This document shows positions 1 to 64,000 of a DNA stretch of 64,000 bases, piece after piece. The notes beneath the pieces are model-generated. The model did not search any database, was not told the origin of the DNA, and saw only the letters and a program-made list of their open reading frames with translations. The position numbers and the translations under genes were made by a program. Numbering within the stretch: the stretch's first letter is position 1; each line of letters opens with the position of its first letter. The stretch spans positions 32,001 through 96,000 of the IMG/VR virus record IMGVR_UViG_3300025117_000036, one strand, 5' to 3'. Source of the DNA: a virus.

Positions 1-106
1 AGGAGTGTTAGGGCATGAAAGTTTAAATACAACATTGTTATACCTACAACATACTGACAAAACAACTCAAAACGCCATGAAGAATATTTCTTTTGGATAG
101 GGAAAA

Positions 107-367
107 ATGAATATAAAATTAGAAGATAATACGATAATATTAGAAATTTTAGCAGATGTTGTTTTCAAAAATAGGGAAAGCGACGAAATTGTTCCCTTAA
201 AAATTGTCAATGTTGATAAAATGATGCAATGGATTAACAGCGATGCTCACTCTCAACTTGAGTTAGAAATGTGCATTAACCAAATTTTATTGAATGCCTA
301 CGAACATGCGGAGGCGTGGATTGAGGGCATTATTGTAGATAAAACAAACATGGAAGAAAGGATTTAA
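107..367 (+). CDS. hypothetical phage protein
   Basis: 86-aa ORF with upstream AGGGA, co-oriented with neighbours. Confidence 0.6.
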   Translation: MNIKLEDNTIILEILADVVFKNRESDEIVPLKIVNVDKMMQWINSDAHSQLELEMCINQILLNAYEHAEAWIEGIIVDKTNMEERI

Positions 368-375
368 ATAATAAA

Positions 376-801
376 ATGGCAAATACGTGGGTTAATAATC
401 ATGGTGAAAGTAGTATTATGGGAACACTTACAATTTCTTGTGATGCCGTAAATTATCAATCTCTCGGTGATGGTTTTTTAACATTAAAATATAATCCACC
501 TGAAAATTCATATGTTCCTAAACGAATTATTTATAGTGGAAAAACCACTGTTGTATTTTGGCAAGATGGAACAAAAACAGTTGTACGATGTGCAGAAGGT
601 GAAGAATTTGTTCCTGAAATTGGTGTAGCGGAAGCAATTGCTGAAAAAGTATTTGGTGGTAGTCGTAGTAAATTTATTAAAGCTGTAAATCGTGGATATC
701 GTCAACCAGCAACGGAAGAAGAAAAACAACAACTTTTGAAAGAAAAAGCTGAATCGAAAACAAAAAAACCATCAAAAAATTCCAAAATAAATACTAAATA
801 A
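376..801 (+). CDS. conserved hypothetical phage protein
   Basis: Contains the TVVFWxDGTKTVVxC...GxAxAIAxKxxG pattern common in phage hypothetical proteins. Confidence 0.7.
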   Translation: MANTWVNNHGESSIMGTLTISCDAVNYQSLGDGFLTLKYNPPENSYVPKRIIYSGKTTVVFWQDGTKTVVRCAEGEEFVPEIGVAEAIAEKVFGGSRSKFIKAVNRGYRQPATEEEKQQLLKEKAESKTKKPSKNSKINTK

Positions 802-802
802 A

Positions 803-1054
803 ATGGGACGTAAAAAGAAATCTGTCATTGAAGCAGAATTAGCAGAAAAATCAAAAGTTATTTTTGATCGTTCTAAATATGAAATAGTTGAAGTACAAAG
901 CTTTAAAGGAATTAAAGAATTGTTAGAACGTCCAAGTTATAATTATTCAGGCGACTTGGGACAAGCAATTAATCAATATGAAAGTAAAGGAAAGAAAATT
1001 TCAAAAATCTATCATTGGGTTGCGGCAAGTCAAATAGCAATTATTGGTGATTGA
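803..1054 (+). CDS. hypothetical protein
   Basis: 83-aa ORF abutting the previous stop. Confidence 0.6.
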   Translation: MGRKKKSVIEAELAEKSKVIFDRSKYEIVEVQSFKGIKELLERPSYNYSGDLGQAINQYESKGKKISKIYHWVAASQIAIIGD

Positions 1055-1092
1055 ATAATAGAAAGGTAAATAAATGTGTGTAAATAATAATT

Positions 1093-1266
1093 ATGATGTA
1101 TCCAGAGACTAAGGAAGAACTTAAAAAAATAATAGAAATTTTGCAAACAATACAAATAAAATTAAATTTATGTGATCTTGGCGAAATGGAAAATATTCTA
1201 TTTCAAATATATAATAACGGTTACAATCAAGGATATGCAGACAGATCAAAACAGACTGATGAATAA
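1093..1266 (+). CDS. small hypothetical protein (57 aa, not in ORF track)
   Basis: Manual translation MMYPETKEELKKII...RSKQTDE*; fills the gap before gmhA. Confidence 0.5.
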   Translation: MMYPETKEELKKIIEILQTIQIKLNLCDLGEMENILFQIYNNGYNQGYADRSKQTDE

Positions 1267-1274
1267 ATAATAAT

Positions 1275-1877
1275 ATGATATCATTTACAGAATATATACA
1301 AAATAATTATAATATGCCCGTTGATAACTTAAAAATAAACGAGGCACTTAAAGGCATTAGATATTGTATTAAAAATAACATTCCAATTTTATTAATGGGA
1401 AATGGAGGAAGTGCGTTTAGTTCCGCTCATTTTGCTCAAGATATTAATAAGGTTTTGGGAGGAAACGCATTTTCATTAACTGATAATTATGGACTGATAA
1501 CAGCAATTGCAAATGATTGGGATTACGAGGAAATTTTCAACGTTCAAATAGAAAATTTTGCTCTTAATAATTCTTTTCCAGTTAAAAAAATTCCTCTAAT
1601 TATTGCAATATCCTATAGCGGTTTATCTAAAAATATTCTCAATGCGGCTAAATATTCTCGCAATATAGGATATCCCGTATTAAGTTTTACAGGAAATGAC
1701 GGTGGAAAATTAGTCGAATTATCCAATTTAAATATCAACATTCCATCTGACAATATCTATGCTGTAGAATCAACTCATTCAATATTATTTCATTATTTTA
1801 TTGACACTTTAAACAATGGCGATAACGATAATGATATTGTATTTGTTGACACTTTAGAAAACAATGATAGTATCTAA
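1275..1877 (+). CDS. gmhA: phosphoheptose (sedoheptulose-7-P) isomerase, SIS domain
   Basis: GNGGSA..S.HFA, ITAIAND..Y..IF..Q, ISYSG.SKN, FTG.DGG and E..H motifs. Confidence 0.85.
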   Translation: MISFTEYIQNNYNMPVDNLKINEALKGIRYCIKNNIPILLMGNGGSAFSSAHFAQDINKVLGGNAFSLTDNYGLITAIANDWDYEEIFNVQIENFALNNSFPVKKIPLIIAISYSGLSKNILNAAKYSRNIGYPVLSFTGNDGGKLVELSNLNINIPSDNIYAVESTHSILFHYFIDTLNNGDNDNDIVFVDTLENNDSI

Positions 1878-2853
1878 AACTCCTTATCGAATTTCATTAT
1901 TTGGTGGGGGAAGCGATTTCCCTGAATATTTTATGAATTACGATTATGGACTTGTGTTGTCCACATCCATTGATAAATATTTTTATGTAATTATCAAAAA
2001 TAGATACGATAATAAAATTCGTTTAAGTTATTCAATAACTGAAACGGTTGATAAAGTCACAGATATAAAACATGAAATTGTTCGAGAAGCACTTAATACT
2101 ATTGAACTTTCTCACGGACTAGAAATTTCTATGATGGGCGATATCCCTGCTGGAACGGGATTAGGATCGTCAAGCGCGGTAACAGTGGGTATTTTAAATG
2201 TTTTACTTACAAAAAGGGGAATAAGTGCAAACGCAACCGATTTAAGCAGATTGGCTATCGATGTTGAAAATATTCGTCTTTATAAGCCAATGGGTTATCA
2301 AGATCAAGTAGCTGTTGCTTTTGGAGGTTTAAATTCAATTATTTTTACTACAAAGCATCCTCATTTCGCGATTTGTTTACCATCACAAGAGATTTTTATG
2401 AAAACAAAGCAAGAATTAAATAATAATTTGTTCTTGTTTTATACTGGAATAACAAGAAGTTCATCAGATATTTTAGCAAAGCAAGTAGATGAAATTAAAT
2501 CCAAAAGTTCTATAGTTTCTGAAATGGTTTCTATTTGCGAACAGGCAATTACCGAATTACTTTGCAAAAAATTTGATGATTTTGGAAAATTATTGAATAC
2601 TACCTGGGAATTGAAAAAGAAACTTAATCCTCGAACTACAAATGTGGATGTTGATGATCTATATAATTATGGGTTGTCAAATGGGGCTTTAGGTGGTAAA
2701 CTTTTAGGGGCAGGATTTGGTGGTTACATGCTTTTCTATGTTCCAAAAGAAAATCAAGATAAATTCAAATCTGCAATGGTTTTGAAAAATGTTCCTGAAC
2801 TACCATTCAAATTTGAAGAAAGAGGAAGTAGGATAATTTTCAATGATGAATAG
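1864..2853 (+). CDS. hddA: GHMP kinase, D-glycero-alpha-D-manno-heptose-7-phosphate kinase-like
   Basis: TPYRISLFGGGSD, DIPAGTGLGSSS, GYQDQ..AFGG and GGKLLGAGFGG motifs; overlaps gmhA. Confidence 0.85.
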   Translation: MIVSKTPYRISLFGGGSDFPEYFMNYDYGLVLSTSIDKYFYVIIKNRYDNKIRLSYSITETVDKVTDIKHEIVREALNTIELSHGLEISMMGDIPAGTGLGSSSAVTVGILNVLLTKRGISANATDLSRLAIDVENIRLYKPMGYQDQVAVAFGGLNSIIFTTKHPHFAICLPSQEIFMKTKQELNNNLFLFYTGITRSSSDILAKQVDEIKSKSSIVSEMVSICEQAITELLCKKFDDFGKLLNTTWELKKKLNPRTTNVDVDDLYNYGLSNGALGGKLLGAGFGGYMLFYVPKENQDKFKSAMVLKNVPELPFKFEERGSRIIFNDE

Positions 2854-2948
2854 GAGATATATAAAATACATAATTATTAAATTTTAAACTGATTAATGAA
2901 AAAAAATTGATTTATTTATAATAATATAAAACATAAAGGAGAATTTAA

Positions 2949-3998
2949 ATGGCAAGTAAAGGCATTGGTTTAAAACAAACAAAAGGGAATTTCCAATTAA
3001 AAGGCGTAATCATGGGTACGCAAAAAGATTCCTTTTATAAAGAGATGGTTGCCAAGAATGGCAAACCGTTTCGAATGTTAAACTTTGGAGTACAAGTAAG
3101 TAAAGATGCTGTAATTTTTGTTTCCCTTTCTGGTGGTGAACAGGAGTTTGTATATTTTTCTGGAAAACCAAAAGGCGCATCCAAAGAAGACAAATCGGAA
3201 ACTATTAAAGTCGAATGGAAAAATCGTAATTCCTATAGTAAAGAGGGCTTTCGTCTAATTGGCGTTATGTGCGGTTTAGAAAAAACAGTTGACGAAAAAG
3301 GCAAAGAAATTAATGATAAGCGAGTTTTACATCCTTTTGATGCCTGTGATTATATTTCCGATAAACTTCAGGATGGTATGAGTGTATTCATTAAGGGAAC
3401 AATTGATTACAGTCATTTTAAATCTCAAAATGGAGAAATGGCACATTCTGTAAAATTTATTCCCAATCAAATTAGTCTCTGCCAACCTGTAAATCTTGAA
3501 GATGAAAAACTAGAAGTTGTTAGTAACTTTACTCAAGACCTTGTTTTTCTTGGCATTGAACAAAATCCAGAAGAACAAAACTTTATTCTTGAATCGAATA
3601 TTGTAAATTATAACGGTATTGAAACCGCTACGTTCTTAGTTGAAGATAAAACTCTCGCTCAAAATTTCCGTAAGAAACTAAAACCATATACCAGTATTAA
3701 TACCTGGGGTGATATTCGAAGCGTCAAAAATACCGAAGAAGTAACGGCAGATGATAGCGATGGATGGGGTACTACCAACAAAATGACTAAGGTTTTCTCT
3801 CCTTATCGCATTGTTCGTGTGGTCACAGGCGCTAAACCAGATTCGATTGATACAGAAACTTATTCTGAAAAAGCAATGAGTAAAGTTTTGGAAGAAATGC
3901 AAAAAGAAGAAGCAAAAGAAAAAGCATTTGAATCCGTCGAAGGTGGAGAATGGGGATCGTCTAAAGAAGTTACCGATGATGAACTGCCTTGGGATTAA
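2949..3998 (+). CDS. phage single-stranded DNA-binding protein (SPbeta YorF-like)
   Basis: Acidic C-terminal tail DDELPWD; first gene of the replication block. Confidence 0.65.
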   Translation: MASKGIGLKQTKGNFQLKGVIMGTQKDSFYKEMVAKNGKPFRMLNFGVQVSKDAVIFVSLSGGEQEFVYFSGKPKGASKEDKSETIKVEWKNRNSYSKEGFRLIGVMCGLEKTVDEKGKEINDKRVLHPFDACDYISDKLQDGMSVFIKGTIDYSHFKSQNGEMAHSVKFIPNQISLCQPVNLEDEKLEVVSNFTQDLVFLGIEQNPEEQNFILESNIVNYNGIETATFLVEDKTLAQNFRKKLKPYTSINTWGDIRSVKNTEEVTADDSDGWGTTNKMTKVFSPYRIVRVVTGAKPDSIDTETYSEKAMSKVLEEMQKEEAKEKAFESVEGGEWGSSKEVTDDELPWD

Positions 3999-4010
3999 GG
4001 ATAATAAATA

Positions 4011-5081
4011 ATGAAATATCAACTAAATACGATTAAAGTTGCTCTTGAAAATTACAAACATCTTCTTCGTGGACAAATTAAATTAGGCAAGACAACGCTC
4101 TATCGAGATATTATTCTAGAAGCTTATGGAAGCCCCGAATATGGATTGTTGATTTCTCCGTCGAATGAAACGGGTTTTCGCGCAATTGATAATTTATATG
4201 GAATTGAAGCCCCAACTTGGACAAGTTTTGTAGAAATTATTGACGATCTTGTAGAAAACAAAGCTGAAAATAAATTTAAAATCATATGCATTGATACTGT
4301 TGATGCATTAGTGGAAATTGCGACTGATAGAGTTCTGCAAATTCATTTTCAAAGAAAGGGCGAACGCGCAGTTAGTCTCAATCAAGCTTTAGGAGGCTAC
4401 TCCGCTGGTCACGCAATGGTAAGCGAATTGATAAATGATCAAATTAGGAGATTAGAGGCCGCGCAATATGGCATTTTCTTAATTGGTCACACTAAACTAA
4501 AACAAATTACTGATCCTGAAACCGGAAATACTTATGATCAGGTTGTTGGAAATCTGGAATCTAGATTTGATTCTATTTTTACAAATAAAAGTGACATTGT
4601 TTGTACGCTTGCTTCCAGTAAGAAAATTGAAAATGAAAAATTAATTGGGTCAGAAAGATATCTCTATTTTAGGGCAAATTCATTTATTGATGCAGGATCA
4701 AGGCTAGTTGGAGTTCCAGAAAAAACTTCATATGGAGCAAAAGAATATATTGAAGCATTTGAAGAAGGCGTGAAAGCATCCTTTACCAAAAGGGTTTCCG
4801 ATGAAGAAATTGAAGAAATTCGCAACAAAGAACTTGCGGAACGTGAAAAAAAAACAAATGAATTTATTGCCGCTAAATCTATAGAAATTGAAAAAACAAA
4901 TTTGTTGGAAGAAATAGAGAATTACCAAAGACTAATTGAACAAGGTTTATCAAAATTAGATAAAGAAATAAAAAATCAAAAGCGCCAAGAACTAAAAGAC
5001 GCAAACATTTCTTATAAGTTTAGAGAAATCACAGATATTGAAACCCTTAAGAGAATTTTAGAAATTGTATCTCCTGAATAA
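4011..5081 (+). CDS. AAA ATPase (AAA_24/Sak4-like, SPbeta YorG-like)
   Basis: Walker A RGQIKLGKTT, Walker B ICIDTVD, IGH motif. Confidence 0.75.
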   Translation: MKYQLNTIKVALENYKHLLRGQIKLGKTTLYRDIILEAYGSPEYGLLISPSNETGFRAIDNLYGIEAPTWTSFVEIIDDLVENKAENKFKIICIDTVDALVEIATDRVLQIHFQRKGERAVSLNQALGGYSAGHAMVSELINDQIRRLEAAQYGIFLIGHTKLKQITDPETGNTYDQVVGNLESRFDSIFTNKSDIVCTLASSKKIENEKLIGSERYLYFRANSFIDAGSRLVGVPEKTSYGAKEYIEAFEEGVKASFTKRVSDEEIEEIRNKELAEREKKTNEFIAAKSIEIEKTNLLEEIENYQRLIEQGLSKLDKEIKNQKRQELKDANISYKFREITDIETLKRILEIVSPE

Positions 5082-5101
5082 TCCTTGAGTTAGATAAAAA
5101 G

Positions 5102-5138
5102 ATAAACTAGGGAAGGAATTGTTTCTTCCCTAGTTTAT
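5102..5138 (+). terminator. hairpin / probable intrinsic terminator
   Basis: 14-bp stem ATAAACTAGGGAAG / CTTCCCTAGTTTAT after the ATPase stop. Confidence 0.6.
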
Positions 5139-5163
5139 TAAAGGGCATATAATATAAATAATA

Positions 5164-5808
5164 ATGGATATTAAAACTACTCGTAAATGTAAATTTTGTC
5201 ATAAGCAAATTGTCTTGGAAGATAAAAAATCTGTTTTATTTAAAAAAGCTTACTTCCACGATGATTGTTTTGTAACTAAACTTACTACCGCAAAGAGAAA
5301 GGCTGTCTCAGAAGAAGTTGCTTTAGAAATATCAAGACAACTAAAAATTCTATGTGAACCTATTATAAAAGATATTATTATAAAAAATCATTTATATAAA
5401 TGGTTACAACAATCCTACGATGTAGTTGTAATTCCCAATTATTTTTTTCAAAAAATGGAAGATGTTTTTCAAGGAAATTATAAAGGTTTAAGTGAGAAGA
5501 TTTCTCCTGAAGATGTGTATTATATTTGGCGTAAACGAAAATCAGAATACGATAAAACAAACGATTATCAACGTACACATGGAAAAATAATTGAAGGTGT
5601 AGGACGTTTAAGTTATGATTTGGCTATTGTAGTTTCTCAGTATGATAGTTATAAAAAATGGAAAGAAAAACAAAAAATTATCGCTGTTGAAAATGAGAAA
5701 ACATTTCAGGGTCTTTCAAACTTTAATTCAATTAATAGGCAAGTTACAGAAAACATTAAAATGCAAAATGATATTTCTAAAATTCTGAATGACTTGTTAG
5801 AGGAATAA
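5164..5808 (+). CDS. putative helicase loader / replication protein (YorH-like)
   Basis: N-terminal CxxC...HxxC zinc site; directly upstream of the helicase. Confidence 0.55.
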   Translation: MDIKTTRKCKFCHKQIVLEDKKSVLFKKAYFHDDCFVTKLTTAKRKAVSEEVALEISRQLKILCEPIIKDIIIKNHLYKWLQQSYDVVVIPNYFFQKMEDVFQGNYKGLSEKISPEDVYYIWRKRKSEYDKTNDYQRTHGKIIEGVGRLSYDLAIVVSQYDSYKKWKEKQKIIAVENEKTFQGLSNFNSINRQVTENIKMQNDISKILNDLLEE

Positions 5809-7353
5809 ATGACAGAAGAAATAGAAAAAAGTATAAGAAATGTTACGAATGAAATTTTAGTAGTTGGAAGTTTTTATAAACAGCCAGATTTAGCGGTATC
5901 TCATAGTAGTTTTGTTCGCTCTAAATATGATTTTAGTGATCCTGTAACTCGTTTCTTTTATGACTGTTTTGAGTTGATGTATAAAACATACAATCAAGCA
6001 TTTAATGAAATTAAAGTAAATGCTTTTATGGCGCAAAATAGTGAGAGATTAGAAGAATATAAAAAATATGGTTCCTATCAAACTATTGTTGATTGGGTGG
6101 TTTTATCTGATCCTGAAGATTTCAACAATTATTTCGAAATATTAAAAAAATATTCACTCCTACGAGAATATCACAGACAAGGCTATAACGTTCAAAAAAT
6201 TGTAGGTCATAAAAAATTCTCTGAGTGGAAGGCAATTGATATTTATAAGTTGATGCGTTCCAGAGTGGATAAGATCAGTACTGTTATTTTAGCAAATCAA
6301 GAAAGTGTCATATTAAATGAAAGTGCCACTAAGGATATTCAAGGCTATCTTATCAAACCTCAAGCAGGATTACCGTATCCTTGGCCCGTAGTTAATGAAA
6401 TGTTTAGAGGCTGTAGATTAGGTAAGGCTGTTCTAAATGGTTTTCTTTCTAATGAAGGGAAGACAAGAAATCTTGTTATGCTCTTTGCTTATCTCGCCCT
6501 CATAAGAGGGCAATCAGTACTTATTATGAGCAATGAAATGAGCGAGGAAGATTTAAAAAGCTGTTTGATTACTACGGTATTAAATAATCAATGTTTCAAA
6601 GAACTTCATGGTATAGAATTATTAAAACCCGAAACAGAAATTGTTTTAGGAAAATATAGAAATAGCAATACTGGTGAATTCATTGAAAGATACACTGACG
6701 ATAATAATAACTTTATTGAAACGGAAGATGAATATACAGTAAGAGTATATCAAAACTCAGAAGAGTTTCGTCAAGTTATGGAAGTGGGCGCATGGATTGA
6801 AGAACAAAAAGAAAAACGTGGGGCGCAAATATTCTTTAAAGATGTAGGCGATGATTATTCAGATCAAAAGCTTGAATTTGAAATTCGCAAACATAGTTTG
6901 GTTCATGGGGTAAATTATATTGGATACGATACTATGAAAGGGTTTCGTACCGATGATTGGATGACGGTAAAACAAACTTTTACTAAGCTAAAAGAAATAG
7001 CTAAAGAAATAAACGTATGGTTTTGGGGAGTGTTTCAGTTAGTAGATTCCGCCGTATACATGGATATTTTTGAAATGAGCAGTAATGAAATTGCAACCAG
7101 TAAAGGAATGAAACATGCCGCCGATTATATGTTTTTAGGCAAAAGAATTAACTATGAAGAATATCACAAATATGAATATTTAAGATTTGATGATTGGGGC
7201 AAACCTCAATCTTTACCGTTAGACTTAGGTAAAAAATATTTTGCATTAAAACCTGAAAAAAATAGAGGTGGAAATAAGTTATACTATCCTTTATTTGAAT
7301 ATGATTTAGATTATAATATTTGGTTAAATGTTGGAAGTTTAGATAGACGATAA
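5809..7353 (+). CDS. dnaB: DnaB-like replicative helicase
   Basis: Variant Walker A SNEGKTR, SNEM motif, KNRGG arginine finger; 514 aa; next to primase. Confidence 0.8.
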   Translation: MTEEIEKSIRNVTNEILVVGSFYKQPDLAVSHSSFVRSKYDFSDPVTRFFYDCFELMYKTYNQAFNEIKVNAFMAQNSERLEEYKKYGSYQTIVDWVVLSDPEDFNNYFEILKKYSLLREYHRQGYNVQKIVGHKKFSEWKAIDIYKLMRSRVDKISTVILANQESVILNESATKDIQGYLIKPQAGLPYPWPVVNEMFRGCRLGKAVLNGFLSNEGKTRNLVMLFAYLALIRGQSVLIMSNEMSEEDLKSCLITTVLNNQCFKELHGIELLKPETEIVLGKYRNSNTGEFIERYTDDNNNFIETEDEYTVRVYQNSEEFRQVMEVGAWIEEQKEKRGAQIFFKDVGDDYSDQKLEFEIRKHSLVHGVNYIGYDTMKGFRTDDWMTVKQTFTKLKEIAKEINVWFWGVFQLVDSAVYMDIFEMSSNEIATSKGMKHAADYMFLGKRINYEEYHKYEYLRFDDWGKPQSLPLDLGKKYFALKPEKNRGGNKLYYPLFEYDLDYNIWLNVGSLDRR

Positions 7354-7379
7354 TTAAATATAAAGTATAATGAGGGTGC

Positions 7380-8402
7380 ATGAATGCTCAAGATATTAAA
7401 AAATGGATATTCGATAATGATAAGATTTCAGAATTGTTGGAAAGCTTGGGTTGTCAACATATTAGATATCATTCTTCTGGTTATTTTACTTGCGGTAATC
7501 CACCTCCGGCAGACAATAAGCAAGCAATAACCGTATATGTTCCCAATTTAAATGTAGTAAATTACACTCGTGATTTACCTCAACCGTCTGATATATTTAC
7601 GCTGATTGAATTTTATAAAAATATAAATTTCTTTCATTCCTTAAAATATGTTTGCGAATTATTTGGTTTAGATATTTATCAAGATACCAATAAAGATTTA
7701 CCCGAATCTTTGAAAATTACTAGAATGTTAAAGAAAATGAATTCTGGTAAAACCGATGAAGATGAAGATGTATCTATAAAAATAATCGATGAAAAAGTTT
7801 TGCAATATTATAAAACTTGTGTAAATGATTTCTGGCTAAACGATAATGTATCCTATGAGATACAAAGGGAATGGGAATTAGGATATGATGAATATTCTAA
7901 TAGGATCATAATTCCTATTCGAGATGAAATAGGAAATTTATGTGGCGTAAAGGGAAGATTATTCAAAAAAGAATTAAATGAGGAAGAACAAAAAGTAAAA
8001 TATCTTTATATAGAGCCTTGTCCTAGAAATAAAATTTTATACGGCTTATACAAAACATATCCCTATATAAAAGAGCAAGGATGTGTTATAGTAAATGAAG
8101 CAGAAAAAGCGTGTCATCAGCTTTGGAGTTACGGATATAAGAATTGTGTATCTACTGGTGGAGAAAAAGTTTCTAAAACGCAAATTGATAAACTGTCTCG
8201 CTTGGCTGTACCTATCTGGTTTGCGTTTGATCAAGATGTGTCGGAAGAAAAAATTAGACATATTGCAGATCAATTTATTGACGGTATAGAAATTTGGACA
8301 ATTTTTGATAAAAATAATTTGTTAAAAGAGAAAGAAGCTCCGGCTGATCGAAAAGAAATTTTTGAAGAATTGATAAAAAATAATTTGTATAGGATAAAAT
8401 GA
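7380..8402 (+). CDS. dnaG: DNA primase (TOPRIM)
   Basis: RIIIPIRD..G..CGVKGR, KYLY, LYGL, EAEK and FDQD motifs. Confidence 0.85.
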   Translation: MNAQDIKKWIFDNDKISELLESLGCQHIRYHSSGYFTCGNPPPADNKQAITVYVPNLNVVNYTRDLPQPSDIFTLIEFYKNINFFHSLKYVCELFGLDIYQDTNKDLPESLKITRMLKKMNSGKTDEDEDVSIKIIDEKVLQYYKTCVNDFWLNDNVSYEIQREWELGYDEYSNRIIIPIRDEIGNLCGVKGRLFKKELNEEEQKVKYLYIEPCPRNKILYGLYKTYPYIKEQGCVIVNEAEKACHQLWSYGYKNCVSTGGEKVSKTQIDKLSRLAVPIWFAFDQDVSEEKIRHIADQFIDGIEIWTIFDKNNLLKEKEAPADRKEIFEELIKNNLYRIK

Positions 8403-8414
8403 AAGGATGCTTTT

Positions 8415-9080
8415 ATGGCAATAGAAACAATAGAAAACGATAACTCAAATAATAATTCAAATAATAATTTATATGATTTTACATTAGATGATGAATGGAA
8501 CGACAATGATAAATTAGTTATATCAACTGCTATTCACGATATTGCTCTTGCTCTTTCTCAGGCAACTAATTTACTTCCTCATATTATCTATAATCGTGTA
8601 TTTGGAAAACTAACATTTAAACTTAGCGGTAGCTTAAAATATTATGGATATGTTGAAGATGAAAACTTTCTTTCTTTTAAACCAAACAAAATAACAAAAT
8701 ATTTGGTAGTACACGAATTGGGACACTTGTTTTCCCTTCGCAATCCAAAACCCATTGACACATTAAGTAAAGAAGCTATATATACACCCTCTAAAAAATT
8801 TCTAACTGGTTTACATCCTTATGGATATTATTATCGTAATAATGGCAAATCTGCCCCAAGAAACGGTTATGTTTCCGATTGGTATACAGATGGCTATCAG
8901 CTTCATCCTGTAACATTGCCAGATGGAAATAACGTGGATGAAGATTGGGCCGACTTGTTTAGAAATTGGGTATATAATTCATTTGTAGAAAACGAAGCTG
9001 GAATTACTCTGTATAATTGGGTAAACGATCATATGACGTTGTGGTTGAATGAATACTTAGAATTAAAAGATGTAGAATAA
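8415..9080 (+). CDS. zincin-like metallopeptidase domain protein
   Basis: VVHELGHLF (HExxH) plus downstream EDWAD motif. Confidence 0.6.
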   Translation: MAIETIENDNSNNNSNNNLYDFTLDDEWNDNDKLVISTAIHDIALALSQATNLLPHIIYNRVFGKLTFKLSGSLKYYGYVEDENFLSFKPNKITKYLVVHELGHLFSLRNPKPIDTLSKEAIYTPSKKFLTGLHPYGYYYRNNGKSAPRNGYVSDWYTDGYQLHPVTLPDGNNVDEDWADLFRNWVYNSFVENEAGITLYNWVNDHMTLWLNEYLELKDVE

Positions 9081-9095
9081 AAGGAGAGTTTTATT

Positions 9096-9257
9096 ATGAC
9101 TACAGACTTAGAATTAATGGAAGAATTATTTAAAAAATTGAATGTTGATTATTTGGTTTTTAATGAAGAAGAATTTATTTATTTGGAAATAAATGGAAGA
9201 ATGGCATTTACATTCAAATTATCTGGCGACTTCTTCGGATATGATTTTGATTATTAA
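9096..9257 (+). CDS. small acidic hypothetical protein (53 aa, not in ORF track)
   Basis: AAGGAG RBS; MTTDLELMEELFKK...GYDFDY*; bounded by palindromic sites. Confidence 0.65.
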   Translation: MTTDLELMEELFKKLNVDYLVFNEEEFIYLEINGRMAFTFKLSGDFFGYDFDY

Positions 9258-9274
9258 TGAAAGGTAGTTTTATT

Positions 9275-9481
9275 ATGATGGACAACAAAAATTCAATTAA
9301 AATTCAATATTCTTTTGAGCCATATTTTAGATGGTATGATTTGTGGGTTGGAATTTACATTGATTATCATAAAAATATTATCCTGCCTTCTGGATGGGAA
9401 ATTTATGTTGGATTATTCCCGATGTTTGGGATGAAAATAACAAAACATGTAATTTATTTCGAAGGAAGAAAGACATTGTAA
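9275..9481 (+). CDS. hypothetical protein
   Basis: ORF track 9257..9481; start moved to the ATG after AAGG; YFRWYDLWVGIY motif. Confidence 0.6.
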   Translation: MMDNKNSIKIQYSFEPYFRWYDLWVGIYIDYHKNIILPSGWEIYVGLFPMFGMKITKHVIYFEGRKTL

Positions 9482-9497
9482 AAAGGAATTTTATTAT

Positions 9498-9809
9498 ATG
9501 AAATTTTTAGATAAAGTTAATGCATTATTTGATTATGTAACATATTATGTGTGGTCAGAAGGAGGGGATGGAGCAGGATTAGTAATATCAAATGATTATC
9601 AAAAACTTGCAAGTTTGTTTGAAAAATATAACAAAAACAATAATGGCTACTATTTATTTAAAATCGAAGATAAAAATTATATATCTTTTACCGAAAGCGA
9701 TCATTCTGAAGAGTCGGTTACGTTTACAGATATCATGCCAGATGAAAGAAACAGAATGTTTTATGAAATAATTATCAAGGTAGATAATATTTTATTGGGA
9801 TATAAATAG
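9498..9809 (+). CDS. hypothetical protein
   Basis: 103-aa ORF with AAGGA RBS. Confidence 0.65.
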   Translation: MKFLDKVNALFDYVTYYVWSEGGDGAGLVISNDYQKLASLFEKYNKNNNGYYLFKIEDKNYISFTESDHSEESVTFTDIMPDERNRMFYEIIIKVDNILLGYK

Positions 9810-9831
9810 AATATAGGAAGGAAATTTCATT

Positions 9832-10071
9832 ATGAGTACAATTATAAAAGAAGAACAACATTCTAATAAAGTAAAATATTTTATAATTAATGGCGATTCT
9901 CTAATTGGATTTGTTTATGAAAGCGATAAACATGGAAGGTCGCTTGTTTTTGAAAGAGAAAATATTAATCTGAATAAGAAAATTGAGATATGGGAAAAGC
10001 AAGGGGGCAGAGTAATAGATATCGATTTACTCGAATACTTTCAATCTATAATTTTCGGCAATGATTTTTAA
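9832..10071 (+). CDS. hypothetical protein
   Basis: 79-aa ORF with AGGAAGGA RBS. Confidence 0.6.
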   Translation: MSTIIKEEQHSNKVKYFIINGDSLIGFVYESDKHGRSLVFERENINLNKKIEIWEKQGGRVIDIDLLEYFQSIIFGNDF

Positions 10072-10147
10072 AGATCAATAAAAAACATATTTTATAATAA
10101 AAAGTACGATTTATAATATATAATACTCGAAGGATAGTAATTAAATA

Positions 10148-10753
10148 ATGGGAAAATTTATTGATTTGACCGGACAGAGGTTTGAGAGATTGACAATATT
10201 AAAGAAATCAGATAAAACAAATAAAAGAAAAGACATATATTGGGATTGTATTTGTGATTGTGGAAATAAAATAACAATAAATGGAGCAAATATTAGAAAC
10301 AATCATCAAAAATCATGTGGCTGTCTAAGAATAGAAACAATAATTAAAAATACAAAAGAAAGATGGGAAAAAACTTATACTGATGGCGGTTCATTTGTTT
10401 GCCTATATTTGCGATATAAAAATGGAGCAAAAAGAAGAAAGATCGAATTTAATTTAACAAAAGAACAATTTAAAAATTTAATAAATCAACCATGTTATTA
10501 TTGCAACTGCTTGCCCAATACAAAAACAAAGTATAATAGGAAGTATCAATATTCTAAACCTAAAGTATTATATTATAACGGAATAGATAGAGTAGATAAT
10601 AAGAATGGGTATAATATTAAAAATGTTGTTACGTGTTGTTTTACTTGTAATTATGCTAAACGTAAAATGGGAATTCAAGAGTTTCTGCTTTGGATTAAAA
10701 GAGTTTATAATCATTCAATATTAAATAATAAAAAAAGAAGAAGTGTAACATGA
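10148..10753 (+). CDS. free-standing HNH homing endonuclease
   Basis: DLTGQRF..L...W.C.CDCG N-terminus; CYYC...GIDRVDN.NGY...N.V.CC..CN.AK. Confidence 0.85.
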   Translation: MGKFIDLTGQRFERLTILKKSDKTNKRKDIYWDCICDCGNKITINGANIRNNHQKSCGCLRIETIIKNTKERWEKTYTDGGSFVCLYLRYKNGAKRRKIEFNLTKEQFKNLINQPCYYCNCLPNTKTKYNRKYQYSKPKVLYYNGIDRVDNKNGYNIKNVVTCCFTCNYAKRKMGIQEFLLWIKRVYNHSILNNKKRRSVT

Positions 10754-10968
10754 ATGGAGAACTAATAATTGAAGGAAAAATTTTAGAAGATACCTTATCG
10801 GGAAAACATTATAATATTATTTTTGATGAATGGTGGGATATAGATGATATAGATTTTTTTGTAGATAATATTGTAAAAAAAGGATATTTTAAATATTGCT
10901 ATTTGGGCATTCCTCAATTTATAATGTTGTCTAATATATCGTGTATTTATTTTAAACCAGTGACATAA
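10750..10968 (+). CDS. hypothetical protein
   Basis: 72-aa ORF, ATGA overlap with the HNH gene. Confidence 0.55.
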   Translation: MNGELIIEGKILEDTLSGKHYNIIFDEWWDIDDIDFFVDNIVKKGYFKYCYLGIPQFIMLSNISCIYFKPVT

Positions 10969-10996
10969 TAAAAAGAAAGTTTTATAAGGAGATAAA

Positions 10997-11194
10997 ATGG
11001 ACAGTGAAGAAATTGTAAATGAACTTACAAATGAAATACGTTTGGAATTTGAATATTTACGAGAAATAAGAAAAGAAGCGCAAGCCATTTATGATAAGAT
11101 TGATAATTCTGAAAATTTCAAATTTACAATGTCTCACGTTGTTGCAGTTTTTGAAGCAATTGGAAATGTAAACGATAGACGAAATATAAAATAG
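10997..11194 (+). CDS. hypothetical protein
   Basis: 65 aa, AAGGAG RBS. Confidence 0.65.
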   Translation: MDSEEIVNELTNEIRLEFEYLREIRKEAQAIYDKIDNSENFKFTMSHVVAVFEAIGNVNDRRNIK

Positions 11195-11216
11195 AACTTT
11201 TATAGGAGAAAACATT

Positions 11217-11444
11217 ATGCCAAGTACAACAATTAAATATTTTAAGAAATATCCAGATCATTTAATGGGTGCTGAAAACTTTGAGGGATTTAATTATCCA
11301 GATTATCATTGTTCATTGTTGGCTCATTGTATGGAAAGAAGGATTCCCGATGGCCCTGAAAAGTCGGCAGGTATGAGAAAGTTATTAGAAGCAAAGGATT
11401 GTTTTGAACGTGCTTATTATTCAGAAAAGGAAGAACAAAAATGA
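11217..11444 (+). CDS. small helical phage protein, possibly Acb2/Tad1-like
   Basis: GPEKSAGMRKLLEAKDCFERA motif; AGGAG RBS. Confidence 0.5.
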   Translation: MPSTTIKYFKKYPDHLMGAENFEGFNYPDYHCSLLAHCMERRIPDGPEKSAGMRKLLEAKDCFERAYYSEKEEQK

Positions 11445-11719
11445 AAAAACTTATCGAAAGACTTGTTAAAGTAAATGACATCGAAAGTATTACTTGTGAT
11501 AAGTGTGGAAAAGAATATGTGTTTGATGGTAGTTGTAAAAACATTGAGGAAATTCAAGAATTCCATTCCATTGCGTTTACAGGTGGTTATAGTTCTGTAT
11601 TTGGTGATGGGGCTTTAATAGAATGTGATTTATGTCAAAGATGTTTATACGAAATGATTAAAGGTATTTATAGAACTAAACCTTATTATGCCTGTGAGTA
11701 TGAAGGCTATATTGAATGA
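11441..11719 (+). CDS. zinc-finger hypothetical protein
   Basis: CDKCG...GGYxSVFGDG...DLCQRC. Confidence 0.7.
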   Translation: MKKLIERLVKVNDIESITCDKCGKEYVFDGSCKNIEEIQEFHSIAFTGGYSSVFGDGALIECDLCQRCLYEMIKGIYRTKPYYACEYEGYIE

Positions 11720-11741
11720 AAGAAAGGTTTTATAAATAAAA

Positions 11742-12050
11742 ATGACAGAACAATCTATTACAATTGACGATGCGATTAATTTCTTAAATGAATTAATTGC
11801 TCGCGATGAGGATGCTATGACCGGATTAGTAAATCAAAGAGTTATATGCAATGAAAACATGGCATTCCATCCCACGGTGCAAGTAGGAATAAACGAAAAT
11901 AAAGAATATATTGTGGGTATGATAGGTATATTAAATGGACTTTTTGGAATAAATACAAATAAATATGGATATCTTACATTTATTTTTAAAGAAGATGGAA
12001 AATTAAGTCATGTAAGGAAAACATTTGTGGGTGAAGGGAATAGTTTATGA
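11742..12050 (+). CDS. hypothetical protein
   Basis: 102 aa; RV.CN....HPTVQV...VG.IGILNGLFG pattern. Confidence 0.65.
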   Translation: MTEQSITIDDAINFLNELIARDEDAMTGLVNQRVICNENMAFHPTVQVGINENKEYIVGMIGILNGLFGINTNKYGYLTFIFKEDGKLSHVRKTFVGEGNSL

Positions 12051-12226
12051 TAGAAGTGTTGGCTTTATTATTTGGTTTTATTTATTTTTGTATAGCGTTA
12101 TTTTTTTTAATATTTCTATTTTACGATGATTATGAAAGCGTGTGGATCATAATGATTAAAGCTTTATTCTGGATAATTAGCATTCCAATTATAATTATAA
12201 GGGAAAGGTATTTTGATAAACGATGA
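12047..12226 (+). CDS. small membrane protein (59 aa, not in ORF track)
   Basis: MIEVLALLFGFIYFCIALFFLIFLF... with two hydrophobic stretches; ATGA overlaps on both sides. Confidence 0.55.
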   Translation: MIEVLALLFGFIYFCIALFFLIFLFYDDYESVWIIMIKALFWIISIPIIIIRERYFDKR

Positions 12227-13941
12227 ACTACAAACTAATCAATAAAGTACCAGAAGATAAAAAAAACATTTTATCAGTTGCCGAACAGATTTTATATAAT
12301 CGAGGAATTGAGAATCCTGATCTATATATGAGTTTGACAGATAAAAATTTATATCCATATAGTTTATTAGATAATATAGATGATGCAGTAAAGGTTTTAC
12401 TACGTCATATCGAAGAAGAAAACACAATCGGAATAATTAGCGATTCTGATGCTGATGGCTATTGTTCTGCCAGTATTCTATTTCAATATTTATCTGAAAT
12501 TTATGATGTAAATAAGATTCTTTATTTTATTCATACCAAAAAACAACACGGTATCAGTTACGATATTCAAATTCCTAATAATGTAAAACTACTTTTTATT
12601 CCTGATGCTGGATCAAACGATGTAGATGAAGCGAAAGTATTGAAAGAAAAAGGAATTGACATAATTTGTTTAGATCATCATGAAAAAAGCAAAGAAAATC
12701 CTTATGCTATTATTATCAATCCTAAATGGTGCGAATATCCAAATAAAGAACTTTCAGGAACAGGAGTTGTTTGGAAGTTTCTGCAAGCTATTGATGATGA
12801 ATTATGGGAAAACAGGTCAGATAAATATTTAGATATTGTTGCATTGTCCATTATTGGAGATGGGATGGACATTAGGGAATTCGAGAACAAGCGTATTATT
12901 GATAAGGGTTTATCTGATATCAAAAATAAATTTCTTAATGCTCTCATAGAAAAACAATCTTATAGCATCGGTGGCATTGTAAATATTATTAATATTCAGT
13001 TTTATATAGTCCCTTTAATTAATGGGCTAATTAGAAATTCTACATTTGAAGAAAAAGAATTAATGTTCAAAGCTTTTTGTCAAATGGATGAAGAATTTGA
13101 TTATATGAAAAGAGGAGAAACCGAACCAGTTAAAGAAAATATTTATGCAAGAGTAGCCCGATTATGCGTAAATAACAAAGCTAAACAAGATAGAATTATT
13201 AATAAATCAATTGAAGAAATTACAAAAGATATTGAAAAATATAAATGGGACGATAACAAAGTGTTATTTGTAAAATTTGATGATATTGAAAGTAGTTACG
13301 TGGGCTTAACTGCTATGAAATTAGCGTCTCTTTACTCTAAACCTTGTATCTTATTCAGAGAAACCAATTGGAAACCAGGATTTTACAATGGAAGTGGCAG
13401 AAATATTGATAATTCTCCGATTGAAAATCTAAGAGATTTTGTATTAAATACCGATCTTTTTACAATGGCTCAAGGTCACGCATCGGCATTTGGCTGTGAA
13501 TTTGAAAAAGAAAACATACGAGAAATTATTAGTGTCACTAATGAAATTCTTAAAGATATCGTCTATGAAAAAATATATCCCATCGACTTTGTTTTTAATG
13601 AAGACGAATTATCGCCAGAATTAATAAAAGAATTTGATAAATTAAAAACTTATTGGGGAACTAAAATAAATGAAAGCCTAGTACTGATTAAAAATATTCA
13701 TCTAAATACAGCCAATATTAAATTAGTAGGTAAAGAATCAGATACTTGGAAATATACTATAAACGATGAAATTGAGATTATTAAATTTAAGTGTTCTCCC
13801 GATGATGAAATTATTCGACTACATCAAAAAGATTGGGGTGGAGTAGATATTATTATAGACGCAATTGGAAAGTTAAGTATTTCCGGTTTTAATGGTATAA
13901 TGACTCCGCAATTCAATATAGTGGAATATAACATAACATAA
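12223..13941 (+). CDS. recJ: RecJ-like single-stranded DNA exonuclease (DHH family)
   Basis: DSDADG, PDAG, DHH, LSG.GV, GSGR and GH..AFG motifs. Confidence 0.9.
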   Translation: MNYKLINKVPEDKKNILSVAEQILYNRGIENPDLYMSLTDKNLYPYSLLDNIDDAVKVLLRHIEEENTIGIISDSDADGYCSASILFQYLSEIYDVNKILYFIHTKKQHGISYDIQIPNNVKLLFIPDAGSNDVDEAKVLKEKGIDIICLDHHEKSKENPYAIIINPKWCEYPNKELSGTGVVWKFLQAIDDELWENRSDKYLDIVALSIIGDGMDIREFENKRIIDKGLSDIKNKFLNALIEKQSYSIGGIVNIINIQFYIVPLINGLIRNSTFEEKELMFKAFCQMDEEFDYMKRGETEPVKENIYARVARLCVNNKAKQDRIINKSIEEITKDIEKYKWDDNKVLFVKFDDIESSYVGLTAMKLASLYSKPCILFRETNWKPGFYNGSGRNIDNSPIENLRDFVLNTDLFTMAQGHASAFGCEFEKENIREIISVTNEILKDIVYEKIYPIDFVFNEDELSPELIKEFDKLKTYWGTKINESLVLIKNIHLNTANIKLVGKESDTWKYTINDEIEIIKFKCSPDDEIIRLHQKDWGGVDIIIDAIGKLSISGFNGIMTPQFNIVEYNIT

Positions 13942-13955
13942 GAGCAAAAAATAAA

Positions 13956-16900
13956 ATGAACTATATAAACTACCACTCTCATTCATCGTATTCTAATATC
14001 TCTACTCCTGATTCAACCATTTCCAATCAGGAAAGGGCGAATAGAGCGATTGAATTAAATATGTCTGTGTTATCAGGAATCGAACACGGATGGAGTGGCA
14101 GGTTTATAGAAATTATTGAATTAGCAAAACAAAATAACTTAAAACCACTTTTAGGCACAGAAGCTTATTTTGTAAAAGATCGTTTAGAAAAAGATTCTAC
14201 GAATGCCCATGTTATTTTATTAGCAAAAAATGAAAATGGTAGAAAATCAATCAATAGAATTTTGAGTGAAGCTAATGTTACAGGTTTCTATTATAAACCA
14301 CGCATTGATTTTGATTTACTTTTTTCTTTACCTCAAAAAGATGTGTGGGTTACAACTGCTTGCATTGGTGGAATTTGGAAATATAAAGACGAATATGAGA
14401 GTGTTCTTCTTCATTTAAATAATTACTTCAAAGAGAATTTATTTTTAGAAGTTCAATATCATAACGCTCCAAGACAAATAGAAATCAATAAGAAAATTCT
14501 AGAATTATCTAAAAAATATAATATTGGCATTGTTGCTGGTATGGATAGTCATATGATTTCTTCCGATCAGTCAAAAGAAAGAGATGATTATTTACTATCA
14601 AGAGGTATTAAATATCCAGATGAAGAAAATTGGTATTTGGATTTTCCATCTTATGAAACAGCGTTCGAACGATTTAAAAAACAGGGCGTATTGAATAAAG
14701 GTCAAATAGCCGATGCATTAAATAACACGAATATTTTTGAAACCGTTGAAGAATATAATTCAATTATTTTTGATAAGAACAATATTAAGTTGCCCACGTT
14801 GTATGCAAAAGAATCTCAGTCGCAGAAAGATGAAAAGCTATCTAATTTAATTTGGAAACAATGGGAACAAGAAAAAATCAATGTTCCTAAAAATAAATGG
14901 ACTCTATATGAAAAAGAGATTCAAAAAGAATTAGATGTAATTATTCAAACCAAAATGGCAGATTATTTCTTACTGGATTATGAAATAATTCAACGTGGAA
15001 AAGAAATGGGTGGTAATATTACTCTTACTGGTAGAGGGTCAGCACCATCATATTATATATCTAAACTATTGGGTTTTACGACCATTGATAGAATCTCCGC
15101 TAAAGTCAGACTGTTTCCAGAAAGATTTATTTCAGCAGAAAGAATTATAGAATCTAAAAACTTACCCGATATTGATTTTAACTTAGGTAATCCCGACGTT
15201 TTTGCAGAAGCACAGCAAGAAATTATTGGACAAGGGCATAGCTATCAAATGATTGCGTTTGGAACAATCAAAACATTAGGGGCATGGAAATTATATGCAA
15301 GAATATCGGGAGTCGATTTTGAAACAGCCAACTTAATTTCCGAACAAATTCAGAAATATGAATGGGATTTAAAACATGCTGAATCAGATGATGAAAAAGA
15401 TGAAATCAATATTTATGATTATATAGATGAAAAATTTCATAAAGTTTATGATGAAAGTGTAAAATATTTAGGATTAGTAAATAGTGTTACTCCTCATCCA
15501 TGCGCTTATTTGTTATATAACCAGGGAGATATCAGAGAAGAATTTGGATTGATCAAAATTAAGACAGGCAATGTAGAGCATATTTGTGTTTGTTGTGATG
15601 GATTATTTGCAGAAAATTATAAATTATTGAAGAACGATCTATTGAAAGTGTCAGTGGTTGATCTAATTCATCGTATTTATAAGAGAATTGAAATTGAACC
15701 TCACCCATTACCACAACTAATTAAGTTGTGTGAAAACAATGAAAAAGTTTGGGATATTTATAAATATGGTTGGACAATTGGAATTAATCAATTTGAACAA
15801 TCTGGAACATCTAACAGGGCAATGAAATTTTCTCCAATTAATCTTTCAGAATCAAGTGCGTTTGTCGCCGCCATTCGCCCAGGATTTAAATCTAATTATT
15901 CTCAATTTGAAGCTCGACAATCTTTTTCTTATGGAATTGCATCACTTGATAAAATATTACAAACAGAAGAATTTCCTCAATCTTACATGCTTTATCAAGA
16001 GCAAACAATGGCAGTATTGGCTTATAGCGGTATTCCAATTAGTGAAACTTATGATATTATTAAAAATATTGCGAAAAAACGTGCAGAAAAAGTATATAAA
16101 TATAAAGAAAAATTTCTAGATGGAATGACAAGAAAGATTATACGTCAAGAAAATATTGAAAAGATAGGCGCTGAAAAAATTGCACATATGACTTGGCAAA
16201 TTATTGAAGATAGCGCGTTTTATTCTTTTAATGCATCCCATTCCTATTCTGTTGCAGGAGATTCTCTATATGGCGCATATTTAAAATCTCATTATCCTCT
16301 TTTCTTTTATGAGGTGTTTCTACAAATGATGGATGAAGATAGCAACAAAGATCGATTACATACCGCCAAATTAGAAGCACAACAAGCATTCAATATTAAA
16401 TTTCCCCCACTTAGATTCAAACAAGACAATCGCAGAATTTCTGCAAATGCAGATACTAATGAAATTACAATGTCATTAAAGAGTATTAAAGGATTTGGAT
16501 ATAAAATTGCAAATGATATGTATTATCTATCTACAAATTTTCATAATGGAGATTTTGTGGACTTGCTTTTATTGGCAGAAGACAATTCTTTGCTTTCTAC
16601 TAAATTTGAACAATTAATAAAACTAAATTATTTTTCTGAATTTGGTGAAAGTAAAAAATTATATAATTTTTATTTGGAATTTACAAAAGGTAAAAACCGT
16701 TATAATCATAAATTAACCGATAAAACAAAAGCGAAAAGAATCACAGAACTAAAATTAATTTTTGCTTTTCTAAAAGATGAAGAATACACTATTCAAGATC
16801 AAGTAAAAAATGAATTAGAGATTATTGGAGGAATTCAATCTTGCTTTGCCATAGATAAAAGATATGTTTGCGTACTTGAATTAAATAACAAGTATTCACC

Positions 16901-17141
16901 TAAAGTCATTGTTCAAATATTGCATAATGGAAATCGACAAGACCTAAAAATATCCAAAAAAATATACAATGATCATCCTGTTAGCCCAGGAGATATTTTA
17001 TATTGCAAGTCATTCAAGAAAAAGAACAATGTTCGCAAAAATGAAAATGGCGAATGGGAAGAAATTCCAGATTTATATTCTTGGTGGCTAGAGGTTTATC
17101 ATAAAGTAAAAGAAGATGAAGAGTTAAAAACTGTATCTTGA
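13956..17141 (+). CDS. dnaE: DNA polymerase III alpha subunit (family C)
   Basis: PHP domain (HSHS..S), GRGSA, PDIDF, YQEQ, FNASHS. Confidence 0.95.
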   Translation: MNYINYHSHSSYSNISTPDSTISNQERANRAIELNMSVLSGIEHGWSGRFIEIIELAKQNNLKPLLGTEAYFVKDRLEKDSTNAHVILLAKNENGRKSINRILSEANVTGFYYKPRIDFDLLFSLPQKDVWVTTACIGGIWKYKDEYESVLLHLNNYFKENLFLEVQYHNAPRQIEINKKILELSKKYNIGIVAGMDSHMISSDQSKERDDYLLSRGIKYPDEENWYLDFPSYETAFERFKKQGVLNKGQIADALNNTNIFETVEEYNSIIFDKNNIKLPTLYAKESQSQKDEKLSNLIWKQWEQEKINVPKNKWTLYEKEIQKELDVIIQTKMADYFLLDYEIIQRGKEMGGNITLTGRGSAPSYYISKLLGFTTIDRISAKVRLFPERFISAERIIESKNLPDIDFNLGNPDVFAEAQQEIIGQGHSYQMIAFGTIKTLGAWKLYARISGVDFETANLISEQIQKYEWDLKHAESDDEKDEINIYDYIDEKFHKVYDESVKYLGLVNSVTPHPCAYLLYNQGDIREEFGLIKIKTGNVEHICVCCDGLFAENYKLLKNDLLKVSVVDLIHRIYKRIEIEPHPLPQLIKLCENNEKVWDIYKYGWTIGINQFEQSGTSNRAMKFSPINLSESSAFVAAIRPGFKSNYSQFEARQSFSYGIASLDKILQTEEFPQSYMLYQEQTMAVLAYSGIPISETYDIIKNIAKKRAEKVYKYKEKFLDGMTRKIIRQENIEKIGAEKIAHMTWQIIEDSAFYSFNASHSYSVAGDSLYGAYLKSHYPLFFYEVFLQMMDEDSNKDRLHTAKLEAQQAFNIKFPPLRFKQDNRRISANADTNEITMSLKSIKGFGYKIANDMYYLSTNFHNGDFVDLLLLAEDNSLLSTKFEQLIKLNYFSEFGESKKLYNFYLEFTKGKNRYNHKLTDKTKAKRITELKLIFAFLKDEEYTIQDQVKNELEIIGGIQSCFAIDKRYVCVLELNNKYSPKVIVQILHNGNRQDLKISKKIYNDHPVSPGDILYCKSFKKKNNVRKNENGEWEEIPDLYSWWLEVYHKVKEDEELKTVS

Positions 17142-17166
17142 CTTTCCTCTTCAAATGTGCTATTAT
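17138..17166 (+). promoter_or_regulatory. sigma70/sigmaA-type promoter for recD2
   Basis: TTGACT-17 nt-TATTAT with extended -10 TG. Confidence 0.6.
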
Positions 17167-17231
17167 CTATTATCTAAAAACAACATTAAAAAATAATTTA
17201 ATTCTATTCAATCGTGGGAAAATATAACTAA

Positions 17232-19475
17232 ATGGCAAATCCTGAAATTGTAGAATTTGAAGGTAAAGTTGCTTTCGAAAAATATTATAATGATCAAACA
17301 TCATGGGGGGCATATTCCGTTAATTCAAAAACAGATATTCCTCATTGTAAAAACATTGAATATACTGATTATATGACTGACCAGGAAATTATAGAATACC
17401 AAGTTAATCTTTCTGGTAAAATGCAAAGATTGATTGAAGGTATGACTTATACTTTTAAAGCAAAGGCAGTAAACAATAGCAAATATGGTTGGGGATATGA
17501 GCCTATCAGCATATCTCAAGATTTACCTAAAACAGATAAAGAACAATTTCAATTTTTAAGTTCAATTGTTGCTCATGATCAAGCACGAACATTGCTTAAT
17601 ATTTATCCAAACATTGTAGAAGAAATTATTAGCGGTACTGATTGTGTTGACCTGTCATTGACAAAAGGTATTAAAGAAAAAACCTACGATAAAATTAAAC
17701 AAAAAGTTTTAGAAAATTATGCGTTTGCGGATATTATTTCTTTGCTTGCTCCATTGGGAATCAGTTTCAATACGGTTCATAAACTACTAAATTTTCAATC
17801 TAATGTTGAATTATTAAAACAACAATTAATTGACGACCCTTATATAATTACTCAGATTGACGGTATTGGCTTTAAAAAAGCAGACGATGTTGCTTTGAAA
17901 ATTAATCCATCGTTATTAATTTCAGAACAAAGAGTAAAATCTTTTATTAAATATTATTTACAAGAAATAGGAAGTAATGATGGGCACACTTGGATTTTGA
18001 TAGATGAACTAAAAACAGCAATTAAAGAAAATTTAATTGAATGTGAAGATATCTTTAAATTATTTATTAAAAAAGAACAAGAAAATAAAACATTTTTATA
18101 TTTTGAGAATGATAAAGTTGGTTTAAATTATTTTCATTTCGTAGAACAAGAAATCTGGAGAATGATTCAGGAATTTAATAAATCAGACCCTCTCTATATT
18201 TCTAAAGAAGATATTGACGCTGGCATTTTAGATGCAGAAAAAGAATTGGGTCAAGACAAAAAAGAACAATTTCATTATAGCGATGAGCAAAAAAAATTTT
18301 TAATAAAACTTACTAAAAACAATTTTTCAATTTTAACAGGGAAAAGCGGGGTTGGAAAAACATCGCTTACTAGAGGACTATTTAAAATTTATGGAAATTA
18401 TAATATTGGGGCTTGCTCTCTTTCAGCTAAAGCCTCACGGCGTATTACCGAAGTTACCGGACAGCCAGCATATACAATTCATAAACTTTTAGGAAGCAAG
18501 GGGCCAAATGAATTTACTTACAATGAATATAACAAATTGCCCTATGATATTATAATTGTAGATGAAATTTCATTATGCTTTTCTGGTTTATTTTATCATC
18601 TTATTTCTGCCATTAAAGACAATGCTAAAATCGTTTTAGTTGGCGATTCTGGTCAACTAAACCCTATATCGTGGGGAAACCTATTGGTGGATTTACTCGA
18701 AAAAAAAGATTTAAATATCTGTTATTTGACTAAAATTCAACGACAAGCCGCGGCAAGTGGAATTATATCTTCTGCAAACTTAATTCGAGAAGGAATTGAT
18801 CCTCTAAATAATGAAAAAACATTTAAAAAAGTTTACGGAGAACTTCAAGATATGTACTTTATGTTTAGAGAAAAAAAAGAAGAATTATTTACCATTGCAG
18901 TAAAAACATATTTAAAAACTGTAGAGAAAATTGGATTAGACGATACATATTTAATTACTCCTCGCAAAGAGTGTGATCCAAATAGTACTTATACTTTTAA
19001 TAAAACAATTCAGGATATATTGCTTGATGATACTTTACCATATGTAAAATTTGGAAAAAAGTCTATTTTTAAATTGGGAGCAAAAGTTATTCATCGTGTC
19101 AACAATTATGATTTAGGAGTTACAAATGGGGAACAGGGATATGTAGTAAAAATTAAAAACATGGGCAAAGATGGCGGCGACGGATTAGTTGTTGAATATC
19201 CTGATAAAATAATTGAATATACCAAAGAAAATTTAAAAGAATTACATTTAGCTTATGCAATTACGGTACACTCTGCACAGGGAAGTGAAGCACATACTTG
19301 CATTGTCGTACTTGATTCTAATTCTTTTGTTCTTCTCAATAACGCATTATTATATACTGCAATTACTCGTAGTAAATCTCGCTGTTTATTGCTTTCTCAG
19401 CCATTTGCATATAATAGGTGCGTATCAACAAATGTCGGAAATAAAAGGAATACTTGGACTCAATTTTTTGAATAA
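17232..19475 (+). CDS. recD2: RecD2-like SF1B helicase
   Basis: HhH N-terminus, GKSGVGKT, TIHKLL, VDE, VGD..QL, AYAITVHSAQGSE, LLYTAITR. Confidence 0.9.
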   Translation: MANPEIVEFEGKVAFEKYYNDQTSWGAYSVNSKTDIPHCKNIEYTDYMTDQEIIEYQVNLSGKMQRLIEGMTYTFKAKAVNNSKYGWGYEPISISQDLPKTDKEQFQFLSSIVAHDQARTLLNIYPNIVEEIISGTDCVDLSLTKGIKEKTYDKIKQKVLENYAFADIISLLAPLGISFNTVHKLLNFQSNVELLKQQLIDDPYIITQIDGIGFKKADDVALKINPSLLISEQRVKSFIKYYLQEIGSNDGHTWILIDELKTAIKENLIECEDIFKLFIKKEQENKTFLYFENDKVGLNYFHFVEQEIWRMIQEFNKSDPLYISKEDIDAGILDAEKELGQDKKEQFHYSDEQKKFLIKLTKNNFSILTGKSGVGKTSLTRGLFKIYGNYNIGACSLSAKASRRITEVTGQPAYTIHKLLGSKGPNEFTYNEYNKLPYDIIIVDEISLCFSGLFYHLISAIKDNAKIVLVGDSGQLNPISWGNLLVDLLEKKDLNICYLTKIQRQAAASGIISSANLIREGIDPLNNEKTFKKVYGELQDMYFMFREKKEELFTIAVKTYLKTVEKIGLDDTYLITPRKECDPNSTYTFNKTIQDILLDDTLPYVKFGKKSIFKLGAKVIHRVNNYDLGVTNGEQGYVVKIKNMGKDGGDGLVVEYPDKIIEYTKENLKELHLAYAITVHSAQGSEAHTCIVVLDSNSFVLLNNALLYTAITRSKSRCLLLSQPFAYNRCVSTNVGNKRNTWTQFFE

Positions 19476-19515
19476 TAATAGTAGTAAGTAAAGGAAGATT
19501 AAATAATATATAAAC

Positions 19516-20265
19516 ATGAATAAATTTAAAGATTTAACTGGACAAAAATTCGGAAAATTAACAGTAATCAAAAGAGTTATTATAAATAAAAATAACAAGA
19601 ATATTCCCAAATGGTTATGTAAGTGTGAGTGCGGAAATGAAAATTTTCTAGCCACGGCAGGAAATTTAATAAATGGACACACTAATTCTTGTGGATGTCA
19701 AAGAAGAGTTTTATCTTCTCAGAGAAATCGAAGATATAATAAATATGATTTATCAAATAATTATGGAATTGGGCATACGTCAAATGGAAAAATTTTCTCA
19801 TTTGACTTAGAAGATTATGATTTAATTAAAAATTATTGTTGGTTTTATATGGGAGATGGATACTTATCAACAAATATTCCAGGTACTTATCCGCGTCCTC
19901 AAATATTAATGCATAGATTAATTATGGGAGTTAAAAACAATATTGAAATTCATATAGATCATATTAATAAAAATAGGGGGGATAATAGAAAAGAAAATCT
20001 AAGATTTGCTACGCCCTTGCAAAATTCTTGGAACAGATCAACTCCTGTTAATTGTAAAACCGGAATTTCGGGTGTCTGTAAAAATACCAAGAGTGAAATA
20101 ATGATTTATCGAGCATATATTACTGTAAACAAAAAATGGATACATTTAGGTATATTTAATAATTTAAAAGAAGCAATTATTGCACGCTTAAAAGCAGAAC
20201 TAGAATATTTTGGAAAAGATTTTGCCCCTCAACGTCATCTTTTTGAGAAATACAATATATTTTAA
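19516..20265 (+). CDS. free-standing HNH endonuclease with C-terminal AP2-like domain
   Basis: DLTGQKFG..W.C.CECG; MHR.I...DHIN....DNRKENLR; HLG.F....A..AR..AE. Confidence 0.85.
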   Translation: MNKFKDLTGQKFGKLTVIKRVIINKNNKNIPKWLCKCECGNENFLATAGNLINGHTNSCGCQRRVLSSQRNRRYNKYDLSNNYGIGHTSNGKIFSFDLEDYDLIKNYCWFYMGDGYLSTNIPGTYPRPQILMHRLIMGVKNNIEIHIDHINKNRGDNRKENLRFATPLQNSWNRSTPVNCKTGISGVCKNTKSEIMIYRAYITVNKKWIHLGIFNNLKEAIIARLKAELEYFGKDFAPQRHLFEKYNIF

Positions 20266-20285
20266 TGAGTATTATTTCTCTCTTG

Positions 20286-20393
20286 ACTCGTGGCAAAAAA
20301 CGAGTATTATTATTGGCAGAACCTTTTGCTTATAATAAAGCGATTAAAGAAAACAAAACAAACAATCGACAAACTTGGATTAAATATTTATAA
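20286..20393 (+). pseudogene. orphan duplicate of the recD2 3' end
   Basis: Translates to TRGKKRVLLLAEPFAYNKAIKENKTNNRQTWIKYL*, which aligns with the RecD2 end TRSKSRCLLLSQPFAYNRCVSTNVGNKRNTWTQFFE. Confidence 0.8.
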
Positions 20394-20407
20394 TTGGAGA
20401 AATAAAA

Positions 20408-21520
20408 ATGCGTAAACTTGCATCTATTCAAAAAATTATTTCATTATCTCCCATTCCTAATGCCGATAAGATTGAAAAAGCCATTGTATTAGGTTGGGAA
20501 GTTGTAGTTGCCAAATCAGAAAATTTCAAAGTTGGAGATTTGGTAGTTTACATCGAAATTGATTCCATTGTTCCACCCAAACCAGAATTTGAATTTCTTA
20601 AAGATCGTAAATATAGAGTGCGAACTATTAAGCTACGTCAACAGGTATCGCAAGGTTTAATCTTGCCTCTTTCTATTCTTCCACGAGGAAAATATCAAGA
20701 AGGAGATGATGTTACCTCCATACTAAATATTAAAAAATATGATCCTGAGGGAGAAGCAGAACAAAAATTACTAAATGAAAAACTTTCTCGAAATAAAAAT
20801 AAATTATCCAAATTCCTTTTGCGATATTCTTGGTATAAAAGATTATTGTTTCTATTCTTCCCCAAGAAAAATAAATCTTTTCCATCATTTATCAAAAAAA
20901 CAGATGAAGATAGAATCCAACTATTTCCCGATATCTGTGAAAGAGAAAGAGATACTAAGTTTTCTATTACTGAAAAAATTGACGGTCAATCCGCAACTTA
21001 TTTCTTAGTTAAAAATAAATCTAAACTTTCATTTTTTCAAAAAAATAAATATCTATTTGGGGTTTGCAGTCGAAACATTTATCTTCCTAAACTTGATAAT
21101 AGTTCTTATTGGAGCATTGCCAAAAAATATAACCTACAAGAAGCATTAGAGAAAATAATCAAAGACATTAGTATGGATTATGATTATATAATTCTGCAAG
21201 GTGAAATCATTGGCCCTAATATTCAAGGCAATAAATATAAGGTTGAAGATTATGATTTTTATGCATTTAATTTAATTTTGCCAGATAGAAATATTGAGAG
21301 TGGAAGTGCAAAGTTTATGTTGGATTCATACAATATAAAATTTGTTCCAATTTTGGATCATCGCAATTTGCTATCATCTATTCCTGAAATGGTTGAATAC
21401 TCAAAGGGTAATTCATTAATTGGTGATACCAAACGTGAAGGAATTGTTTGTAGAAGTTATCAAAAAGGAATTAGTTTTAAAGTAATTAATCCTGAATTTT
21501 TATTGAAATATGAGGTATAA
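20408..21520 (+). CDS. RNA ligase, DRB0094-type
   Basis: MRKLASIQKI..PI.NAD.IE OB-like N-terminus, SQGL, KTDE.R.Q, EKIDG, GE..G..IQGN, REG.V, SFKVI. Confidence 0.85.
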   Translation: MRKLASIQKIISLSPIPNADKIEKAIVLGWEVVVAKSENFKVGDLVVYIEIDSIVPPKPEFEFLKDRKYRVRTIKLRQQVSQGLILPLSILPRGKYQEGDDVTSILNIKKYDPEGEAEQKLLNEKLSRNKNKLSKFLLRYSWYKRLLFLFFPKKNKSFPSFIKKTDEDRIQLFPDICERERDTKFSITEKIDGQSATYFLVKNKSKLSFFQKNKYLFGVCSRNIYLPKLDNSSYWSIAKKYNLQEALEKIIKDISMDYDYIILQGEIIGPNIQGNKYKVEDYDFYAFNLILPDRNIESGSAKFMLDSYNIKFVPILDHRNLLSSIPEMVEYSKGNSLIGDTKREGIVCRSYQKGISFKVINPEFLLKYEV

Positions 21521-21525
21521 TAAAA

Positions 21526-21714
21526 ATGACTGAAATAGAAGTTCTTAATAACATGGCTACTAGCTTACGTGATATCAGTATAAATTTACAAACAATAACG
21601 GTTCTTTTATTTTTATTTTTAGTTTTCAAAAATATGGGCACATCCAGTTCTGTTCTTTCTGATATATCTCATCATCTTAAACAAATTTATCTTTTATTAA
21701 AAAATAAAAACTAG
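21526..21714 (+). CDS. small membrane protein
   Basis: 62 aa with one hydrophobic segment. Confidence 0.55.
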   Translation: MTEIEVLNNMATSLRDISINLQTITVLLFLFLVFKNMGTSSSVLSDISHHLKQIYLLLKNKN

Positions 21715-21725
21715 GAGATATTATA

Positions 21726-22052
21726 ATGATTAAACAAGAAGAACTATTTAATCGAGAAATCGTTGATGTTATAGCCAAAATTTATTTTCCATATGTTCGA
21801 GTGTGGCAGTACCAATATGGTACTCCTGAATATTGGAAGCAACTTGAAAGAAAATTAAATTCAGAAATTGATGAATTTGAAAGTTTCATTCGAGATCATA
21901 GGAGTAGAGATACCTATCAGATAAGTACAGAAAAAAAATATGTATTATTGTGTAAATTTTGTGGATATGAATACCCTGATGATTTTAAGGGAATTCCAGA
22001 TTGTTGTGATGAAATTATTGAAGCACAAAATATTAAAATTGAGAGTATATAA
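21726..22052 (+). CDS. hypothetical protein
   Basis: 108 aa, AGGAG RBS, CxxC...CC. Confidence 0.65.
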   Translation: MIKQEELFNREIVDVIAKIYFPYVRVWQYQYGTPEYWKQLERKLNSEIDEFESFIRDHRSRDTYQISTEKKYVLLCKFCGYEYPDDFKGIPDCCDEIIEAQNIKIESI

Positions 22053-22075
22053 TAAATAAAAGGAGATTTTTAAAA

Positions 22076-22441
22076 ATGTGTAATTGTGTATATTGTGTAA
22101 ATCGCGAAAATCGTACAAATTTTTTTAATCAACTATTGCAAGAAAAAGAACTTCGCTATCATAATCTTTTCGTTACTATATTAGGCGAATTTGATTTCGT
22201 TAAGGTTTCTAATGTAATGGATTGTTTAAATTGGAAATGGGCAGGGTCTAAAAATCCTCCTACATTATCCGAAATGGTAGAATTTTGTAGTGATTTGTTT
22301 GCCAGTTGTTTGAAAGATTATCTATCTAATGAAGATACAAAATATGTTTCTACCGAATGTGGTGGATTTGAAGTTACCATTCGGAAAAATTTTGTAGGAT
22401 TAAAATTTGTAGTTACATCTTGGGAAGAACCAGTAGAATAA
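22076..22441 (+). CDS. hypothetical protein
   Basis: 121 aa, AGGAG RBS, FDF.KV..VM..L.W.W motif. Confidence 0.65.
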   Translation: MCNCVYCVNRENRTNFFNQLLQEKELRYHNLFVTILGEFDFVKVSNVMDCLNWKWAGSKNPPTLSEMVEFCSDLFASCLKDYLSNEDTKYVSTECGGFEVTIRKNFVGLKFVVTSWEEPVE

Positions 22442-22468
22442 TTTATAGATTTATAATACTATAAAAAT

Positions 22469-23056
22469 ATGATTTCATTATCGTCTATTGTTGGAAAAAA
22501 TGAAGATTTAATTCCTCACGCTATAAATCTCTACGCTAAAGAAGGTGATACTGTAGCAGATGTAACTTTTGGAATGGGTAATTTTTGGAAGAAAATTGAT
22601 ACAAATATTTACAAATTTTTTCCAAGCGATATGAAAACGGGAATAGACTTTAGAAATCTACCATATAAAAATAATTCTATCAATGCATTAATCTTAGACC
22701 CGCCTTATTTACATGGCTCTCCCGCACCAATAAAAGAGGAATACGATAAAACATATCTGAACAATAAAAAGGGGGGTTGGGGTGCAGACTATGTTTATCA
22801 ACTTTATTTTGACGGTATGAAAGAAGCACATAGAGTACTTGCTAAAAAAGGGATTCTTATGGTAAAATGTCAAGATCAAGTTGAGAGTGGTAAAAATCGT
22901 TTTGATCATATCGTCATTTATAATCAAGCAATGGAGTTAGGATTTACCGCAGAAGATTTATTCATTCTTACTAGAATTGGCACTCCAATGATGCGCCACA
23001 AATATCAAAAACATGCTCGAAAAAATCATTCGTATCTTTGGGTTTTTAGAAAGTGA
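22469..23056 (+). CDS. amino-DNA methyltransferase (N6A/N4C)
   Basis: SAM motif DVTFG.G and catalytic DPPY. Confidence 0.8.
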   Translation: MISLSSIVGKNEDLIPHAINLYAKEGDTVADVTFGMGNFWKKIDTNIYKFFPSDMKTGIDFRNLPYKNNSINALILDPPYLHGSPAPIKEEYDKTYLNNKKGGWGADYVYQLYFDGMKEAHRVLAKKGILMVKCQDQVESGKNRFDHIVIYNQAMELGFTAEDLFILTRIGTPMMRHKYQKHARKNHSYLWVFRK

Positions 23057-23065
23057 GAAAATAAT

Positions 23066-23269
23066 ATGGAAGAAAATAATGAAATTGAAAAAAACAATAA
23101 AAAGCATCAACAATATATTGGAGATGGGGTTTATGCTTATTATGATGGTTGGGGAATTAGATTAATAGCAAGAGATTCCGACGAGATAGCAAATGTTATT
23201 TATCTCGAACCAAGAGTTTTAGGCACATTAAATGACTTCTATAAAAGCTGTACTGGAAGATCGGAATGA
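23066..23269 (+). CDS. hypothetical protein
   Basis: YIGDGVYA..DG..I.L...IYLEP.V pattern. Confidence 0.65.
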   Translation: MEENNEIEKNNKKHQQYIGDGVYAYYDGWGIRLIARDSDEIANVIYLEPRVLGTLNDFYKSCTGRSE

Positions 23270-23547
23270 AATTCAGATTTCATATTGAAAATTGTATCGG
23301 GCCTTGGCTATCATTGGGCTTTCATATAGATTTCAAAAATCTATATGCTGATATTCACTTTCTTTGGTGGATTATTTCTTTCGGAAATTTATATTGGCTA
23401 GACAACGCTATAAATAATAGACTTGGCCCGAATCTAAGTACGGTGACAACAGAATTGACCATTCTTACAGATTGTCCTAAGTGTGGTTATGAATATGAAA
23501 TTTATCAAGATTTAAAAGATGTTTTAGAGATTGAAAGATATAAATAA
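23266..23547 (+). CDS. hypothetical protein
   Basis: 93 aa, CPKCG, ATGA overlap. Confidence 0.55.
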   Translation: MKFRFHIENCIGPWLSLGFHIDFKNLYADIHFLWWIISFGNLYWLDNAINNRLGPNLSTVTTELTILTDCPKCGYEYEIYQDLKDVLEIERYK

Positions 23548-23609
23548 AAGTAAAATTTTATGAAGATAAGAAATAAAAAAAGGTAGCAGTAAAAGGGCTT
23601 TGTTGATTT

Positions 23610-24269
23610 ATGGCAATAGTACAAACCGAAGCATATTGGAAAGAACAAGAACAAAAATTAATTGAAAAATTAAACAATATAGATTTATCATCAAATACTA
23701 CGAGAATATATTGCCTTGGTGATTGCTATACCTATGGAACAGGTATAAAATCTTGGATGAATTATCCCAATAAATTACAATATGAATTGGGAAAAAATTA
23801 CGAAGTTTATAATTTAGGGCGAACTATGATTACAATGGCTACAATTTTAGAATATAATAATTTATTTTCAAAAATTACAGAAGATAAAAATTCTATTGTA
23901 ATTTTATGGGCGGGAACAAATGATATAGCATTAAAAGATGATGTGGATATGGTATATCATTATTTTTCTAGCTATTGTAAAAAGCTAAGAGAATGTGATA
24001 TAATTACTATTGGAATAACAATGTTACCCAGGATTGTCAGAGGATTAAACATAGAGCCTCTTCGAATACTTTTCAATAGAATAATTTACGAAAATAGAAA
24101 AGAATATGCTGATTACATATTAGACGTATCTAAAATTACAGAAATTGGCATTGAACAAACACCGAAATATTATTTAATGGATGAAACCCACTTAAACGAA
24201 GAAGGTTATGAATTTATATATAATCCATTAGCAAATTTAATAAAGATAATGAATTATAAAATGTGGTAA
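23610..24269 (+). CDS. SGNH/GDSL hydrolase-fold protein
   Basis: CLGDCYTYG (Ser replaced by Cys), GTND, DETH.N.EGY. Confidence 0.7.
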   Translation: MAIVQTEAYWKEQEQKLIEKLNNIDLSSNTTRIYCLGDCYTYGTGIKSWMNYPNKLQYELGKNYEVYNLGRTMITMATILEYNNLFSKITEDKNSIVILWAGTNDIALKDDVDMVYHYFSSYCKKLRECDIITIGITMLPRIVRGLNIEPLRILFNRIIYENRKEYADYILDVSKITEIGIEQTPKYYLMDETHLNEEGYEFIYNPLANLIKIMNYKMW

Positions 24270-24299
24270 ATAAAACTTTAATTTTATGAAGGAACAAAA

Positions 24300-24605
24300 A
24301 TGAGAAAAAAGATTGGTGAAAAAACCGTTATTGAAAGCGAATATATTTACATTTGTGATAATTGCGAAAAGCCATTAGATGAAAAAAATCACATCTTTTG
24401 GGATGGCAGTTGGACAGATGGATACGATTATTTTGCTCAAGAGCGTATTGAAGTTTGTTCATTTTCTTGTCTCAGAGATCAAATAGCTGACTATCTTAAA
24501 GACGAATTTGATATGCTAATTCATGGCTATAACGATGATGATATTCATCTTACCTTTTCCGTATCTCACTTTGATGAACTTTGTAAACTTTTAAACAAAG
24601 AATAA
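24300..24605 (+). CDS. zinc-finger hypothetical protein
   Basis: CDNC...CSFSC. Confidence 0.65.
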   Translation: MRKKIGEKTVIESEYIYICDNCEKPLDEKNHIFWDGSWTDGYDYFAQERIEVCSFSCLRDQIADYLKDEFDMLIHGYNDDDIHLTFSVSHFDELCKLLNKE

Positions 24606-24639
24606 AATAAGATTTTTATGAGGATGAAAGGAAAATAAA

Positions 24640-24906
24640 ATGAAAAATTTATCTGATGTTTCAGAGATTAGAAAAAAATCCATAAGTTATATTTTATTTT
24701 TGCTGGAAAATGAATTAATTCATGCTGTTGCCCAAGGAAAAGATTCTTTCGTTTTTACTATTTCCATAGATTTTACCAGCGATGTCCAAGATACATTACT
24801 AAATGCCAATTATACTTTCAATATTCGACCAGCAATGGAAAAACTATCAGAATTCTCATATGTAAAATCTGATAAATTTGTCGAAATAGAAATTAAATTA
24901 AAATAA
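24640..24906 (+). CDS. hypothetical protein
   Basis: 88 aa, AAGGA RBS. Confidence 0.6.
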   Translation: MKNLSDVSEIRKKSISYILFLLENELIHAVAQGKDSFVFTISIDFTSDVQDTLLNANYTFNIRPAMEKLSEFSYVKSDKFVEIEIKLK

Positions 24907-24931
24907 AAAACTTCTTTTATAAGGAAAATCA

Positions 24932-25141
24932 ATGAGGAAAAGAAAAATGCTAAAAAGTGGAAATTATAGAGGCGAAAAAGTTTTATATCCTGATGGAATA
25001 GGATGCTGTATCTGGCTTGTAATTGACAAAGACGATGAAGATTTTGGATTGGCATTTGATTTTTCATTTGATGAAATAGATGATATAATGAACTTACTTC
25101 AACAAATTAAAGAAACAGAAGCAGATATTTTTGAGGAATAA
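24932..25141 (+). CDS. hypothetical acidic protein
   Basis: 69 aa, AAGGA RBS. Confidence 0.6.
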   Translation: MRKRKMLKSGNYRGEKVLYPDGIGCCIWLVIDKDDEDFGLAFDFSFDEIDDIMNLLQQIKETEADIFEE

Positions 25142-25172
25142 AAGTTTTATTTTATGATATAAAGGATAAAAA

Positions 25173-25364
25173 ATGGAAGATCATATTTTTTTCACAAATG
25201 CACCGAAATATAAAGATTATAGCTGGAATCCAAAAAAAGATATAAGTGCATATGAACTTGCAATATGTCTTCCAGTTCTTCTTTCTCATGATTATAATCT
25301 TTCTGTTTTTATTGAGAAATTACCGGAAGAAGCTAAAAGACATTTTGATGAAATTGACTCATAA
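25173..25364 (+). CDS. hypothetical protein
   Basis: 63 aa; W.PK.DI.AYELA...P.EAKRHF. Confidence 0.6.
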   Translation: MEDHIFFTNAPKYKDYSWNPKKDISAYELAICLPVLLSHDYNLSVFIEKLPEEAKRHFDEIDS

Positions 25365-25385
25365 AATGTACGTTTTATAAAAATC

Positions 25386-25646
25386 ATGCTTAGAATAACC
25401 ATTGATTTAATTCCTTTTGGCGAAGAAAAAAATAAAAAAACAATCTCCACCCTAGAAATAATTAACACTCTTGCAAAAAATCAATTTGAAGAGTATACTT
25501 ATAGTTATAAAGGATGGTGGCAAGATACCGATGATTCTATTCATAAATTTAATGGTAGAGTAGAACACGATAGACGGAATTTTATATATTATCTTTTGTA
25601 TAAAATTATAATTAAGATTATCGAGCCTTTCAAATATATTTTTTAA
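25386..25646 (+). CDS. hypothetical protein
   Basis: 86 aa; MLRITIDLIP.G pattern. Confidence 0.6.
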   Translation: MLRITIDLIPFGEEKNKKTISTLEIINTLAKNQFEEYTYSYKGWWQDTDDSIHKFNGRVEHDRRNFIYYLLYKIIIKIIEPFKYIF

Positions 25647-25666
25647 ATAGAAGGAGAAAATGAATA

Positions 25667-25912
25667 ATGTCTACAATTTTAAGTTATAAAGATTGGAAAG
25701 ACCTAGCAGAAAAGCAAGGACTAAGCAAAGAGCAAGCCCTAGATGTTCTCGCATCTTGGAAAGATGAACGTGTTAAACTCTATGCCGAAATTGAATCATA
25801 TAAAAAAGAAATTTTATCTCTTCGTGATCAATTAGATCATGAAATTATTGAAGATAATCATCCTCGCAAAGGGAAGAAAAAAGGATTAACGGACGACTAT
25901 TATAATGTGTAA
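25667..25912 (+). CDS. hypothetical coiled-coil protein
   Basis: 81 aa, AAGGAG RBS. Confidence 0.6.
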   Translation: MSTILSYKDWKDLAEKQGLSKEQALDVLASWKDERVKLYAEIESYKKEILSLRDQLDHEIIEDNHPRKGKKKGLTDDYYNV

Positions 25913-26066
25913 AAACATCTTTAATTTTAATAATTCTAACGATCCTAATGGCCCTGGAAAAATTCAATTTCCATCAACTTACGATGATGAATTTGAAGAA
26001 GATTCATTTACTGAAACAGAAGAAGTTGAATATTCGGAAATAGACTATGGCGAAGATAAAGCTTAA
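25905..26066 (+). CDS. small highly acidic protein (53 aa, not in ORF track)
   Basis: MCKNIFNF...YDDEFEEDSFTETEEVEYSEIDYGEDKA*. Confidence 0.45.
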   Translation: MCKNIFNFNNSNDPNGPGKIQFPSTYDDEFEEDSFTETEEVEYSEIDYGEDKA

Positions 26067-26192
26067 CCCAACTCAAAATAATATCATTCAACATTTTTTA
26101 ATTTATCTAGATAAAATAGATAAAGCTTGTTGGTAGACAGAAAAAGAATTATATAAAAGAACGATTGAAATTTATAATACGAAGGATAATAA

Positions 26193-26825
26193 ATGAAAAT
26201 TATTAAGCCATATTATATAATCGAAACTCCCATTATTAGCGAAGAAGAAATTTTAGTATTCATTGAAAAAGCGGGTAGAACCGCTTATAAAAGCGAAGAT
26301 CGAATTACATCTGATTCTGCCAAGAAATTTATTGTCAGCATTATCAAAAGCGGTCACGAATCCGTTATTGAGCATTTTACAATTAGTGTAAGATTTATTT
26401 GTGATCGTGGAATTTCACATGAACTTGTACGACATAGAATTGCCAGCTTTACAGAAGTTAGTACGCGATACTGTAACTACAGTAAAGAAAAATTCGGTAA
26501 TGAAATCACAGTTATAAAACCCTTTTTCTGGAATGAAGATTCTATAGAGTATTCTCTTTGGAAAGAACATTGTGAAGACGCAGAACGTACCTATATGATT
26601 TTACTCGAAGAAGGCGCTACGCCAGAACAAGCACGTTCTGTGCTTCCTAATTCATTAAAAACAGAAGTGTTTCAAACTATGAATTTGCGAGAATGGAGGC
26701 ACTTTCTAAAACTTAGAACTTCTAAAAAAGCACATCCTCAAATGCGAGAATTAGTAATTCCATTATTACGAGAATTTCAAAGTGAGTTTCCAACTTTTTT
26801 TGGTGATATAATTATAGAGGAGTAA
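26193..26825 (+). CDS. thyX: flavin-dependent thymidylate synthase
   Basis: GHESVIEH, DRGISHELVRHR.ASF..STRY, ARSVLP, AHPQMR. Confidence 0.95.
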   Translation: MKIIKPYYIIETPIISEEEILVFIEKAGRTAYKSEDRITSDSAKKFIVSIIKSGHESVIEHFTISVRFICDRGISHELVRHRIASFTEVSTRYCNYSKEKFGNEITVIKPFFWNEDSIEYSLWKEHCEDAERTYMILLEEGATPEQARSVLPNSLKTEVFQTMNLREWRHFLKLRTSKKAHPQMRELVIPLLREFQSEFPTFFGDIIIEE

Positions 26826-26830
26826 AAATA

Positions 26831-27448
26831 ATGAAAGACAATCTAACGGAAATTGTATTTATTTTAGATCGAAGCGGTTCTATGCAATCTCTTACCGATG
26901 ATACTATTGGAGGATTCAATTCTTTTATTGATCAGCAAAAAAACGAACCGGGAGAAGCATTACTAACCACTATTTTGTTTGATAGCAAATATGAAATTCT
27001 TCATAATGGAATAAATCTTAAAGACGTAAAACCCATTACAAAAAAGGAATATTACGTTCGTGATACAACCGCTTTACTCGACGCTATTGGGAAAGCAATC
27101 AACGATGTAGGTCATCGTCTTGATAATACAAAAGAAGAAAGTAAACCGTCTCAAGTTATTTTTGTTATTACTACAGACGGTCAAGAAAATTCTAGTAAAG
27201 AATTTACCGCACAACAAATTAAAGAAATGGTTGAACATCAAACTAATGTTTATAATTGGAAATTCGTTTTCCTGGGCGCTAATATGGACGCTGTAGATGT
27301 TGGAAATCAATATGGAATTAGTTATGTCGCTACATATTCTGCAACAACTCGCGGAACTAAAAGCGTTTATTCTACTGTTGCCAACTTGGTAAGCAATAGT
27401 CGCTCATCTGGTGAAATTGATGAAAATTGGTCAACCACAATTGAATGA
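26831..27448 (+). CDS. von Willebrand factor A domain protein
   Basis: MIDAS motif ILDRSGSM, TALLDAIG, TDGQEN.S, FLGAN. Confidence 0.85.
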   Translation: MKDNLTEIVFILDRSGSMQSLTDDTIGGFNSFIDQQKNEPGEALLTTILFDSKYEILHNGINLKDVKPITKKEYYVRDTTALLDAIGKAINDVGHRLDNTKEESKPSQVIFVITTDGQENSSKEFTAQQIKEMVEHQTNVYNWKFVFLGANMDAVDVGNQYGISYVATYSATTRGTKSVYSTVANLVSNSRSSGEIDENWSTTIE

Positions 27449-27600
27449 GTAATAATGCTGATAACTTTGAAAATAACAATATAGAATTTAAACCTCCTGT
27501 AATAGGTGTTTTTCTATTGCTTATTCCAACTATGTGTTTGATCTATACTGTTATTGGAATAATTATTCATTTTTTAATTCATCATTTACATTTATTCTAG
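27445..27600 (+). CDS. small membrane protein (51 aa, not in ORF track)
   Basis: MSNNADNF...VIGVFLLLIPTMCLIYTVIGIIIHFL...*. Confidence 0.45.
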   Translation: MSNNADNFENNNIEFKPPVIGVFLLLIPTMCLIYTVIGIIIHFLIHHLHLF

Positions 27601-27628
27601 ATTATCAATTATTAATTATATTGTTCTC

Positions 27629-27674
27629 TTGACAACAATTTAGCATCGTGTTATTATACCAATAGCACGATGCT
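27629..27674 (+). promoter_or_regulatory. sigma70-type promoter overlapped by an inverted repeat
   Basis: TTGACA-17 nt-TATTAT (extended TG); IR AGCATCGTGTTATT/AATAGCACGATGCT spans the -10. Confidence 0.65.
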
Positions 27675-27719
27675 TACATAATAAAAAGAGTATTTATATA
27701 AAATAATGGAGAAAACATA

Positions 27720-27944
27720 ATGACTAAAAACCCAAAGAAAGTACGAACTTTTTGTATTATTTCAGATGAAGATGGACATAATTATGTTTGCCCTACTGAT
27801 AAAATTGAAGATGCTTATGAATATTTTAAATTTGTTAGTGACGATTTAGTAAATGAAAAATTTGACGAAGAACCAGAATGGCTAGTATTTATTAATGGCC
27901 CGGTCAATAAAGTACATTTTTCTCATTTCGAAATTGAAGATTAA
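27720..27944 (+). CDS. hypothetical protein
   Basis: 74 aa, GGAG RBS. Confidence 0.6.
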   Translation: MTKNPKKVRTFCIISDEDGHNYVCPTDKIEDAYEYFKFVSDDLVNEKFDEEPEWLVFINGPVNKVHFSHFEIED

Positions 27945-27962
27945 TATAAACAGGAAAATATA

Positions 27963-28238
27963 ATGAATAAAAATAATTTTTTATACGTTGTTACAATGTA
28001 TCGTTATGCAAATAAAGAAGAACATTCCTATGTTCTAGGTGTATACGATAACCCCAATGAAGCAATCAAGCATGGAAAAGTAGAAGAATCTTGGCGAGGA
28101 AACAAATATACTTGTGAGGTTCTTCGTCTTAAATTAAATGATACTACCAATGATTTCGATGAAATTATTCTTTCGGTTGAGCGAAATAAAGCCGATGATA
28201 GTATTGCAGAAATGAACTTCTTTGATTGGTGTCCATAA
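27963..28238 (+). CDS. hypothetical protein
   Basis: 91 aa; YVVT.YR....HSY..GV...A......R..KY. Confidence 0.65.
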   Translation: MNKNNFLYVVTMYRYANKEEHSYVLGVYDNPNEAIKHGKVEESWRGNKYTCEVLRLKLNDTTNDFDEIILSVERNKADDSIAEMNFFDWCP

Positions 28239-28239
28239 A

Positions 28240-30303
28240 ATGAAACGTATTTATCGTAATCTAGACTTCGATGATGTTTTAATCAAACCTATTCCTTCTC
28301 AGGTAAATTCTAGAGAAGAAGTAGATATTTCTGTAAAATTATCTGATAATTTTACTTTACAATTTCCTCTAATTGCATCACCTATGCGAGGTATCGTAGA
28401 TGCTAATTTTGCATCTGCATTATCTGACTTGGGAGGCATTGCAATTCTTCATCGTTTTTATAATTCAAAAGATGAATTATATTCTGAATCTAATACTTTA
28501 CTTCAAACAAATAAAAATTTCGGTATGTCAATTGGATTAAACGATAATGATTATATAAGCATCTTAGATCGCTATCAACCCAAAATTTTAGTAGTAGACG
28601 TTGCAAATGGCTATACTGAATCATTATTGTGCTTCTGTGAAGAAATAAAAAAATATATTATCTCTAATAATCTAAACACCCTACTTTGTTCAGGTAATGT
28701 GTGTACTGTGCAAGGAGTAGAGAATTTAAGAAATTCAGGGGTGGACATTGTTAGATTTGGGATTGGGTGTTTTACTAAAGGAACCAGAATTCTCTTATCT
28801 AACGGAACTTATAAAAACATAGAAGATATGATCATTGGAGATAGAATTATCAATAAAAATGGAAATCCTGCAACCGTTAAGAATGTAATATATAATGGAA
28901 AAAAGAACGTTAGAAAAATAAAAACAAATCATTTTTATAAAGAAACATTTGTTACCCCCAATCACAAATATTTATTGGCAAATATAAATCAAGAAAAACT
29001 CGCAAGTAACGGTTATTTATCGGCAATTAAAGATATTGCCTGGAAAGAAATTTGCAATGCAGATAATACTACCGCATTATTTCCTGCCAAAATTAATTTT
29101 GAATTAAAAGATACGTTTTTAATTAATCTTTATAAAAGAAGCGGCGGAAATTGGAGAACCGGATATAATTACGCATTAGATATAAATCTAACGCCCTCCT
29201 ATGAATTGGGTTATATTTTTGGATCGTTCTTAGGAGATGGAAATAGCAATACCCCCTATTATAAAAAATCCCATAGGGGCTTTATTAAATGGTATTTTGG
29301 ATATTCTAAAGATAGAGCAATAAAAAAACTTCCTCTTTGTGTTGAAAAAATATTTAATAAAAAATTAAAAGTTAATAATACTAAAAATACAATAATTTAT
29401 ACATTTAATTATAAACCTTTTGCCGATTTTTTAAAAGAATTTGGCAGTAAAGAAAATAAACAATTACCATCATCTTTACTTGTAAATAATCCTGAATATT
29501 TAAAAGGTATTTATGACGGATTAATTGATTCAGATGGAAATATAGAAAAAAAATCAGATGTAATAACATTTAGCAATACTTCAATATATCTTGGAGAATT
29601 ATTTTCTATCTTGTCATTTTTAATCAATGGGTCGTTACCCGTTGCATATGAAAGAAAAATAACAACGGGATTATCAAATATGAATTTAGAAAATTGTAAA
29701 GATTCCTTTGCATATAAAATATTAAAACAGCCAAATAGGAGAATTTATAATAATAAATATATATTAGTAAAAATTTTAAAAAATGAAACAGAAAACAATG
29801 ATATATTTGAAGATGTATATGACTTAGAAATAGACGACGATACTCATAGCTTTATTGCAAATAATTGTATTGTTCATAATTCTGGAGGTCTATGTACCAC
29901 TCGTCTTGTTACTGGAATTGGAAATCCAAGTATTTCGGCTTTACAAGAAACATCTCAAATAAATGATGTAATTATCTGTATGGATGGAGGAATAAATTCG
30001 AGCGGCAACTTTGTAAAAGCAATTGTGGCTGGTGCAGATTTATGCATGGCAGGATCGATTTTTGGAAAAACTTTCGAAAGCCCTAATGATGGTAGTATAT
30101 TCGGAATGGCGAGTCGTAAATTAAATGAAATGATGTATACTCGAATTAAATCAATTGAAGGAATTGAAAAAACCGTCAAGAAAGAATATTCTCTTGAACA
30201 ATTTGTAGAAGAATTTTCATGGGGAATTAAAAGTGCCGCAACCTATTTGAATGCAAGAAATCTATATGAAATTTGGTTAAATGGAACATTCATTTTAAAA
30301 TAA
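28240..30303 (+). CDS. GMP reductase / IMP dehydrogenase family protein, intein-interrupted
   Basis: LDFDDVL.P, ASPM, GG..ILHR, VDVANG, GNV.T, GIG|SGGLCTTR..TGIG.P, DGGI...G...KA..AGA. Confidence 0.9.
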   Translation: MKRIYRNLDFDDVLIKPIPSQVNSREEVDISVKLSDNFTLQFPLIASPMRGIVDANFASALSDLGGIAILHRFYNSKDELYSESNTLLQTNKNFGMSIGLNDNDYISILDRYQPKILVVDVANGYTESLLCFCEEIKKYIISNNLNTLLCSGNVCTVQGVENLRNSGVDIVRFGIGCFTKGTRILLSNGTYKNIEDMIIGDRIINKNGNPATVKNVIYNGKKNVRKIKTNHFYKETFVTPNHKYLLANINQEKLASNGYLSAIKDIAWKEICNADNTTALFPAKINFELKDTFLINLYKRSGGNWRTGYNYALDINLTPSYELGYIFGSFLGDGNSNTPYYKKSHRGFIKWYFGYSKDRAIKKLPLCVEKIFNKKLKVNNTKNTIIYTFNYKPFADFLKEFGSKENKQLPSSLLVNNPEYLKGIYDGLIDSDGNIEKKSDVITFSNTSIYLGELFSILSFLINGSLPVAYERKITTGLSNMNLENCKDSFAYKILKQPNRRIYNNKYILVKILKNETENNDIFEDVYDLEIDDDTHSFIANNCIVHNSGGLCTTRLVTGIGNPSISALQETSQINDVIICMDGGINSSGNFVKAIVAGADLCMAGSIFGKTFESPNDGSIFGMASRKLNEMMYTRIKSIEGIEKTVKKEYSLEQFVEEFSWGIKSAATYLNARNLYEIWLNGTFILK
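28768..29880 (+). mobile_element. intein with LAGLIDADG endonuclease (371 aa)
   Basis: Begins CFTKGT; block B VTPNH; motifs FGSFLGDG and GLIDSDG; ends VYDLEI...HSFIAN.CIVHN followed by Ser. Confidence 0.92.
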
Positions 30304-30316
30304 AACGGAGTATATA

Positions 30317-30547
30317 ATGAATAATAAAAAGTTTTCTGTTAAAGCATATACATTAGAAAAACAACTTAATAGTCCTCTTCAAGGAAAATACGGTAATATT
30401 GATATTTATAAAACTAAGATCACTCTATTAGCCAGAGATTTAACCTGGGGTCAAGCTAAAAAGATTAGAAATGAAAACAGGGCGTTAAAAGCTGGCATTT
30501 TCCCCAATTGTCCAGAACCAGAATTAAAAATTATTAAATTAAACTAA
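30317..30547 (+). CDS. hypothetical protein
   Basis: 76 aa, GGAG RBS. Confidence 0.55.
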   Translation: MNNKKFSVKAYTLEKQLNSPLQGKYGNIDIYKTKITLLARDLTWGQAKKIRNENRALKAGIFPNCPEPELKIIKLN

Positions 30548-30558
30548 ATTAAAATAAA

Positions 30559-31191
30559 ATGACTCCTAATCTTAATCAATCTATTGCTGAATTAGTAAGG
30601 TTGTTCAATATTTTCAATGATGAATTGTTTGACGGTGAATTAGAAGAACCTATTATCACTATTCAAAGTTCATGTAAGAAATTTGTAAACGGGTGGTTTA
30701 CTCCCACCCAAACATGGACAAATGAAAGTAAATCAATTGCTAAAAATGAAATTGCCATTATTGCCGAACGGTTGTGCCGACCTCATAAAGAAATAGCAGA
30801 AACCATGTTACACGAAATGATTCACTATTATGGATACATTAAAGGTATTAAAAATACCAATGGAGAAATCCATAATAAAAAATTCAGGGATATGGCATTG
30901 GAACATGGTTTAAATGTTACGAAAGATAAAAAACTAGGTTGGGCTTTCACCTCTTTTAATGAAGATGGAGAAAAAGTCTATAATGGAATCGATCCAGACT
31001 TAGAAGCTTTTTTGATGTATCGTATTCCAATTGAAAAACCAGAACGAGAAAAAACTATAAGTTATAAATATACTTGCCCCGAATGTGGCAAAAAATTCAC
31101 AATCAAACATGATGTAGAAGTTATCTGTAAAGATTGTAACACTGAATTTGACATGGAAGAAAAGAATCCAGAGGAAGAATCGGAAAGTTAA
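30559..31191 (+). CDS. SprT-like metalloprotease with zinc ribbon
   Basis: TMLHEMIH, HNKKF, CPECG...CKDC. Confidence 0.8.
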   Translation: MTPNLNQSIAELVRLFNIFNDELFDGELEEPIITIQSSCKKFVNGWFTPTQTWTNESKSIAKNEIAIIAERLCRPHKEIAETMLHEMIHYYGYIKGIKNTNGEIHNKKFRDMALEHGLNVTKDKKLGWAFTSFNEDGEKVYNGIDPDLEAFLMYRIPIEKPEREKTISYKYTCPECGKKFTIKHDVEVICKDCNTEFDMEEKNPEEESES

Positions 31192-31192
31192 A

Positions 31193-31738
31193 ATGGAACT
31201 AATTGCACTAGTTGATCTAGATGATGTATGTTGCGACACTGTTCCAGCATGGCTAAAACTTTATAATCGTAAATATAAACAGAAACTACGAAAGGATGAT
31301 ATTTTAGATTGGAACATTGCAAAATACACTGTTCCTGAATGTGGAGATAAAATCTACGATTTATTGAAAAGTAAATCTTTATATAAGCAAATACAGCCTC
31401 TACCAGATGCATTAGAAGGTGTAAACTTATTGAGAAATACGGGTTTTACAATTGTATATGCTACTGGTGGAAAACCAGAATATTCAGTATATAAACAAGA
31501 ATGGTTAATAAATAATGGATTCTTTCAAAAAGAGGATCATTATATACAAACCGCAAGTAAACATCTAATTCGAAGTCATTTAATTATAGATGATAACTAT
31601 GATAATATTTGTAAAAATCAAGCATTTGCTTTGCTATTTGATGCGCCGTGGAATCAGCAATATTATTTTAAAAATAGAATGATGGGATGGAATCAAATTA
31701 TAAAAGTTATAAAAGATTATAAGGATAGTATTGTATGA
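31193..31738 (+). CDS. 5'(3')-deoxyribonucleotidase (HAD, NT5C-like)
   Basis: DLDDV, K.EWL, IIDD, F.APWN; start placed at ATG 31193. Confidence 0.8.
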   Translation: MELIALVDLDDVCCDTVPAWLKLYNRKYKQKLRKDDILDWNIAKYTVPECGDKIYDLLKSKSLYKQIQPLPDALEGVNLLRNTGFTIVYATGGKPEYSVYKQEWLINNGFFQKEDHYIQTASKHLIRSHLIIDDNYDNICKNQAFALLFDAPWNQQYYFKNRMMGWNQIIKVIKDYKDSIV

Positions 31739-32268
31739 AAAAGATTGTGGTTATTGGAGGTAGTGCGAATCACGGAAAAGACACTTTTGGAAAATACTTA
31801 AAAGAACAGTTAGAACAAAGCGACAACAAAGTTTTAATCATGCATTTTGCAGATTATTTAAAATATATTTGCAAGCAATATTTTCAATGGAACGGTGAAA
31901 AAGATATTGAAGGAAGAACGTTATTACAATTTGTTGGAACTGATAAAATTCGTTCTGTTTATCCTAATTTTTGGGTAGAAAATATTGAAAATTTTATAAA
32001 TATATTTAAAAATGATTTTGATTATTTTCTTTTGTGTGATTTTAGGTTTGAAAATGAGTATTGGTATTTCAAAGATTTAAATTATCCAATAATTTCAATA
32101 AGAGTGAACCGCATAGGTTATAAAAGCAATTTAACGCCAGAACAACAATCCCATCCTAGTGAAACGGGTTTAAATGATTTTGAATTTGATTTTGTAACTT
32201 ACATCGAAGAAGGATTAGAAAACGTTGAAGGCGCAGTAGAAAGATTTATAAAAATTTATCAGTTATAA
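31735..32268 (+). CDS. deoxynucleoside monophosphate kinase
   Basis: G.ANHGKDT, FAD.LK, R.LLQ.VGTD, D.RF.NE, HPSE. Confidence 0.8.
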   Translation: MKKIVVIGGSANHGKDTFGKYLKEQLEQSDNKVLIMHFADYLKYICKQYFQWNGEKDIEGRTLLQFVGTDKIRSVYPNFWVENIENFINIFKNDFDYFLLCDFRFENEYWYFKDLNYPIISIRVNRIGYKSNLTPEQQSHPSETGLNDFEFDFVTYIEEGLENVEGAVERFIKIYQL

Positions 32269-32294
32269 TTCATATCAATAAGGAGGTATAAAAG

Positions 32295-32543
32295 TTGAAA
32301 CTATATAAATTCTACAAAAAGGGGTGTCCACCATGTTATTCTTTATCTCGGATTTTAAAAACTATCAATATTCCTGAAAACATTGACGTTATTAATGTAG
32401 ATACCGCAATTGAAAGCAATAAAGAGTTAATTAATATTTTTGACATAGATCAAATTCCGGCACTAGTTTTTGAAAATGGAGAACAATTAATTGGAATGCA
32501 TAGTAAATTAGAAATAGAACAATTTTTAAGAAAGGTGGAATAA
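32295..32543 (+). CDS. thioredoxin/glutaredoxin-like protein
   Basis: CPPC active site, cis-Pro IPAL; directly upstream of the RNR gene. Confidence 0.8.
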   Translation: MKLYKFYKKGCPPCYSLSRILKTINIPENIDVINVDTAIESNKELINIFDIDQIPALVFENGEQLIGMHSKLEIEQFLRKVE

Positions 32544-32548
32544 TTAGT

Positions 32549-34174
32549 TTGGAAAATTCATTTTCAAAATCAATCATGAATCTTCGTTATTCATGGGACA
32601 AAGAAAACGGAGAAAAAGAGACTTGGGAAGATATTGCCTACAGGGTTGTTCCAAATGTTTTCAACATTGTAGACTTTAAAGGTAAACAAGATATTGTCAA
32701 TGAAATCATTCAATTATTTATTAATAGAAAATTTATCCCCGGAGGTAGATTTTTAGCACAAGCAGGTAGAAGCTACCACCAAACAAACAATTGTTTTTTA
32801 CTTCGCGCGGAGGATAGTCGTGAAGGATGGGGAGATTTACTGAATAAAGCAACCTTATTCTTAATGAGTGGTGGAGGAATTGGAGTAGATTACTCTAACC
32901 TACGCCCAAATGGATTTCCTTTAAAAAGAAGCGGAGGTTTTTCCTCCGGCCCTTTACCACTAATGAAAACCATCAATGAAGTAGGACGTGGGGTAATGGC
33001 AGGAGGAAGTAGGAGAAGTGCAATTTGGGCAGGATTAAAATGGAATCATGATGACATCGAGTCTTTTATTGCTTGCAAAAATTGGATTCCAGAGGTCAGA
33101 AAATTAAAAGAAAAAGATTTTGATTTCCCTGCAACAATGGATATGACAAATGTATCGGTAATTTTAGATAAAAATTTTTTTGATGCTTACCATAATGAAA
33201 ATAATTCACAACATTCTTTAGCGCAAAATATATATTGGCAAACAATCAAAAAAATGATCAAAACAGGAGAGCCGGGTTTTAGTGTGGATTTCGACAATCC
33301 GAATGAGTCTCTTAGAAACGCGTGTACAGAAATTGTTTCTGAAGACGATTCTGATGTATGTTGTCTTGGTTCAATCAACTTAGCAAATATTTCATCTATG
33401 GAAGAATTAAAATATGTTACAGAGTTAGCACAATTATTTTTAATTGTCGGAGTAAAATATTCAGATGTACCCCATCCTAAGGTTAAAATAGTTAGAGAGA
33501 AAAACCACAGAACAGGATTAGGATTAATGGGAATTCACGAATGGCTGATTCGTCATAATCACGCCTATGGTCGCAATGAAGAATTAGCTGGCTGGTTACA
33601 AGTTTGGAAAGACACATCGGATAATTCAGCTTTAAATTGGTCAAACCAATTAGGATTTAACACACCAATTAAAAAACGTGCTTTAGCACCAAATGGCTCT
33701 ATTTCTATTGCGGGTGGAATGACAACATCTGGATTAGAACCCATTTTTTCAACAGCATATCAAAGGCGTTATCTAACGCCTGACGGATGGAAAAAGCAAT
33801 ATGTAGTTGACTTTGTTGCTGAAAAATTATATTCGGAAGGATATAATATCGACAACATTGAAGATGCATATTCATTAAGTTTCGATGTTGAAAGACGAAT
33901 TGATTTTCAAGCATTCCTTCAAGAATATGTAGACAATTCTATTGCTTCAACAATAAATTTGCCCACTTTTGGAACAGCAGGAAATGAAAGCGTTGAGGAT
34001 TTTGGAAACATTTTAATTAAACACTTACCAAAGCTTCGAGGAATCACGGTATATCCAAATGGAGCAAGAGGGGGTCAACCCCTCACCCCCGTAGAATTTG
34101 AATTTGCCATCAATCGAAAAAACGTAGTTTTTGAAGGTAATGAAGAATGTGAAAATGGAATATGCGGAGTATAA
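32549..34174 (+). CDS. nrdJ: class II (AdoCbl-dependent) ribonucleotide reductase
   Basis: PGGR, NNC, GGG.G, RRSA, GEPG, NACTE, C.LGS.NL, R.GLG..G, AP.G, C-terminal CxxxxC; no beta subunit gene nearby. Confidence 0.85.
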   Translation: MENSFSKSIMNLRYSWDKENGEKETWEDIAYRVVPNVFNIVDFKGKQDIVNEIIQLFINRKFIPGGRFLAQAGRSYHQTNNCFLLRAEDSREGWGDLLNKATLFLMSGGGIGVDYSNLRPNGFPLKRSGGFSSGPLPLMKTINEVGRGVMAGGSRRSAIWAGLKWNHDDIESFIACKNWIPEVRKLKEKDFDFPATMDMTNVSVILDKNFFDAYHNENNSQHSLAQNIYWQTIKKMIKTGEPGFSVDFDNPNESLRNACTEIVSEDDSDVCCLGSINLANISSMEELKYVTELAQLFLIVGVKYSDVPHPKVKIVREKNHRTGLGLMGIHEWLIRHNHAYGRNEELAGWLQVWKDTSDNSALNWSNQLGFNTPIKKRALAPNGSISIAGGMTTSGLEPIFSTAYQRRYLTPDGWKKQYVVDFVAEKLYSEGYNIDNIEDAYSLSFDVERRIDFQAFLQEYVDNSIASTINLPTFGTAGNESVEDFGNILIKHLPKLRGITVYPNGARGGQPLTPVEFEFAINRKNVVFEGNEECENGICGV

Positions 34175-34223
34175 TAAATAATCAAATAAAATAAAATATT
34201 TATTATAAGTTATAAAAATAAAT

Positions 34224-34763
34224 ATGAATAAAAATATTCTAAGTTATGAAGAAATAATGTATTTTTTAAAACAAGAAATAAAAACCAGCCCATATGCCCA
34301 CATGACATTTGAAGAAAAATTTTGGTTACAAGTTAATATTAAATCAAAAAATGAATGTTGGGAATTCACTAAACATTTATATAGCAATGGATATGGAATG
34401 TTTAATATAAGTTATCGATCAGTATTAGCCCATCGATTATCTTATATGATACATTATGGTAAAATTCCAGACAATAAAATTATTATGCATTCTTGCGATA
34501 ATAGAAAATGTGTTAATCCTTTTCATTTATCAGCAGGAACTCAAAGTGAAAATGTACAAGATATGCTGTCTAAGGGTAGAGATAATTTTTCTAAAGGAAC
34601 AAATCACTTTCGATGTAAGCTAGATGATAATCAAATTAAAGAAATTATCGATGCTAGGAAAAAAGGAATACCAGGAAAAGAATTATCTGAAAAATATAAC
34701 GTATCTTGCCCTCAAATATATAGAGTCGCTAATGGAAAAAGGAGAAACAATGCTAATAAATGA
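34224..34763 (+). CDS. free-standing HNH endonuclease
   Basis: ECW...NGYG...AHRLSY...MHSCDN.KCVNP.HL..GT..EN..D. Confidence 0.9.
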   Translation: MNKNILSYEEIMYFLKQEIKTSPYAHMTFEEKFWLQVNIKSKNECWEFTKHLYSNGYGMFNISYRSVLAHRLSYMIHYGKIPDNKIIMHSCDNRKCVNPFHLSAGTQSENVQDMLSKGRDNFSKGTNHFRCKLDDNQIKEIIDARKKGIPGKELSEKYNVSCPQIYRVANGKRRNNANK

Positions 34764-35103
34764 ATATGTAAAAAATTCTCAGCGCACTTTGGCAAAATTA
34801 GAAAATAAACAACTAGACAATTTACATGTTACTCTAGGAATGCTAACCGAAGTTGGAGAACTTGCAGATCAATTCAAGAAAAATATGGCATACAATAAAG
34901 AAATTGATTGGGTCAACGTTCAGGAAGAAATCGGAGATTTAATGTTTTATGTTGCGGGTCTTTGCACTATCAACAACTTTGACCTAGAAAAAATTCTCTT
35001 TAAAAACATTGAAAAACTAAAAGCCCGTTATCCAGAAAAATTTACTGAGAAAAACGCCATTAATCGAGATTTAGATAAAGAGCGAGAAGTTTTAGAAAAA
35101 TAG
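34750..35103 (+). CDS. MazG-like nucleotide pyrophosphohydrolase
   Basis: LG..TEVGE.AD..KK, EEIGDL.FY, N.EKL.ARYP; start at ATG 34750. Confidence 0.8.
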   Translation: MLINEYVKNSQRTLAKLENKQLDNLHVTLGMLTEVGELADQFKKNMAYNKEIDWVNVQEEIGDLMFYVAGLCTINNFDLEKILFKNIEKLKARYPEKFTEKNAINRDLDKEREVLEK

Positions 35104-35125
35104 TAAATTTTTATCAAAAAAACGA

Positions 35126-35165
35126 AAAAAATAGGTTGCTAACACGTGTTAGCAACCTATTTTTT
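35126..35165. terminator. bidirectional terminator-like 40-bp perfect palindrome at the convergence of the two arms
   Basis: AAAAAATAGGTTGCTAACAC|GTGTTAGCAACCTATTTTTT. Confidence 0.75.
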
Positions 35166-35222
35166 GCAAAAATTATCGAAATTTTACCTATAAAATATTT
35201 CTTTTATTATAAACCCTTTTTA

Positions 35223-36116
35223 TTATAATTTCCTCGTATACCATAAACTAATCCAACCCAAATCGGTTCTTCCCCACCCATTCAACTCTTCCAAGATCAC
35301 AACACTATTTTTATAAAGATAGTATTTTCCAGTTTTGCCATAACTAACTCCTGGGCCTGTTCGAATAGTTAAAGCAAAGGCCGTTATCTCTACTTGATAA
35401 GGGATAAACGATGGTAACGGAATAATTTCTTGATCGCCAAATATTTTTTCAAATTCGGCAATTGGCATTAGGTTTACATCAATGGGACGATTTGCACATC
35501 CCGGTAAAATTAATCTATCGCCAGAAGTTTGCCATATAGATATTTTAGAATTTGGATTTGGGGCAACATAAGGTATCCAATATAATCTAGAAAGCATTTG
35601 TTTTAATACTTCATAAGTAATAAATATGCGTTGAGGAGGATACATTGAATATAAATAGCCAGCAATCCAATACATTACATCACTAGGCCAATAATCCAGT
35701 AAATTATATCGCCAAGGGCCAGTATAAACAATCACTATAAATCCAGAGTTTTTCAATAAAGAGCATAAACTTCTTACTAATTTACCATATCCCGCTCTTG
35801 TTACCCCAAACCGAACAATTTCAACATCTATAGCAATAATTTTACAGCCCAAAGGAATATTTTTAATTATAAAATCATATTGATTTTGAGCGGAAATTAA
35901 AGGTGAAACTACCCAATATGGAAATTTATTAAAATTGTTTGCTTCATACCATTGTTTCAAAAAATTATTATCTAATCTCAATTGTCCTGTTGTGGTATTC
36001 ATTCGAATAATTAAATAATCAATTCCCCCATTTTTAATTATTTCTTCATCGATATTTAATGAACCTTCCCATACATCAAAACCTATTTTATATTGACTCA
36101 AATCTATTTTCGGCAT
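35223..36116 (-). CDS. endolysin, GH25 muramidase-like with C-terminal SH3b domain
   Basis: GFDVW, IDVE, VYTG.W, W.AGY, WQ.S, D.N; L.IRTGPG..Y...GW....GWISL.YT. Confidence 0.8.
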   Translation of the reverse strand: MPKIDLSQYKIGFDVWEGSLNIDEEIIKNGGIDYLIIRMNTTTGQLRLDNNFLKQWYEANNFNKFPYWVVSPLISAQNQYDFIIKNIPLGCKIIAIDVEIVRFGVTRAGYGKLVRSLCSLLKNSGFIVIVYTGPWRYNLLDYWPSDVMYWIAGYLYSMYPPQRIFITYEVLKQMLSRLYWIPYVAPNPNSKISIWQTSGDRLILPGCANRPIDVNLMPIAEFEKIFGDQEIIPLPSFIPYQVEITAFALTIRTGPGVSYGKTGKYYLYKNSVVILEELNGWGRTDLGWISLWYTRKL

Positions 36117-36142
36117 TATTTTCTCCTAAAAAACTAATAATT

Positions 36143-36952
36143 TTATCCAAAACCATATAACGATAATACTGTTCCCGCCCCTAAATTTCTACGAGTACTG
36201 TCAGTACCCAAAGTAAAAATACGCAAACGAGTAATTGCACTTACCGATTTCCATACACCCCCTTGCAAACTTGCTAAAGATTGGCCTCCACCATAGCCAG
36301 CAGGAAGATAACTAGCAGTAAATCCAGACGCGTTTTTATAAAAACCGCTACTGCCACTATAATTAGGAATTATTGCAAATACAGTTGTTCCATATTTATA
36401 TGTTACTCCCGCGGTATAGTTATTAACATGACCAATTAATATACTGCCTATATTAGACGATGTACTCATAACTTCATAAGGAGAAGTAGTAGAATACCAA
36501 TATGTACTATCATAATTAGCACTATTTGCATCTCCATTAAAATCTATACCTAACAACGGATTTCCTGTTGAAGTTGCATAGCCAGAACAAGTTGTTCCCA
36601 TAATTAATAGATGTTTATGAGTTTGATCAATACTTGTAAAGTCTGCCTGTCCTGTTCCTGTAAATTCATCTAATTTTTCTAATCTTCCTAAAATAGTTGT
36701 AATATCAGTATTTAAAGTTACAATAGACGCGCTAATCGAAGTTGCCTGATTATTTAAATTAGTCATAGATGCGCTAACGCTACCGCTTAATGCTACAAAC
36801 GATGCGCTAACCTGTCCGGCCCAACGATCAATTGTATTCATATTACTAGTATCAGAACCAGACATATTTTGTGTCCAAGTTAAAAAGCTACCTGATTGAT
36901 CAGTAGTAGCATTATATAAAATTAAACCTAAATTTGTACTTAAAGATGTCAT
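36143..36952 (-). CDS. virion/tail fibre-like protein
   Basis: TNLGL..Y...SNM..ID N-terminus; Ser/Gly/Thr-rich; ends SLYG. Confidence 0.55.
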   Translation of the reverse strand: MTSLSTNLGLILYNATTDQSGSFLTWTQNMSGSDTSNMNTIDRWAGQVSASFVALSGSVSASMTNLNNQATSISASIVTLNTDITTILGRLEKLDEFTGTGQADFTSIDQTHKHLLIMGTTCSGYATSTGNPLLGIDFNGDANSANYDSTYWYSTTSPYEVMSTSSNIGSILIGHVNNYTAGVTYKYGTTVFAIIPNYSGSSGFYKNASGFTASYLPAGYGGGQSLASLQGGVWKSVSAITRLRIFTLGTDSTRRNLGAGTVLSLYGFG

Positions 36953-37750
36953 TTAATAAACTCCATATAAACTAATTACAGTGTTTTCTAATAATTCTCT
37001 CCTTGCAGTATTACCAATAGTAACATACAATCTAACCCTAGTAATTGCCGATGAACTTAAATATACACCACCATTTAATGACACTGACGCTATAGGAGAT
37101 AAAAGGAAAAAAATACTATTAAATCCCATTGCCGTTTTGTAAAGTTCAGAACTTCCAGAGTAATTTGGTATAATTGCAAATATTGATGTTGAATAACCTG
37201 TACTACCAGAAAAATAATTATTAATACTACCTATAGGAATACCCCCAACAATATATTCACTTGCCATATATTCAGTAGTAGATGCACCAGAACCAGTTTG
37301 AATATATCGAACTCCTTTATAACTGTCACTTCCCGATACAGAATTGAAATCACATGCTAACATAGTACTTGCACTTGTCACACTACCCGCAGCAGTACCC
37401 ATTATTAATAAATGTGTATAATCTTGAGAAATACTATCAAAATCTACCTGACCGGAACCTGTATGTTCTGCAAGTTTTACAATTCGATTACTAGATGATA
37501 CAACATTAGTACTACCCGATATTGTTTGCGCGGCATATAAAGTAAGCAATGTATCCATTTCTGAAAAATATGATGTTGACGAATTATCCATTTCGCTTAT
37601 ATCTGAAATTGCGGAACCAGCAAAACTATCAATTATCATCATATTACTATTAACTATTCCATCTAGGTTTGCTCGATACATTTCAAAACTCTGTTCTTTA
37701 TCTACTTTATGATGATATAAATTTAAATTTAAATTTGTTGAATTGCTCAT
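36953..37750 (-). CDS. virion/tail fibre-like protein, paralog of 36143..36952
   Basis: Shares TG.GQ.DF.SI.Q...HLLIMGT, FAIIPNYSGSS..YK.A.GF and SAITR.R with its neighbour. Confidence 0.55.
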   Translation of the reverse strand: MSNSTNLNLNLYHHKVDKEQSFEMYRANLDGIVNSNMMIIDSFAGSAISDISEMDNSSTSYFSEMDTLLTLYAAQTISGSTNVVSSSNRIVKLAEHTGSGQVDFDSISQDYTHLLIMGTAAGSVTSASTMLACDFNSVSGSDSYKGVRYIQTGSGASTTEYMASEYIVGGIPIGSINNYFSGSTGYSTSIFAIIPNYSGSSELYKTAMGFNSIFFLLSPIASVSLNGGVYLSSSAITRVRLYVTIGNTARRELLENTVISLYGVY

Positions 37751-37758
37751 TTTATTAT

Positions 37759-38007
37759 TTACCCTGTACTAGTGGTTATCGTTAAAGTTAATTCATTAAC
37801 ATTAATGTAATCAGGTAGTGTGATTCCGTCTAAAGCGTCCGTTGCAGGAATTGTACTTGCAGACGTACTATTTAATCCAGATAAAATTGACCCTGAAATA
37901 TCAGAAACCGATAAAGGATCATAAAATTCCAATAGACCCGTTCGAATTACATTACTTCCTGTAACAACATATAATGTTTTTTCTGTAATAGGATAATTAT
38001 TTGGCAT
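37759..38007 (-). CDS. small virion-associated hypothetical protein
   Basis: 82 aa within the tail operon. Confidence 0.55.
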   Translation of the reverse strand: MPNNYPITEKTLYVVTGSNVIRTGLLEFYDPLSVSDISGSILSGLNSTSASTIPATDALDGITLPDYINVNELTLTITTSTG

Positions 38008-38354
38008 TATTCAATCTCCCTAATTAATGTAATAATTCCTTGCGCCGGAATAACCGTACTTCCATCAGAAAAAACAATTTTTGGTTGATAACTATATTTT
38101 CCCGCCAATCCATCTGTGTCTTCAGCGATAAATAAAATAGTAAAAATATTTGTTGCAGTTATACTTCCTGTTTTTGTTAATAACGCTGTACTCGAACCAT
38201 ATTCTGCCAATCTCAAGGTACAAGTTGCCCCAGTTAAATCAATTGCTGTTCCATTTTGATCAACAACAGTAAATTTAAGTTGATAAGTTGTTCCCGCAAC
38301 AAATGAAACATCTCCAAGAGAGTTAATTGTGCTGTACGATGTACTTAAAGCCAT
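38007..38354 (-). CDS. BppU-like baseplate protein
   Basis: G.T..L.F.V.DQNG.AIDLTGAT...DT..L.G.Y..Q pattern. Confidence 0.6.
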   Translation of the reverse strand: MALSTSYSTINSLGDVSFVAGTTYQLKFTVVDQNGTAIDLTGATCTLRLAEYGSSTALLTKTGSITATNIFTILFIAEDTDGLAGKYSYQPKIVFSDGSTVIPAQGIITLIREIE

Positions 38355-38380
38355 ATTTATAACTCCTTTCTTTTATAAAA

Positions 38381-40516
38381 TTATGAACCTATTGAAACAT
38401 ACTCGATTATAAAATGATCTGTAGAAAAAATTGAATCGTACATCGTAAATGATTGCAAATCGGATTCTTCTGCATATGTATAATCTTTTCTTTGCATTAC
38501 CCCATTTATGTATACGCGTAGTGAATTTGCTAAATAAACCGACGATGCAGAAAAACTAGTTCCTGTACTTCCTGTCAAATCTTCAAGAGTAACAATATTA
38601 CTTCCCGGCTCAAGCCCTGCTCCACCAATAAAAATACCATTGCGAAACATGATTTGACCCCCTCCTGCCATATCGAGGGTTGCGTCAATTCCAATATTTC
38701 CATCTGCATCATATAATTTAGGATCGCGAATGGTTACACCGTCTTTATCTATTAAAATATTAGTAATACCCGTAGTAGAATTTATATTTTCAATCGATAA
38801 ACTAGAACCAGCTAAAATTGTTCCAACCAAATTTGAACTTTTAGTTCCATAAACAATAATTCCATCAGGGGTAACAACTTTCCCAACAATTAATGATTTA
38901 TTATTTTTCCAATCATTCCAATTAGAATAATTAAAATCTACAGTAGATGTAGTTTGAATTGTATTTCCCATAAAATCTGAAAAAATAAAACTAGAATCAT
39001 CTAATCTTTGTCGATTTGACAATGTTATTTTAAATTTTTCAGGATCATCATAAGTAAATTCATATTGTAATAATGTGGCAGTAATTGTATAACCTTTTCC
39101 TGTATCTACTGTAATTTGATCGCCTAATTCTAATTGATCAATAAAATGAGAATAATCTTGTAGAGCAAGAAAATTTACAGAATTGATTGTAATTTGATAA
39201 CGAGGAATAGATAGCTTTGCCAGTGTTTCTACAGCTTTATCATATAATTTCTGTGTTTGCTCTTGAATTTCTGTTTCTGTCATAGAATCCGTTATAATGA
39301 TAGTGTTATCAACAAATCCATTTTCAAAAATAAAATTATTTAATTCTAACCATTGAGCATTAGTAAAATTGTCGGTATTCGAAAAAGCCAATAAATCATT
39401 TACTGTTTCCATTCCTTGAGTTACCGATGAAATATCATCAACTATTTCATCTACTATAATTGTTTGATCATTAACATAAGTCGTATCAGTTAATATTTGA
39501 TTATCAATATCGGTTGTATCTAAACCTTGTTGTAATCTAGCCGCACGTACTGCTTGATCGGCACTTAGTTGAGCCTCATATTCTGCCAATAAAGCCTGTT
39601 CAATAAGCCAATTGGTTTGTAATTCGCCTAATTCAACCGCAGAAGCACTATAAGAATCAGCGTAACTATCAAACTTTGTTTCCCACGCGTCTATAGCAGT
39701 TATTAAACTTTGGCTCATCCAACTTGTAGTTTTATAATAATCAAAATTATAAATTGTATTTGTACCCAAAGGATTCACGCTTCTAATAGTTAAATCTCCA
39801 CCTCCGTTAGGATACAAACAAGTTGCAATTTCATCAGTAATTTCATTATAATTTGTATTTAGAATTAGATTATCAAACGATAAAAATATATCTGTTTCAT
39901 TTCCACTTCCACTAGATGAAACAATAGAAATAGTTCTATTCAAATAATCAAAATCAAAGATACAGCCATAAGATTTAGATGCTTCCTCATTTAATAATTG
40001 ATATACGTTTGAATTAGACACATCAAACGTTCTATAAATACTATTTAAACTTGATTCTACAGTTCCAATTTCCCAATTGGGAACCAAATTTATCACGTGT
40101 CCCATTAGCGAATCAGGATCAGTAGGGCTTCCAGAATTATAAAGTAAATAAGTTCCAGAAAAAGCATTTATTTTTTTATAAACTAATTCCCCATCTAACG
40201 ATACACAATCAACATCTTTAATATAAATACTTCCATTACTATTTTCAGATACATCCGAAATTAAAAAATATCCCAAATCCCCTAACAAAACAATTCTTTT
40301 TCCAGCAATATAATCATATGCGTCTAAATCAACACCATCTATTTCTTCTGGAAACTTAAAAGATAATTCAGATAATGCATTCCATTTAAATTTCAATTCG
40401 ACTTCATATGCCGATTCTAAAGAATAAATTTGATCCAAATTAGGATTGCATAAAGTCATAGATGGACGTTCCTGCTTGCTAAAATAATCAAAATTTTGTT
40501 GCATATTACGCTCCAA
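38381..40516 (-). CDS. tail hub/spike (Tal-like) protein
   Basis: N..SELSF, RTFD, FD...RTI, L.IRSVN..G...I.NFDYY, L.LGD; follows Dit. Confidence 0.75.
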   Translation of the reverse strand: MERNMQQNFDYFSKQERPSMTLCNPNLDQIYSLESAYEVELKFKWNALSELSFKFPEEIDGVDLDAYDYIAGKRIVLLGDLGYFLISDVSENSNGSIYIKDVDCVSLDGELVYKKINAFSGTYLLYNSGSPTDPDSLMGHVINLVPNWEIGTVESSLNSIYRTFDVSNSNVYQLLNEEASKSYGCIFDFDYLNRTISIVSSSGSGNETDIFLSFDNLILNTNYNEITDEIATCLYPNGGGDLTIRSVNPLGTNTIYNFDYYKTTSWMSQSLITAIDAWETKFDSYADSYSASAVELGELQTNWLIEQALLAEYEAQLSADQAVRAARLQQGLDTTDIDNQILTDTTYVNDQTIIVDEIVDDISSVTQGMETVNDLLAFSNTDNFTNAQWLELNNFIFENGFVDNTIIITDSMTETEIQEQTQKLYDKAVETLAKLSIPRYQITINSVNFLALQDYSHFIDQLELGDQITVDTGKGYTITATLLQYEFTYDDPEKFKITLSNRQRLDDSSFIFSDFMGNTIQTTSTVDFNYSNWNDWKNNKSLIVGKVVTPDGIIVYGTKSSNLVGTILAGSSLSIENINSTTGITNILIDKDGVTIRDPKLYDADGNIGIDATLDMAGGGQIMFRNGIFIGGAGLEPGSNIVTLEDLTGSTGTSFSASSVYLANSLRVYINGVMQRKDYTYAEESDLQSFTMYDSIFSTDHFIIEYVSIGS

Positions 40517-41297
40517 TTTGTCTTAAGAATTGATATGTTAAAGACAATGTAGAAACACTTGAGCCACTAACCGCAAGCACGTTTACGCCGGGAACAAATC
40601 TTAAAAAATTCTTATTAAATTTGCTTAATATTGGAGAACCAGTAGAACTTGTAATAATTCCTAAATCATTATTTACATTAACAATTTCAGACCCCAACAA
40701 TCCAGTAAATGAAAAAATTCTATCATCGTCATTAGCATTCGTCATAGATAAGTTTCCACCACTCGTTCCCATTGTAAAATTTAATGTTGGATATAAATAC
40801 CCATTATCACAATGACTATTATTTTGAAAAGTGATAGATGTTGGTAAAGGATTTGTATATGTAATTGTTTTTGATCGAGTATAAGCAAATTGAGAATCTA
40901 ACTTACATGTTCCTGATACTCCATATACAACATTGCCAATTCTTCGAACTACAGGATCAGTAAATATGCATTGCATATAATATTCATCCATATCGTCTTG
41001 CATAATAGCAAAGTTTCTATAACTTGATTTATTAAATAACCAATTTAAAATAAAACTCAACATAGAAGCAGTAATTTCATTTTCCGAAAAGAAAGCTACA
41101 GGAAATTCTAATCTGGAAGTATATTGTATTCCATAAAAATAAGGTTTTGGCTTTTTGTAAATAAAAGTCTCTAAAATTTCAGTATTGCCACTAGCCTTAT
41201 TGCTACTCATTCCTCCTGCTTCTATACTCGCTATTTGTAAACCATAAGTATCTGAATCGATACTATCATAAACAAAAGATTTAGCGTGAAATGCCAT
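40506..41297 (-). CDS. distal tail protein (Dit-like)
   Basis: F.YD...S..YGL, I..WL, YP...F, E.V...N, FNKNFLR.VPG.N; directly downstream of the TMP gene. Confidence 0.75.
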   Translation of the reverse strand: MAFHAKSFVYDSIDSDTYGLQIASIEAGGMSSNKASGNTEILETFIYKKPKPYFYGIQYTSRLEFPVAFFSENEITASMLSFILNWLFNKSSYRNFAIMQDDMDEYYMQCIFTDPVVRRIGNVVYGVSGTCKLDSQFAYTRSKTITYTNPLPTSITFQNNSHCDNGYLYPTLNFTMGTSGGNLSMTNANDDDRIFSFTGLLGSEIVNVNNDLGIITSSTGSPILSKFNKNFLRFVPGVNVLAVSGSSVSTLSLTYQFLRQIGA

Positions 41298-41311
41298 AAT
41301 AATTTCTCCTT

Positions 41312-41346
41312 AAAAGGGAAGATGCAATTTATACATCTTCCCTTTT
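41312..41346. terminator. hairpin between the TMP and Dit genes
   Basis: AAAAGGGAAGATG / CATCTTCCCTTTT stem. Confidence 0.55.
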
Positions 41347-41374
41347 TTATTTTATTTTATATCTATATTTATGT

Positions 41375-44300
41375 TTATGTTTGAAATAGTTGCGCTCCTC
41401 GTGTATAACCACGTTTTGTTAAACTATTGTTTAATTGTTTGATAACCTCATTAGCCACGACTCTAACATCACCTAGAACATTTTCATCTAAATTGCCTTC
41501 AACATTAATTAAATTTTGAATTACAATATCTCCAACGGAACTTATGTTTCCCCCGATTATATTTGTAGTTAAAGAATTTAATAACGAAGACAATCTATCT
41601 CCTCGTAAGAATGTATCGGCTCTAAACCCACCCGTAACCATTTCTGGTGAGAAACCATATTTTCTACCACCAGTAACCATTTCAGGAGAACTAGGATCAT
41701 ACCTAAATCCACCAGTAACCATCTCTGGCGAAAAGCCTTGACCTTTTCTACCACCAGTAACCATTTCAGGAGAATCTATAGGATCGGCTCTAAACCCACC
41801 TGTAACCATCTCAGGAGTAAAACCCTCTCGTCCATTACCTCTAAACCCACCAGTTACCATTTCAGGAGTAAAACTTTCTCCTTCTGCCCTAAATCCACCA
41901 GTAACCATCTCAGGAGTAAAACCACGATTGGCTTTTCCAAAAGTCCCATTATCATTACCACTATCACCAGGAACATATGGTTTGCCACTACTGAAATCGC
42001 TTTTTCCAAGAATAACATCTAAAAGATTGTTATACTCTTCCAATGCTCTTACAGCCTCATTCCACGCACGAACAATATCTTCTTCAATGCCGGAACCATA
42101 AACTTCATTCCATGCTACCAATTCTTCATATAAATCTGGCCCCATTTGCGCCATTCGTTCTAATGCGGCTTGACCAATCAAGCCAGATTTACTTAAAAAT
42201 TCATCGATTGCATCAATAGTGTCTTGCAAAACATCATATTCTTGATCTAATAAGTCAAATTGGGTTTGTAATAAGGTCTTTTGGTTTTCGATATATTGTT
42301 TATATAATTCATATTCTTCGTCAAGACGATTTTCCGTTAATTCTATTTCGTGTTCTCTTTGAGTTTCATCTAAATCAGAAAGTTCTTCTTCTAGTTCTTC
42401 CCGTAATTCCAATTGACGCTTTTTTGATTCCGCTGAATCGTCTAATGCTAGTATAGCCAATTCTTTTTGAAGTTTTTGAATAGATTTATTTTTATCTGCA
42501 ATTTCTTCTTGATAATCTAATTCATCTTCTTGTGTTTGAAGAATTTCTTTTCGAGCATCGATTATCTTTTCATAATCTTCTAACTGTTTATCTAAAGCGT
42601 CTTGCTGTTGCTTTAGTATTTCTTGTTCTTGACGGAGAGCATCTTGCTTTTCACGAATCAATTCTTTTTCAGCTTCTTTTTCTTGCCGAATAAGATTAAT
42701 AATCATCTGGTAGAGGTTTGCGCCGGAATATGTAGGTTCTTCTTTGGCTTTTTCAGCCCCACCTCCACCACCGCCACCTCCACCACCGCCACTTTTAGGC
42801 GGCTCAGAAGGTGTACCTTGATGCGCATTTGCCCAATCATAACCCATTGAACCATATGCAATGCCTTCATCGTCTACTGTTACATGAAAACGAATATAAT
42901 AATCACCAGCCGCCGCCAATGCCGCTAATCTAACTCTATCTAAAACAGCAATGGCTTCCTCACCCGCGCCTGACATAGCCAATGTAACGAATTCGGTCAT
43001 GCCTTGAACAACGGCAGAAGTATTTGCATCAATAAGGCCCCAGGCTGTTCCAATATCGTCCATCATTTTAAAAGCCGCTTGCTGTATTGCTAAAGCTTGA
43101 GCGGGGTGAAGACGACTTAAATCCATTTGCATAACACGTTGTAGCATCATTCCATAAATAATGCGTCGTGTTGCTAATTCATGTTCAGCGGCAAGTGCAT
43201 CAACCGCCCTAGAGGTATTGTTAAATTCTTCTTTTAATTTAATTAACTCAGCCCTTTGTTCATCAGAAAAAGGCTGTGCTTCAACCCTCATAATTTGTAC
43301 TCTTAATTCCGCTAATTTATCAACAAGTTCATTATGACTTTCTATATAACTATCACGAGCATCGGTCATACTTGTATCTAAAGAAGCCGCAAGATCACTA
43401 AAAAGACCAGCAATTTCATTGCGCGCATCTTCGGTAGCAGGAATTAAATCATTTTTAATCATCTCGACCCATGCACCAACAAGGTCTGCTTGTATATACA
43501 ATTCAGCACTATAAGGATTAGCTTCAGAAACACCTCTAGCTTGCAAAGCAACTAAATCTGCTTGTGCTTGAATATACGCCCTTACTGCTTCTTCGTTTAG
43601 TACTAATTGATCTCCTTCAAGTACAAGAAAATCAGTATAATCCTTATTGACAGCAGATAATGCCGCAATGTCATCAGCAGATAATTGTTGTCCACTTTGC
43701 GATTTGCTTAATAAATCTAAATAAACTTTTAATTCAGTATTTAAATTTGTAATTATTGTAGATAAATCGCCAAACCCCCCCGCAATTTGAGGGGCAATAG
43801 TTAATGGTTTTGGAAGATTAACGTTACCGCCAACATCTTTCCAATCATCAACCTCTGATTTCATTGCTCCCCTTCTACTTACACCAACATCTTGCCAGCC
43901 AACAGAAATATCAGCTAATACATTAACATAATGTTCATATTCAATTATAAGAGACTTAGCAGCAGAAATTTCATTATTTAAAGTCTCATATTCTTTACCC
44001 ATTAATCCGGTAATATCTTTATGAGTCTCTAAATATTTACCTAGTTGAGTTAATTGTTCTTCGGGAGTGCCATATAAATCAACTCTTTGCCACGCGGGGC
44101 CAGCCCCACTCATCGTTTTTGCTTCTAGGAATTTTTTTTGTTCTTCATAGGCGCGTCTATTCTTATTAATGAACTCTATTTCTTCAAATTTTGCTTTTTC
44201 TTTAAGCCATTCGATATTTTCATCAATCGCTTGACTATTCCTATCAATTGCGTCTGAATATAGTGTAATGCCCTCAGTTAACCCACCATATTTAGTATTT

Positions 44301-44944
44301 ACAATTGTTTGTATATCAAGCAATCTAATTAAATCATCTGAATTTTTATTTTGTTTGTTTGCTAATGCTTCATATTCTTTGGCTAAACTAGAAAGTTCGT
44401 TTTTATTATCGTCTGTTTGACGTTTTAGTTTTTCAAAATTAGTATAGGTTTCAACCGCTGAAGTATTCAATCTATTAAATAAAGCGATTAAACCAACAAT
44501 AGCTAGACCTAAAGTCATTCCTCCTAAAGAAATAGACAACGCATTTACTGCCGTACTAGTCATAGTGACAGTACCAGTTAAGCTAATAAACGCGGTAATT
44601 AATGTATATATTGTACTAGTTAATCCAGGTATAACCAAAGCAAGTTTAGTTATCATGAAAGTAGCTAAAGCTACTAATGCTATATTAAGAACCCCCAAAT
44701 TATCTGCAACTTCTAATAACACAATACCAAACTCAAGAAATTTTTTTACCAATTCTTCAGTAATGGTATCTTGAACTACTTTTTCCCAAGTCGCAGTAAA
44801 TTTATTAGTGGTTGCCTCTAGACCTTCCATATATATACCGAATCTTTGGGCGGCAAGTCCAGAGGATTCAGTTTGAATTTTTTGTGCTTCTAATACTTGG
44901 TTGTAATTCTCCATAAGTGCGATGAAATTTTCACGTTGCCGAAC
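41375..44944 (-). CDS. tape measure protein, exon 4
   Basis: The frame extends upstream of the ORF-track ATG as VRQRENFIALMENY; long helical protein; spliced total 1711 aa. Confidence 0.85.
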   Translation of the reverse strand, partial: VRQRENFIALMENYNQVLEAQKIQTESSGLAAQRFGIYMEGLEATTNKFTATWEKVVQDTITEELVKKFLEFGIVLLEVADNLGVLNIALVALATFMITKLALVIPGLTSTIYTLITAFISLTGTVTMTSTAVNALSISLGGMTLGLAIVGLIALFNRLNTSAVETYTNFEKLKRQTDDNKNELSSLAKEYEALANKQNKNSDDLIRLLDIQTIVNTKYGGLTEGITLYSDAIDRNSQAIDENIEWLKEKAKFEEIEFINKNRRAYEEQKKFLEAKTMSGAGPAWQRVDLYGTPEEQLTQLGKYLETHKDITGLMGKEYETLNNEISAAKSLIIEYEHYVNVLADISVGWQDVGVSRRGAMKSEVDDWKDVGGNVNLPKPLTIAPQIAGGFGDLSTIITNLNTELKVYLDLLSKSQSGQQLSADDIAALSAVNKDYTDFLVLEGDQLVLNEEAVRAYIQAQADLVALQARGVSEANPYSAELYIQADLVGAWVEMIKNDLIPATEDARNEIAGLFSDLAASLDTSMTDARDSYIESHNELVDKLAELRVQIMRVEAQPFSDEQRAELIKLKEEFNNTSRAVDALAAEHELATRRIIYGMMLQRVMQMDLSRLHPAQALAIQQAAFKMMDDIGTAWGLIDANTSAVVQGMTEFVTLAMSGAGEEAIAVLDRVRLAALAAAGDYYIRFHVTVDDEGIAYGSMGYDWANAHQGTPSEPPKSGGGGGGGGGGGAEKAKEEPTYSGANLYQMIINLIRQEKEAEKELIREKQDALRQEQEILKQQQDALDKQLEDYEKIIDARKEILQTQEDELDYQEEIADKNKSIQKLQKELAILALDDSAESKKRQLELREELEEELSDLDETQREHEIELTENRLDEEYELYKQYIENQKTLLQTQFDLLDQEYDVLQDTIDAIDEFLSKSGLIGQAALERMAQMGPDLYEELVAWNEVYGSGIEEDIVRAWNEAVRALEEYNNLLDVILGKSDFSSGKPYVPGDSGNDNGTFGKANRGFTPEMVTGGFRAEGESFTPEMVTGGFRGNGREGFTPEMVTGGFRADPIDSPEMVTGGRKGQGFSPEMVTGGFRYDPSSPEMVTGGRKYGFSPEMVTGGFRADTFLRGDRLSSLLNSLTTNIIGGNISSVGDIVIQNLINVEGNLDENVLGDVRVVANEVIKQLNNSLTKRGYTRGAQLFQT
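41618..41923 (-). repeat. 7 coding repeats of PEMVTGG in the TMP C-terminus
   Basis: GFTPEMVTGGFRAEGESFTPEMVTGGFRG...; peptide core invariant, codons vary synonymously. Confidence 0.9.
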
Positions 44945-46462
44945 TTTTCTGTTGCTTTCGCACCGTGAATATGCTACTAACCGTTATTCTTCAACGGCGA
45001 TTAAGTATTTCTACTTAATTCTGCAATTTCAATATGTTATAGTTGCAGAGCAGACCATATCTTTTTCTTATATAAAATAAGAAAGATGACGCGGACATTT
45101 ATATCACTATAAATATCCAATTGGTCGTTACGGATTTTCAAAAATTATAAAAACTGACTAAAAATAGTGTGTAGTTTAGTCAAATCTTTTCGATAAATTT
45201 CAATTAATTTTATATTATTATCTTTGCAAATACTTCTTTTTTCTTCCATTCGTTTATAATAAACAGGTTTTTCAGGCATTCCAAAAAATTCTATAAATAC
45301 ACTTTTATTTATTACCCAATCAACTCTTTTCAAACCACATCTTTTATCATTACAATGTAGGTTATATAATTCTTCTTTTTTATATTCGATACTATTATTT
45401 ATTAAATAATTTGTAATAGATAATTCAGATTTTGAAAAGCATAAATCGTTATTTAAAGAATAATAAATATTAGATTCTCCATATAGTGAGGAATTTGCAT
45501 CTAATTGTGCTAACTCACAAGCATTTCTGTAACCCCCAAAACGCCTTTCATATGTTTTCATAGATGGAAGTCCAAATGCAGCAAGTTCTGATCCATAAGG
45601 AGTTCTCCCTAACTTATTGCCTAATTCTTGTAATTGCTGTATCATAATATTTTCATCATACCATTTTACGCTCTTTTCTTTACTCTTGTGCAATCCAAAT
45701 TTTAACGCCATCGTTCGTATACTTTCAGGAGTTCTATTAAAAAAATATTTTTCACACAAATATTTATTTGTATAATCAGGATAGTATTTTTTTAATAATG
45801 CTATATTTTCATCAGTCCAATCTTGATTTATTTTAAATCCTAATTTACTTATCTTAGTGCGAATTGCAGATAGTGTTCTATTTAATTTTTTAGCAATATC
45901 AGCATAAGACATCAAATTATAATTAGAAATTATAAAGTCAATTTCTTTAGACGTATAATCTCTATTTTTTTCAACAATTATTCCTAATTCGGAAGCTTTA
46001 TGTCGTATTGAATCAATGTCATTATTTTCTAGTTTTTCCATCAATAAAACATAATTTCCATAGGGATATAACTCCTTTAATATTTCAAGTCTATTTTCAG
46101 TCCATTGATATCTGCCTATGCCTAGTTCTGTAACCAATTTATAAATAGCATTTTTATTCCTGTTTATATGTTTGGCTATTTCATCAATGGAAATTTTTCC
46201 ATAGTTATTTATTAAATATTCTTTATCTTGCGTTGTAAATACTTTTATTTTTCCCACGATTATTTCTCCAGAAATATTTGCTACACATCAAATATTTCTA
46301 ATAAATTATTGTTTATAATTTTTGAATCTTTCCTCGGAGTTGTCTACTTCTAGAGTTTCCCCGATATGGTCATCTTCTGAAATTTTTATTTTACCACACA
46401 TTTATGCATGATAAAAAATGCAAATTTCCATATGTCACCATATGTTCTGGCATTCTATTTTT
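44945..46462 (-). mobile_element. group I intron 3 of TMP (ORF-containing)
   Basis: P1 CUGGU/GCCAG; P3 AGAUGAC/GUCAUCU; P AUAUCGGGGAAAC; Q AACUCCGAGGAAAG; P7 GACCA/UGGUC (S: AAGAUAUGGUCU); removal gives AIAG|VRQRENF. Confidence 0.88.
45145..46257 (-). CDS. intron-encoded putative homing endonuclease
   Basis: WT.E....L repeats, LGRTP...PS..TY..RFG repeat, C-terminal DW....IEFFG nuclease-like domain; GTG start after GGAG. Confidence 0.7.
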   Translation of the reverse strand: MGKIKVFTTQDKEYLINNYGKISIDEIAKHINRNKNAIYKLVTELGIGRYQWTENRLEILKELYPYGNYVLLMEKLENNDIDSIRHKASELGIIVEKNRDYTSKEIDFIISNYNLMSYADIAKKLNRTLSAIRTKISKLGFKINQDWTDENIALLKKYYPDYTNKYLCEKYFFNRTPESIRTMALKFGLHKSKEKSVKWYDENIMIQQLQELGNKLGRTPYGSELAAFGLPSMKTYERRFGGYRNACELAQLDANSSLYGESNIYYSLNNDLCFSKSELSITNYLINNSIEYKKEELYNLHCNDKRCGLKRVDWVINKSVFIEFFGMPEKPVYYKRMEEKRSICKDNNIKLIEIYRKDLTKLHTIFSQFL

Positions 46463-46696
46463 ACCAGCAATAGCATTTGCAACAGCACTTTGTTCTACCT
46501 CATTCATGTTCTCCCACTTACCAGCAATTTCGTCTAAAACATCGCCCATTGGACGGAATGAGGTTTCTGAATCACGTAGTTTAATGTTTACTAAGGAGAG
46601 TGCTTTTTCTACATCGTTGATATTTGTAACTTCATCTTCGAATAATTTACCTAATTTTATTGCTTGGAGTCGTGCGAATATGGTTTTGAAGGATTC
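46463..46696 (-). CDS. tape measure protein, exon 3
   Basis: ESFKTIFARL...NDVEKAL...FRPMGDVLDEIAGKW...SAVANAIAG (TMP core). Confidence 0.9.
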
Positions 46697-46959
46697 CAAT
46701 TTTGTTATCGCCAAGCTTTTTATCTTGACTTCTTATGCTTTTCCATTGCATAAGTTCGGCGTACATTTTTATCCACAAGGGATAACGGATACTCTTGGAG
46801 AGATTATATTTATTCACTCTCTACGCTCTACGGTATCAAAAAACCTTTCGCTATTTTTTTGATTACCTCGGTATTTTCCATTTTTATTATTTGGAGGAAT
46901 TCACCGATTTTACCCATTCATAATTTTATGCATTACTGTATAAAACGGCAATTAATCTT
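46697..46959 (-). mobile_element. group I intron 2 of TMP (263 nt, ORF-less)
   Basis: 5' exon ends in U, intron ends in G; P3 AUGGGUA/UAUCCGU; P AAAUCGGUGAA; Q AAUACCGAGGUAA; P7 GCGUA/UACGC; removal gives SADSIG|ESFKTIF. Confidence 0.9.
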
Positions 46960-47119
46960 ACCAATGCTATCCGCACTTTTTCTAGTGGTTGCCGAAACGA
47001 TTGACACGTAACTAGCCAGCTCGTCAAAGCTGACTCCGGCTTGCTGTGCAGAATTTGCAGACCTTTGCATAGCACTACTAATTTCTTCCACTGACGTCGC
47101 ATACTGATTGTCTAATGCC
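46960..47119 (-). CDS. tape measure protein, exon 2 (absent from ORF track)
   Basis: ALDNQYATSVEEISSAMQRSANSAQQAGVSFDELASYVSIVSATTRKSADSIG. Confidence 0.9.
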
Positions 47120-48677
47120 CAATCTGTTACTTCGAGTTCGACAAAACTCTTATGACCTCAATAGAGGCGTTTAGGAATTTCTTCCTAAATCAGCAATTTT
47201 AATACCTCACATAGTATTTGCTGTTCCGACTGTATATTCACCCTCATAAGAGGGGGATGACTTCAGGATACTTGTTACCAAATACCCCCCGCAGTCTGTA
47301 GAGGTTCTTTATTTTATATTTAATGAATATATTCTTCAAAAATAAACAAAAGATTACTTAAATCTTTTTTATATAAATCCAAAAGTGAAACGTTATTATT
47401 TTTACAAATTTCCATTTTATTTTCTGATTTATCGGCATACCCCTGATCACGCTCCAATCCAAAATATTCTACAACTAATCCATCTTGTAAAACCCAATCG
47501 GCCCTATATTTTCTGTCAAAAAACGGAATAAATTCAGAATATAAAACTTCTTTTGTATATGAAATATTATTATCAATAAAAAAATCAGTAATATCTTTTT
47601 CTGGAATAGAATAACATAAATCTCCATTTTTAGAAAAGCATCTTTTTCCCATACTGGAATCCGAAAATATATCTACATTGGCTAAAACTAAGGCATTTGT
47701 ATAACTTCCAAAACGATCATAATAAGTGTCAACAGAAGGGAGTCGCCTATCTTTTTGAACATCGTCTATGGACGGAGTCCTTCCTAATTCTTCTTCCAAT
47801 ATCTTAAGTGATTGTAATAAATCATCATCTGAAAAATCCATCAATATTTTTCTTTGACGAAATGGTTCTATTTCCAATATTCTACAGCGTCCTTCAACAA
47901 AAATAGCTGATCTTTTTAATTTTCTACCCATTTCTATTGATGTCATATTCACATAATTTTGTAAAATAAATCTATCTTCTTCATCCGTAGCAAATTTTAC
48001 AGCAGTAAACTTTTCACCATTGGATTTTATTCTATTTAAACCCATTTCGCGAGCCTTTTTGCCAATTGCCTTCCAGCTTTTGTTTAATGTTTCGCAAATA
48101 AAAATCTTATTTCCGGTTGGAAAATTATCAATCAAAAATTGTTTATCTTCTTCTGTCCACCAAAATCCAGATTTTACATTTAGTAAATTAGCCATTCCAT
48201 GAATACAAGCTTGAGTTCTTCCTAAATCTTTTGCTATTTCTTTATAGGTTTTATGTAAAGAATTTTTCTTTATATATTCTTTTTCTTCTTCAGAAAAATA
48301 TCTTGATCCATCCGATTTTATATTTCTTTTTAAACCTAATTCACTTGCCTTACTAGCAAGAGAACCTTTACTTCTTTTAAATCGTTCAATTAATTTTTCC
48401 ATTGGCTCTGTTGGATATAATTCTATAAATAAATTTAAATCTTCTTCGCTCCAAACATTTTTCATATCAATTTTTTATTACTTCCTTATCCATTATTTTA
48501 TTATCTTATTATTTCATTAAATATAAAACAAAGTCTTCCTTCGGTCTGACCTTTGTGAATAGGCTTTAACCGATATAGTCATCTTCTAATCGGCAATATT
48601 ACAAAAAATTATATCAGTAAATATAATAATTTACAATACCGCCAACCCATGTGTTACCACATGTTCTGGCAAAACTT
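47120..48677 (-). mobile_element. group I intron 1 of TMP (ORF-containing)
   Basis: P1 CUGGU/GCCAG; P3 GAUGACU/AGUCAUC; P7 GACUG/CAGUC (S: GAAUAUACAGUCGG); terminal G; removal gives VSKLV|ALDNQY. Confidence 0.9.
47320..48465 (-). CDS. intron-encoded putative homing endonuclease
   Basis: WSEED/WTEED repeats, LGRTPS...LPSVDTYYDRFGS, YRADW....VVEYFG; paralog of 45145..46257. Confidence 0.7.
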   Translation of the reverse strand: MKNVWSEEDLNLFIELYPTEPMEKLIERFKRSKGSLASKASELGLKRNIKSDGSRYFSEEEKEYIKKNSLHKTYKEIAKDLGRTQACIHGMANLLNVKSGFWWTEEDKQFLIDNFPTGNKIFICETLNKSWKAIGKKAREMGLNRIKSNGEKFTAVKFATDEEDRFILQNYVNMTSIEMGRKLKRSAIFVEGRCRILEIEPFRQRKILMDFSDDDLLQSLKILEEELGRTPSIDDVQKDRRLPSVDTYYDRFGSYTNALVLANVDIFSDSSMGKRCFSKNGDLCYSIPEKDITDFFIDNNISYTKEVLYSEFIPFFDRKYRADWVLQDGLVVEYFGLERDQGYADKSENKMEICKNNNVSLLDLYKKDLSNLLFIFEEYIH

Positions 48678-49849
48678 ACCAGCTTTGACACAACATCTTG
48701 TGTATCTTCCGCTTCCAACTTGAAACCATTAATAATTGCAGTTAAAGCTTCTGTAGATTCTGCCGCTTCCATATTTCCAAGTTTAGACATCATCATGGTA
48801 GAACGCATTAACTCGCTAATTTCTTCTACTGTTTTACCTTGCCTCGCCCACTCCAGGGAACCCCGACTAATCTGTAGCGTTGTAGACCCTAGCTCTAAAG
48901 CCAACTGATTATATTTACTTGCCAACTGACCAATTTTTTGACTACTCTCCCCCGTAACAATTTGAGTATTAGTTAATTCTTTATTCAAATCTCGAATATA
49001 CTCAATACCATCTCGAATCTTTCTCATAGTACCATAAATTGCCATCGTGCCTACGCCCCATACGGCAATTTTCTTAATACCAACATCTAACATCGAAATA
49101 AAGTTAAATCCTGATTTATTAGCACTTCTCATTTTCTCGGCGGCTTGGGCAACTGAATTACCTAAATTACCAAACGCTATTCTAACATCCTCTAACGTTG
49201 CCTTCCCTCTTTTAAATTGATCAAAAATAGCATTATAATCTTTCAACGCAGATTGTATATCTGTCTTATTAAAAACGTCTTTATTTTTTATTTTCAATCT
49301 TTCTAACGCTTGCTCTTGCCTTTTAATAGCAATTTCTTTTTGACGATCTAATTTTTCATTTTGAGCATAAGCCTCACGCAACATTCTTTCTTTTCTCAGA
49401 TTATATTCTTGATCCATCTGATAAGCAGAACGATACATTTGTTCTTGTTGCTTTGCAAATTTTTCAGCTTCTTTTCTTGCTTGATCAATATTTTGAGCGG
49501 TACTACGAGATGCTAATTCCCACTTCCCTCCACTTTCGGCAATTTTCAAATACGCTTGTTGTACCAAATTCAATTTGTCACGATATTGAACGATTGCCCC
49601 TGTCACTTCTCCCGATGGGCTTTCAAAAATCTTAACTTTTCCAAATGCTTGCACATCGCCAAAAAGTTTTTCTACTTCTCTTTTTGCACTTTGAATAGCT
49701 TCATGATTTACTCTATCATCAAACAGTACAATTTTTCTTCCCGCCGCTAATTGATTTAATGTGGCTTGTACTTTTGAAAACTGTTGTTGAAGTTGTGCTT
49801 GATCTACAATCGCTTCAACTATAACTTGATATTTATTACTAGGTGGCAT
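48678..49849 (-). CDS. tape measure protein, exon 1
   Basis: LNKELT..QIVTG, LGSTT, EWARQG, STEALTAIINGFKL..EDT..VVSKL; GGAGG RBS. Confidence 0.9.
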
Positions 49850-49879
49850 TAAAAACCTCCCTTCTTATAAAATTTATTT

Positions 49880-50893
49880 TTATAAATTAAACATGGTATC
49901 AATAACTTCTTCGGTATGATCCTTAGAGTAATCTAGAGTTGTCTTAGGGTCTGAGTGATGTAAAAATATTTGAACTTGCTCTAATGGAAATTTTTTAGGA
50001 AGACCAGTATTTTTATCTATAATTCTGGTATCTGCACCTTGCAACATACATTCCGTTCGACTATGCCTATAAGAATGGGGAAAAATATTTATTTCTTTTC
50101 CTTCCAATTCGGTTATAACTTTACGAATTTTCATAGTCCATTCATATAGAATCTCATATGATGCTTCTCGCTTATTTTCACCCTTTCCTACAACCCATAA
50201 ACAGTCTATATTATCTTCACCTCTTTCATCTAACCATTGTCTAATCAATTCTTTTGTATCATCTAAATATACTAAAGAAAATACCTTTCCTCGTTTTCCT
50301 ATTACCGAATTAGTTTTATTTCCATTTAATAAATTATATTTTTTTATTTGAGCAACTTCGTTTCGTCTTGCCCCACTATCAAACATAATCATATGAAGTA
50401 CGGCAAGCTGTATTTCTCCCATTTCAATTAGCTTTTGCCGCACTCGCATAATCTGATCAAAAGTCATAAAAAAATCATTCTCGTCTGTTCTTACTCTTTC
50501 TTTAGGCAAACCTTTTACTTTCTTTGCGACATTGGTTAAATACTCATATTCATCACTGTCTTCAATATAAGTTAACATAGACCGACACGCACTCATTATG
50601 CGATTTGTTCTAGCATTAGACATTTGACAGTCATCACTTAACCAGAGACTCAATTTTCTAAAATCTTTTTTAGATAAATTTAAAAAGAATTGATTATCGC
50701 AAAATCTTTTTACAAACAATGCAATAATCCTAAGATCGTTTGCATACTGCATTAATGTAGTTTTCTTTATTTTTCTCTGACGATACTCTTGAAGAAAATC
50801 GTCAATTATTTCTAAATTTTCTACATTAACCAATTTATATTCTTCTTCGTTATAAATTCTATTATAAATTTGTTTTTTTTTCATTTTTTCCAT
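49880..50893 (-). CDS. tyrosine recombinase (XerC/D-like)
   Basis: Catalytic residues intact: SGARRNE, GKRGK, HSYRH, LHH.D..TT..Y. Confidence 0.9.
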   Translation of the reverse strand: MEKMKKKQIYNRIYNEEEYKLVNVENLEIIDDFLQEYRQRKIKKTTLMQYANDLRIIALFVKRFCDNQFFLNLSKKDFRKLSLWLSDDCQMSNARTNRIMSACRSMLTYIEDSDEYEYLTNVAKKVKGLPKERVRTDENDFFMTFDQIMRVRQKLIEMGEIQLAVLHMIMFDSGARRNEVAQIKKYNLLNGNKTNSVIGKRGKVFSLVYLDDTKELIRQWLDERGEDNIDCLWVVGKGENKREASYEILYEWTMKIRKVITELEGKEINIFPHSYRHSRTECMLQGADTRIIDKNTGLPKKFPLEQVQIFLHHSDPKTTLDYSKDHTEEVIDTMFNL

Positions 50894-51360
50894 TCTCGTT
50901 TCTTTATTATTCCTTTATCCAACATATAACAAAGACCGACTCCACATGCATCAGATTGATCATCATTTTCAAAATTTAAATAGGGCCATCTTTCTTTTAT
51001 TTCTCTTTGTACATCTTTTTTATCGGCCCTCCCGTTACCCGTAACTGCTTTTTTCACAGTTGACGGAGCATAAAATAGTTGCTCACAATCCCAAAAAACA
51101 TAAGAAATTACACCAATAACTTTGAATAATGCTTGAGTACTAATGGAATAACGAGAAAAACCTTGTTCAAAGACAACAATATTTGTCGGATATTTTTCCC
51201 TAAGTTTTAGAAAAAAATCAGCAATTATTTTTAATCTATTTGCATGATTATATTTTGCATTTGTTTGGATACTAAATACTTGCTTTGGTTTTCCTGTTTC
51301 AGATTCAAAAATACAAATTCCAGTATTGGCAAGAGATGAATCTATTGAATATATGTACAT
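50881..51360 (-). CDS. ruvC: RuvC-like Holliday junction resolvase
   Basis: IDSSLANTG, VVFEQ, P.TVKK.VTGNG.A.K, DD.SDA. Confidence 0.85.
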   Translation of the reverse strand: MYIYSIDSSLANTGICIFESETGKPKQVFSIQTNAKYNHANRLKIIADFFLKLREKYPTNIVVFEQGFSRYSISTQALFKVIGVISYVFWDCEQLFYAPSTVKKAVTGNGRADKKDVQREIKERWPYLNFENDDQSDACGVGLCYMLDKGIIKKREWKK

Positions 51361-51391
51361 AAAAATTCCTTTAAATTTTAAAATTTAAAAA

Positions 51392-51421
51392 AAAAGAGTA
51401 TGCCAAAGGGCATACTCTTTT
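51392..51421 (-). terminator. intrinsic terminator after the holin-like gene
   Basis: GAGTATGCC/GGCATACTC stem followed by a long U run on the - strand. Confidence 0.7.
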
Positions 51422-51441
51422 AATAAAAATAATTATTTTTA

Positions 51442-51747
51442 TTATTGCTTTTTACTTGTGAGTTTATCAAACTCATGGGCCTTAGTTCCTAAAAATACAG
51501 TTGTAAAAATCATCGCTACAATTGCAAAAATTGGAGCGATTTGATTTAAAATATCTGTTGGAACATATGTAACAGTAAAATAACCAGCCAAAGCAATAAC
51601 CGCGGCTACTACAAAAAATACCCACTTTCTAGCTTCGGATGCTAATTCTTGATATTTTCCACTTCTTTCTAAAATAAAACTGGCTACCACAGCACTTCCA
51701 CCTGAAGCGAATAGCCAAGTTAAAAATTGAACTAATGTCATTGTCAT
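51442..51747 (-). CDS. putative holin
   Basis: 101 aa, three hydrophobic segments, basic C-terminus. Confidence 0.55.
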   Translation of the reverse strand: MTMTLVQFLTWLFASGGSAVVASFILERSGKYQELASEARKWVFFVVAAVIALAGYFTVTYVPTDILNQIAPIFAIVAMIFTTVFLGTKAHEFDKLTSKKQ

Positions 51748-51760
51748 AAATAGTTTCTCC

Positions 51761-52267
51761 TTAAACTTTAATATAAACTATTCCTCTTTTTTTAAATTCA
51801 CTTTCTAGAATTTTATTAACTGTGCCATTTTCAAGCATTTCTAAAAAAGGAGTCCAAAAGTCTCTTGCGGCTGTCCAAAAACCGCTTCCGAAAAGTGGGC
51901 CTGAACCACCACCAGCAACTAAATCAATCAGCATATCGCGAATATCATCTCCTCCAATCCAATAATTAGAGCCGTGTATAAAATCATCGGGATCATGAGA
52001 AAGTAAATCTGAATCGGCATAAATTTGATAAGAAATTCCTCGTCCACTAGACTTTAAAGGTTTCTTCTCCCACATTCCCAATAACCCTCCTGAATCTCCT
52101 TGTCGCGCATATGCCTTTGGACTATTAGCCTGATAAATAATTGTATCGATTAATCCTGCATCATCGGCCAATAAATCTAATAATTTTTGTGCTACACTTT
52201 CCATAACGCCACTCATTATAGAAACTAAACCTTTAGTTAATTGTTCATCATTATAATATTGTGGCAT
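51761..52267 (-). CDS. virion morphogenesis protein (tail completion-like)
   Basis: Y...P..Y.R.G..GGL...W and ARDFW.PF pattern; structural context. Confidence 0.5.
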   Translation of the reverse strand: MPQYYNDEQLTKGLVSIMSGVMESVAQKLLDLLADDAGLIDTIIYQANSPKAYARQGDSGGLLGMWEKKPLKSSGRGISYQIYADSDLLSHDPDDFIHGSNYWIGGDDIRDMLIDLVAGGGSGPLFGSGFWTAARDFWTPFLEMLENGTVNKILESEFKKRGIVYIKV

Positions 52268-52274
52268 TTATAAT

Positions 52275-52553
52275 TCACTCCTCATCTACAAAGTTTTCTT
52301 TTTTATTATTCTGACAACCCTTTTGTTTATATTCTTTTTTATATTCGCAAACACTACAAAAAAGATATTTTTTGAAATAAGTAACTCCATCTGAAATTTT
52401 TTTATCAACAATTAACACTAAAGAATTTTCTTCACATTCAGGACACTTTTTATGATAACCATTATTAAAAGAATCTTCTTTATCTTCATAATATTTATTT
52501 TTGCTTTTGCTTTTGCTTTTGCTTTTGTGTTTAGCAAACTTATTCTTCTTCAT
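52275..52553 (-). CDS. zinc-ribbon hypothetical protein
   Basis: CPEC...CSVC, Lys-rich. Confidence 0.55.
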   Translation of the reverse strand: MKKNKFAKHKSKSKSKSKNKYYEDKEDSFNNGYHKKCPECEENSLVLIVDKKISDGVTYFKKYLFCSVCEYKKEYKQKGCQNNKKENFVDEE

Positions 52554-52566
52554 GATGAAATTAAAA

Positions 52567-53208
52567 TTATTGAACCTTTTTCTTTCTTGGTTTCCTTACA
52601 GGCTCCGCAGAAGGAGTTTCTTTTCTAGGCTTGCCTGTTTCTGTAAGACCTGGATATTTTTTATTTAATTCATCTAAATTATTTGTAAATTCTTTAGATA
52701 TATTTTTTAGTGTATCCACATCAATGTTTTTAATTTTATCCAGTAAATCAATTACTTTGATAGAAATGTCATTAACAATTTTACCTACAGAATTACTTAG
52801 AAGAATTTCTGTTTCTTTAATTTTAACAACTTCATTTAATTCTTTTTCAAATTCTGAATAATTGTAAATTTCCGAAACCAATTTTCCCCATAATCCACTA
52901 TTATATACTAAATCTATACTCAAACTTTCCACATCAATATTTGTCAATCTCTCAACAATTTCTAAAATTAGCATATATTTACTTGCTATATATTTAGTGG
53001 ATATATTTTCTTCTACGTTATCTTCGTATAAACAATTGATATAATTTTGAATTATTTCTACCTTATTGGAAATAGAAATATACGGAATTAAACTTATTTT
53101 ATATGTTTCTTCTCCGATATCAAACCTTATTACTTTTTCAGCAATAGGAGCCAAATCAATTTTTGACTTTTCGATTTCGCTTTTTTCATTTTTACTTTTA
53201 GCTGGCAT
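52567..53208 (-). CDS. hypothetical protein (possible tail chaperone)
   Basis: 213 aa between the tail tube and TMP genes. Confidence 0.55.
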   Translation of the reverse strand: MPAKSKNEKSEIEKSKIDLAPIAEKVIRFDIGEETYKISLIPYISISNKVEIIQNYINCLYEDNVEENISTKYIASKYMLILEIVERLTNIDVESLSIDLVYNSGLWGKLVSEIYNYSEFEKELNEVVKIKETEILLSNSVGKIVNDISIKVIDLLDKIKNIDVDTLKNISKEFTNNLDELNKKYPGLTETGKPRKETPSAEPVRKPRKKKVQ

Positions 53209-53220
53209 GAAAATTACCCT

Positions 53221-53682
53221 TTATTTTAAAAAATTTTTTATATGATCAAAATTAGAGCGTACAATTTCAAAAATTGCAGTAGCAATCCCCAATAACCATA
53301 TAATCTTATTTGACAAAACTTCTTTGATAATTAATCTAATATCAATTTTATTTTTTTCTTCTGCTTCATCAAATCTTTTTTTTACTCCCCCAATTTCAAC
53401 CTTTAATTCAGAAGTCAACTGACCAACTGTTTTAATTTCATATCGCATAGAAGCTAATGTATCTCCCATACTATTCATAACCTGAATATTTTTTTCAAAA
53501 GCGGTTTCCAATCGACATAATACAGCTTCTAAAACGTTGCCTTGAGTATCTATATTATTAATTGAAACTCTCATATCTTCCACTCTGTCTTCTAGTCTAT
53601 CTACGCGCTCAAATAAATGTTTTACGTCATTACATGCTGTTACACATCTAGGGTTATCATTGCTTTGATCTGTCATAAGCAT
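53221..53682 (-). CDS. coiled-coil membrane-anchored protein (holin/XhlA-like)
   Basis: Heptad-rich body with a C-terminal hydrophobic helix. Confidence 0.5.
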   Translation of the reverse strand: MLMTDQSNDNPRCVTACNDVKHLFERVDRLEDRVEDMRVSINNIDTQGNVLEAVLCRLETAFEKNIQVMNSMGDTLASMRYEIKTVGQLTSELKVEIGGVKKRFDEAEEKNKIDIRLIIKEVLSNKIIWLLGIATAIFEIVRSNFDHIKNFLK

Positions 53683-53777
53683 TTACCCCCACGTTCTAAA
53701 ATTATTTAAGTTTTTATTATCGAGCATAATTCAATATGACACCTCGCTAGTTCTTTTATTTATTATATTTCTACTTA

Positions 53778-54635
53778 CTATGTTTCTATTTGCATCTCCC
53801 ACAATTTCTCAATTTCCTCTTTGGAAATATCGTTTAATTTTGCTTTCCACCCGTAAAATTCTATTGCGGCTTCATTGTAGGCTAGAGCAGCTTCGAGTTC
53901 TGTTGGGAAGTAACCAATGTGTAATTTCTTTCTATTATAAGTCAATTGCGACCCCCATTTATTTTTACATTTCTGATAATAAACACCAATATATTTACTT
54001 GTAGAAACCATATTCTTCTTGCGTCCTAATTGAATGCGTGATATTTTATCAGTTATTTCTTTATTAAGAGATAATCCAAATCGACAATTCTTTTCACCCT
54101 TTCTTGATTCTGATATTCGTCGCCTAGTTTCTTCTGAAGCCGGTTCTCTTTTATTTCTAGAAATACGCATCTTATGAAGGGTATTTTCAGTATGTTTTTT
54201 TCCAAACCAAACACTGTTTTTTCCTCCATTAGCCATTGACAATTTTTGTTTAGTTTCTTCTGATTTCGGCTTTCCCTTATTTATATCAGATAACTTTTTT
54301 CTTGTTTCTACCGATGGGTCTAAAAGGCCATCACCCCCTCTTGTGAGATTATACCCTTCACCATCATCTCGATAAGAATTGTAATAAGAAATCCAATAAA
54401 TTTCCATTAATGGCAAGTTTTCATTAGAACATTCTTGAATTATCCAATATTTAAAAATATCTTTGCCATATTTATTATATATATTTTGGAGATATCCATT
54501 ATCGTGTCTATTCAATCTTAATTCACTGTGATGCTTTTTCCATCTTCTAAATATGTTTTTGGCATAACCTATGTACTTTTTTCCATTTAATATATTCTCT
54601 ATACAATATATTCCACTTATTATATTCTTTTTCAT
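53778..54635 (-). CDS. free-standing GIY-YIG endonuclease with NUMOD3 repeats and AP2 domain
   Basis: GIYCI.N..NGKKYIG, GYNLT.GG, SEETR.K.S repeats, SKYIGV...HIGYF.TE.EAA.AYN.AA. Confidence 0.9.
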   Translation of the reverse strand: MKKNIISGIYCIENILNGKKYIGYAKNIFRRWKKHHSELRLNRHDNGYLQNIYNKYGKDIFKYWIIQECSNENLPLMEIYWISYYNSYRDDGEGYNLTRGGDGLLDPSVETRKKLSDINKGKPKSEETKQKLSMANGGKNSVWFGKKHTENTLHKMRISRNKREPASEETRRRISESRKGEKNCRFGLSLNKEITDKISRIQLGRKKNMVSTSKYIGVYYQKCKNKWGSQLTYNRKKLHIGYFPTELEAALAYNEAAIEFYGWKAKLNDISKEEIEKLWEMQIET

Positions 54636-54636
54636 T

Positions 54637-54759
54637 TTCTCTGATTTTCCTTTTTTATAAATTACTTATTATAAATTATATTCTCTGAATTAAATTAAAA
54701 AGGGGAAGGTTGTCAGAGAAGCAACTTTTCGGTAGAGTAATTACTTCTACCTATCCCCT
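54637..54759 (-). ncRNA. putative structured cis-regulatory RNA upstream of the GIY-YIG gene
   Basis: Three-way junction (AGGGGA/UCCCCU, GGUAG/CUACC, GUUG/CAAC); loop UUCUCUGA is complementary to two downstream UCAGAGAA. Confidence 0.5.
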
Positions 54760-54816
54760 ATTTTTTATTTTACCATAAAGTTACAAATTTGTTTAACTTT
54801 AATTTATAAATTTATG

Positions 54817-55842
54817 TTAAGCTTGTGCTTGTACTGTCATGGTGTCTGTTAAAGACCCGCTGGTGCTATCATAATAAGTACTCGTAATCACACAAGTACT
54901 ATCTGCCAGAACAGCAGAAGTAGCAGTAATTAATCCGGCGGCACTTACCGTAAAGGTAGTACAACCTGAAGTTCGGGTAAAACTACAGGAAGTCGTAACA
55001 TTCACGTTCGCGTATGTGCCCCCTCTGATCCCAAGAACCGTAATTTGAGAAGTATCGGGAAGATCACTCACATCGAAAGTAACAGTACTGGGGGTGGCCG
55101 CAATGTCCGTATATGCCACCGAGGTAGTACTTGCGGGAACCCACCAAACTTTGTAGTAATAATCTCCGCCTGTAGCTGCTTCCACAACAGCAGTACCTTC
55201 CAGGTTATCACTCGATACACCATTAGCATTCAAACTCATATTATAGTTACCAGACAGGTTAAAGTTTGGAATATCAATAATCAAATCATAAGTTTTAGTA
55301 TTTGATGCATCTCTTACTTCACTAATAAGAGTTAGGTGAATACCAGTTGGAGGTAGTGTAGCATAACCTACAACCTGATCAACCAGAGTTTCACTATAAT
55401 CATAAATACAGTCAACGGTTTGATTTAAACCACCAGAAACAGTAATAACCGCCCCTGAAGGAGTAATATTTTGAATTGTGCCGTTAGGGAGAATTACACC
55501 AACGGTTGAACTAGTTGGAGTTTCAGAAAGAGTGACAGAACCACCACTTAATGTTTTCGATTCTTTCTTACAAACAGTATAGGTACTGTTAGTAACAGTA
55601 GTACCCGCATTTAATGCAATAATCGATTTATTAAATGTTGCGGATTCAACCTTAACAGAAACTTCACGATCATGATAATAAGTATACAATAGTGGGTTGT
55701 TAATACCACCACGCACATCTGTTTTTTGAGTAGTAATTCCAAACGCACTAGTAATATTAGCTTTGCCTAGAAATAGTAAAGCATCAGTGGTTGCGTCTCT
55801 ACCAATTACATCAGCCACACTAACTAAAAATTCATTTGCCAT
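54817..55842 (-). CDS. major tail tube protein with C-terminal Ig-like domain
   Basis: FLVSVAD, VRGG..N.LL..Y.H.R; C-terminal I.ATPS.V...TV...G.IT. Confidence 0.7.
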   Translation of the reverse strand: MANEFLVSVADVIGRDATTDALLFLGKANITSAFGITTQKTDVRGGINNPLLYTYYHDREVSVKVESATFNKSIIALNAGTTVTNSTYTVCKKESKTLSGGSVTLSETPTSSTVGVILPNGTIQNITPSGAVITVSGGLNQTVDCIYDYSETLVDQVVGYATLPPTGIHLTLISEVRDASNTKTYDLIIDIPNFNLSGNYNMSLNANGVSSDNLEGTAVVEAATGGDYYYKVWWVPASTTSVAYTDIAATPSTVTFDVSDLPDTSQITVLGIRGGTYANVNVTTSCSFTRTSGCTTFTVSAAGLITATSAVLADSTCVITSTYYDSTSGSLTDTMTVQAQA

Positions 55843-55873
55843 ATTTTACGCTCTCCTTTTAAAATTTATAAAT

Positions 55874-56671
55874 TTATACATTACCTAATTTCCCTCCATC
55901 TACCATTTCTGGATGCTCAGTAAGATAAGCATCAGTCGAAACCAAAATACTAGAGTATCTTCCTTTTTTATCAATTGGAGATAGGAAGTGTTTTATGATT
56001 TCTGAACCATTTTTAGATTTTATTTGACCAGAAATTTCCAGAGGGGAGTAAAGATTATGATTATAAGACAATATTAATCTTTCAAAATGCTTGTTAAATT
56101 GATATAATGTATAGTCTTCAATTTCATGTATAGTCTTATGCATTATTGAACAAAATGCCCATATTTCATCCTCTAATGATAAATTCGAAAATTTACGAGA
56201 ACTATATTGCAGAACTTTTTCCAACTCAGGATGATATTCTTCTACATATTCAACAGATGATCCGTTTTGATTTAAGATAATTTCTCGTATAACTTCAAAT
56301 TCTTGTTCTGTAAAAACAGTTGCGCCAATTTTTATACTAATCTCTAGCGATACATCAGAAAACCCTATGTATACATCGTCATCGTGTTTAGTAATAATTT
56401 CTAAAAACCTTATCAATGAAACATCTAAAGATTCGCCCAAATCTTTACTCCATTGAGAATTAATGTATATTAATAAAAACTTTAAATATGATGCTTTAAT
56501 TATTTCTTTTTGAGAAATAAAGTCTTTTGGATATTGAAAAATTTTATAATATAAACTTTGGGCCTCAAAATCTTTTAATTTTATCGGATAAAATTCTACA
56601 CCTTTATATATTTGAGGAAGTCCAAACATATCGTTCTTATTATTATAAAACTTTTTTGTAATTTTTCTCAT
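55874..56671 (-). CDS. phage structural/assembly protein
   Basis: FE.IREIIL.QN and YT.YQF...F.R pattern; structural operon. Confidence 0.55.
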   Translation of the reverse strand: MRKITKKFYNNKNDMFGLPQIYKGVEFYPIKLKDFEAQSLYYKIFQYPKDFISQKEIIKASYLKFLLIYINSQWSKDLGESLDVSLIRFLEIITKHDDDVYIGFSDVSLEISIKIGATVFTEQEFEVIREIILNQNGSSVEYVEEYHPELEKVLQYSSRKFSNLSLEDEIWAFCSIMHKTIHEIEDYTLYQFNKHFERLILSYNHNLYSPLEISGQIKSKNGSEIIKHFLSPIDKKGRYSSILVSTDAYLTEHPEMVDGGKLGNV

Positions 56672-57214
56672 TTATACCGCCCAATTGCAAAAGATTATCG
56701 ATTTTCCTACAAATGGAGTATAGCCAACAACCCTAAGACGACAACGAGGATTCATTCTTGCATCAAAGTATAACTTTCCTAATCCTCCCACATCTGCACC
56801 ATTAAAAATTCTAATTAATTCTTGTGCTAACATATCGGCTCTTGTCTGATAATTACTAAGTTGAGCAACCTTCGCGTGAGGGTATATTTCCATGCCTATA
56901 GAAATATTCCCTACAACATAATTCACAGGATCGGCGGTTAAAACAGAAATTCGTAATTGGCAACATTCTTCTACCCATGCCGAATCTAACCCCGTTGTCA
57001 TAAACACCCTACAATCCGTCATAGTTTTTAAACCATCGTAAATCAACGCTCCCTTTTGAGATTTTGTAAGATCAGGATGGGAACTATCTTCTTTCCAGGC
57101 ATTTGCATCATTATATTGTAATAACTTCCACACTAATTCACTATTATCAATTAAGTGTGTTATGCAATTATAGGGTAAAATAGGGAGAATACCAAAATCA
57201 TTATAGTTTGACAT
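56672..57214 (-). CDS. putative tail terminator / neck protein
   Basis: WKLL.Y..A..., R.D......FNG...GG.G.L.F; upstream of the tail tube gene. Confidence 0.55.
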   Translation of the reverse strand: MSNYNDFGILPILPYNCITHLIDNSELVWKLLQYNDANAWKEDSSHPDLTKSQKGALIYDGLKTMTDCRVFMTTGLDSAWVEECCQLRISVLTADPVNYVVGNISIGMEIYPHAKVAQLSNYQTRADMLAQELIRIFNGADVGGLGKLYFDARMNPRCRLRVVGYTPFVGKSIIFCNWAV

Positions 57215-57241
57215 TTGCCATAAATTCTCCTCATTAAAAGC

Positions 57242-57274
57242 AAAGAGAATATTAATTTAATTAATATTCTCTTT
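57242..57274. repeat. perfect inverted repeat (16-bp arms), possible terminator or operator
   Basis: AAAGAGAATATTAATT-T-AATTAATATTCTCTTT; an ATAAAA-N6-TTTTAT site lies at 57291-57308. Confidence 0.6.
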
Positions 57275-57324
57275 ACATTTTATTAATAAAATAAAAACAA
57301 TATTTTATTTAATTCAATCTTATT

Positions 57325-57588
57325 TTAATTTTTCTGATTTTCTTGATCTTCTTGATTTTTTTGACCGGAATGTTCATCACGATCTTCAGCTTCAAGTTCT
57401 AAAAGAATTTCTTTTAAAGAATCGATTTTACCTTGTAGTTGAGCAACGTGGACATTAGTTTCATGAATAAAATCTAAAATGCCCGTTTGTCTCATAAATT
57501 CATTAAGTTTATCTTGATTTTCTTTTTGATATTTTTTTAATTCTTCATCTAGAAATTCAATCTTTTCTTGAATAATACTCGATTTCAT
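57325..57588 (-). CDS. small coiled-coil protein (possible fibre chaperone)
   Basis: 87 aa directly after the large fibre gene; GGAG RBS. Confidence 0.55.
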   Translation of the reverse strand: MKSSIIQEKIEFLDEELKKYQKENQDKLNEFMRQTGILDFIHETNVHVAQLQGKIDSLKEILLELEAEDRDEHSGQKNQEDQENQKN

Positions 57589-57624
57589 TTTTTAATTATC
57601 TCCAATATTCAAAACATGTATAAA

Positions 57625-60600
57625 TTAAATATAATATCCCCATATTTGTAGTATAACATCAAATGTACCTACACCACTGGCCCCTATTTGATAATAAATA
57701 TCTCCGTTACTATCACAAGGAATATCATCCCCTCCTCGATACCATCTATCATTTACTGTAAGCGGAGAAAACGGAATTCCTAAGCCATCAGTATCAGTAG
57801 GGCCAAGAACCAAATACGTATCTGTTCCCGCTGAATCACTATCTCTTACGCCCACATATACTTTAACTGCTTTAATTCCCGCGGGCGCACCAAATACAGT
57901 AGATAAATCAATTAGCGTTTTAGCCGTAGTGCTAAATGAATCTCCATCCCAAGATGTTGAAGTTAAAGGAACAGTCAAGGGAACAAAAATATAACCCGTA
58001 TATGATGTTGAATTTTTATAACTTATTAATGATCCGGTATAAGCAATATTGCTTCCGCCAGGGTCTACGTTCCTGCCTACATAAATACCACCTGTACCAA
58101 CAATTAAATTGGCAGACCCCGCAGGAGATGTTTTCCAACCTCCAATATATATACCATCTGATAATCTTAATTCTGTATTACATTCAAGATATTGTCCCTC
58201 GGTAATATCGGCAACTAAAGTCATCAACGATGATGTAATTCTATTATGAGCATGTAAACTTATTTTAGCACTACTTAATGCCTCGCTTCCAGATGTTGAT
58301 TTTAAACTAAGAGTATTGCTACTCCAAGAAGATGTTGAATATATAGCTAAAGAATTGCTTCCTAGGCTATTGCCTGTGCCATACATTCCGCCTACAGCAG
58401 AACCAGCATAAACAAATTTATAAGCTAAAGTAGCATACTCAGAATCAGCAACATCTATCCGTATACCAGTATTATCAAGAATCGTGCTTCCTGCCATTAT
58501 AGCACCTGAAGAAGAAATGATTACTTGAGAAACTATTCCATCTGTTCCCCCTCGAAAACTCATAGTACCTTCTGATACATCCCAAAATACATTTGCTTTA
58601 TTCGTAGCAACATATCCTAATGTAATATCGCCGTTATTTAGCCATTGACCATTTAAATTACCACTACCATACATTCTTAAACCATTGTTGGGGTCAATAC
58701 TAATGTATTCTCCACTACTGGCTAAACCCAATATTAAAGAACCAGATGTTAAATTTGTATAAATATTATCTCCGGCTTTAATATATACGGCACTTGAAGA
58801 CACTATTAAATGATCATTAGAAGAAACTCCAAGTGTAAGAACTCCTCCTACTAAATTAGTATAAACATTTGCACCATCTTTAATTTGAACGCTTCCCGAA
58901 TCAATAAAAATATGCTCCGTTGAAGTGTTACCAACCGTAATGTATCCACTTGCATTTAAATTAATCAAACTTGTTATATTATTTCTTAACGATAAAGTAC
59001 CTTCACTACGATCATAAAGCAAATTAACTTGATTGGTTCCAACACTACCGAATAAAATATCACCAGCATTTAAACTGGGACTTCCAAATTCTGTACCTAA
59101 ATTAACTCCGTCACTTGTAATTAATGCAAATGAACCAGTGTTATTAGAACCACTCGTACTTGAATAACCTAATAATCCATAGGCATTTCCTCTAATATAT
59201 CCGGTTTCACGTGTACCTCTAAGATAAATACTATTAACACTCGTAGTTACTACAACCGGAGCATTTGATTGATAAACATTTTTAATTTCTTGAGAACTTA
59301 AAGCTGTAGGCAAAATAACCACTTCGTCTATTAAACTATCAATAAAATTGCCCGCCGCATGATTTTGTCCCACCCAAAGAGTACTTAGTGTTCCCGTTGG
59401 GGGAACATAGTTAGCAATTGCCCCCGATTGAACACCATTTAGATACAGTATTAAGCTTCCAGTTTTCCAAGTTGCGGCTACATGATTCCATCCAGAACCA
59501 GCAGTTATTGCGCCCGTTCCAGTACTAACAATTATGCTACCAGAACTACTTGCGGCATAAGGTGTAGCTACAGCACTTGTTGAAGCATAAACTCTTAAAT
59601 AATCACCCCCTCCAATAAAAGCAGTTGCTAAATGTTTAACGCTAATATAATCACAATTTTCTAGATAATACCAGCACATAAAAGTACCAGTATTTAAATT
59701 AATTATATTTGATCCAGAACTAGTATTATAGCCAAAAATTGCATCAGCACGATTACTAATTGAATTATGAGCAGCACCACTCCAAGTATGTCCAACACCT
59801 AAAGAACCATCCATATAGGGAGTACATTGATCTACTTCTGCTTGAATTCCATCAAACCATACAGCCGTCGATGAATCTGTATTTCTATTGCGTAGATGAA
59901 CTCTTACAGCTACAGAACCACCAGTTGTATTTGTCCAACTTCCAGATATCTTTTCCCAAGTATTTTGAGTTGCAGGATATATTTGCGATCTAATTGCTGC
60001 ATTGGTAACATCATAAAGAAGCATATCTCCATAGTCTAGCGTACCCCCATTTTGCCATATACATCCACTATAATAAACCGTTTCTCCATCATCAATGTTT
60101 CTTGACAATGGCATAATAGCAGTAACATTTGTTGCAGAACCAGCAATTGTTTTTAAACAACTTTGACCATAATAACTTTTTTCTTGATCAATCAATAAAG
60201 AACCACTTCCTAAACTTATTGACCATCCAGATAAATTTACTTCGAAACTACCATTAGTAACCTCGTTTTGTCCGGCTCTTGCTAACTGAAGTGATTTTCC
60301 AAATTTACCAGGACGAAAGATAGTTCCACCTGAAATTGTAGGAATTTGCCCTTTGTGACCAATCAAATCTCCCGTATAATCGCTTTCATAGGGCTGAGGG
60401 CCATCGAATCTATTTACTAGATAAGCATCTCCAACATTAATACCATATCCAATTGCGCCATCGCCTACAACTACATTGCCTCTAATATATAAGTTGCTTC
60501 CATCCCAAGACCACCCTTTTAATAATGCCGATCCTGAAACTGTACCAACATGCATTTTATATAAATTATCAGCACTAGACTTTCCAAACCATATTCCGTT

Positions 60601-62025
60601 TTGACTCAAATATCCCGTAGGAATTGGATATCCAATTGCCATATAAGGATAAGAACTTGGTTCTAATGCCATTACTCTAGATGAACTACTATATAATCGA
60701 ACGGGTAAATTATGTGCTTCAATAAATTGATTACTAATTCTTAAATAATTAGAATCATCTGTAACGCCTGTTCCGGCATACATTCCGTATTCACCAAATG
60801 ATGCAAAAATACCATATAAATTCCCTAGTCGATTATTAACAACTTTACCAGAATGAGGGTGAACAGTCCAACTAACAATTTGAGTATAGGGAGAATTTTC
60901 CCCTCTATATCCATCAATTGCATTACTTTCAATAAAGCCATTACCACTAATTCCATAATCGGGAACGGTTGCACCAGCAGAAATTGTTGCTCCAACCGTT
61001 GCCGCACCACTGTTGGGTGAAGCAGAACGAATAAATGTATAAGTTTGAATTTTATTAGTTGTATCGGTTGAAACCCAAGTTACACTTCCATAACAATTTG
61101 AAATACTAAGTGAACAACCACTTCTATCAAACTGTCTAATATTTACAATATCATTATCTAAAAATACCCTAAAAGTATCAAATCCTTTAAAGGAATCTAC
61201 AATTAAAGTTGCACTTGCTCCCGCGGCAGGAACAATAAAATCAGATGCTAAAACAGATGCCGATGGAAATATACCGTGTACACCCGCGCGTACAGCCTCT
61301 AAATCAGCAATAAATGCTCTAGCGTGTAATTCATCTGCATACAAATAACGAAAATCACCACTTCCAGCATAACTAATTCCCCAACCTGTAGTTTGAGATA
61401 CATAATCATCACTTTGAATTCTAACCCCGGTAGTCAATCTTACTCTACTTCCCGATGGAGTTAAATTCAAATCTTGATCTGGAACAATTGAAAGACTCGC
61501 TCCAACATTAGTATCAATATATGGAACAGTAATTTTTTCAGTTGCTTCAATTTTATGTACTTTGATATCTCCCGATGCATCACTTTTAATAATGGCACTA
61601 ATGGGAGTAGAAACATCTGAATAACTTGCTATTTCATGCCAATGATTTGCACGAGCAAAACTAGTAGACGTTCCTTCTGCATTTGTAGAAGAACCCGATA
61701 AGCTAATTCCCGTAGCGGTAGAAATCGGATGTATATGATCTAATCTAGCCGCCATAGGGGAACTACCAATAGAACCTGATGCATCCGGTAAAATTGTTAC
61801 AGGCAAAACATTATTAAAAATATTAAGGGCATGGGTATGACTTCCAGAAGCACGATTTACAGCACTAGAAGAAATTGTTCCTGGTAAAATCAAATTTACG
61901 GAACTACCAGAAACAATTAAACCATTTCCTTCACCAACAATTATTTGACTTGCACTAAGATATAAACCACTACCCGTAATTTCAAAAAGTGGTAATTGGC
62001 GCGGGTGTAATTGAATAACTGCCAT
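57625..62025 (-). CDS. large fibre / receptor-binding protein with carbohydrate-binding and LamG-like domains
   Basis: AR.DH.H repeats, N.V.NGSFE..L.GW, WNHVAATW....LY.NG...IDEV..LS..EI; 1466 aa. Confidence 0.7.
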   Translation of the reverse strand: MAVIQLHPRQLPLFEITGSGLYLSASQIIVGEGNGLIVSGSSVNLILPGTISSSAVNRASGSHTHALNIFNNVLPVTILPDASGSIGSSPMAARLDHIHPISTATGISLSGSSTNAEGTSTSFARANHWHEIASYSDVSTPISAIIKSDASGDIKVHKIEATEKITVPYIDTNVGASLSIVPDQDLNLTPSGSRVRLTTGVRIQSDDYVSQTTGWGISYAGSGDFRYLYADELHARAFIADLEAVRAGVHGIFPSASVLASDFIVPAAGASATLIVDSFKGFDTFRVFLDNDIVNIRQFDRSGCSLSISNCYGSVTWVSTDTTNKIQTYTFIRSASPNSGAATVGATISAGATVPDYGISGNGFIESNAIDGYRGENSPYTQIVSWTVHPHSGKVVNNRLGNLYGIFASFGEYGMYAGTGVTDDSNYLRISNQFIEAHNLPVRLYSSSSRVMALEPSSYPYMAIGYPIPTGYLSQNGIWFGKSSADNLYKMHVGTVSGSALLKGWSWDGSNLYIRGNVVVGDGAIGYGINVGDAYLVNRFDGPQPYESDYTGDLIGHKGQIPTISGGTIFRPGKFGKSLQLARAGQNEVTNGSFEVNLSGWSISLGSGSLLIDQEKSYYGQSCLKTIAGSATNVTAIMPLSRNIDDGETVYYSGCIWQNGGTLDYGDMLLYDVTNAAIRSQIYPATQNTWEKISGSWTNTTGGSVAVRVHLRNRNTDSSTAVWFDGIQAEVDQCTPYMDGSLGVGHTWSGAAHNSISNRADAIFGYNTSSGSNIINLNTGTFMCWYYLENCDYISVKHLATAFIGGGDYLRVYASTSAVATPYAASSSGSIIVSTGTGAITAGSGWNHVAATWKTGSLILYLNGVQSGAIANYVPPTGTLSTLWVGQNHAAGNFIDSLIDEVVILPTALSSQEIKNVYQSNAPVVVTTSVNSIYLRGTRETGYIRGNAYGLLGYSSTSGSNNTGSFALITSDGVNLGTEFGSPSLNAGDILFGSVGTNQVNLLYDRSEGTLSLRNNITSLINLNASGYITVGNTSTEHIFIDSGSVQIKDGANVYTNLVGGVLTLGVSSNDHLIVSSSAVYIKAGDNIYTNLTSGSLILGLASSGEYISIDPNNGLRMYGSGNLNGQWLNNGDITLGYVATNKANVFWDVSEGTMSFRGGTDGIVSQVIISSSGAIMAGSTILDNTGIRIDVADSEYATLAYKFVYAGSAVGGMYGTGNSLGSNSLAIYSTSSWSSNTLSLKSTSGSEALSSAKISLHAHNRITSSLMTLVADITEGQYLECNTELRLSDGIYIGGWKTSPAGSANLIVGTGGIYVGRNVDPGGSNIAYTGSLISYKNSTSYTGYIFVPLTVPLTSTSWDGDSFSTTAKTLIDLSTVFGAPAGIKAVKVYVGVRDSDSAGTDTYLVLGPTDTDGLGIPFSPLTVNDRWYRGGDDIPCDSNGDIYYQIGASGVGTFDVILQIWGYYI

Positions 62026-62050
62026 AAATTTATACTACTCCTTTCGCGCC

Positions 62051-63322
62051 TTAATATGATCCCTTTAATAAAATAGAAATTTCTTTAGATAAAGAATCTG
62101 AAATAGCATTAATAACTAAGGGATTATCTAGATAAAATTCAAGATTTTCTAGGCTAAATGAATTACTACCCGTAGTAGTTAAAATATAATTATCTGTTGG
62201 AACATCATCATTAGCTACAACAAACACAAATGATCCAGCAGTAACTACTCCATTATTATAAATATACACAGTATATTCCTGTGTATCTCCTTGTAAAATA
62301 TATGAAGGAGAAGGAGTTACCTGAATATTGTTTTCAACTACAGATGCACTAACTGTTATATCAACCGTATCATAAATAGTTGAATTATCAACTAATCTAC
62401 CTGTAATTATACAATTTCCAGAACCACTTAATGTTACAATACTTCCACTAATTACCGCAACCGACGATGAACTTGTAGTATAAGTAATTGCTTTAGAAAT
62501 TACTAAGCAATTTGAAGTTACAGTATCATATAATTGATAAGTATCTCCAATTCCACCAACAATGGCGGAGGGAGAAATGGACAATAAAAGAACATTTTTA
62601 TTATAATCTGCAATTCCGTTTACAATATCATCTGTGCTTTCATTAACAAATTGCTTTCCCATTGCAAATTGAAGCAATTTAGTGGAATCATTATCTTCTG
62701 TTGATTCGTTTAGAAAATTTAAAATTCCTCCACCGTATACACGATAGCAATTCCAAGCACCGCTATTACCAAATAAAAATCTTTGATTTTCACGAATGGT
62801 TTTAGTTTTTGAATTTCCTTGACAAAAAAGCTGAATTGTTCCATCTGGTAACAATGGATCAGTACGATTAATATTATTAGGAGTGCCAACTTTATAATCA
62901 ATTACACAATGTTCAGTATAATAATTACCGTTTGTATCTACCCATCTTAAAACATTGTTACATCTACGAACTAAAACTGAGCAATAATGTCTTTTTATAT
63001 TGTCAGTATTTGTAACTAAATAATAACTACCATTAAAATAAAATTTTTCTCCCAATACAACTGATCCAGAACTACCACTAAAATAAATATTTTTGAAATC
63101 ATCGCCTAATTTTACACCAGTAATATTATCAATTGCACTTGTGACTCGCACATTAACATTTACATATGAACCTGTTGAAAAAGGAGATTCTTTTTCTATT
63201 GTTCGATAGGTTGACGCATTCGAAAACATATCATCCGAATAGTCTTGAAATGCATCCTCCCAATTTTCTTGATTTGTTTGTAAGAAGGTTGGAGAGCCAG
63301 CAATAAGATATTTATAAGCCAT
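62051..63322 (-). CDS. head-tail joining protein with Ig-like domains
   Basis: LGDDFK, RRCNN.LRW, N.RFLFG, DD..NGIAD; Ig-like C-terminus. Confidence 0.6.
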   Translation of the reverse strand: MAYKYLIAGSPTFLQTNQENWEDAFQDYSDDMFSNASTYRTIEKESPFSTGSYVNVNVRVTSAIDNITGVKLGDDFKNIYFSGSSGSVVLGEKFYFNGSYYLVTNTDNIKRHYCSVLVRRCNNVLRWVDTNGNYYTEHCVIDYKVGTPNNINRTDPLLPDGTIQLFCQGNSKTKTIRENQRFLFGNSGAWNCYRVYGGGILNFLNESTEDNDSTKLLQFAMGKQFVNESTDDIVNGIADYNKNVLLLSISPSAIVGGIGDTYQLYDTVTSNCLVISKAITYTTSSSSVAVISGSIVTLSGSGNCIITGRLVDNSTIYDTVDITVSASVVENNIQVTPSPSYILQGDTQEYTVYIYNNGVVTAGSFVFVVANDDVPTDNYILTTTGSNSFSLENLEFYLDNPLVINAISDSLSKEISILLKGSY

Positions 63323-63331
63323 TTACCCTCC

Positions 63332-63784
63332 TTATCGAAAATCCTGATCTTCCCACGCGTCCCAATCATTATTTCTATAACCATATTTTTGCAAAATTCT
63401 ATCAATTTCTTCTTGCTTAGTATTATAAAATTCTCGTTTTTCTTTTAGATTATTTGCTTCTGCAAATGTTTTAAAATCTCGATCTTGCAAGTGTAATCTC
63501 ATTTGATTTACATCTTGCACTTCTTTTTGCATCCAATATTTTGTCATAATTTGAGCAAGAATATTTTTATGTTGTTGGATTAAATCTAAAGTAAACACTT
63601 GAGTTGTTGTACTATAAGATAATGCTTGAGAACACAAATCAAATTCGTCAATTGCCATCAATAACCAAGGCTCTAAATATGTATTTAAACTGGCGCTTCC
63701 AGACGTTTGATATAATGCTGTTAAACGATAATCATCAATCAAAGTTAAAGCGAGGTCACAAATTTCATCTAGTGTTGTTGCCAT
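63332..63784 (-). CDS. head-tail adaptor-like protein
   Basis: GGAGG RBS before ATG 63784; ILA..M...W....V...L.DRDFKTFAEANNL. Confidence 0.6.
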   Translation of the reverse strand: MATTLDEICDLALTLIDDYRLTALYQTSGSASLNTYLEPWLLMAIDEFDLCSQALSYSTTTQVFTLDLIQQHKNILAQIMTKYWMQKEVQDVNQMRLHLQDRDFKTFAEANNLKEKREFYNTKQEEIDRILQKYGYRNNDWDAWEDQDFR

Positions 63785-63826
63785 TTGACCTCCTTTCAAA
63801 AAAGATCATTTTTATTATTTGTTAAA

Positions 63827-64000
63827 TTACTTTTTCTCTACAAATTCTTTATAAATAGGTTTACTATTTTCGTATTTTTCAATAATCTTAATGCCAGAAA
63901 TACGAGTTAGCCTATCTATTAAATTTAAATCTACTTTTTCATTGGCTAACATTTTAGAAATTAACATATCTGTAATTACTTCTCGTTGAGATTCATTCGC
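63827..64000 (-). CDS. 3' end of a CDS truncated by the window edge
   Basis: Open frame ANESQREVITDMLISK...EFVEKK*. Confidence 0.55.
   Translation of the reverse strand, partial: ANESQREVITDMLISKMLANEKVDLNLIDRLTRISGIKIIEKYENSKPIYKEFVEKK

Follow-up and report, generated by a model that had tools for sequence, protein, structure and literature searches.

The region between the primase and recJ genes of this SPbeta-like phage, located in the 64-kb stretch of DNA under analysis (the window), raises the question of what is achieved by an 18-base palindrome that lies between many small accessory genes in this phage and its relatives. The primase and RecJ genes are neighbours in SPbeta (yorJ/yorK), as an earlier note on this DNA had stated, and also in Geobacillus virus E3 (GP98/GP97); hence the 3.8 kb separating them here are an accessory insert relative to both phages. 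The features of this array are compiled in Table 1, together with the gene of a candidate recombinase. The six exact N6 sites that the earlier note had listed (8399, 9077, 10078, 10968, 11186 and 11716) are all present where it had placed them, as are an N5 variant at 9257 and degenerate sites at 9813 and 10097 (three mismatches and one mismatch, respectively). A further N5 variant reported at 9478 exists, but is better placed at 9477 with one arm mismatch. The junctions of the upstream core replication genes indeed lack the motif over positions 4011–8399, where the sole site, at 5222, is ORF-internal. The small ORF that was mechanically called from 9257 more likely starts at 9275 or 9278, downstream of the Shine-Dalgarno sequence.

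Table 1. Coordinates of the primase-recJ array and of the candidate recombinase gene (window positions)
Feature	Position	Strand	Basis or remark
DNA primase, 340 aa, left anchor of array	7380..8402	+	PHROG 47 E 4.5e-27; Pfam DNAG_N E 1e-5
Site ATGAAA-GGATGC-TTTTAT	8399..8416	.	primase TGA in left arm; next ATG overlaps right arm
ORF, 221 aa, no family match	8415..9080	+	PHROG and Pfam searches
Site ATAAAA-GGAGAG-TTTTAT	9077..9094	.	TAA stop in left arm, Shine-Dalgarno in core
ORF, 53 aa	9096..9257	+	missing from relative L005 and a contig of run X10
N5 variant ATGAAA-GGTAG-TTTTAT	9257..9273	.	
Small ORF	9275..9481	+	mechanical ORF call begins at 9257
Degenerate N5 variant GTAAAA-AGGAA-TTTTAT	9477..9493	.	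one arm mismatch; left end of 9485-9831 indel vs L005
ORF, 103 aa	9498..9809	+	missing from L005
Degenerate site ATAGGA-N6-TTTCAT	9813..9830	.	3 mismatches
ORF, 79 aa	9832..10071	+	DNA identity to L005 74%
Two adjacent sites	10078..10114	.	10078 exact, core AACATA; 10097 ATAAAA-AGTACG-ATTTAT, 1 mismatch
HNH endonuclease-like ORF, 201 aa	10148..10753	+	PHROG 374 HNH endonuclease E 6e-18
ORF, 72 aa	10750..10968	+	ATGA overlap with preceding HNH gene, no site at junction
Site ATAAAA-AGAAAG-TTTTAT	10968..10985	.	
ORF, 65 aa	10997..11194	+	
Site ATAAAA-TAGAAC-TTTTAT	11186..11203	.	29-nt identity island with L005, flanks unrelated
Two overlapping small ORFs, 75 and 92 aa	11217..11719	+	PHROG 5120/1761 and 5435, function unknown
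Site ATGAAA-GAAAGG-TTTTAT	11716..11733	.	L005: ATAAAA, same core, unrelated upstream flank
Two small ORFs, 102 and 59 aa	11742..12226	+	
RecJ-like exonuclease, right anchor of array	12223..13941	+	PHROG 2484 E 9e-150; Pfam DHH, RecJ_OB
Further exact site, internal to recJ	12257-12274		
YomM-family tyrosine recombinase, 337 aa, candidate reader of sites	49880..50893	-	Pfam Phage_integrase E 3.9e-8

Across the 122-kb genome, the palindrome ATAAAA-N6-TTTTAT occurs 32 times, each other spacing of the arms (N0–N5 and N7–N20) 0–3 times, and a reversed-pattern control gave a single match. The window holds 37 strand matches of the motif compared to 0.62 expected (100 shuffles, shuffle maximum 4), far above chance. 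The motif is also conserved, with 380 N6 sites versus 7.5 at control spacings in 15 related phage records (1.23 Mb), among them 13 in SPbeta, 14 in phi3Ts and 17 in Geobacillus virus E3. Inverted 6-bp arms at a fixed N6 distance support the tyrosine recombinase site geometry proposed earlier; no conservation is apparent beyond the 6-nt arms. Some sites lie inside ORFs or in divergent promoter regions. Our literature search did not return a publication describing this junction palindrome.

With respect to the adjoining genes, a stop codon occupies site positions 2–4 in 138 of 377 strict sites of the 15 records and a Shine-Dalgarno-like sequence starts at positions 19–22 in 149 of 377; in this genome, 14 of 44 relaxed sites carry the stop in the left arm (A-TAA-AA or A-TGA-AA), so that the left arm does often hold the upstream stop, as the note had stated. 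This fixed position between stop codon and Shine-Dalgarno sequence, along with arms that are able to pair, would suit an RNA hairpin serving in processing or in translational coupling of the stop to the next ribosome-binding site. The arm substitutions speak against this reading. Mirror-image changes are equally common (53 each for A>G at position 3 and T>C at position 16 in the 15 records), and the double G-C variant was observed 9 times versus about 7.8 expected from the substitution counts if the half-sites were independent; thus, covariation is absent. Counted along the sense strand, variants of the A.C type number 64 and those of the G.U type 42, so the former are no rarer and a preference of G.U over A.C is absent. 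Moreover, the minimum free energy was only -0.5 to -2.3 kcal/mol in all six folded sites, no Rfam match at E ≤ 1 was found, and the ORF-internal and divergent-promoter sites do not fit such a role. An RNA element is hence disfavoured by independent symmetric half-sites and weak folds, and we consider it hardly credible. The symmetric and independent variation of the half-sites instead indicates a double-stranded DNA site that would be read by a dimer or another two-fold symmetric protein.

As to the 6-nt centres of the sites, not a single pair of identical cores exists within a genome, neither among the 380 strict sites (6.0 in shuffles, 8 of 5000 of which reach 0) nor among 631 sites with at most one mismatch (15.4 in shuffles, none of 5000 reaching 0). 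Palindromic cores are likewise missing, with 8.6 (strict) and 14.0 (at most one mismatch) expected, while general palindrome avoidance amounts to only about 0.75. Three cores are shared with the more distant relative G004 versus about 2.5 by chance, so they are not conserved at that distance.

Comparison of close relatives revealed, for three phage lineages, mosaic boundaries that coincide with the edges of sites. Between SPbeta and phi3Ts, 6 of 19 sharp identity transitions fall 0–6 nt from a site, although just 1.07% of the genome is that close, and the other 13 boundaries lie away from sites. In terms of junctions, boundaries occur at 6 of 30 with a site and at 4 of 177 without (OR 10.8, p = 8e-4); a site marks each end of one 3.2-kb block of 99.97% identity. 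In three metagenomic pairs, counted in both directions, breaks occur at 23 of 40 site and 52 of 159 site-less junctions (OR 2.8, p = 0.006), and the majority of the breaking junctions (52 of 75) thus have no site. These junction statistics are confounded, since the sites concentrate in accessory tracts that are variable anyway. In the array itself, L005 carries a 915-bp insert at the junction of the 8399 site, X7, X9 and X12 have variant contigs that part from this sequence at 10987, one X10 contig diverges before 10966, and an X10 joint (11735>12224) adjoins the 11716 site. Seven syntenic sites in the pairs G032/G034 and G000/L005 retain an identical core between unrelated flanks, as does SPbeta 116414, which equals phi3Ts 107396; sites persisting in this way between unrelated ORFs form identity islands of 18–30 nt. 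Furthermore, variant arm bases accompany the flank that was replaced, namely at position 3 (G000 43716/L005 6587; G017 25712/G039p 14904) and, in SPbeta, at position 1 (131161) and at positions 16 and 18 (86885), which places the exchange inside the site. The prediction that breakpoints in relatives would fall in the cores holds in part: boundaries of ORF gain, loss and replacement coincide with sites, but the cores are not scrambled and mostly stay intact with one flank. As related phages swap genes at these palindromes, the palindromes look like built-in crossover points.

Integron attC cassettes consist of small promoterless ORFs with a long folded attC next to an integrase platform. The phage array resembles them in that recombination-type palindromes separate small ORFs that lack promoters, and the earlier note had proposed integron-like capture, in which promoterless units of ORF and site leave as circles and integrate at other sites. 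Consecutive sites do enclose single small ORFs, and individual ORFs are present or absent at sites between relatives. However, the site does not follow the ORF: in only 7 of 82 cross-genome homologue pairs involving a site-flanked small ORF do both members have sites, homologues in any other genome exist for just 41 of the 546 site-flanked ORFs, and sites stay as islands while the ORFs on both flanks change. PHROG/Pfam and promoter scans did not find an integrase, attI or promoter platform adjoining the array, and the sites are 18 bp long and weakly folding in contrast to attC hairpins of 57–141 bp. Since sites do not travel with ORFs, the system is not integron-like; the proposal was not borne out and is very doubtful.

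Alternatively, the palindrome could have another or no primary role and be a passive linker, with general or phage annealing recombination shuffling ORFs wherever junctions share a short sequence, and with gene-precise products being kept by selection. Between G034 and G032, seven simple ORF indels lie at site-less junctions with 3–22 nt common to both insert ends, four of them sharing 18–22 nt across the stretch from Shine-Dalgarno to ATG, and sites are thus not required for ORF indels. The deletion of the 53-aa ORF (joint 9086>9266) similarly uses an overlap of 11 nt common to two sites of unlike core and unlike spacer length, after which L005 retains one site, equal to that at 9077. Experimental SPbeta-phi3Ts hybrids also recombined in long homologous blocks, and of the 16 recombination sites in a preprint (10.1101/2020.05.06.055103), 15 are reported to lie within regions of homology. 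The PeSL of T4-type phages are described as sigma70-type promoters plus terminator stem-loops at which homology recombination takes place (PMC2839356); they share with our sites a repeated junction motif in hyperplastic small-ORFan regions with insertions, deletions and replacements between close relatives, whereas our sites have no promoter/terminator signature, just 12 conserved bases in common and unique centres. As microhomology, arms of 6 nt have no advantage over countless AT-rich hexamers elsewhere, but in SPbeta/phi3Ts breaks are about 11 times more frequent at site junctions than at site-less ones. Efficient general recombination needs longer identity than these 18 bases, so a passive linker should not be under selection to avoid repeated or symmetric cores; we regard this reading as improbable.

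A less remote alternative, although still an unlikely one, is an array of operators or roadblocks, at which a symmetric phage or host regulator binds the palindromes in polycistronic accessory operons and silences or times their expression. Dimeric regulators typically bind such symmetric, independently varying half-sites around a free spacer, and several SPbeta sites adjoin annotated stem-loops at transcription-unit ends. In the array region, there are no predicted internal terminators and promoter-like matches stay below shuffle expectation, so internal control points would make sense. A precedent is MrpR (YopR) of SPbeta, a recombinase-fold protein that is reported to act as a repressor only and whose operator SPBRE is a repeated element in the same phage family (PMC10516654). 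SPBRE and the junction palindrome are alike as repeated palindromes of SPbeta-like phages, the former having a reader of tyrosine recombinase fold, but SPBRE lies in promoters and the junction palindrome between stop codon and Shine-Dalgarno sequence. Each of the 10 promoters that the study names from ChAP-seq (PMC10516654) has an element in which AAAAATATGTATA occurs with one mismatch or none, and only the yorE region among them also has a junction palindrome nearby. This genome holds no comparable set of matches, and we rejected the identity of the two elements as their sequences differ. On this reading, mosaic boundaries would fall at the sites only because the operator takes up the entire intergenic gap and contributes a little shared sequence. 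The operator reading gives no reason for spacers that are never repeated or palindromic within a genome, and leaves unexplained why homology ends exactly at the arm edges in many independent events and why arm variants segregate with the flank. An operator role may nevertheless be a second function of the sites.

We thus favour, with a probability of roughly one half, that the palindromes are addressed site-specific recombination sites with a YomM-type tyrosine recombinase as the candidate enzyme. Lox and FRT variants, as used in cassette exchange, and dif are core sites of tyrosine recombinases with arms of 11–13 bp and heterospecific spacers. The phage sites share with them inverted arms around an asymmetric 6-bp centre that varies per site, and the phage genome encodes a recombinase whose translation (49880..50893) displays Arg, Lys, HxxR, His and Tyr motifs; this variation of the centres would confine pairing to like sites. 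In contrast, the phage arms measure just 6–7 bp, which is short for a tyrosine recombinase and counts against this reading, dozens of sites per genome lie at gene junctions, and the enzyme is only a candidate. Natural cassette exchange of this kind was not described in the literature searched. The pdif modules of Acinetobacter plasmids, in which dif-like sites for host Xer are reported to flank adaptive genes (PMC6449649), likewise combine multiple recombinase-type sites in accessory regions with genes as exchangeable modules; they differ in being read by host Xer, while here a phage carries the sites, most modules comprise one small ORF and conservation is confined to the 6-nt arms.

Homologues of the recombinase occur in 10 of 13 related records. 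The link between enzyme and sites is weak: Geobacillus virus E3, with 17 sites, has no homologue of recombinase P0001 at E ≤ 0.001, G008, with 11 sites, has none either, and G015 possesses one with just 3 sites. The enzyme acting at the palindromes would presumably be the phage's YomM- or YopP-type tyrosine recombinase, and identical cores would probably be required for exchange. Against the addressed-site reading stand the 9086>9266 joint, the site-less indels of G034/G032 and the fact that most breaks have no site.

On the addressed-site reading, ATRAAA-N6-TTTYAT would be a double-stranded DNA site for a two-fold symmetric protein and be used as an addressed crossover point, the 6-bp inverted arms being common to all junctions and the asymmetric 6-bp centre being unique to each. 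Owing to this centre, productive pairing would be limited to a site's counterpart at the same junction in a relative present in the same cell, e.g. between a prophage and an infecting phage. Upon exchange within the site, the upstream ORF would retain its stop codon in the left arm and the downstream ORF its ribosome-binding site just 3′ of the right arm; hence, ORFs or ORF blocks between two sites would be exchanged whole and without damage.

The tract between the genes for a DnaG-type primase and a RecJ-like exonuclease (array A) harbors 13 small genes, one of them HNH endonuclease-like. An earlier note had described an 18-bp palindrome, ATRAAA-N6-TTTTAT, at most gene junctions of this tract together with N5 and degenerate variants, and this observation was confirmed, as all six exact junction sites, the N5 site and the weaker variants are present (see Table). 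Four array A junctions are 4-nt ATGA overlaps without a site. Geobacillus virus E3 has its primase and RecJ genes side by side, and their SPβ counterparts yorJ and yorK share one base. Because the RecJ protein of the window is 36-40% identical to its counterparts in these two phages, the genome is, judging from sequence comparison, that of an SPβ-like phage carrying a 3.8-kb accessory insert. No terminator-like sites were found in the array A region, and promoter-like matches are fewer than expected (31 compared to a shuffle mean of 40.9). Array A has a single long intergenic gap, in which two palindromes lie next to each other together with several TATAAT-like stretches. In a second cluster of the window (array B), every core, i.e. 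the 6-nt centre between the arms, is distinct.

Table. Features in the window (bases 32001-96000 of a 121,859-bp IMG/VR virus record) and, where marked G000, in coordinates of the whole record
Feature	Position	Remark
DnaG-type primase	7380-8402	left side of array A
RecJ-like exonuclease	12223-13941	right side of array A
Exact site	8399	junction
Exact site	9077	junction
Exact site	10078	junction
Exact site	10968	junction
Exact site	11186	junction
Exact site	11716	junction
Exact site (seventh)	12257	within recJ
N5 variant	9257	
Weaker variant	9477	
Weaker variant	9813	
Weaker variant	10097	
Long intergenic gap	10072-10147	76 nt, upstream of the HNH endonuclease-like ORF
Array B	23544-25817 and 27967	eight exact palindromes at consecutive small-ORF junctions
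N5 variant	49867-49883	ATAAAATTTATTTTTAT, overlapping the YomM-type recombinase gene at its stop-codon end
Phage_integrase-family protein	49880-50893	minus strand
Second, YopP-like gene	G000 31207-32100	
YonO homologue	G000 111261-114125	outside the window

A scan against shuffled sequence, as proposed in the earlier note, revealed enrichment of the palindrome above background, with 37 strand matches in the window compared to 0.62 in shuffles. A count of ATAAAA-Nk-TTTTAT over the whole genome gives 32 matches at k=6 but only 0-3 at each other k between 0 and 20, with about 0.75 expected per spacing. Beyond the arms, conservation is limited to a weak A just before the site (position 0) and a weak T/A at core positions 7/12. 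While a DNA search of the phage collection with 7380-13941 gave three short weak matches only, a two-site pattern scan of IMG/VR, from which the close relatives were drawn, found 66 stretches, many of them site-dense. The related records G001, G002, G003 and G005 contain 56, 53, 48 and 41 sites per whole record, respectively, and 17, 14 and 13 sites are found in Geobacillus virus E3, phi3Ts and SPβ, compared to 0-2 per record for reversed-pattern controls in the same seven genomes. Taken over 15 records (1.23 Mb; near-duplicates G034, G039p, L005 and L006 excluded), 380 strict sites stand against 7.5 at control spacings. A contig scan of genomes was also carried out, and among the six densest loci inspected (the remaining loci being counted only) L184 and L167 are true arrays. 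On the former, a 130.8-kb contig of a Microgenomates-group MAG, an 8-kb stretch of small minus-strand ORFs holds 14 palindromes; this contig looks like that of an SPβ-type phage which was binned into a CPR genome. In the other four loci (L199, L193, L147 and L195, from Methanolapillus, Flavobacterium, a gammaproteobacterial MAG and Psychromonas) the motif lies by chance inside a tandem-repeat unit, and they were discarded as unrelated to the phage sites.

The substitution pattern in the 15 records bears on whether the element acts as DNA or RNA. Substitutions are mirror-symmetric, with 53 A>G changes at position 3 and 53 T>C changes at position 16, and the double G-C variant is found 9 times compared to about 7.8 expected under independent half-sites. 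In gene-strand orientation the A.C variant, with 64 cases, is no less frequent than the G.U variant with 42. All six sites folded as RNA reach only -0.5 to -2.3 kcal/mol with RNA (not DNA) parameters, and a search of Rfam gave no match at E ≤ 1. The evidence hence favours a double-stranded DNA element that would be read by a symmetric dimer. In the SPβ record (NC_001884), two palindromes (2622-2651 and 116406-116431) are annotated as stem_loop. With respect to the genes, the stop codon of the upstream ORF occupies site positions 2-4 in 138 of 377 strict sites and ends 1-3 nt before these positions in another 63, whereas a Shine-Dalgarno-like sequence begins at positions 19-22 in 149, lies within the core in 27 and is absent within 25 nt in 116. 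Typically, the palindrome thus fills the whole gap from stop codon to ribosome-binding site.

Alignment to relatives, which the earlier note had also suggested, demonstrated that boundaries of ORF loss, insertion and replacement coincide with the sites. Compared to L005/L006 (RecJ 95% identical), ORFs 9096-9257 and 9498-9809 are absent from the relative, the former leaving one site behind, and the relative carries a 915-bp insert 3' of the primase gene. At site 11186, identity is confined to a 29-nt island with unrelated sequence on either side, and at site 11716 homology begins in the left arm, which reads ATGAAA in the window and ATAAAA in the relative. Contigs of sequencing run X10 contain the same joints 9086>9266 and 9484>11186, plus 11735>12224, and variant contigs of three runs part from the window at 10987; several of these contig joints have short sides (21-26 nt) and may match a similar site elsewhere. 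In two further pairs, G034/G032 (92% identity) and G039p/G017 (96.5%), homology stops at the site's left border or shortly past its right arm or the Shine-Dalgarno sequence, and G032/G034 share six syntenic islands with identical core and unrelated flanks. Over the three metagenomic pairs, 23 of 40 site junctions are broken compared to 52 of 159 site-less ones (OR 2.8, p = 0.006, which is optimistic because both directions were counted). Seven simple indels in G034/G032 are located at palindrome-less junctions, where the insert ends share 3-22 nt, in four cases 18-22 nt over the stretch from Shine-Dalgarno to ATG; the palindrome is therefore unnecessary for ORF indels. A passive linker, with gene shuffling left to general recombination at any short sequence shared between junctions, has these site-less indels in its favour and the excess of breaks at site junctions against it, and we consider it improbable.

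We also compared SPβ with phi3Ts, taking a change between at least 99% and at most 90% identity, in either direction, as a sharp transition. Six of the 19 transitions lie 0-6 nt from a site (≤1 mismatch), a distance covering 1.07% of the genome. Counted by junction, boundaries occur at 6 of 30 with a site and 4 of 177 others (OR 10.8, p = 8e-4, with crude ORF calls). A 3.2-kb block (SPβ 83687-86899) with 99.97% identity to phi3Ts has a site at either end, and SPβ 116414 and phi3Ts 107396 have a common 18-mer with unrelated flanks. Arm variants follow the replaced flank at position 1 (SPβ 131161), at positions 16 and 18 (SPβ 86885) and, in two metagenomic events, at position 3, and exchange therefore takes place within the 18 bp with the core kept. 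As for the test suggested in the earlier note, whether breakpoints fall into the 6-bp cores, the exchange in these cases falls into the site, while in most events the core itself stays intact. For SPβ/phi3Ts hybrid phages, 16 recombination sites are reported, 15 of them in homologous regions and one non-homologous 'following yosA' (available part of 10.1101/2020.05.06.055103); the 116414 island is located at the latter place. All but one crossover interval of the experimental hybrids Hyb1-3 are parent-identical blocks of 1.4-18 kb, and crossovers within them cannot be placed because the parents do not differ there; the one narrow interval, of 40 nt in Hyb3, contains no site. At about 109481-109504 of Hyb1phi3Ts-SPbeta (MT366946), the two long HSPs against phi3Ts have 137 nt of the latter (106768-106904) in common, which points to a short duplicated stretch in this hybrid.

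The cores were analyzed for repetition and symmetry. Among the 380 strict sites, identical cores within a genome, in either orientation, number 0 compared to 6.0 in shuffles (8 of 5000 reach 0), and for 631 sites with ≤1 mismatch 0 compared to 15.4 (0 of 5000 reach 0). Palindromic cores are likewise lacking in both sets (8.6 and 14.0 expected), while palindromic hexamers as such are only mildly avoided in these genomes (0.77) and non-site AAA-N6-TTT contexts contain 46 palindromic cores compared to 61.9. Cores common to the distant relative G004 (3, about 2.5 by chance) give no signal. Unique and asymmetric centres are a requirement of the overlap region of a recombinase, not of the spacer of a regulator. 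With a probability of roughly 0.5, we interpret the palindromes as addressed site-specific crossover sites. An operator array, in which a regulator would bind the symmetric arms, is in our view a good deal less probable, given that its spacer need be neither unique nor asymmetric.

One specific operator was rejected as an explanation. The accessible text on the SPβ repressor MrpR names 10 ChAP-seq promoters as carriers of its repeated operator, SPBRE (PMC10516654). The element that we derived from these regions, which contains AAAAATATGTATA and is found upstream of 10/10 genes with ≤1 mismatch, is another sequence than the palindrome, and only one of the 13 SPβ palindromes, that before yorE, is near an SPBRE. 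A promoter or terminator for the single-subunit RNA polymerase YonO was dropped because the sites are mostly located in early or accessory tracts; one start site is described for the whole late operon (available part of PMC5467207). A YonO homologue (26% identity over 528 aa) is encoded elsewhere in the record, and further ones in G001, G002, G003 and G005. Our literature searches on SPβ-type phages brought up no account of the palindrome, with motif strings matching primers only, and the accessible portion of an SPβ review does not mention it.

The tyrosine-recombinase geometry claimed in the earlier note is borne out by the strict N6 spacing and the symmetric, independent half-sites around a 6-bp centre. 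Like a tyrosine-recombinase core site, the palindromes have two inverted arms around an overlap of 6-8 bp, and an asymmetric overlap sets partner and direction there, in line with 0/631 cores here being palindromic or repeated in-genome. The Phage_integrase-family protein of the window, with Arg, Lys, HxxR, His and Tyr motifs visible in its translation, groups with SPβ YomM in iterated BLAST. Homologues are encoded in 10 of 13 related records, including G015 with only 3 sites, and none was detected at E ≤ 0.001 in E3 (17 sites) or G008 (11 sites). The YomM-type recombinase as putative reader of the sites is thus put forward as a hypothesis only; a literature search for yomM returned nothing relevant.

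The integron-like array that the earlier note had proposed did not withstand analysis. A scan of 10 ORFs from primase to RecJ revealed no integrase, the closest gene for a tyrosine recombinase being located some 38 kb away. Nor do an ORF and its own site move together as a cassette: of the 82 homologue pairs that involve a site-flanked ORF, only 7 carry a site at each member, and the other 75 at just one. Among 1513 small ORFs, 546 are site-flanked, of which 41 have a homologue in another genome, compared to 130 of the 967 unflanked. By these comparisons, the sites belong to loci and not to ORFs; in contrast to an integron, islands persist between replaced ORFs and the site is not tied to one cassette. 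Integron attC sites are imperfect palindromes that measure 57-141 bp and fold in single-stranded form, whereas the sites here have 18 bp, weak RNA folds and no flanking conservation. The attI site and cassette promoter that accompany an IntI integrase have no counterpart next to array A, where promoter-like matches stay under shuffle expectation. The earlier reading is therefore only partly supported, its observation standing without its integron model. PeSL cassettes at T4-type phage junctions also mark the borders of indels and replacements in variable small-ORF tracts, but consist of a σ70-type early promoter and a terminator stem-loop, both of which the palindromes lack along with conserved flanks. 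Sites of the dif type have long XerC and XerD arms (11-6-11), whereas information content here drops to background beyond the 6-nt arms, which also distinguishes the palindromes from the pdif modules of Acinetobacter plasmids.

The gene-precise joints of mosaic phage genomes have long called for an explanation, usually sought either in random illegitimate recombination with subsequent selection or in shared linkers at which homologous exchange occurs. In the deeply diverged family to which SPβ and phi3T belong, such joints are marked by a short palindrome of strict spacing whose centres are asymmetric and unique. We tentatively propose, as a possibility somewhat short of even odds, that SPβ-type phages run a natural recombinase-mediated cassette exchange: 18-bp sites throughout the genome would each carry a unique asymmetric 6-bp address, and a phage tyrosine recombinase of YomM or YopP type would limit crossing over to one and the same junction in two co-resident relatives, resulting in programmed, gene-precise swapping of accessory genes. 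Dedicated crossover sites are directly testable, since SPβ and phi3T have full genetics in Bacillus subtilis. If true, the palindromes would constitute a natural set of orthogonal recombination sites and would account for how small accessory genes turn over in these phages; many of these genes likely act on host or defence systems.

Follow-up and report, generated by a model that had tools for sequence, protein, structure and literature searches.

The 18-bp palindromes that separate the small genes at positions 23544–25378 of the window (the whole stretch of 64,000 nucleotides analysed) are interpreted here, with a probability of roughly 0.45, as fixed joints for the exchange of accessory cassettes, each addressed by its core and possibly worked by a tyrosine recombinase of the phage. 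Among relatives, the position of each joint and its individual 6-bp core were retained, and the genes on one or both of its sides were replaced, gained or lost, with homology ending at the edges of the palindrome. It has long been asked how exchange in mosaic phage genomes comes to respect gene boundaries so well. In two distant branches of one phage group, a signpost of 16–18 bp marked exchange points to the base, and the branch of SPbeta in Bacillus subtilis is a genetically tractable model.

The six sites of array B, all of the form ATAAAA-N6-TTTTAT, were found with their cores exactly where an earlier note on this DNA had placed them: 23544–23561 (core GTAAAA), 24270–24287 (CTTTAA), 24602–24619 (TAAGAT), 24903–24920 (AACTTC), 25138–25155 (GTTTTA) and 25361–25378 (TGTACG). 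Exact copies numbered 17 in the 64-kb window, compared to a mean of 0.32 in 100 dinucleotide-preserving shuffles, in which two was the maximum and 17 was never reached. Allowing one mismatch raised the count to 30 (5.6 expected), including a copy already reported at 22056 (22056–22073, ATAAAA-GGAGAT-TTTTAA, from the motif scan). The relaxed form ATRAAA-N6-TTTYAT occurred 44 times in the genome, mostly between small plus-strand ORFs, and the plus-strand arms accounted for 38 of these copies, a density of 0.51 per kb vs. 0.13 per kb elsewhere. The observation that all cores differ held for the whole genome, no core being repeated among the 44 copies, and what had been taken for a second array of the same system turned out to be the second tract of a genome-wide one. 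Outside the 5–6-bp arms, the flanks showed little conservation in a logo of 74 sites.

An origin of the motif as a functionless by-product of AT-rich composition, TAA stops and U-rich spacers would suit a genome of 31% G+C in which some copies have an SD as core and a right arm running into the ATG. It is hardly credible in view of the 17 copies against 0.32 in the shuffles, and of the reversed-pattern controls, which gave 0–7 matches vs. 17–31 motif copies in related large phages (in LW81, only 7 motif copies vs. 2). In addition, TAAAA-N6 ranked first among the palindromes when four genomes (G000, G001, G002 and SPbeta) were scanned de novo, and the relatives L006–L012, of similar G+C, had zero copies. 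The compositional explanation was refuted by the shuffles and the reversed-pattern controls.

The layout of the junctions was regular. One ORF lay between successive sites of array B: a 219-aa GDSL/SGNH hydrolase cassette gene on the plus strand (23610–24269; Pfam PF13472, E 1.9e-14), followed at 24300–25364 by four plus-strand cassettes, each a single ORF that matched no family, of 101, 88, 69 and 63 aa (24300–24605, 24640–24906, 24932–25141 and 25173–25364). As previously claimed, the TAA at left-arm positions 2–4 was the upstream stop codon at five of the six sites, ending ORF 23266–23547 at joint 23544 and the four cassette ORFs in turn at joints 24602, 24903, 25138 and 25361; joint 24270 began at the base following the stop of the GDSL gene (24267–24269). 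Two variant joints lay upstream. The first (22461–22478, ATAAAA-ATATGA-TTTCAT) contained the start codon of the methyltransferase gene in its core, and the second (23266–23283, ATGAAA-TTCAGA-TTTCAT) overlapped both the TGA stop of ORF 23066–23269 and the ATG of ORF 23266–23547. A stop codon occupied arm positions 2–4 at 14 junctions of the genome; of 74 sites, 46 had an SD beginning 0–1 nt past the right arm and 43 had the start codon 10–13 nt past it. Because the left arm holds the upstream stop and the SD comes after the right arm, exchange at a joint would spare both genes.

This fixed place between stop codon and SD, with an orientation that always followed the genes, would also be expected of an RNA element, in which an AU hairpin would couple translation, mark processing or bind a translational repressor; copies of the form ATGAAA...TTTTAT would then retain a G-U pair. 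The six array-B sites, however, gave folding energies of just −0.7 to −1.8 kcal/mol, and for two of them a different fold was obtained. The pairs at arm position 3 of the 74 sites were A/T 36, A/C 23, G/T 12 and G/C 3, so that A/C outnumbered both G/U and G/C, without compensation, and in G001 the variants of the two arms at this position were anti-correlated (odds ratio 0.14, p = 0.02). The invariant arms pointed to sequence rather than shape, and no Rfam match was obtained at E ≤ 0.1 in 8000–28000. An RNA element would, moreover, leave the conserved cores and the breakpoints at site edges unexplained, and is considered very improbable. The hairpin was set aside on the absent covariation, the weak folds and the lack of an Rfam match, and a promoter or terminator on the site logo and the corresponding scans. 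The logo of 74 sites contained no conserved −35/−10, sigma-70-like matches were not enriched in 19000–29000 (73 vs. 60.7 ± 7.7), no plus-strand sigma-70 match of at least 11/12 was present inside 23544–25378, and the terminator scan returned 4 hits (2.8 expected), none of them at the sites. The earlier note had judged the palindromes too weak for terminators, had seen no evident promoters and had favored a site acting at the DNA level, in agreement with the weak folds, the promoter and terminator scans and the absence of compensatory covariation, respectively.

Comparison with L058, a close relative (methyltransferase 93% identical at the amino acid level), showed all six sites with unchanged cores and order around different intervening genes. 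None of the 36 core bases had changed, and five of the six slots bordered by these sites held different content, homology breaking off where the sites begin or end. Both 40-nt flanks were unrelated at sites 24270, 24602, 24903 and 25361, four of the six. Eight of the 14 ends of homology blocks fell within 12 nt of a site, vs. 0.96 expected (p ~1e-6), and at the joints identity changed abruptly, from 85% to 97.7% and then to unrelated sequence. At joint 23544, the left flank was 100% identical and the right flank unrelated from the first base past TTTTAT, and joint 25138 likewise had a homologous left and an unrelated right flank. Joint 24270 kept its core between two unrelated flanks, joint 24903 formed an island of the same kind, and joint 25361 combined the same core with a right arm TTTCAT. 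Homology began exactly at the left arm of variant 23266, following a 280-nt insertion, and at the one-mismatch copy 22056 L058 had approximately 200 nt of extra sequence.

The content of the slots differed in number as well as in identity. Between the two joints that border the GDSL gene, L058 had three unrelated ORFs (361, 138 and 52 aa); the only homologues of the GDSL cassette were 95–96% identical and located on short contigs. The 101- and 63-aa cassette ORFs were replaced in L058, and the 88- and 69-aa ORFs were retained at 81–88% nucleotide identity with extra ORFs alongside. The rule of one ORF per unit therefore described this genome but not L058, where slots held one to three ORFs, without internal sites. 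No homologue of the array-B ORFs was found in L001–L012 or G001–G004, and none of these ORFs was seen in another slot.

Exchange at joints was also observed at other loci. L003 and L004 were 99.975% identical from one site onward, and the ORF ahead of that site was replaced between two common sites. In L060, a 59-aa ORF was inserted at 22461 with the 18-bp site duplicated on either side, the left copy still carrying the methyltransferase ATG, now functionless. Array A contained a near-identical joint pair (9077–9273) around ORF 9096–9257, with ATAAAA-GGAGAG-TTTTAT at 9077 and ATGAAA-GGTAG-TTTTAT at 9257, and this ORF was cleanly missing in runs X10/X12: their contigs joined 9086 to 9266, skipping 179 nt, with 11 letters in common and a shorter side of 225 letters. 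Same-core copies thus flanked single-ORF indels both at the L060 insertion and, as a near-identical pair, around ORF 9096–9257. The precise indels between sites that a cassette system had been expected to leave in relatives were accordingly present, together with replacements, in X10/X12, in the slots of L058 and in L060. Among the compared loci, no further close pairs were found. An RNA ligase gene was cleanly replaced in L058 at junctions with the ATAAAA half-site only, which counts against the palindrome as the joint.

The motif was located at stop/SD junctions in L001–L005. A search of viral contigs for the exact 18-mer of one joint returned 15 stretches, namely L003, L004 and 13 more (L045–L057). 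Since none of the 13 had the stop/SD junction context, they were read as chance matches; three of them held 3–4 copies of the relaxed motif. Several short-sided joints are regarded as hints only: 24290 to 24602 in runs X10/X12 (short side only 23 letters), 9484 to 11186, 11735 to 12224, and others. One contig of run X10 ended at 24287, the right end of joint 24270.

In the mechanism that we propose, the invariant arms would serve as half-sites for a two-fold symmetric DNA-binding protein and the core as an address, so that joints would cross over efficiently only if their cores match. Such partners would be corresponding joints in two relatives that infect one cell, or the pair of copies that a cassette circle leaves behind on inserting. 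Because the arm-6 bp-arm geometry fits Xer-type sites and the phage encodes two intact-looking tyrosine recombinases, the most likely agent would be a site-specific recombinase, although arms of 5–6 bp are short for a tyrosine-recombinase site, which counts against this agent. A natural form of recombinase-mediated cassette exchange in SPbeta-type phages, including the groundwater lineage, with a putative tyrosine recombinase on the arms and crossover between identical cores only, is possible and is put forward tentatively. In that case, co-infecting relatives would swap accessory genes singly, one slot at a time, and would acquire cassette circles, and gene order would remain unscrambled and reading frames unbroken.

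Such a system would follow the logic of the heterospecific lox and FRT spacers of engineered Cre/FLP cassette exchange (13-bp arms, 8-bp spacers). Only like spacers recombine in that exchange, and a cassette between unlike sites can be exchanged without disturbing the order. The sites described here would share with them the identical arms and differing cores, to judge by the cores kept around differing content, but they are natural phage sites with a putative enzyme rather than an engineered use of Cre or FLP. Literature searches for a natural phage system of the lox/FRT-spacer kind found none.

The earlier note had instead pointed to Tn916-family integrases, which tolerate unlike crossover sequences; in a system of that type, or of an integron type, cassettes of one ORF would be free to move from any site to any other. 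Arrays of promoterless small ORFs with a site at the end of each, one-ORF indels at the sites and the encoded tyrosine recombinases agree with that idea, and integron attC sites likewise follow each small ORF of a promoterless array as inverted repeats that often overlap the stop. However, cores stayed with the position and not with the cassette, the clean indels occurred between near-identical cores, array-B genes were not seen in different slots, and slots contained up to three ORFs without internal sites. attC sites measure 57–141 bp, are recognised as a folded single strand with conserved structure, and need IntI and an attI platform; the 18-bp sites, by contrast, had arms invariant in sequence, no compensatory change and no sign of a selected fold. 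No IntI-type integrase was found here: the 297-aa recombinase was nearest to Xer proteins, and its match to IntI4 was weak (E 5.7e-7, short stretch). Free movement of this kind is improbable. The site-bounded indels and replacements implied by the cassette idea were thus recovered, but free recombination between unlike cores was not supported, given the 0 of 36 changed core bases and the near-identical cores around indels, and one-ORF units did not extend to L058.

A passive hot spot comparable to the PeSLs of T4-type phages is a serious competitor to core-addressed joints, if a doubtful one. As described in PMC2839356, PeSLs are found in hyperplastic regions, where they separate the stop of one ORFan from the SD of the next, and their recombination gives rise to indels, replacements and mini-circles. 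They are portrayed as elements of about 100 bp that combine a consensus sigma-70 promoter with a G+C-rich terminator stem-loop and recombine by homology, and single-ORF circles were proposed and detected (PMC2839356; PMC4122927). The palindromes resemble PeSLs as a repeated stop-SD element bounding indels and replacements between close relatives, and differ from them in their length of 18 bp, the absence of a promoter, six A-T pairs without a stable stem, and a site-specific 6-bp core kept between relatives. If exchange were passive, the palindrome would primarily punctuate or regulate early and accessory operons as a conserved element, for example as an operator between stop and SD to which a dimeric DNA-binding protein of phage or host attaches. 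General or microhomology recombination would cross there because the palindrome is the only sequence common to unrelated neighbours, and selection would keep the products because stop and SD stay intact.

The similar behaviour of T4-type PeSLs (PMC2839356), the rigid spacing to SD and start codon, the Sak4-like annealing protein annotated in SPbeta, and the occurrence of the motif in phages of many Firmicute genera with no cleanly co-occurring recombinase argue for passive exchange. It is less compatible with the lack of a sigma-70 promoter or terminator at the site and of sites ahead of core replication genes, and it leaves unrelated genes beside the same core unexplained. In addition, the identity islands measured only 18–23 bp with unrelated DNA on both sides, which is below the length for efficient RecA-type recombination.

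Further evidence bearing on core-addressed joints and on passive exchange came from cultivated phages. SPbeta contained 34 copies of TAAAA-N6-TTTTA (approximately 2 expected), and the ends of yoqG, yoqS, yorT, mtbP, yorZ, yosC, yosF and yosR coincided with an arm. The cores recurred in an unchanged order in SPbeta, SPR, phi3T and Goe12, although the content around them was unrelated. The palindromes of these SPbeta-like Bacillus phages shared with those of the window the same arms, the 6-bp spacer, the TAA stop and fixed joints with kept cores. The lineage studied here, consisting of uncultivated and distantly related phages of groundwater metagenomes (polymerase 37–40% identical to cultivated relatives), differed by arms one base longer (ATAAAA/TTTTAT), tolerated ATGAAA and TTTCAT variants, and an SD abutting the right arm. 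Comparison of orthologous sites within the SPbeta family (25 comparisons) showed differences at 3 of 150 core bases, with 36 of 50 flanks non-homologous. The difference from homologous flanks (31 of 560 changed) was not significant, and conservation of the cores beyond that of homologous flanks is only suggestive.

Genome-wide comparison of SPbeta with phi3Ts placed 7 of 70 block ends at sites, vs. 0.71 expected, and breaks were observed at 11 of 27 junctions with a site vs. 29 of 185 without one (p = 0.006). The remaining 63 block ends lay away from palindromes; that most mosaic boundaries were not at sites counts against the palindromes as joints and favors passive exchange. The same holds for Hyb2, a laboratory hybrid of phi3Ts and SPbeta, in which both crossovers fell inside stretches of 1.4 and 4.9 kb. 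They could not be placed more closely because no base distinguishes the parents in those stretches, and ordinary homologous recombination explains them. The stretches ended 2–8 nt from palindromes on three of their four sides. Enrichment of the motif extended to phages of many Firmicute genera, a spread that could instead reflect a factor of the hosts or an expression signal common to these phages. No published description of the palindrome was found in the literature searched, the 1999 SPbeta genome paper and supplementary tables being outside its coverage.

A site-specific enzyme with core-addressed specificity, if confirmed, would open a previously unrecognised path by which genes flow between phages, namely for accessory genes, which in such phages often include defence and counter-defence genes, and the joints would offer ready-made orthogonal sites for engineering. 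If exchange is passive, the PeSL principle would be extended from T4-type phages infecting Gram-negative bacteria to large Firmicute siphoviruses, with a far smaller element.

Regarding the agent, the two tyrosine recombinases of the phage (PF00589) both had the catalytic pattern and appeared intact. The candidate of 337 aa is encoded in the tail module on the minus strand (49880–50893; PF00589, E 3.9e-8; R..HxxRH..H..Y present). The second, of 297 aa, was Xer-like (XerC-like 4a8e, E 3.5e-22), and its best structural relatives were Xer proteins. An Xer-like recombinase and inverted arms around a 6-bp centre recall the Xer/dif system, including the pdif modules of Acinetobacter plasmids, in which gene modules are bounded by dif-type sites. 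Unlike dif, with its two differing 11-bp arms, the sites described here have identical arms of 5–6 bp and flanks of little information content, and are arranged head to tail on one strand at stop/SD junctions. These two genes are candidates for the phage recombinase invoked in the earlier note, but their occurrence did not track the motif cleanly. A homologue of the Xer-like protein was detected in one of two motif-bearing relatives (G001 only; both 68–69% complete) and in none of three motif-less ones. The 337-aa recombinase was absent at E ≤ 1e-5 from the motif-rich E3, phiCD211 and SPbeta, and present in SpaA1 and BtCS33, each with two motif copies only. The annotated SPbeta integrase gene yomM occupies the same kind of place as the 337-aa recombinase; a protein search at E ≤ 1e-5 gave no match between the two. 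In the partner search, neither a serine recombinase (PF00239) nor sigma-70 region 2 gave a match. Profiling of 169 G000 proteins against two motif-bearing (68–69% complete) and two motif-less relatives yielded a single protein confined to the two motif-bearing relatives and encoded by both, an HNH endonuclease, which was taken as a mobile gene and not as a lead.

A known repeated element of SPbeta-type genomes, SPBRE, was considered separately. SPBRE is described as the MrpR/SroF operator of SPbeta, an asymmetric box of 15–26 bp that occurs in some ten promoter regions and is recognised by a monomer with a tyrosine-recombinase fold and without recombinase activity (PMC10516654; bioRxiv 10.1101/2025.11.27.690993). 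The 337-aa recombinase gave no match to the solved MrpR chain. The likeness to the palindrome lies in a repeated element of such genomes that is bound, in the case of SPBRE, by a protein of tyrosine-recombinase fold; SPBRE is asymmetric and located in promoter regions, in contrast to the symmetric palindrome at gene junctions. Identity of the two was rejected, as they are different motifs: the upstream regions of the ChAP-seq target genes shared AATATGTATA in 9 of 10 cases, and not the palindrome.

The six ATAAAA-N6-TTTTAT palindromes of array B (two 6-bp arms around a 6-bp core; 23544, 24270, 24602, 24903, 25138, and 25361) that the earlier note had reported as exact copies were all confirmed at these positions, and the array is real. 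Exact copies numbered 17 in the window vs. 0.32 in shuffles, and one-mismatch copies 30 vs. 5.6 expected. The relaxed form, ATRAAA-N6-TTTYAT, was present 44 times in the whole genome, a single contig of 121,859 bp with a G+C content of 31%, of which the window covers bases 32001–96000. Genes lie on the plus strand up to ~67 kb and from 115 kb on, and on the minus strand in between, the latter block holding the tail and other virion genes; the plus-strand portions contained 38 of the 44 copies (0.51 per kb vs. 0.13 per kb elsewhere). The replication genes encode a DnaE-type polymerase, a RecJ-like exonuclease, a helicase, and a primase. The polymerase shared 36–41% identity with its counterparts in large siphoviruses of Firmicutes, among them Geobacillus E3, Clostridium c-st, phiCD211, and Bacillus pW2, and the gene layout resembled that of Bacillus phage SPbeta, including an integrase-family gene within the tail module. 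DNA with the stretch 21000–27000 was present in groundwater and soil metagenome runs; none of the runs listed as holding it were RNA runs.

The copies were found at junctions between small ORFs without an assigned function, and none was seen directly upstream of the primase, RecJ, polymerase, helicase, RNA ligase, ThyX, or ribonucleotide reductase genes. At 14 junctions, positions 2–4 of the left arm formed the stop codon, and arm position 3 was A or G there because the stop codon is TAA or TGA. Among the 74 sites from three genomes with an SD and a start codon downstream, the SD started 0–1 nt past the right arm in 46 and the start codon lay 10–13 nt past it in 43. In a minority subclass, the core itself served as SD (GGAG/GGA), with the start codon overlapping or directly following the right arm (TTTYATG), placing stop, SD, and start within ~20 bases; such copies included 9077, 8399, and those of the 11799 type in the window, and 2063, 6170, and 38493 in the motif-bearing genome G001.

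A selected hairpin was considered and rejected. If pairing were important, a G in the left arm should accompany a C in the right arm. The position-3 combinations (left/right) were A/T 36, A/C 23, G/T 12, and G/C 3; sites with both variants were underrepresented in G001 (odds ratio 0.14, p = 0.02). Predicted RNA folds of the six sites had energies of −0.7 to −1.8 kcal/mol, with two of the six sequences folding otherwise, and no Rfam family matched. No conserved −35 or −10 element was detected upstream of the sites (74 sites, three genomes), and sigma-70-like and terminator-like matches were at background level only. The site acts as sequence, not as fold. Arms that are reverse complements, with the same variant tolerated independently on each side, are what would be expected for a protein with two-fold symmetry that reads duplex DNA.

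Among relatives of this phage, the motif was present at the same stop/SD position in five IMG/VR contigs with an RNA ligase 61–65% identical (L001, 9 copies; L002, 22 in 14.6 kb; L003, 7; L004, 8; L005, 7), and in none of seven contigs with an RNA ligase 43–57% identical. L003 and L004 shared 99.975% identity from two bases before one site through the contig end. Upstream of that site, one carried a 63-aa ORF and the other an unrelated ORF of ~81 aa; the swapped ORF was preceded by a common site with the same core, past which the sequences were unrelated again.

The decisive comparison was with L058, a metagenome contig with a methyltransferase 93% identical. Its array B had the same six sites with identical cores in identical order, and the content between them differed: the GDSL gene (23610–24269) was exchanged for three ORFs (361, 138, and 52 aa), the 101-aa ORF for a 45-aa ORF, the 63-aa ORF was replaced, and additional ORFs stood beside the kept 88-, 69-, and 86-aa ORFs. 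At each site, homology stopped at the palindrome's outer edge. In an ungapped comparison, four sites (24270, 24602, 24903, and 25361) had both 40-nt flanks scored as unrelated, though the right flank of 24602 lies within a gene that BLAST aligned at 81% with gaps. Homology-block ends fell within 12 nt of a site in 8 of 14 cases vs. 0.96 expected (p ~1e-6). Junctions were broken in 7/10 cases with a site vs. 1/7 without (p = 0.05), a count in which the 24270 island, being too short for BLAST, is scored as unbroken. None of the 36 core bases differed, alignable neighboring blocks being 81–98% identical, and identity changed in steps from joint to joint: 85%, then 97.7% (23264–23561), then unrelated. 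As a counter-example, the RNA ligase gene (20405–21520) was exchanged in L058 for 2.2 kb of other DNA, breaking at the very gene ends, where only an ATAAAA half-site was present. The same gene was also skipped by contigs of metagenome runs X10 and X12.

Gain and loss of single ORFs was seen as well. The relative L060 had a 59-aa ORF between two 18-bp site copies at the site overlapping the methyltransferase start codon, and the left copy retained the methyltransferase ATG, no longer of use there. This arrangement is the footprint that circle integration through the site, or the reverse process, would leave. In a ~90–95% identical relative, represented by contigs from runs X10 and X12, 9086 was joined to 9266 (11 shared letters; shorter side 225 letters), precisely removing ORF 9096–9257, which lies between two near-identical sites; the remaining contig joins rested on 21–40 letters and were hints only. 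At 18059, inside the helicase/exonuclease V gene (17232–19475), several metagenome contigs and the homology block of locus L059 ended, and one contig join led there; an insertion at that point in relatives is possible.

The same palindrome was found in SPbeta, where TAAAA-N6-TTTTA occurred 34 times vs. ~2 expected and its TAA was the stop codon of yoqG, yoqS, yorT, mtbP, yorZ, yosC, yosF, and yosR. From yorM to yosL, SPbeta, SPR, phi3T, and Goe12 shared the core order A/GAGTCA, GATCAA or TATCTC, TTTGTC, TATTCC, TTCAAT, GTTTTA, GGATGA, with varying content and spacing in between. Across 25 comparisons of orthologous sites (6 within this lineage, 19 within that of SPbeta), 3 of 150 core bases differed; 36 of 50 40-nt flanks were non-homologous and the homologous ones differed at 5.5%, and therefore conservation of the cores beyond homologous flanks is only suggestive. 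In a genome-wide comparison of SPbeta with phi3Ts, a palindrome was present at 7 of 70 block ends vs. 0.71 expected (p ~7e-6), and 11/27 junctions with a site were broken vs. 29/185 without (p = 0.006), so the joints were preferred as boundaries, yet far from the sole ones. Further phages were enriched in the motif relative to a reversed-pattern control (in brackets): Geobacillus E3, 30 (7); c-st, 31 (7); phiCD211, 26 (7); pW2, 28 (1); Perkons, 17 (2); Leuconostoc phiLM33_01, 28 (2); GR1, 8 (1); and, weakly, LW81, 7 (2).

The sites occupy the stop/SD junctions where accessory genes meet. Their positions and cores are conserved across relatives, and replacements and indels of single ORFs end at them to the exact base. 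To explain this, we favor an enzyme-driven, core-addressed exchange by a candidate recombinase, with a probability of roughly 0.45. A dimeric protein would read the arms and recombination would need matching cores, a requirement that could explain why cores are kept, why no two of the 44 genome cores are alike (few repeats being expected from chance anyway), and why the clean single-ORF indels are found between near-identical cores. The arm–6 bp–arm geometry agrees with Xer-type sites. One phage recombinase (297 aa) is Xer-like (4a8e, E 3.5e-22), a second (337 aa) is encoded in the tail module, and both carry the catalytic arginine, histidine, and tyrosine pattern; a clean co-occurrence of either with the motif was not found. 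Because the recombinases do not track the motif cleanly, the arms are short, and the breadth of the motif could mean a host factor, the estimate is no higher, and passive recombination at the joints, like that at the promoter-early stem-loops (PeSLs) of T4-type phages, is a possible, less probable explanation. In a laboratory-evolved phi3Ts × SPbeta hybrid, both crossovers fell within stretches of 1.4 and 4.9 kb lacking any parent-distinguishing base, so that it does not separate enzyme-driven from passive exchange. These two stretches without differences between SPbeta and phi3Ts (the mtbP gene; nrdE to yosT) ended 2–8 nt from palindromes on three of four sides (SPbeta 113664, 115044, and 128077). 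The 337-aa tyrosine recombinase gene (49880–50893, minus strand) adjoins tape-measure pieces and has relatives in 181 phage records; an integrase-family gene is similarly placed in SPbeta (yomM) and phi3Ts.

By behavior, PeSLs are the nearest described system. They differ in anatomy: each contains a promoter and a stable stem-loop (PMC2839356), neither of which is found at the palindrome of this phage. Integron attC sites do not match in size, fold, or integrase type, and the SPbeta operator bound by MrpR/SroF, SPBRE, is an asymmetric box distinct from the palindrome (PMC10516654). A literature search, which left out the 1999 SPbeta genome paper and supplementary files, found no published account of the palindrome. 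The palindromes are best filed as a much smaller, new form of modular-shuffling joint, common to this phage and SPbeta.

The motif-less relative G004 contained other palindromes, counted over its whole record: GTTAC-N8-GTAAC 10 times and GTAAC-N6-GTTAC 6 times (0.1 expected for each), which may represent an analogous system with other arms. In L058, thyX (window 26193–26825) had ~960 nt extra between 26443 and 26472, with a 520-aa ORF, and the thyX match of L001 was split, with 1 kb between its two parts, suggesting that thyX of relatives is interrupted by an intron, an intein, or a homing-endonuclease insertion. The 693-aa gene at 28222–30303 lacked ~1.1 kb in L058 (28766 to 29893), an indel internal to the gene and away from palindromes. 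Two free-standing HNH endonuclease genes were present (19516–20265 and 10148–10753), the former being the sole one among 169 proteins of this phage matched in both motif-bearing and neither motif-less relative.
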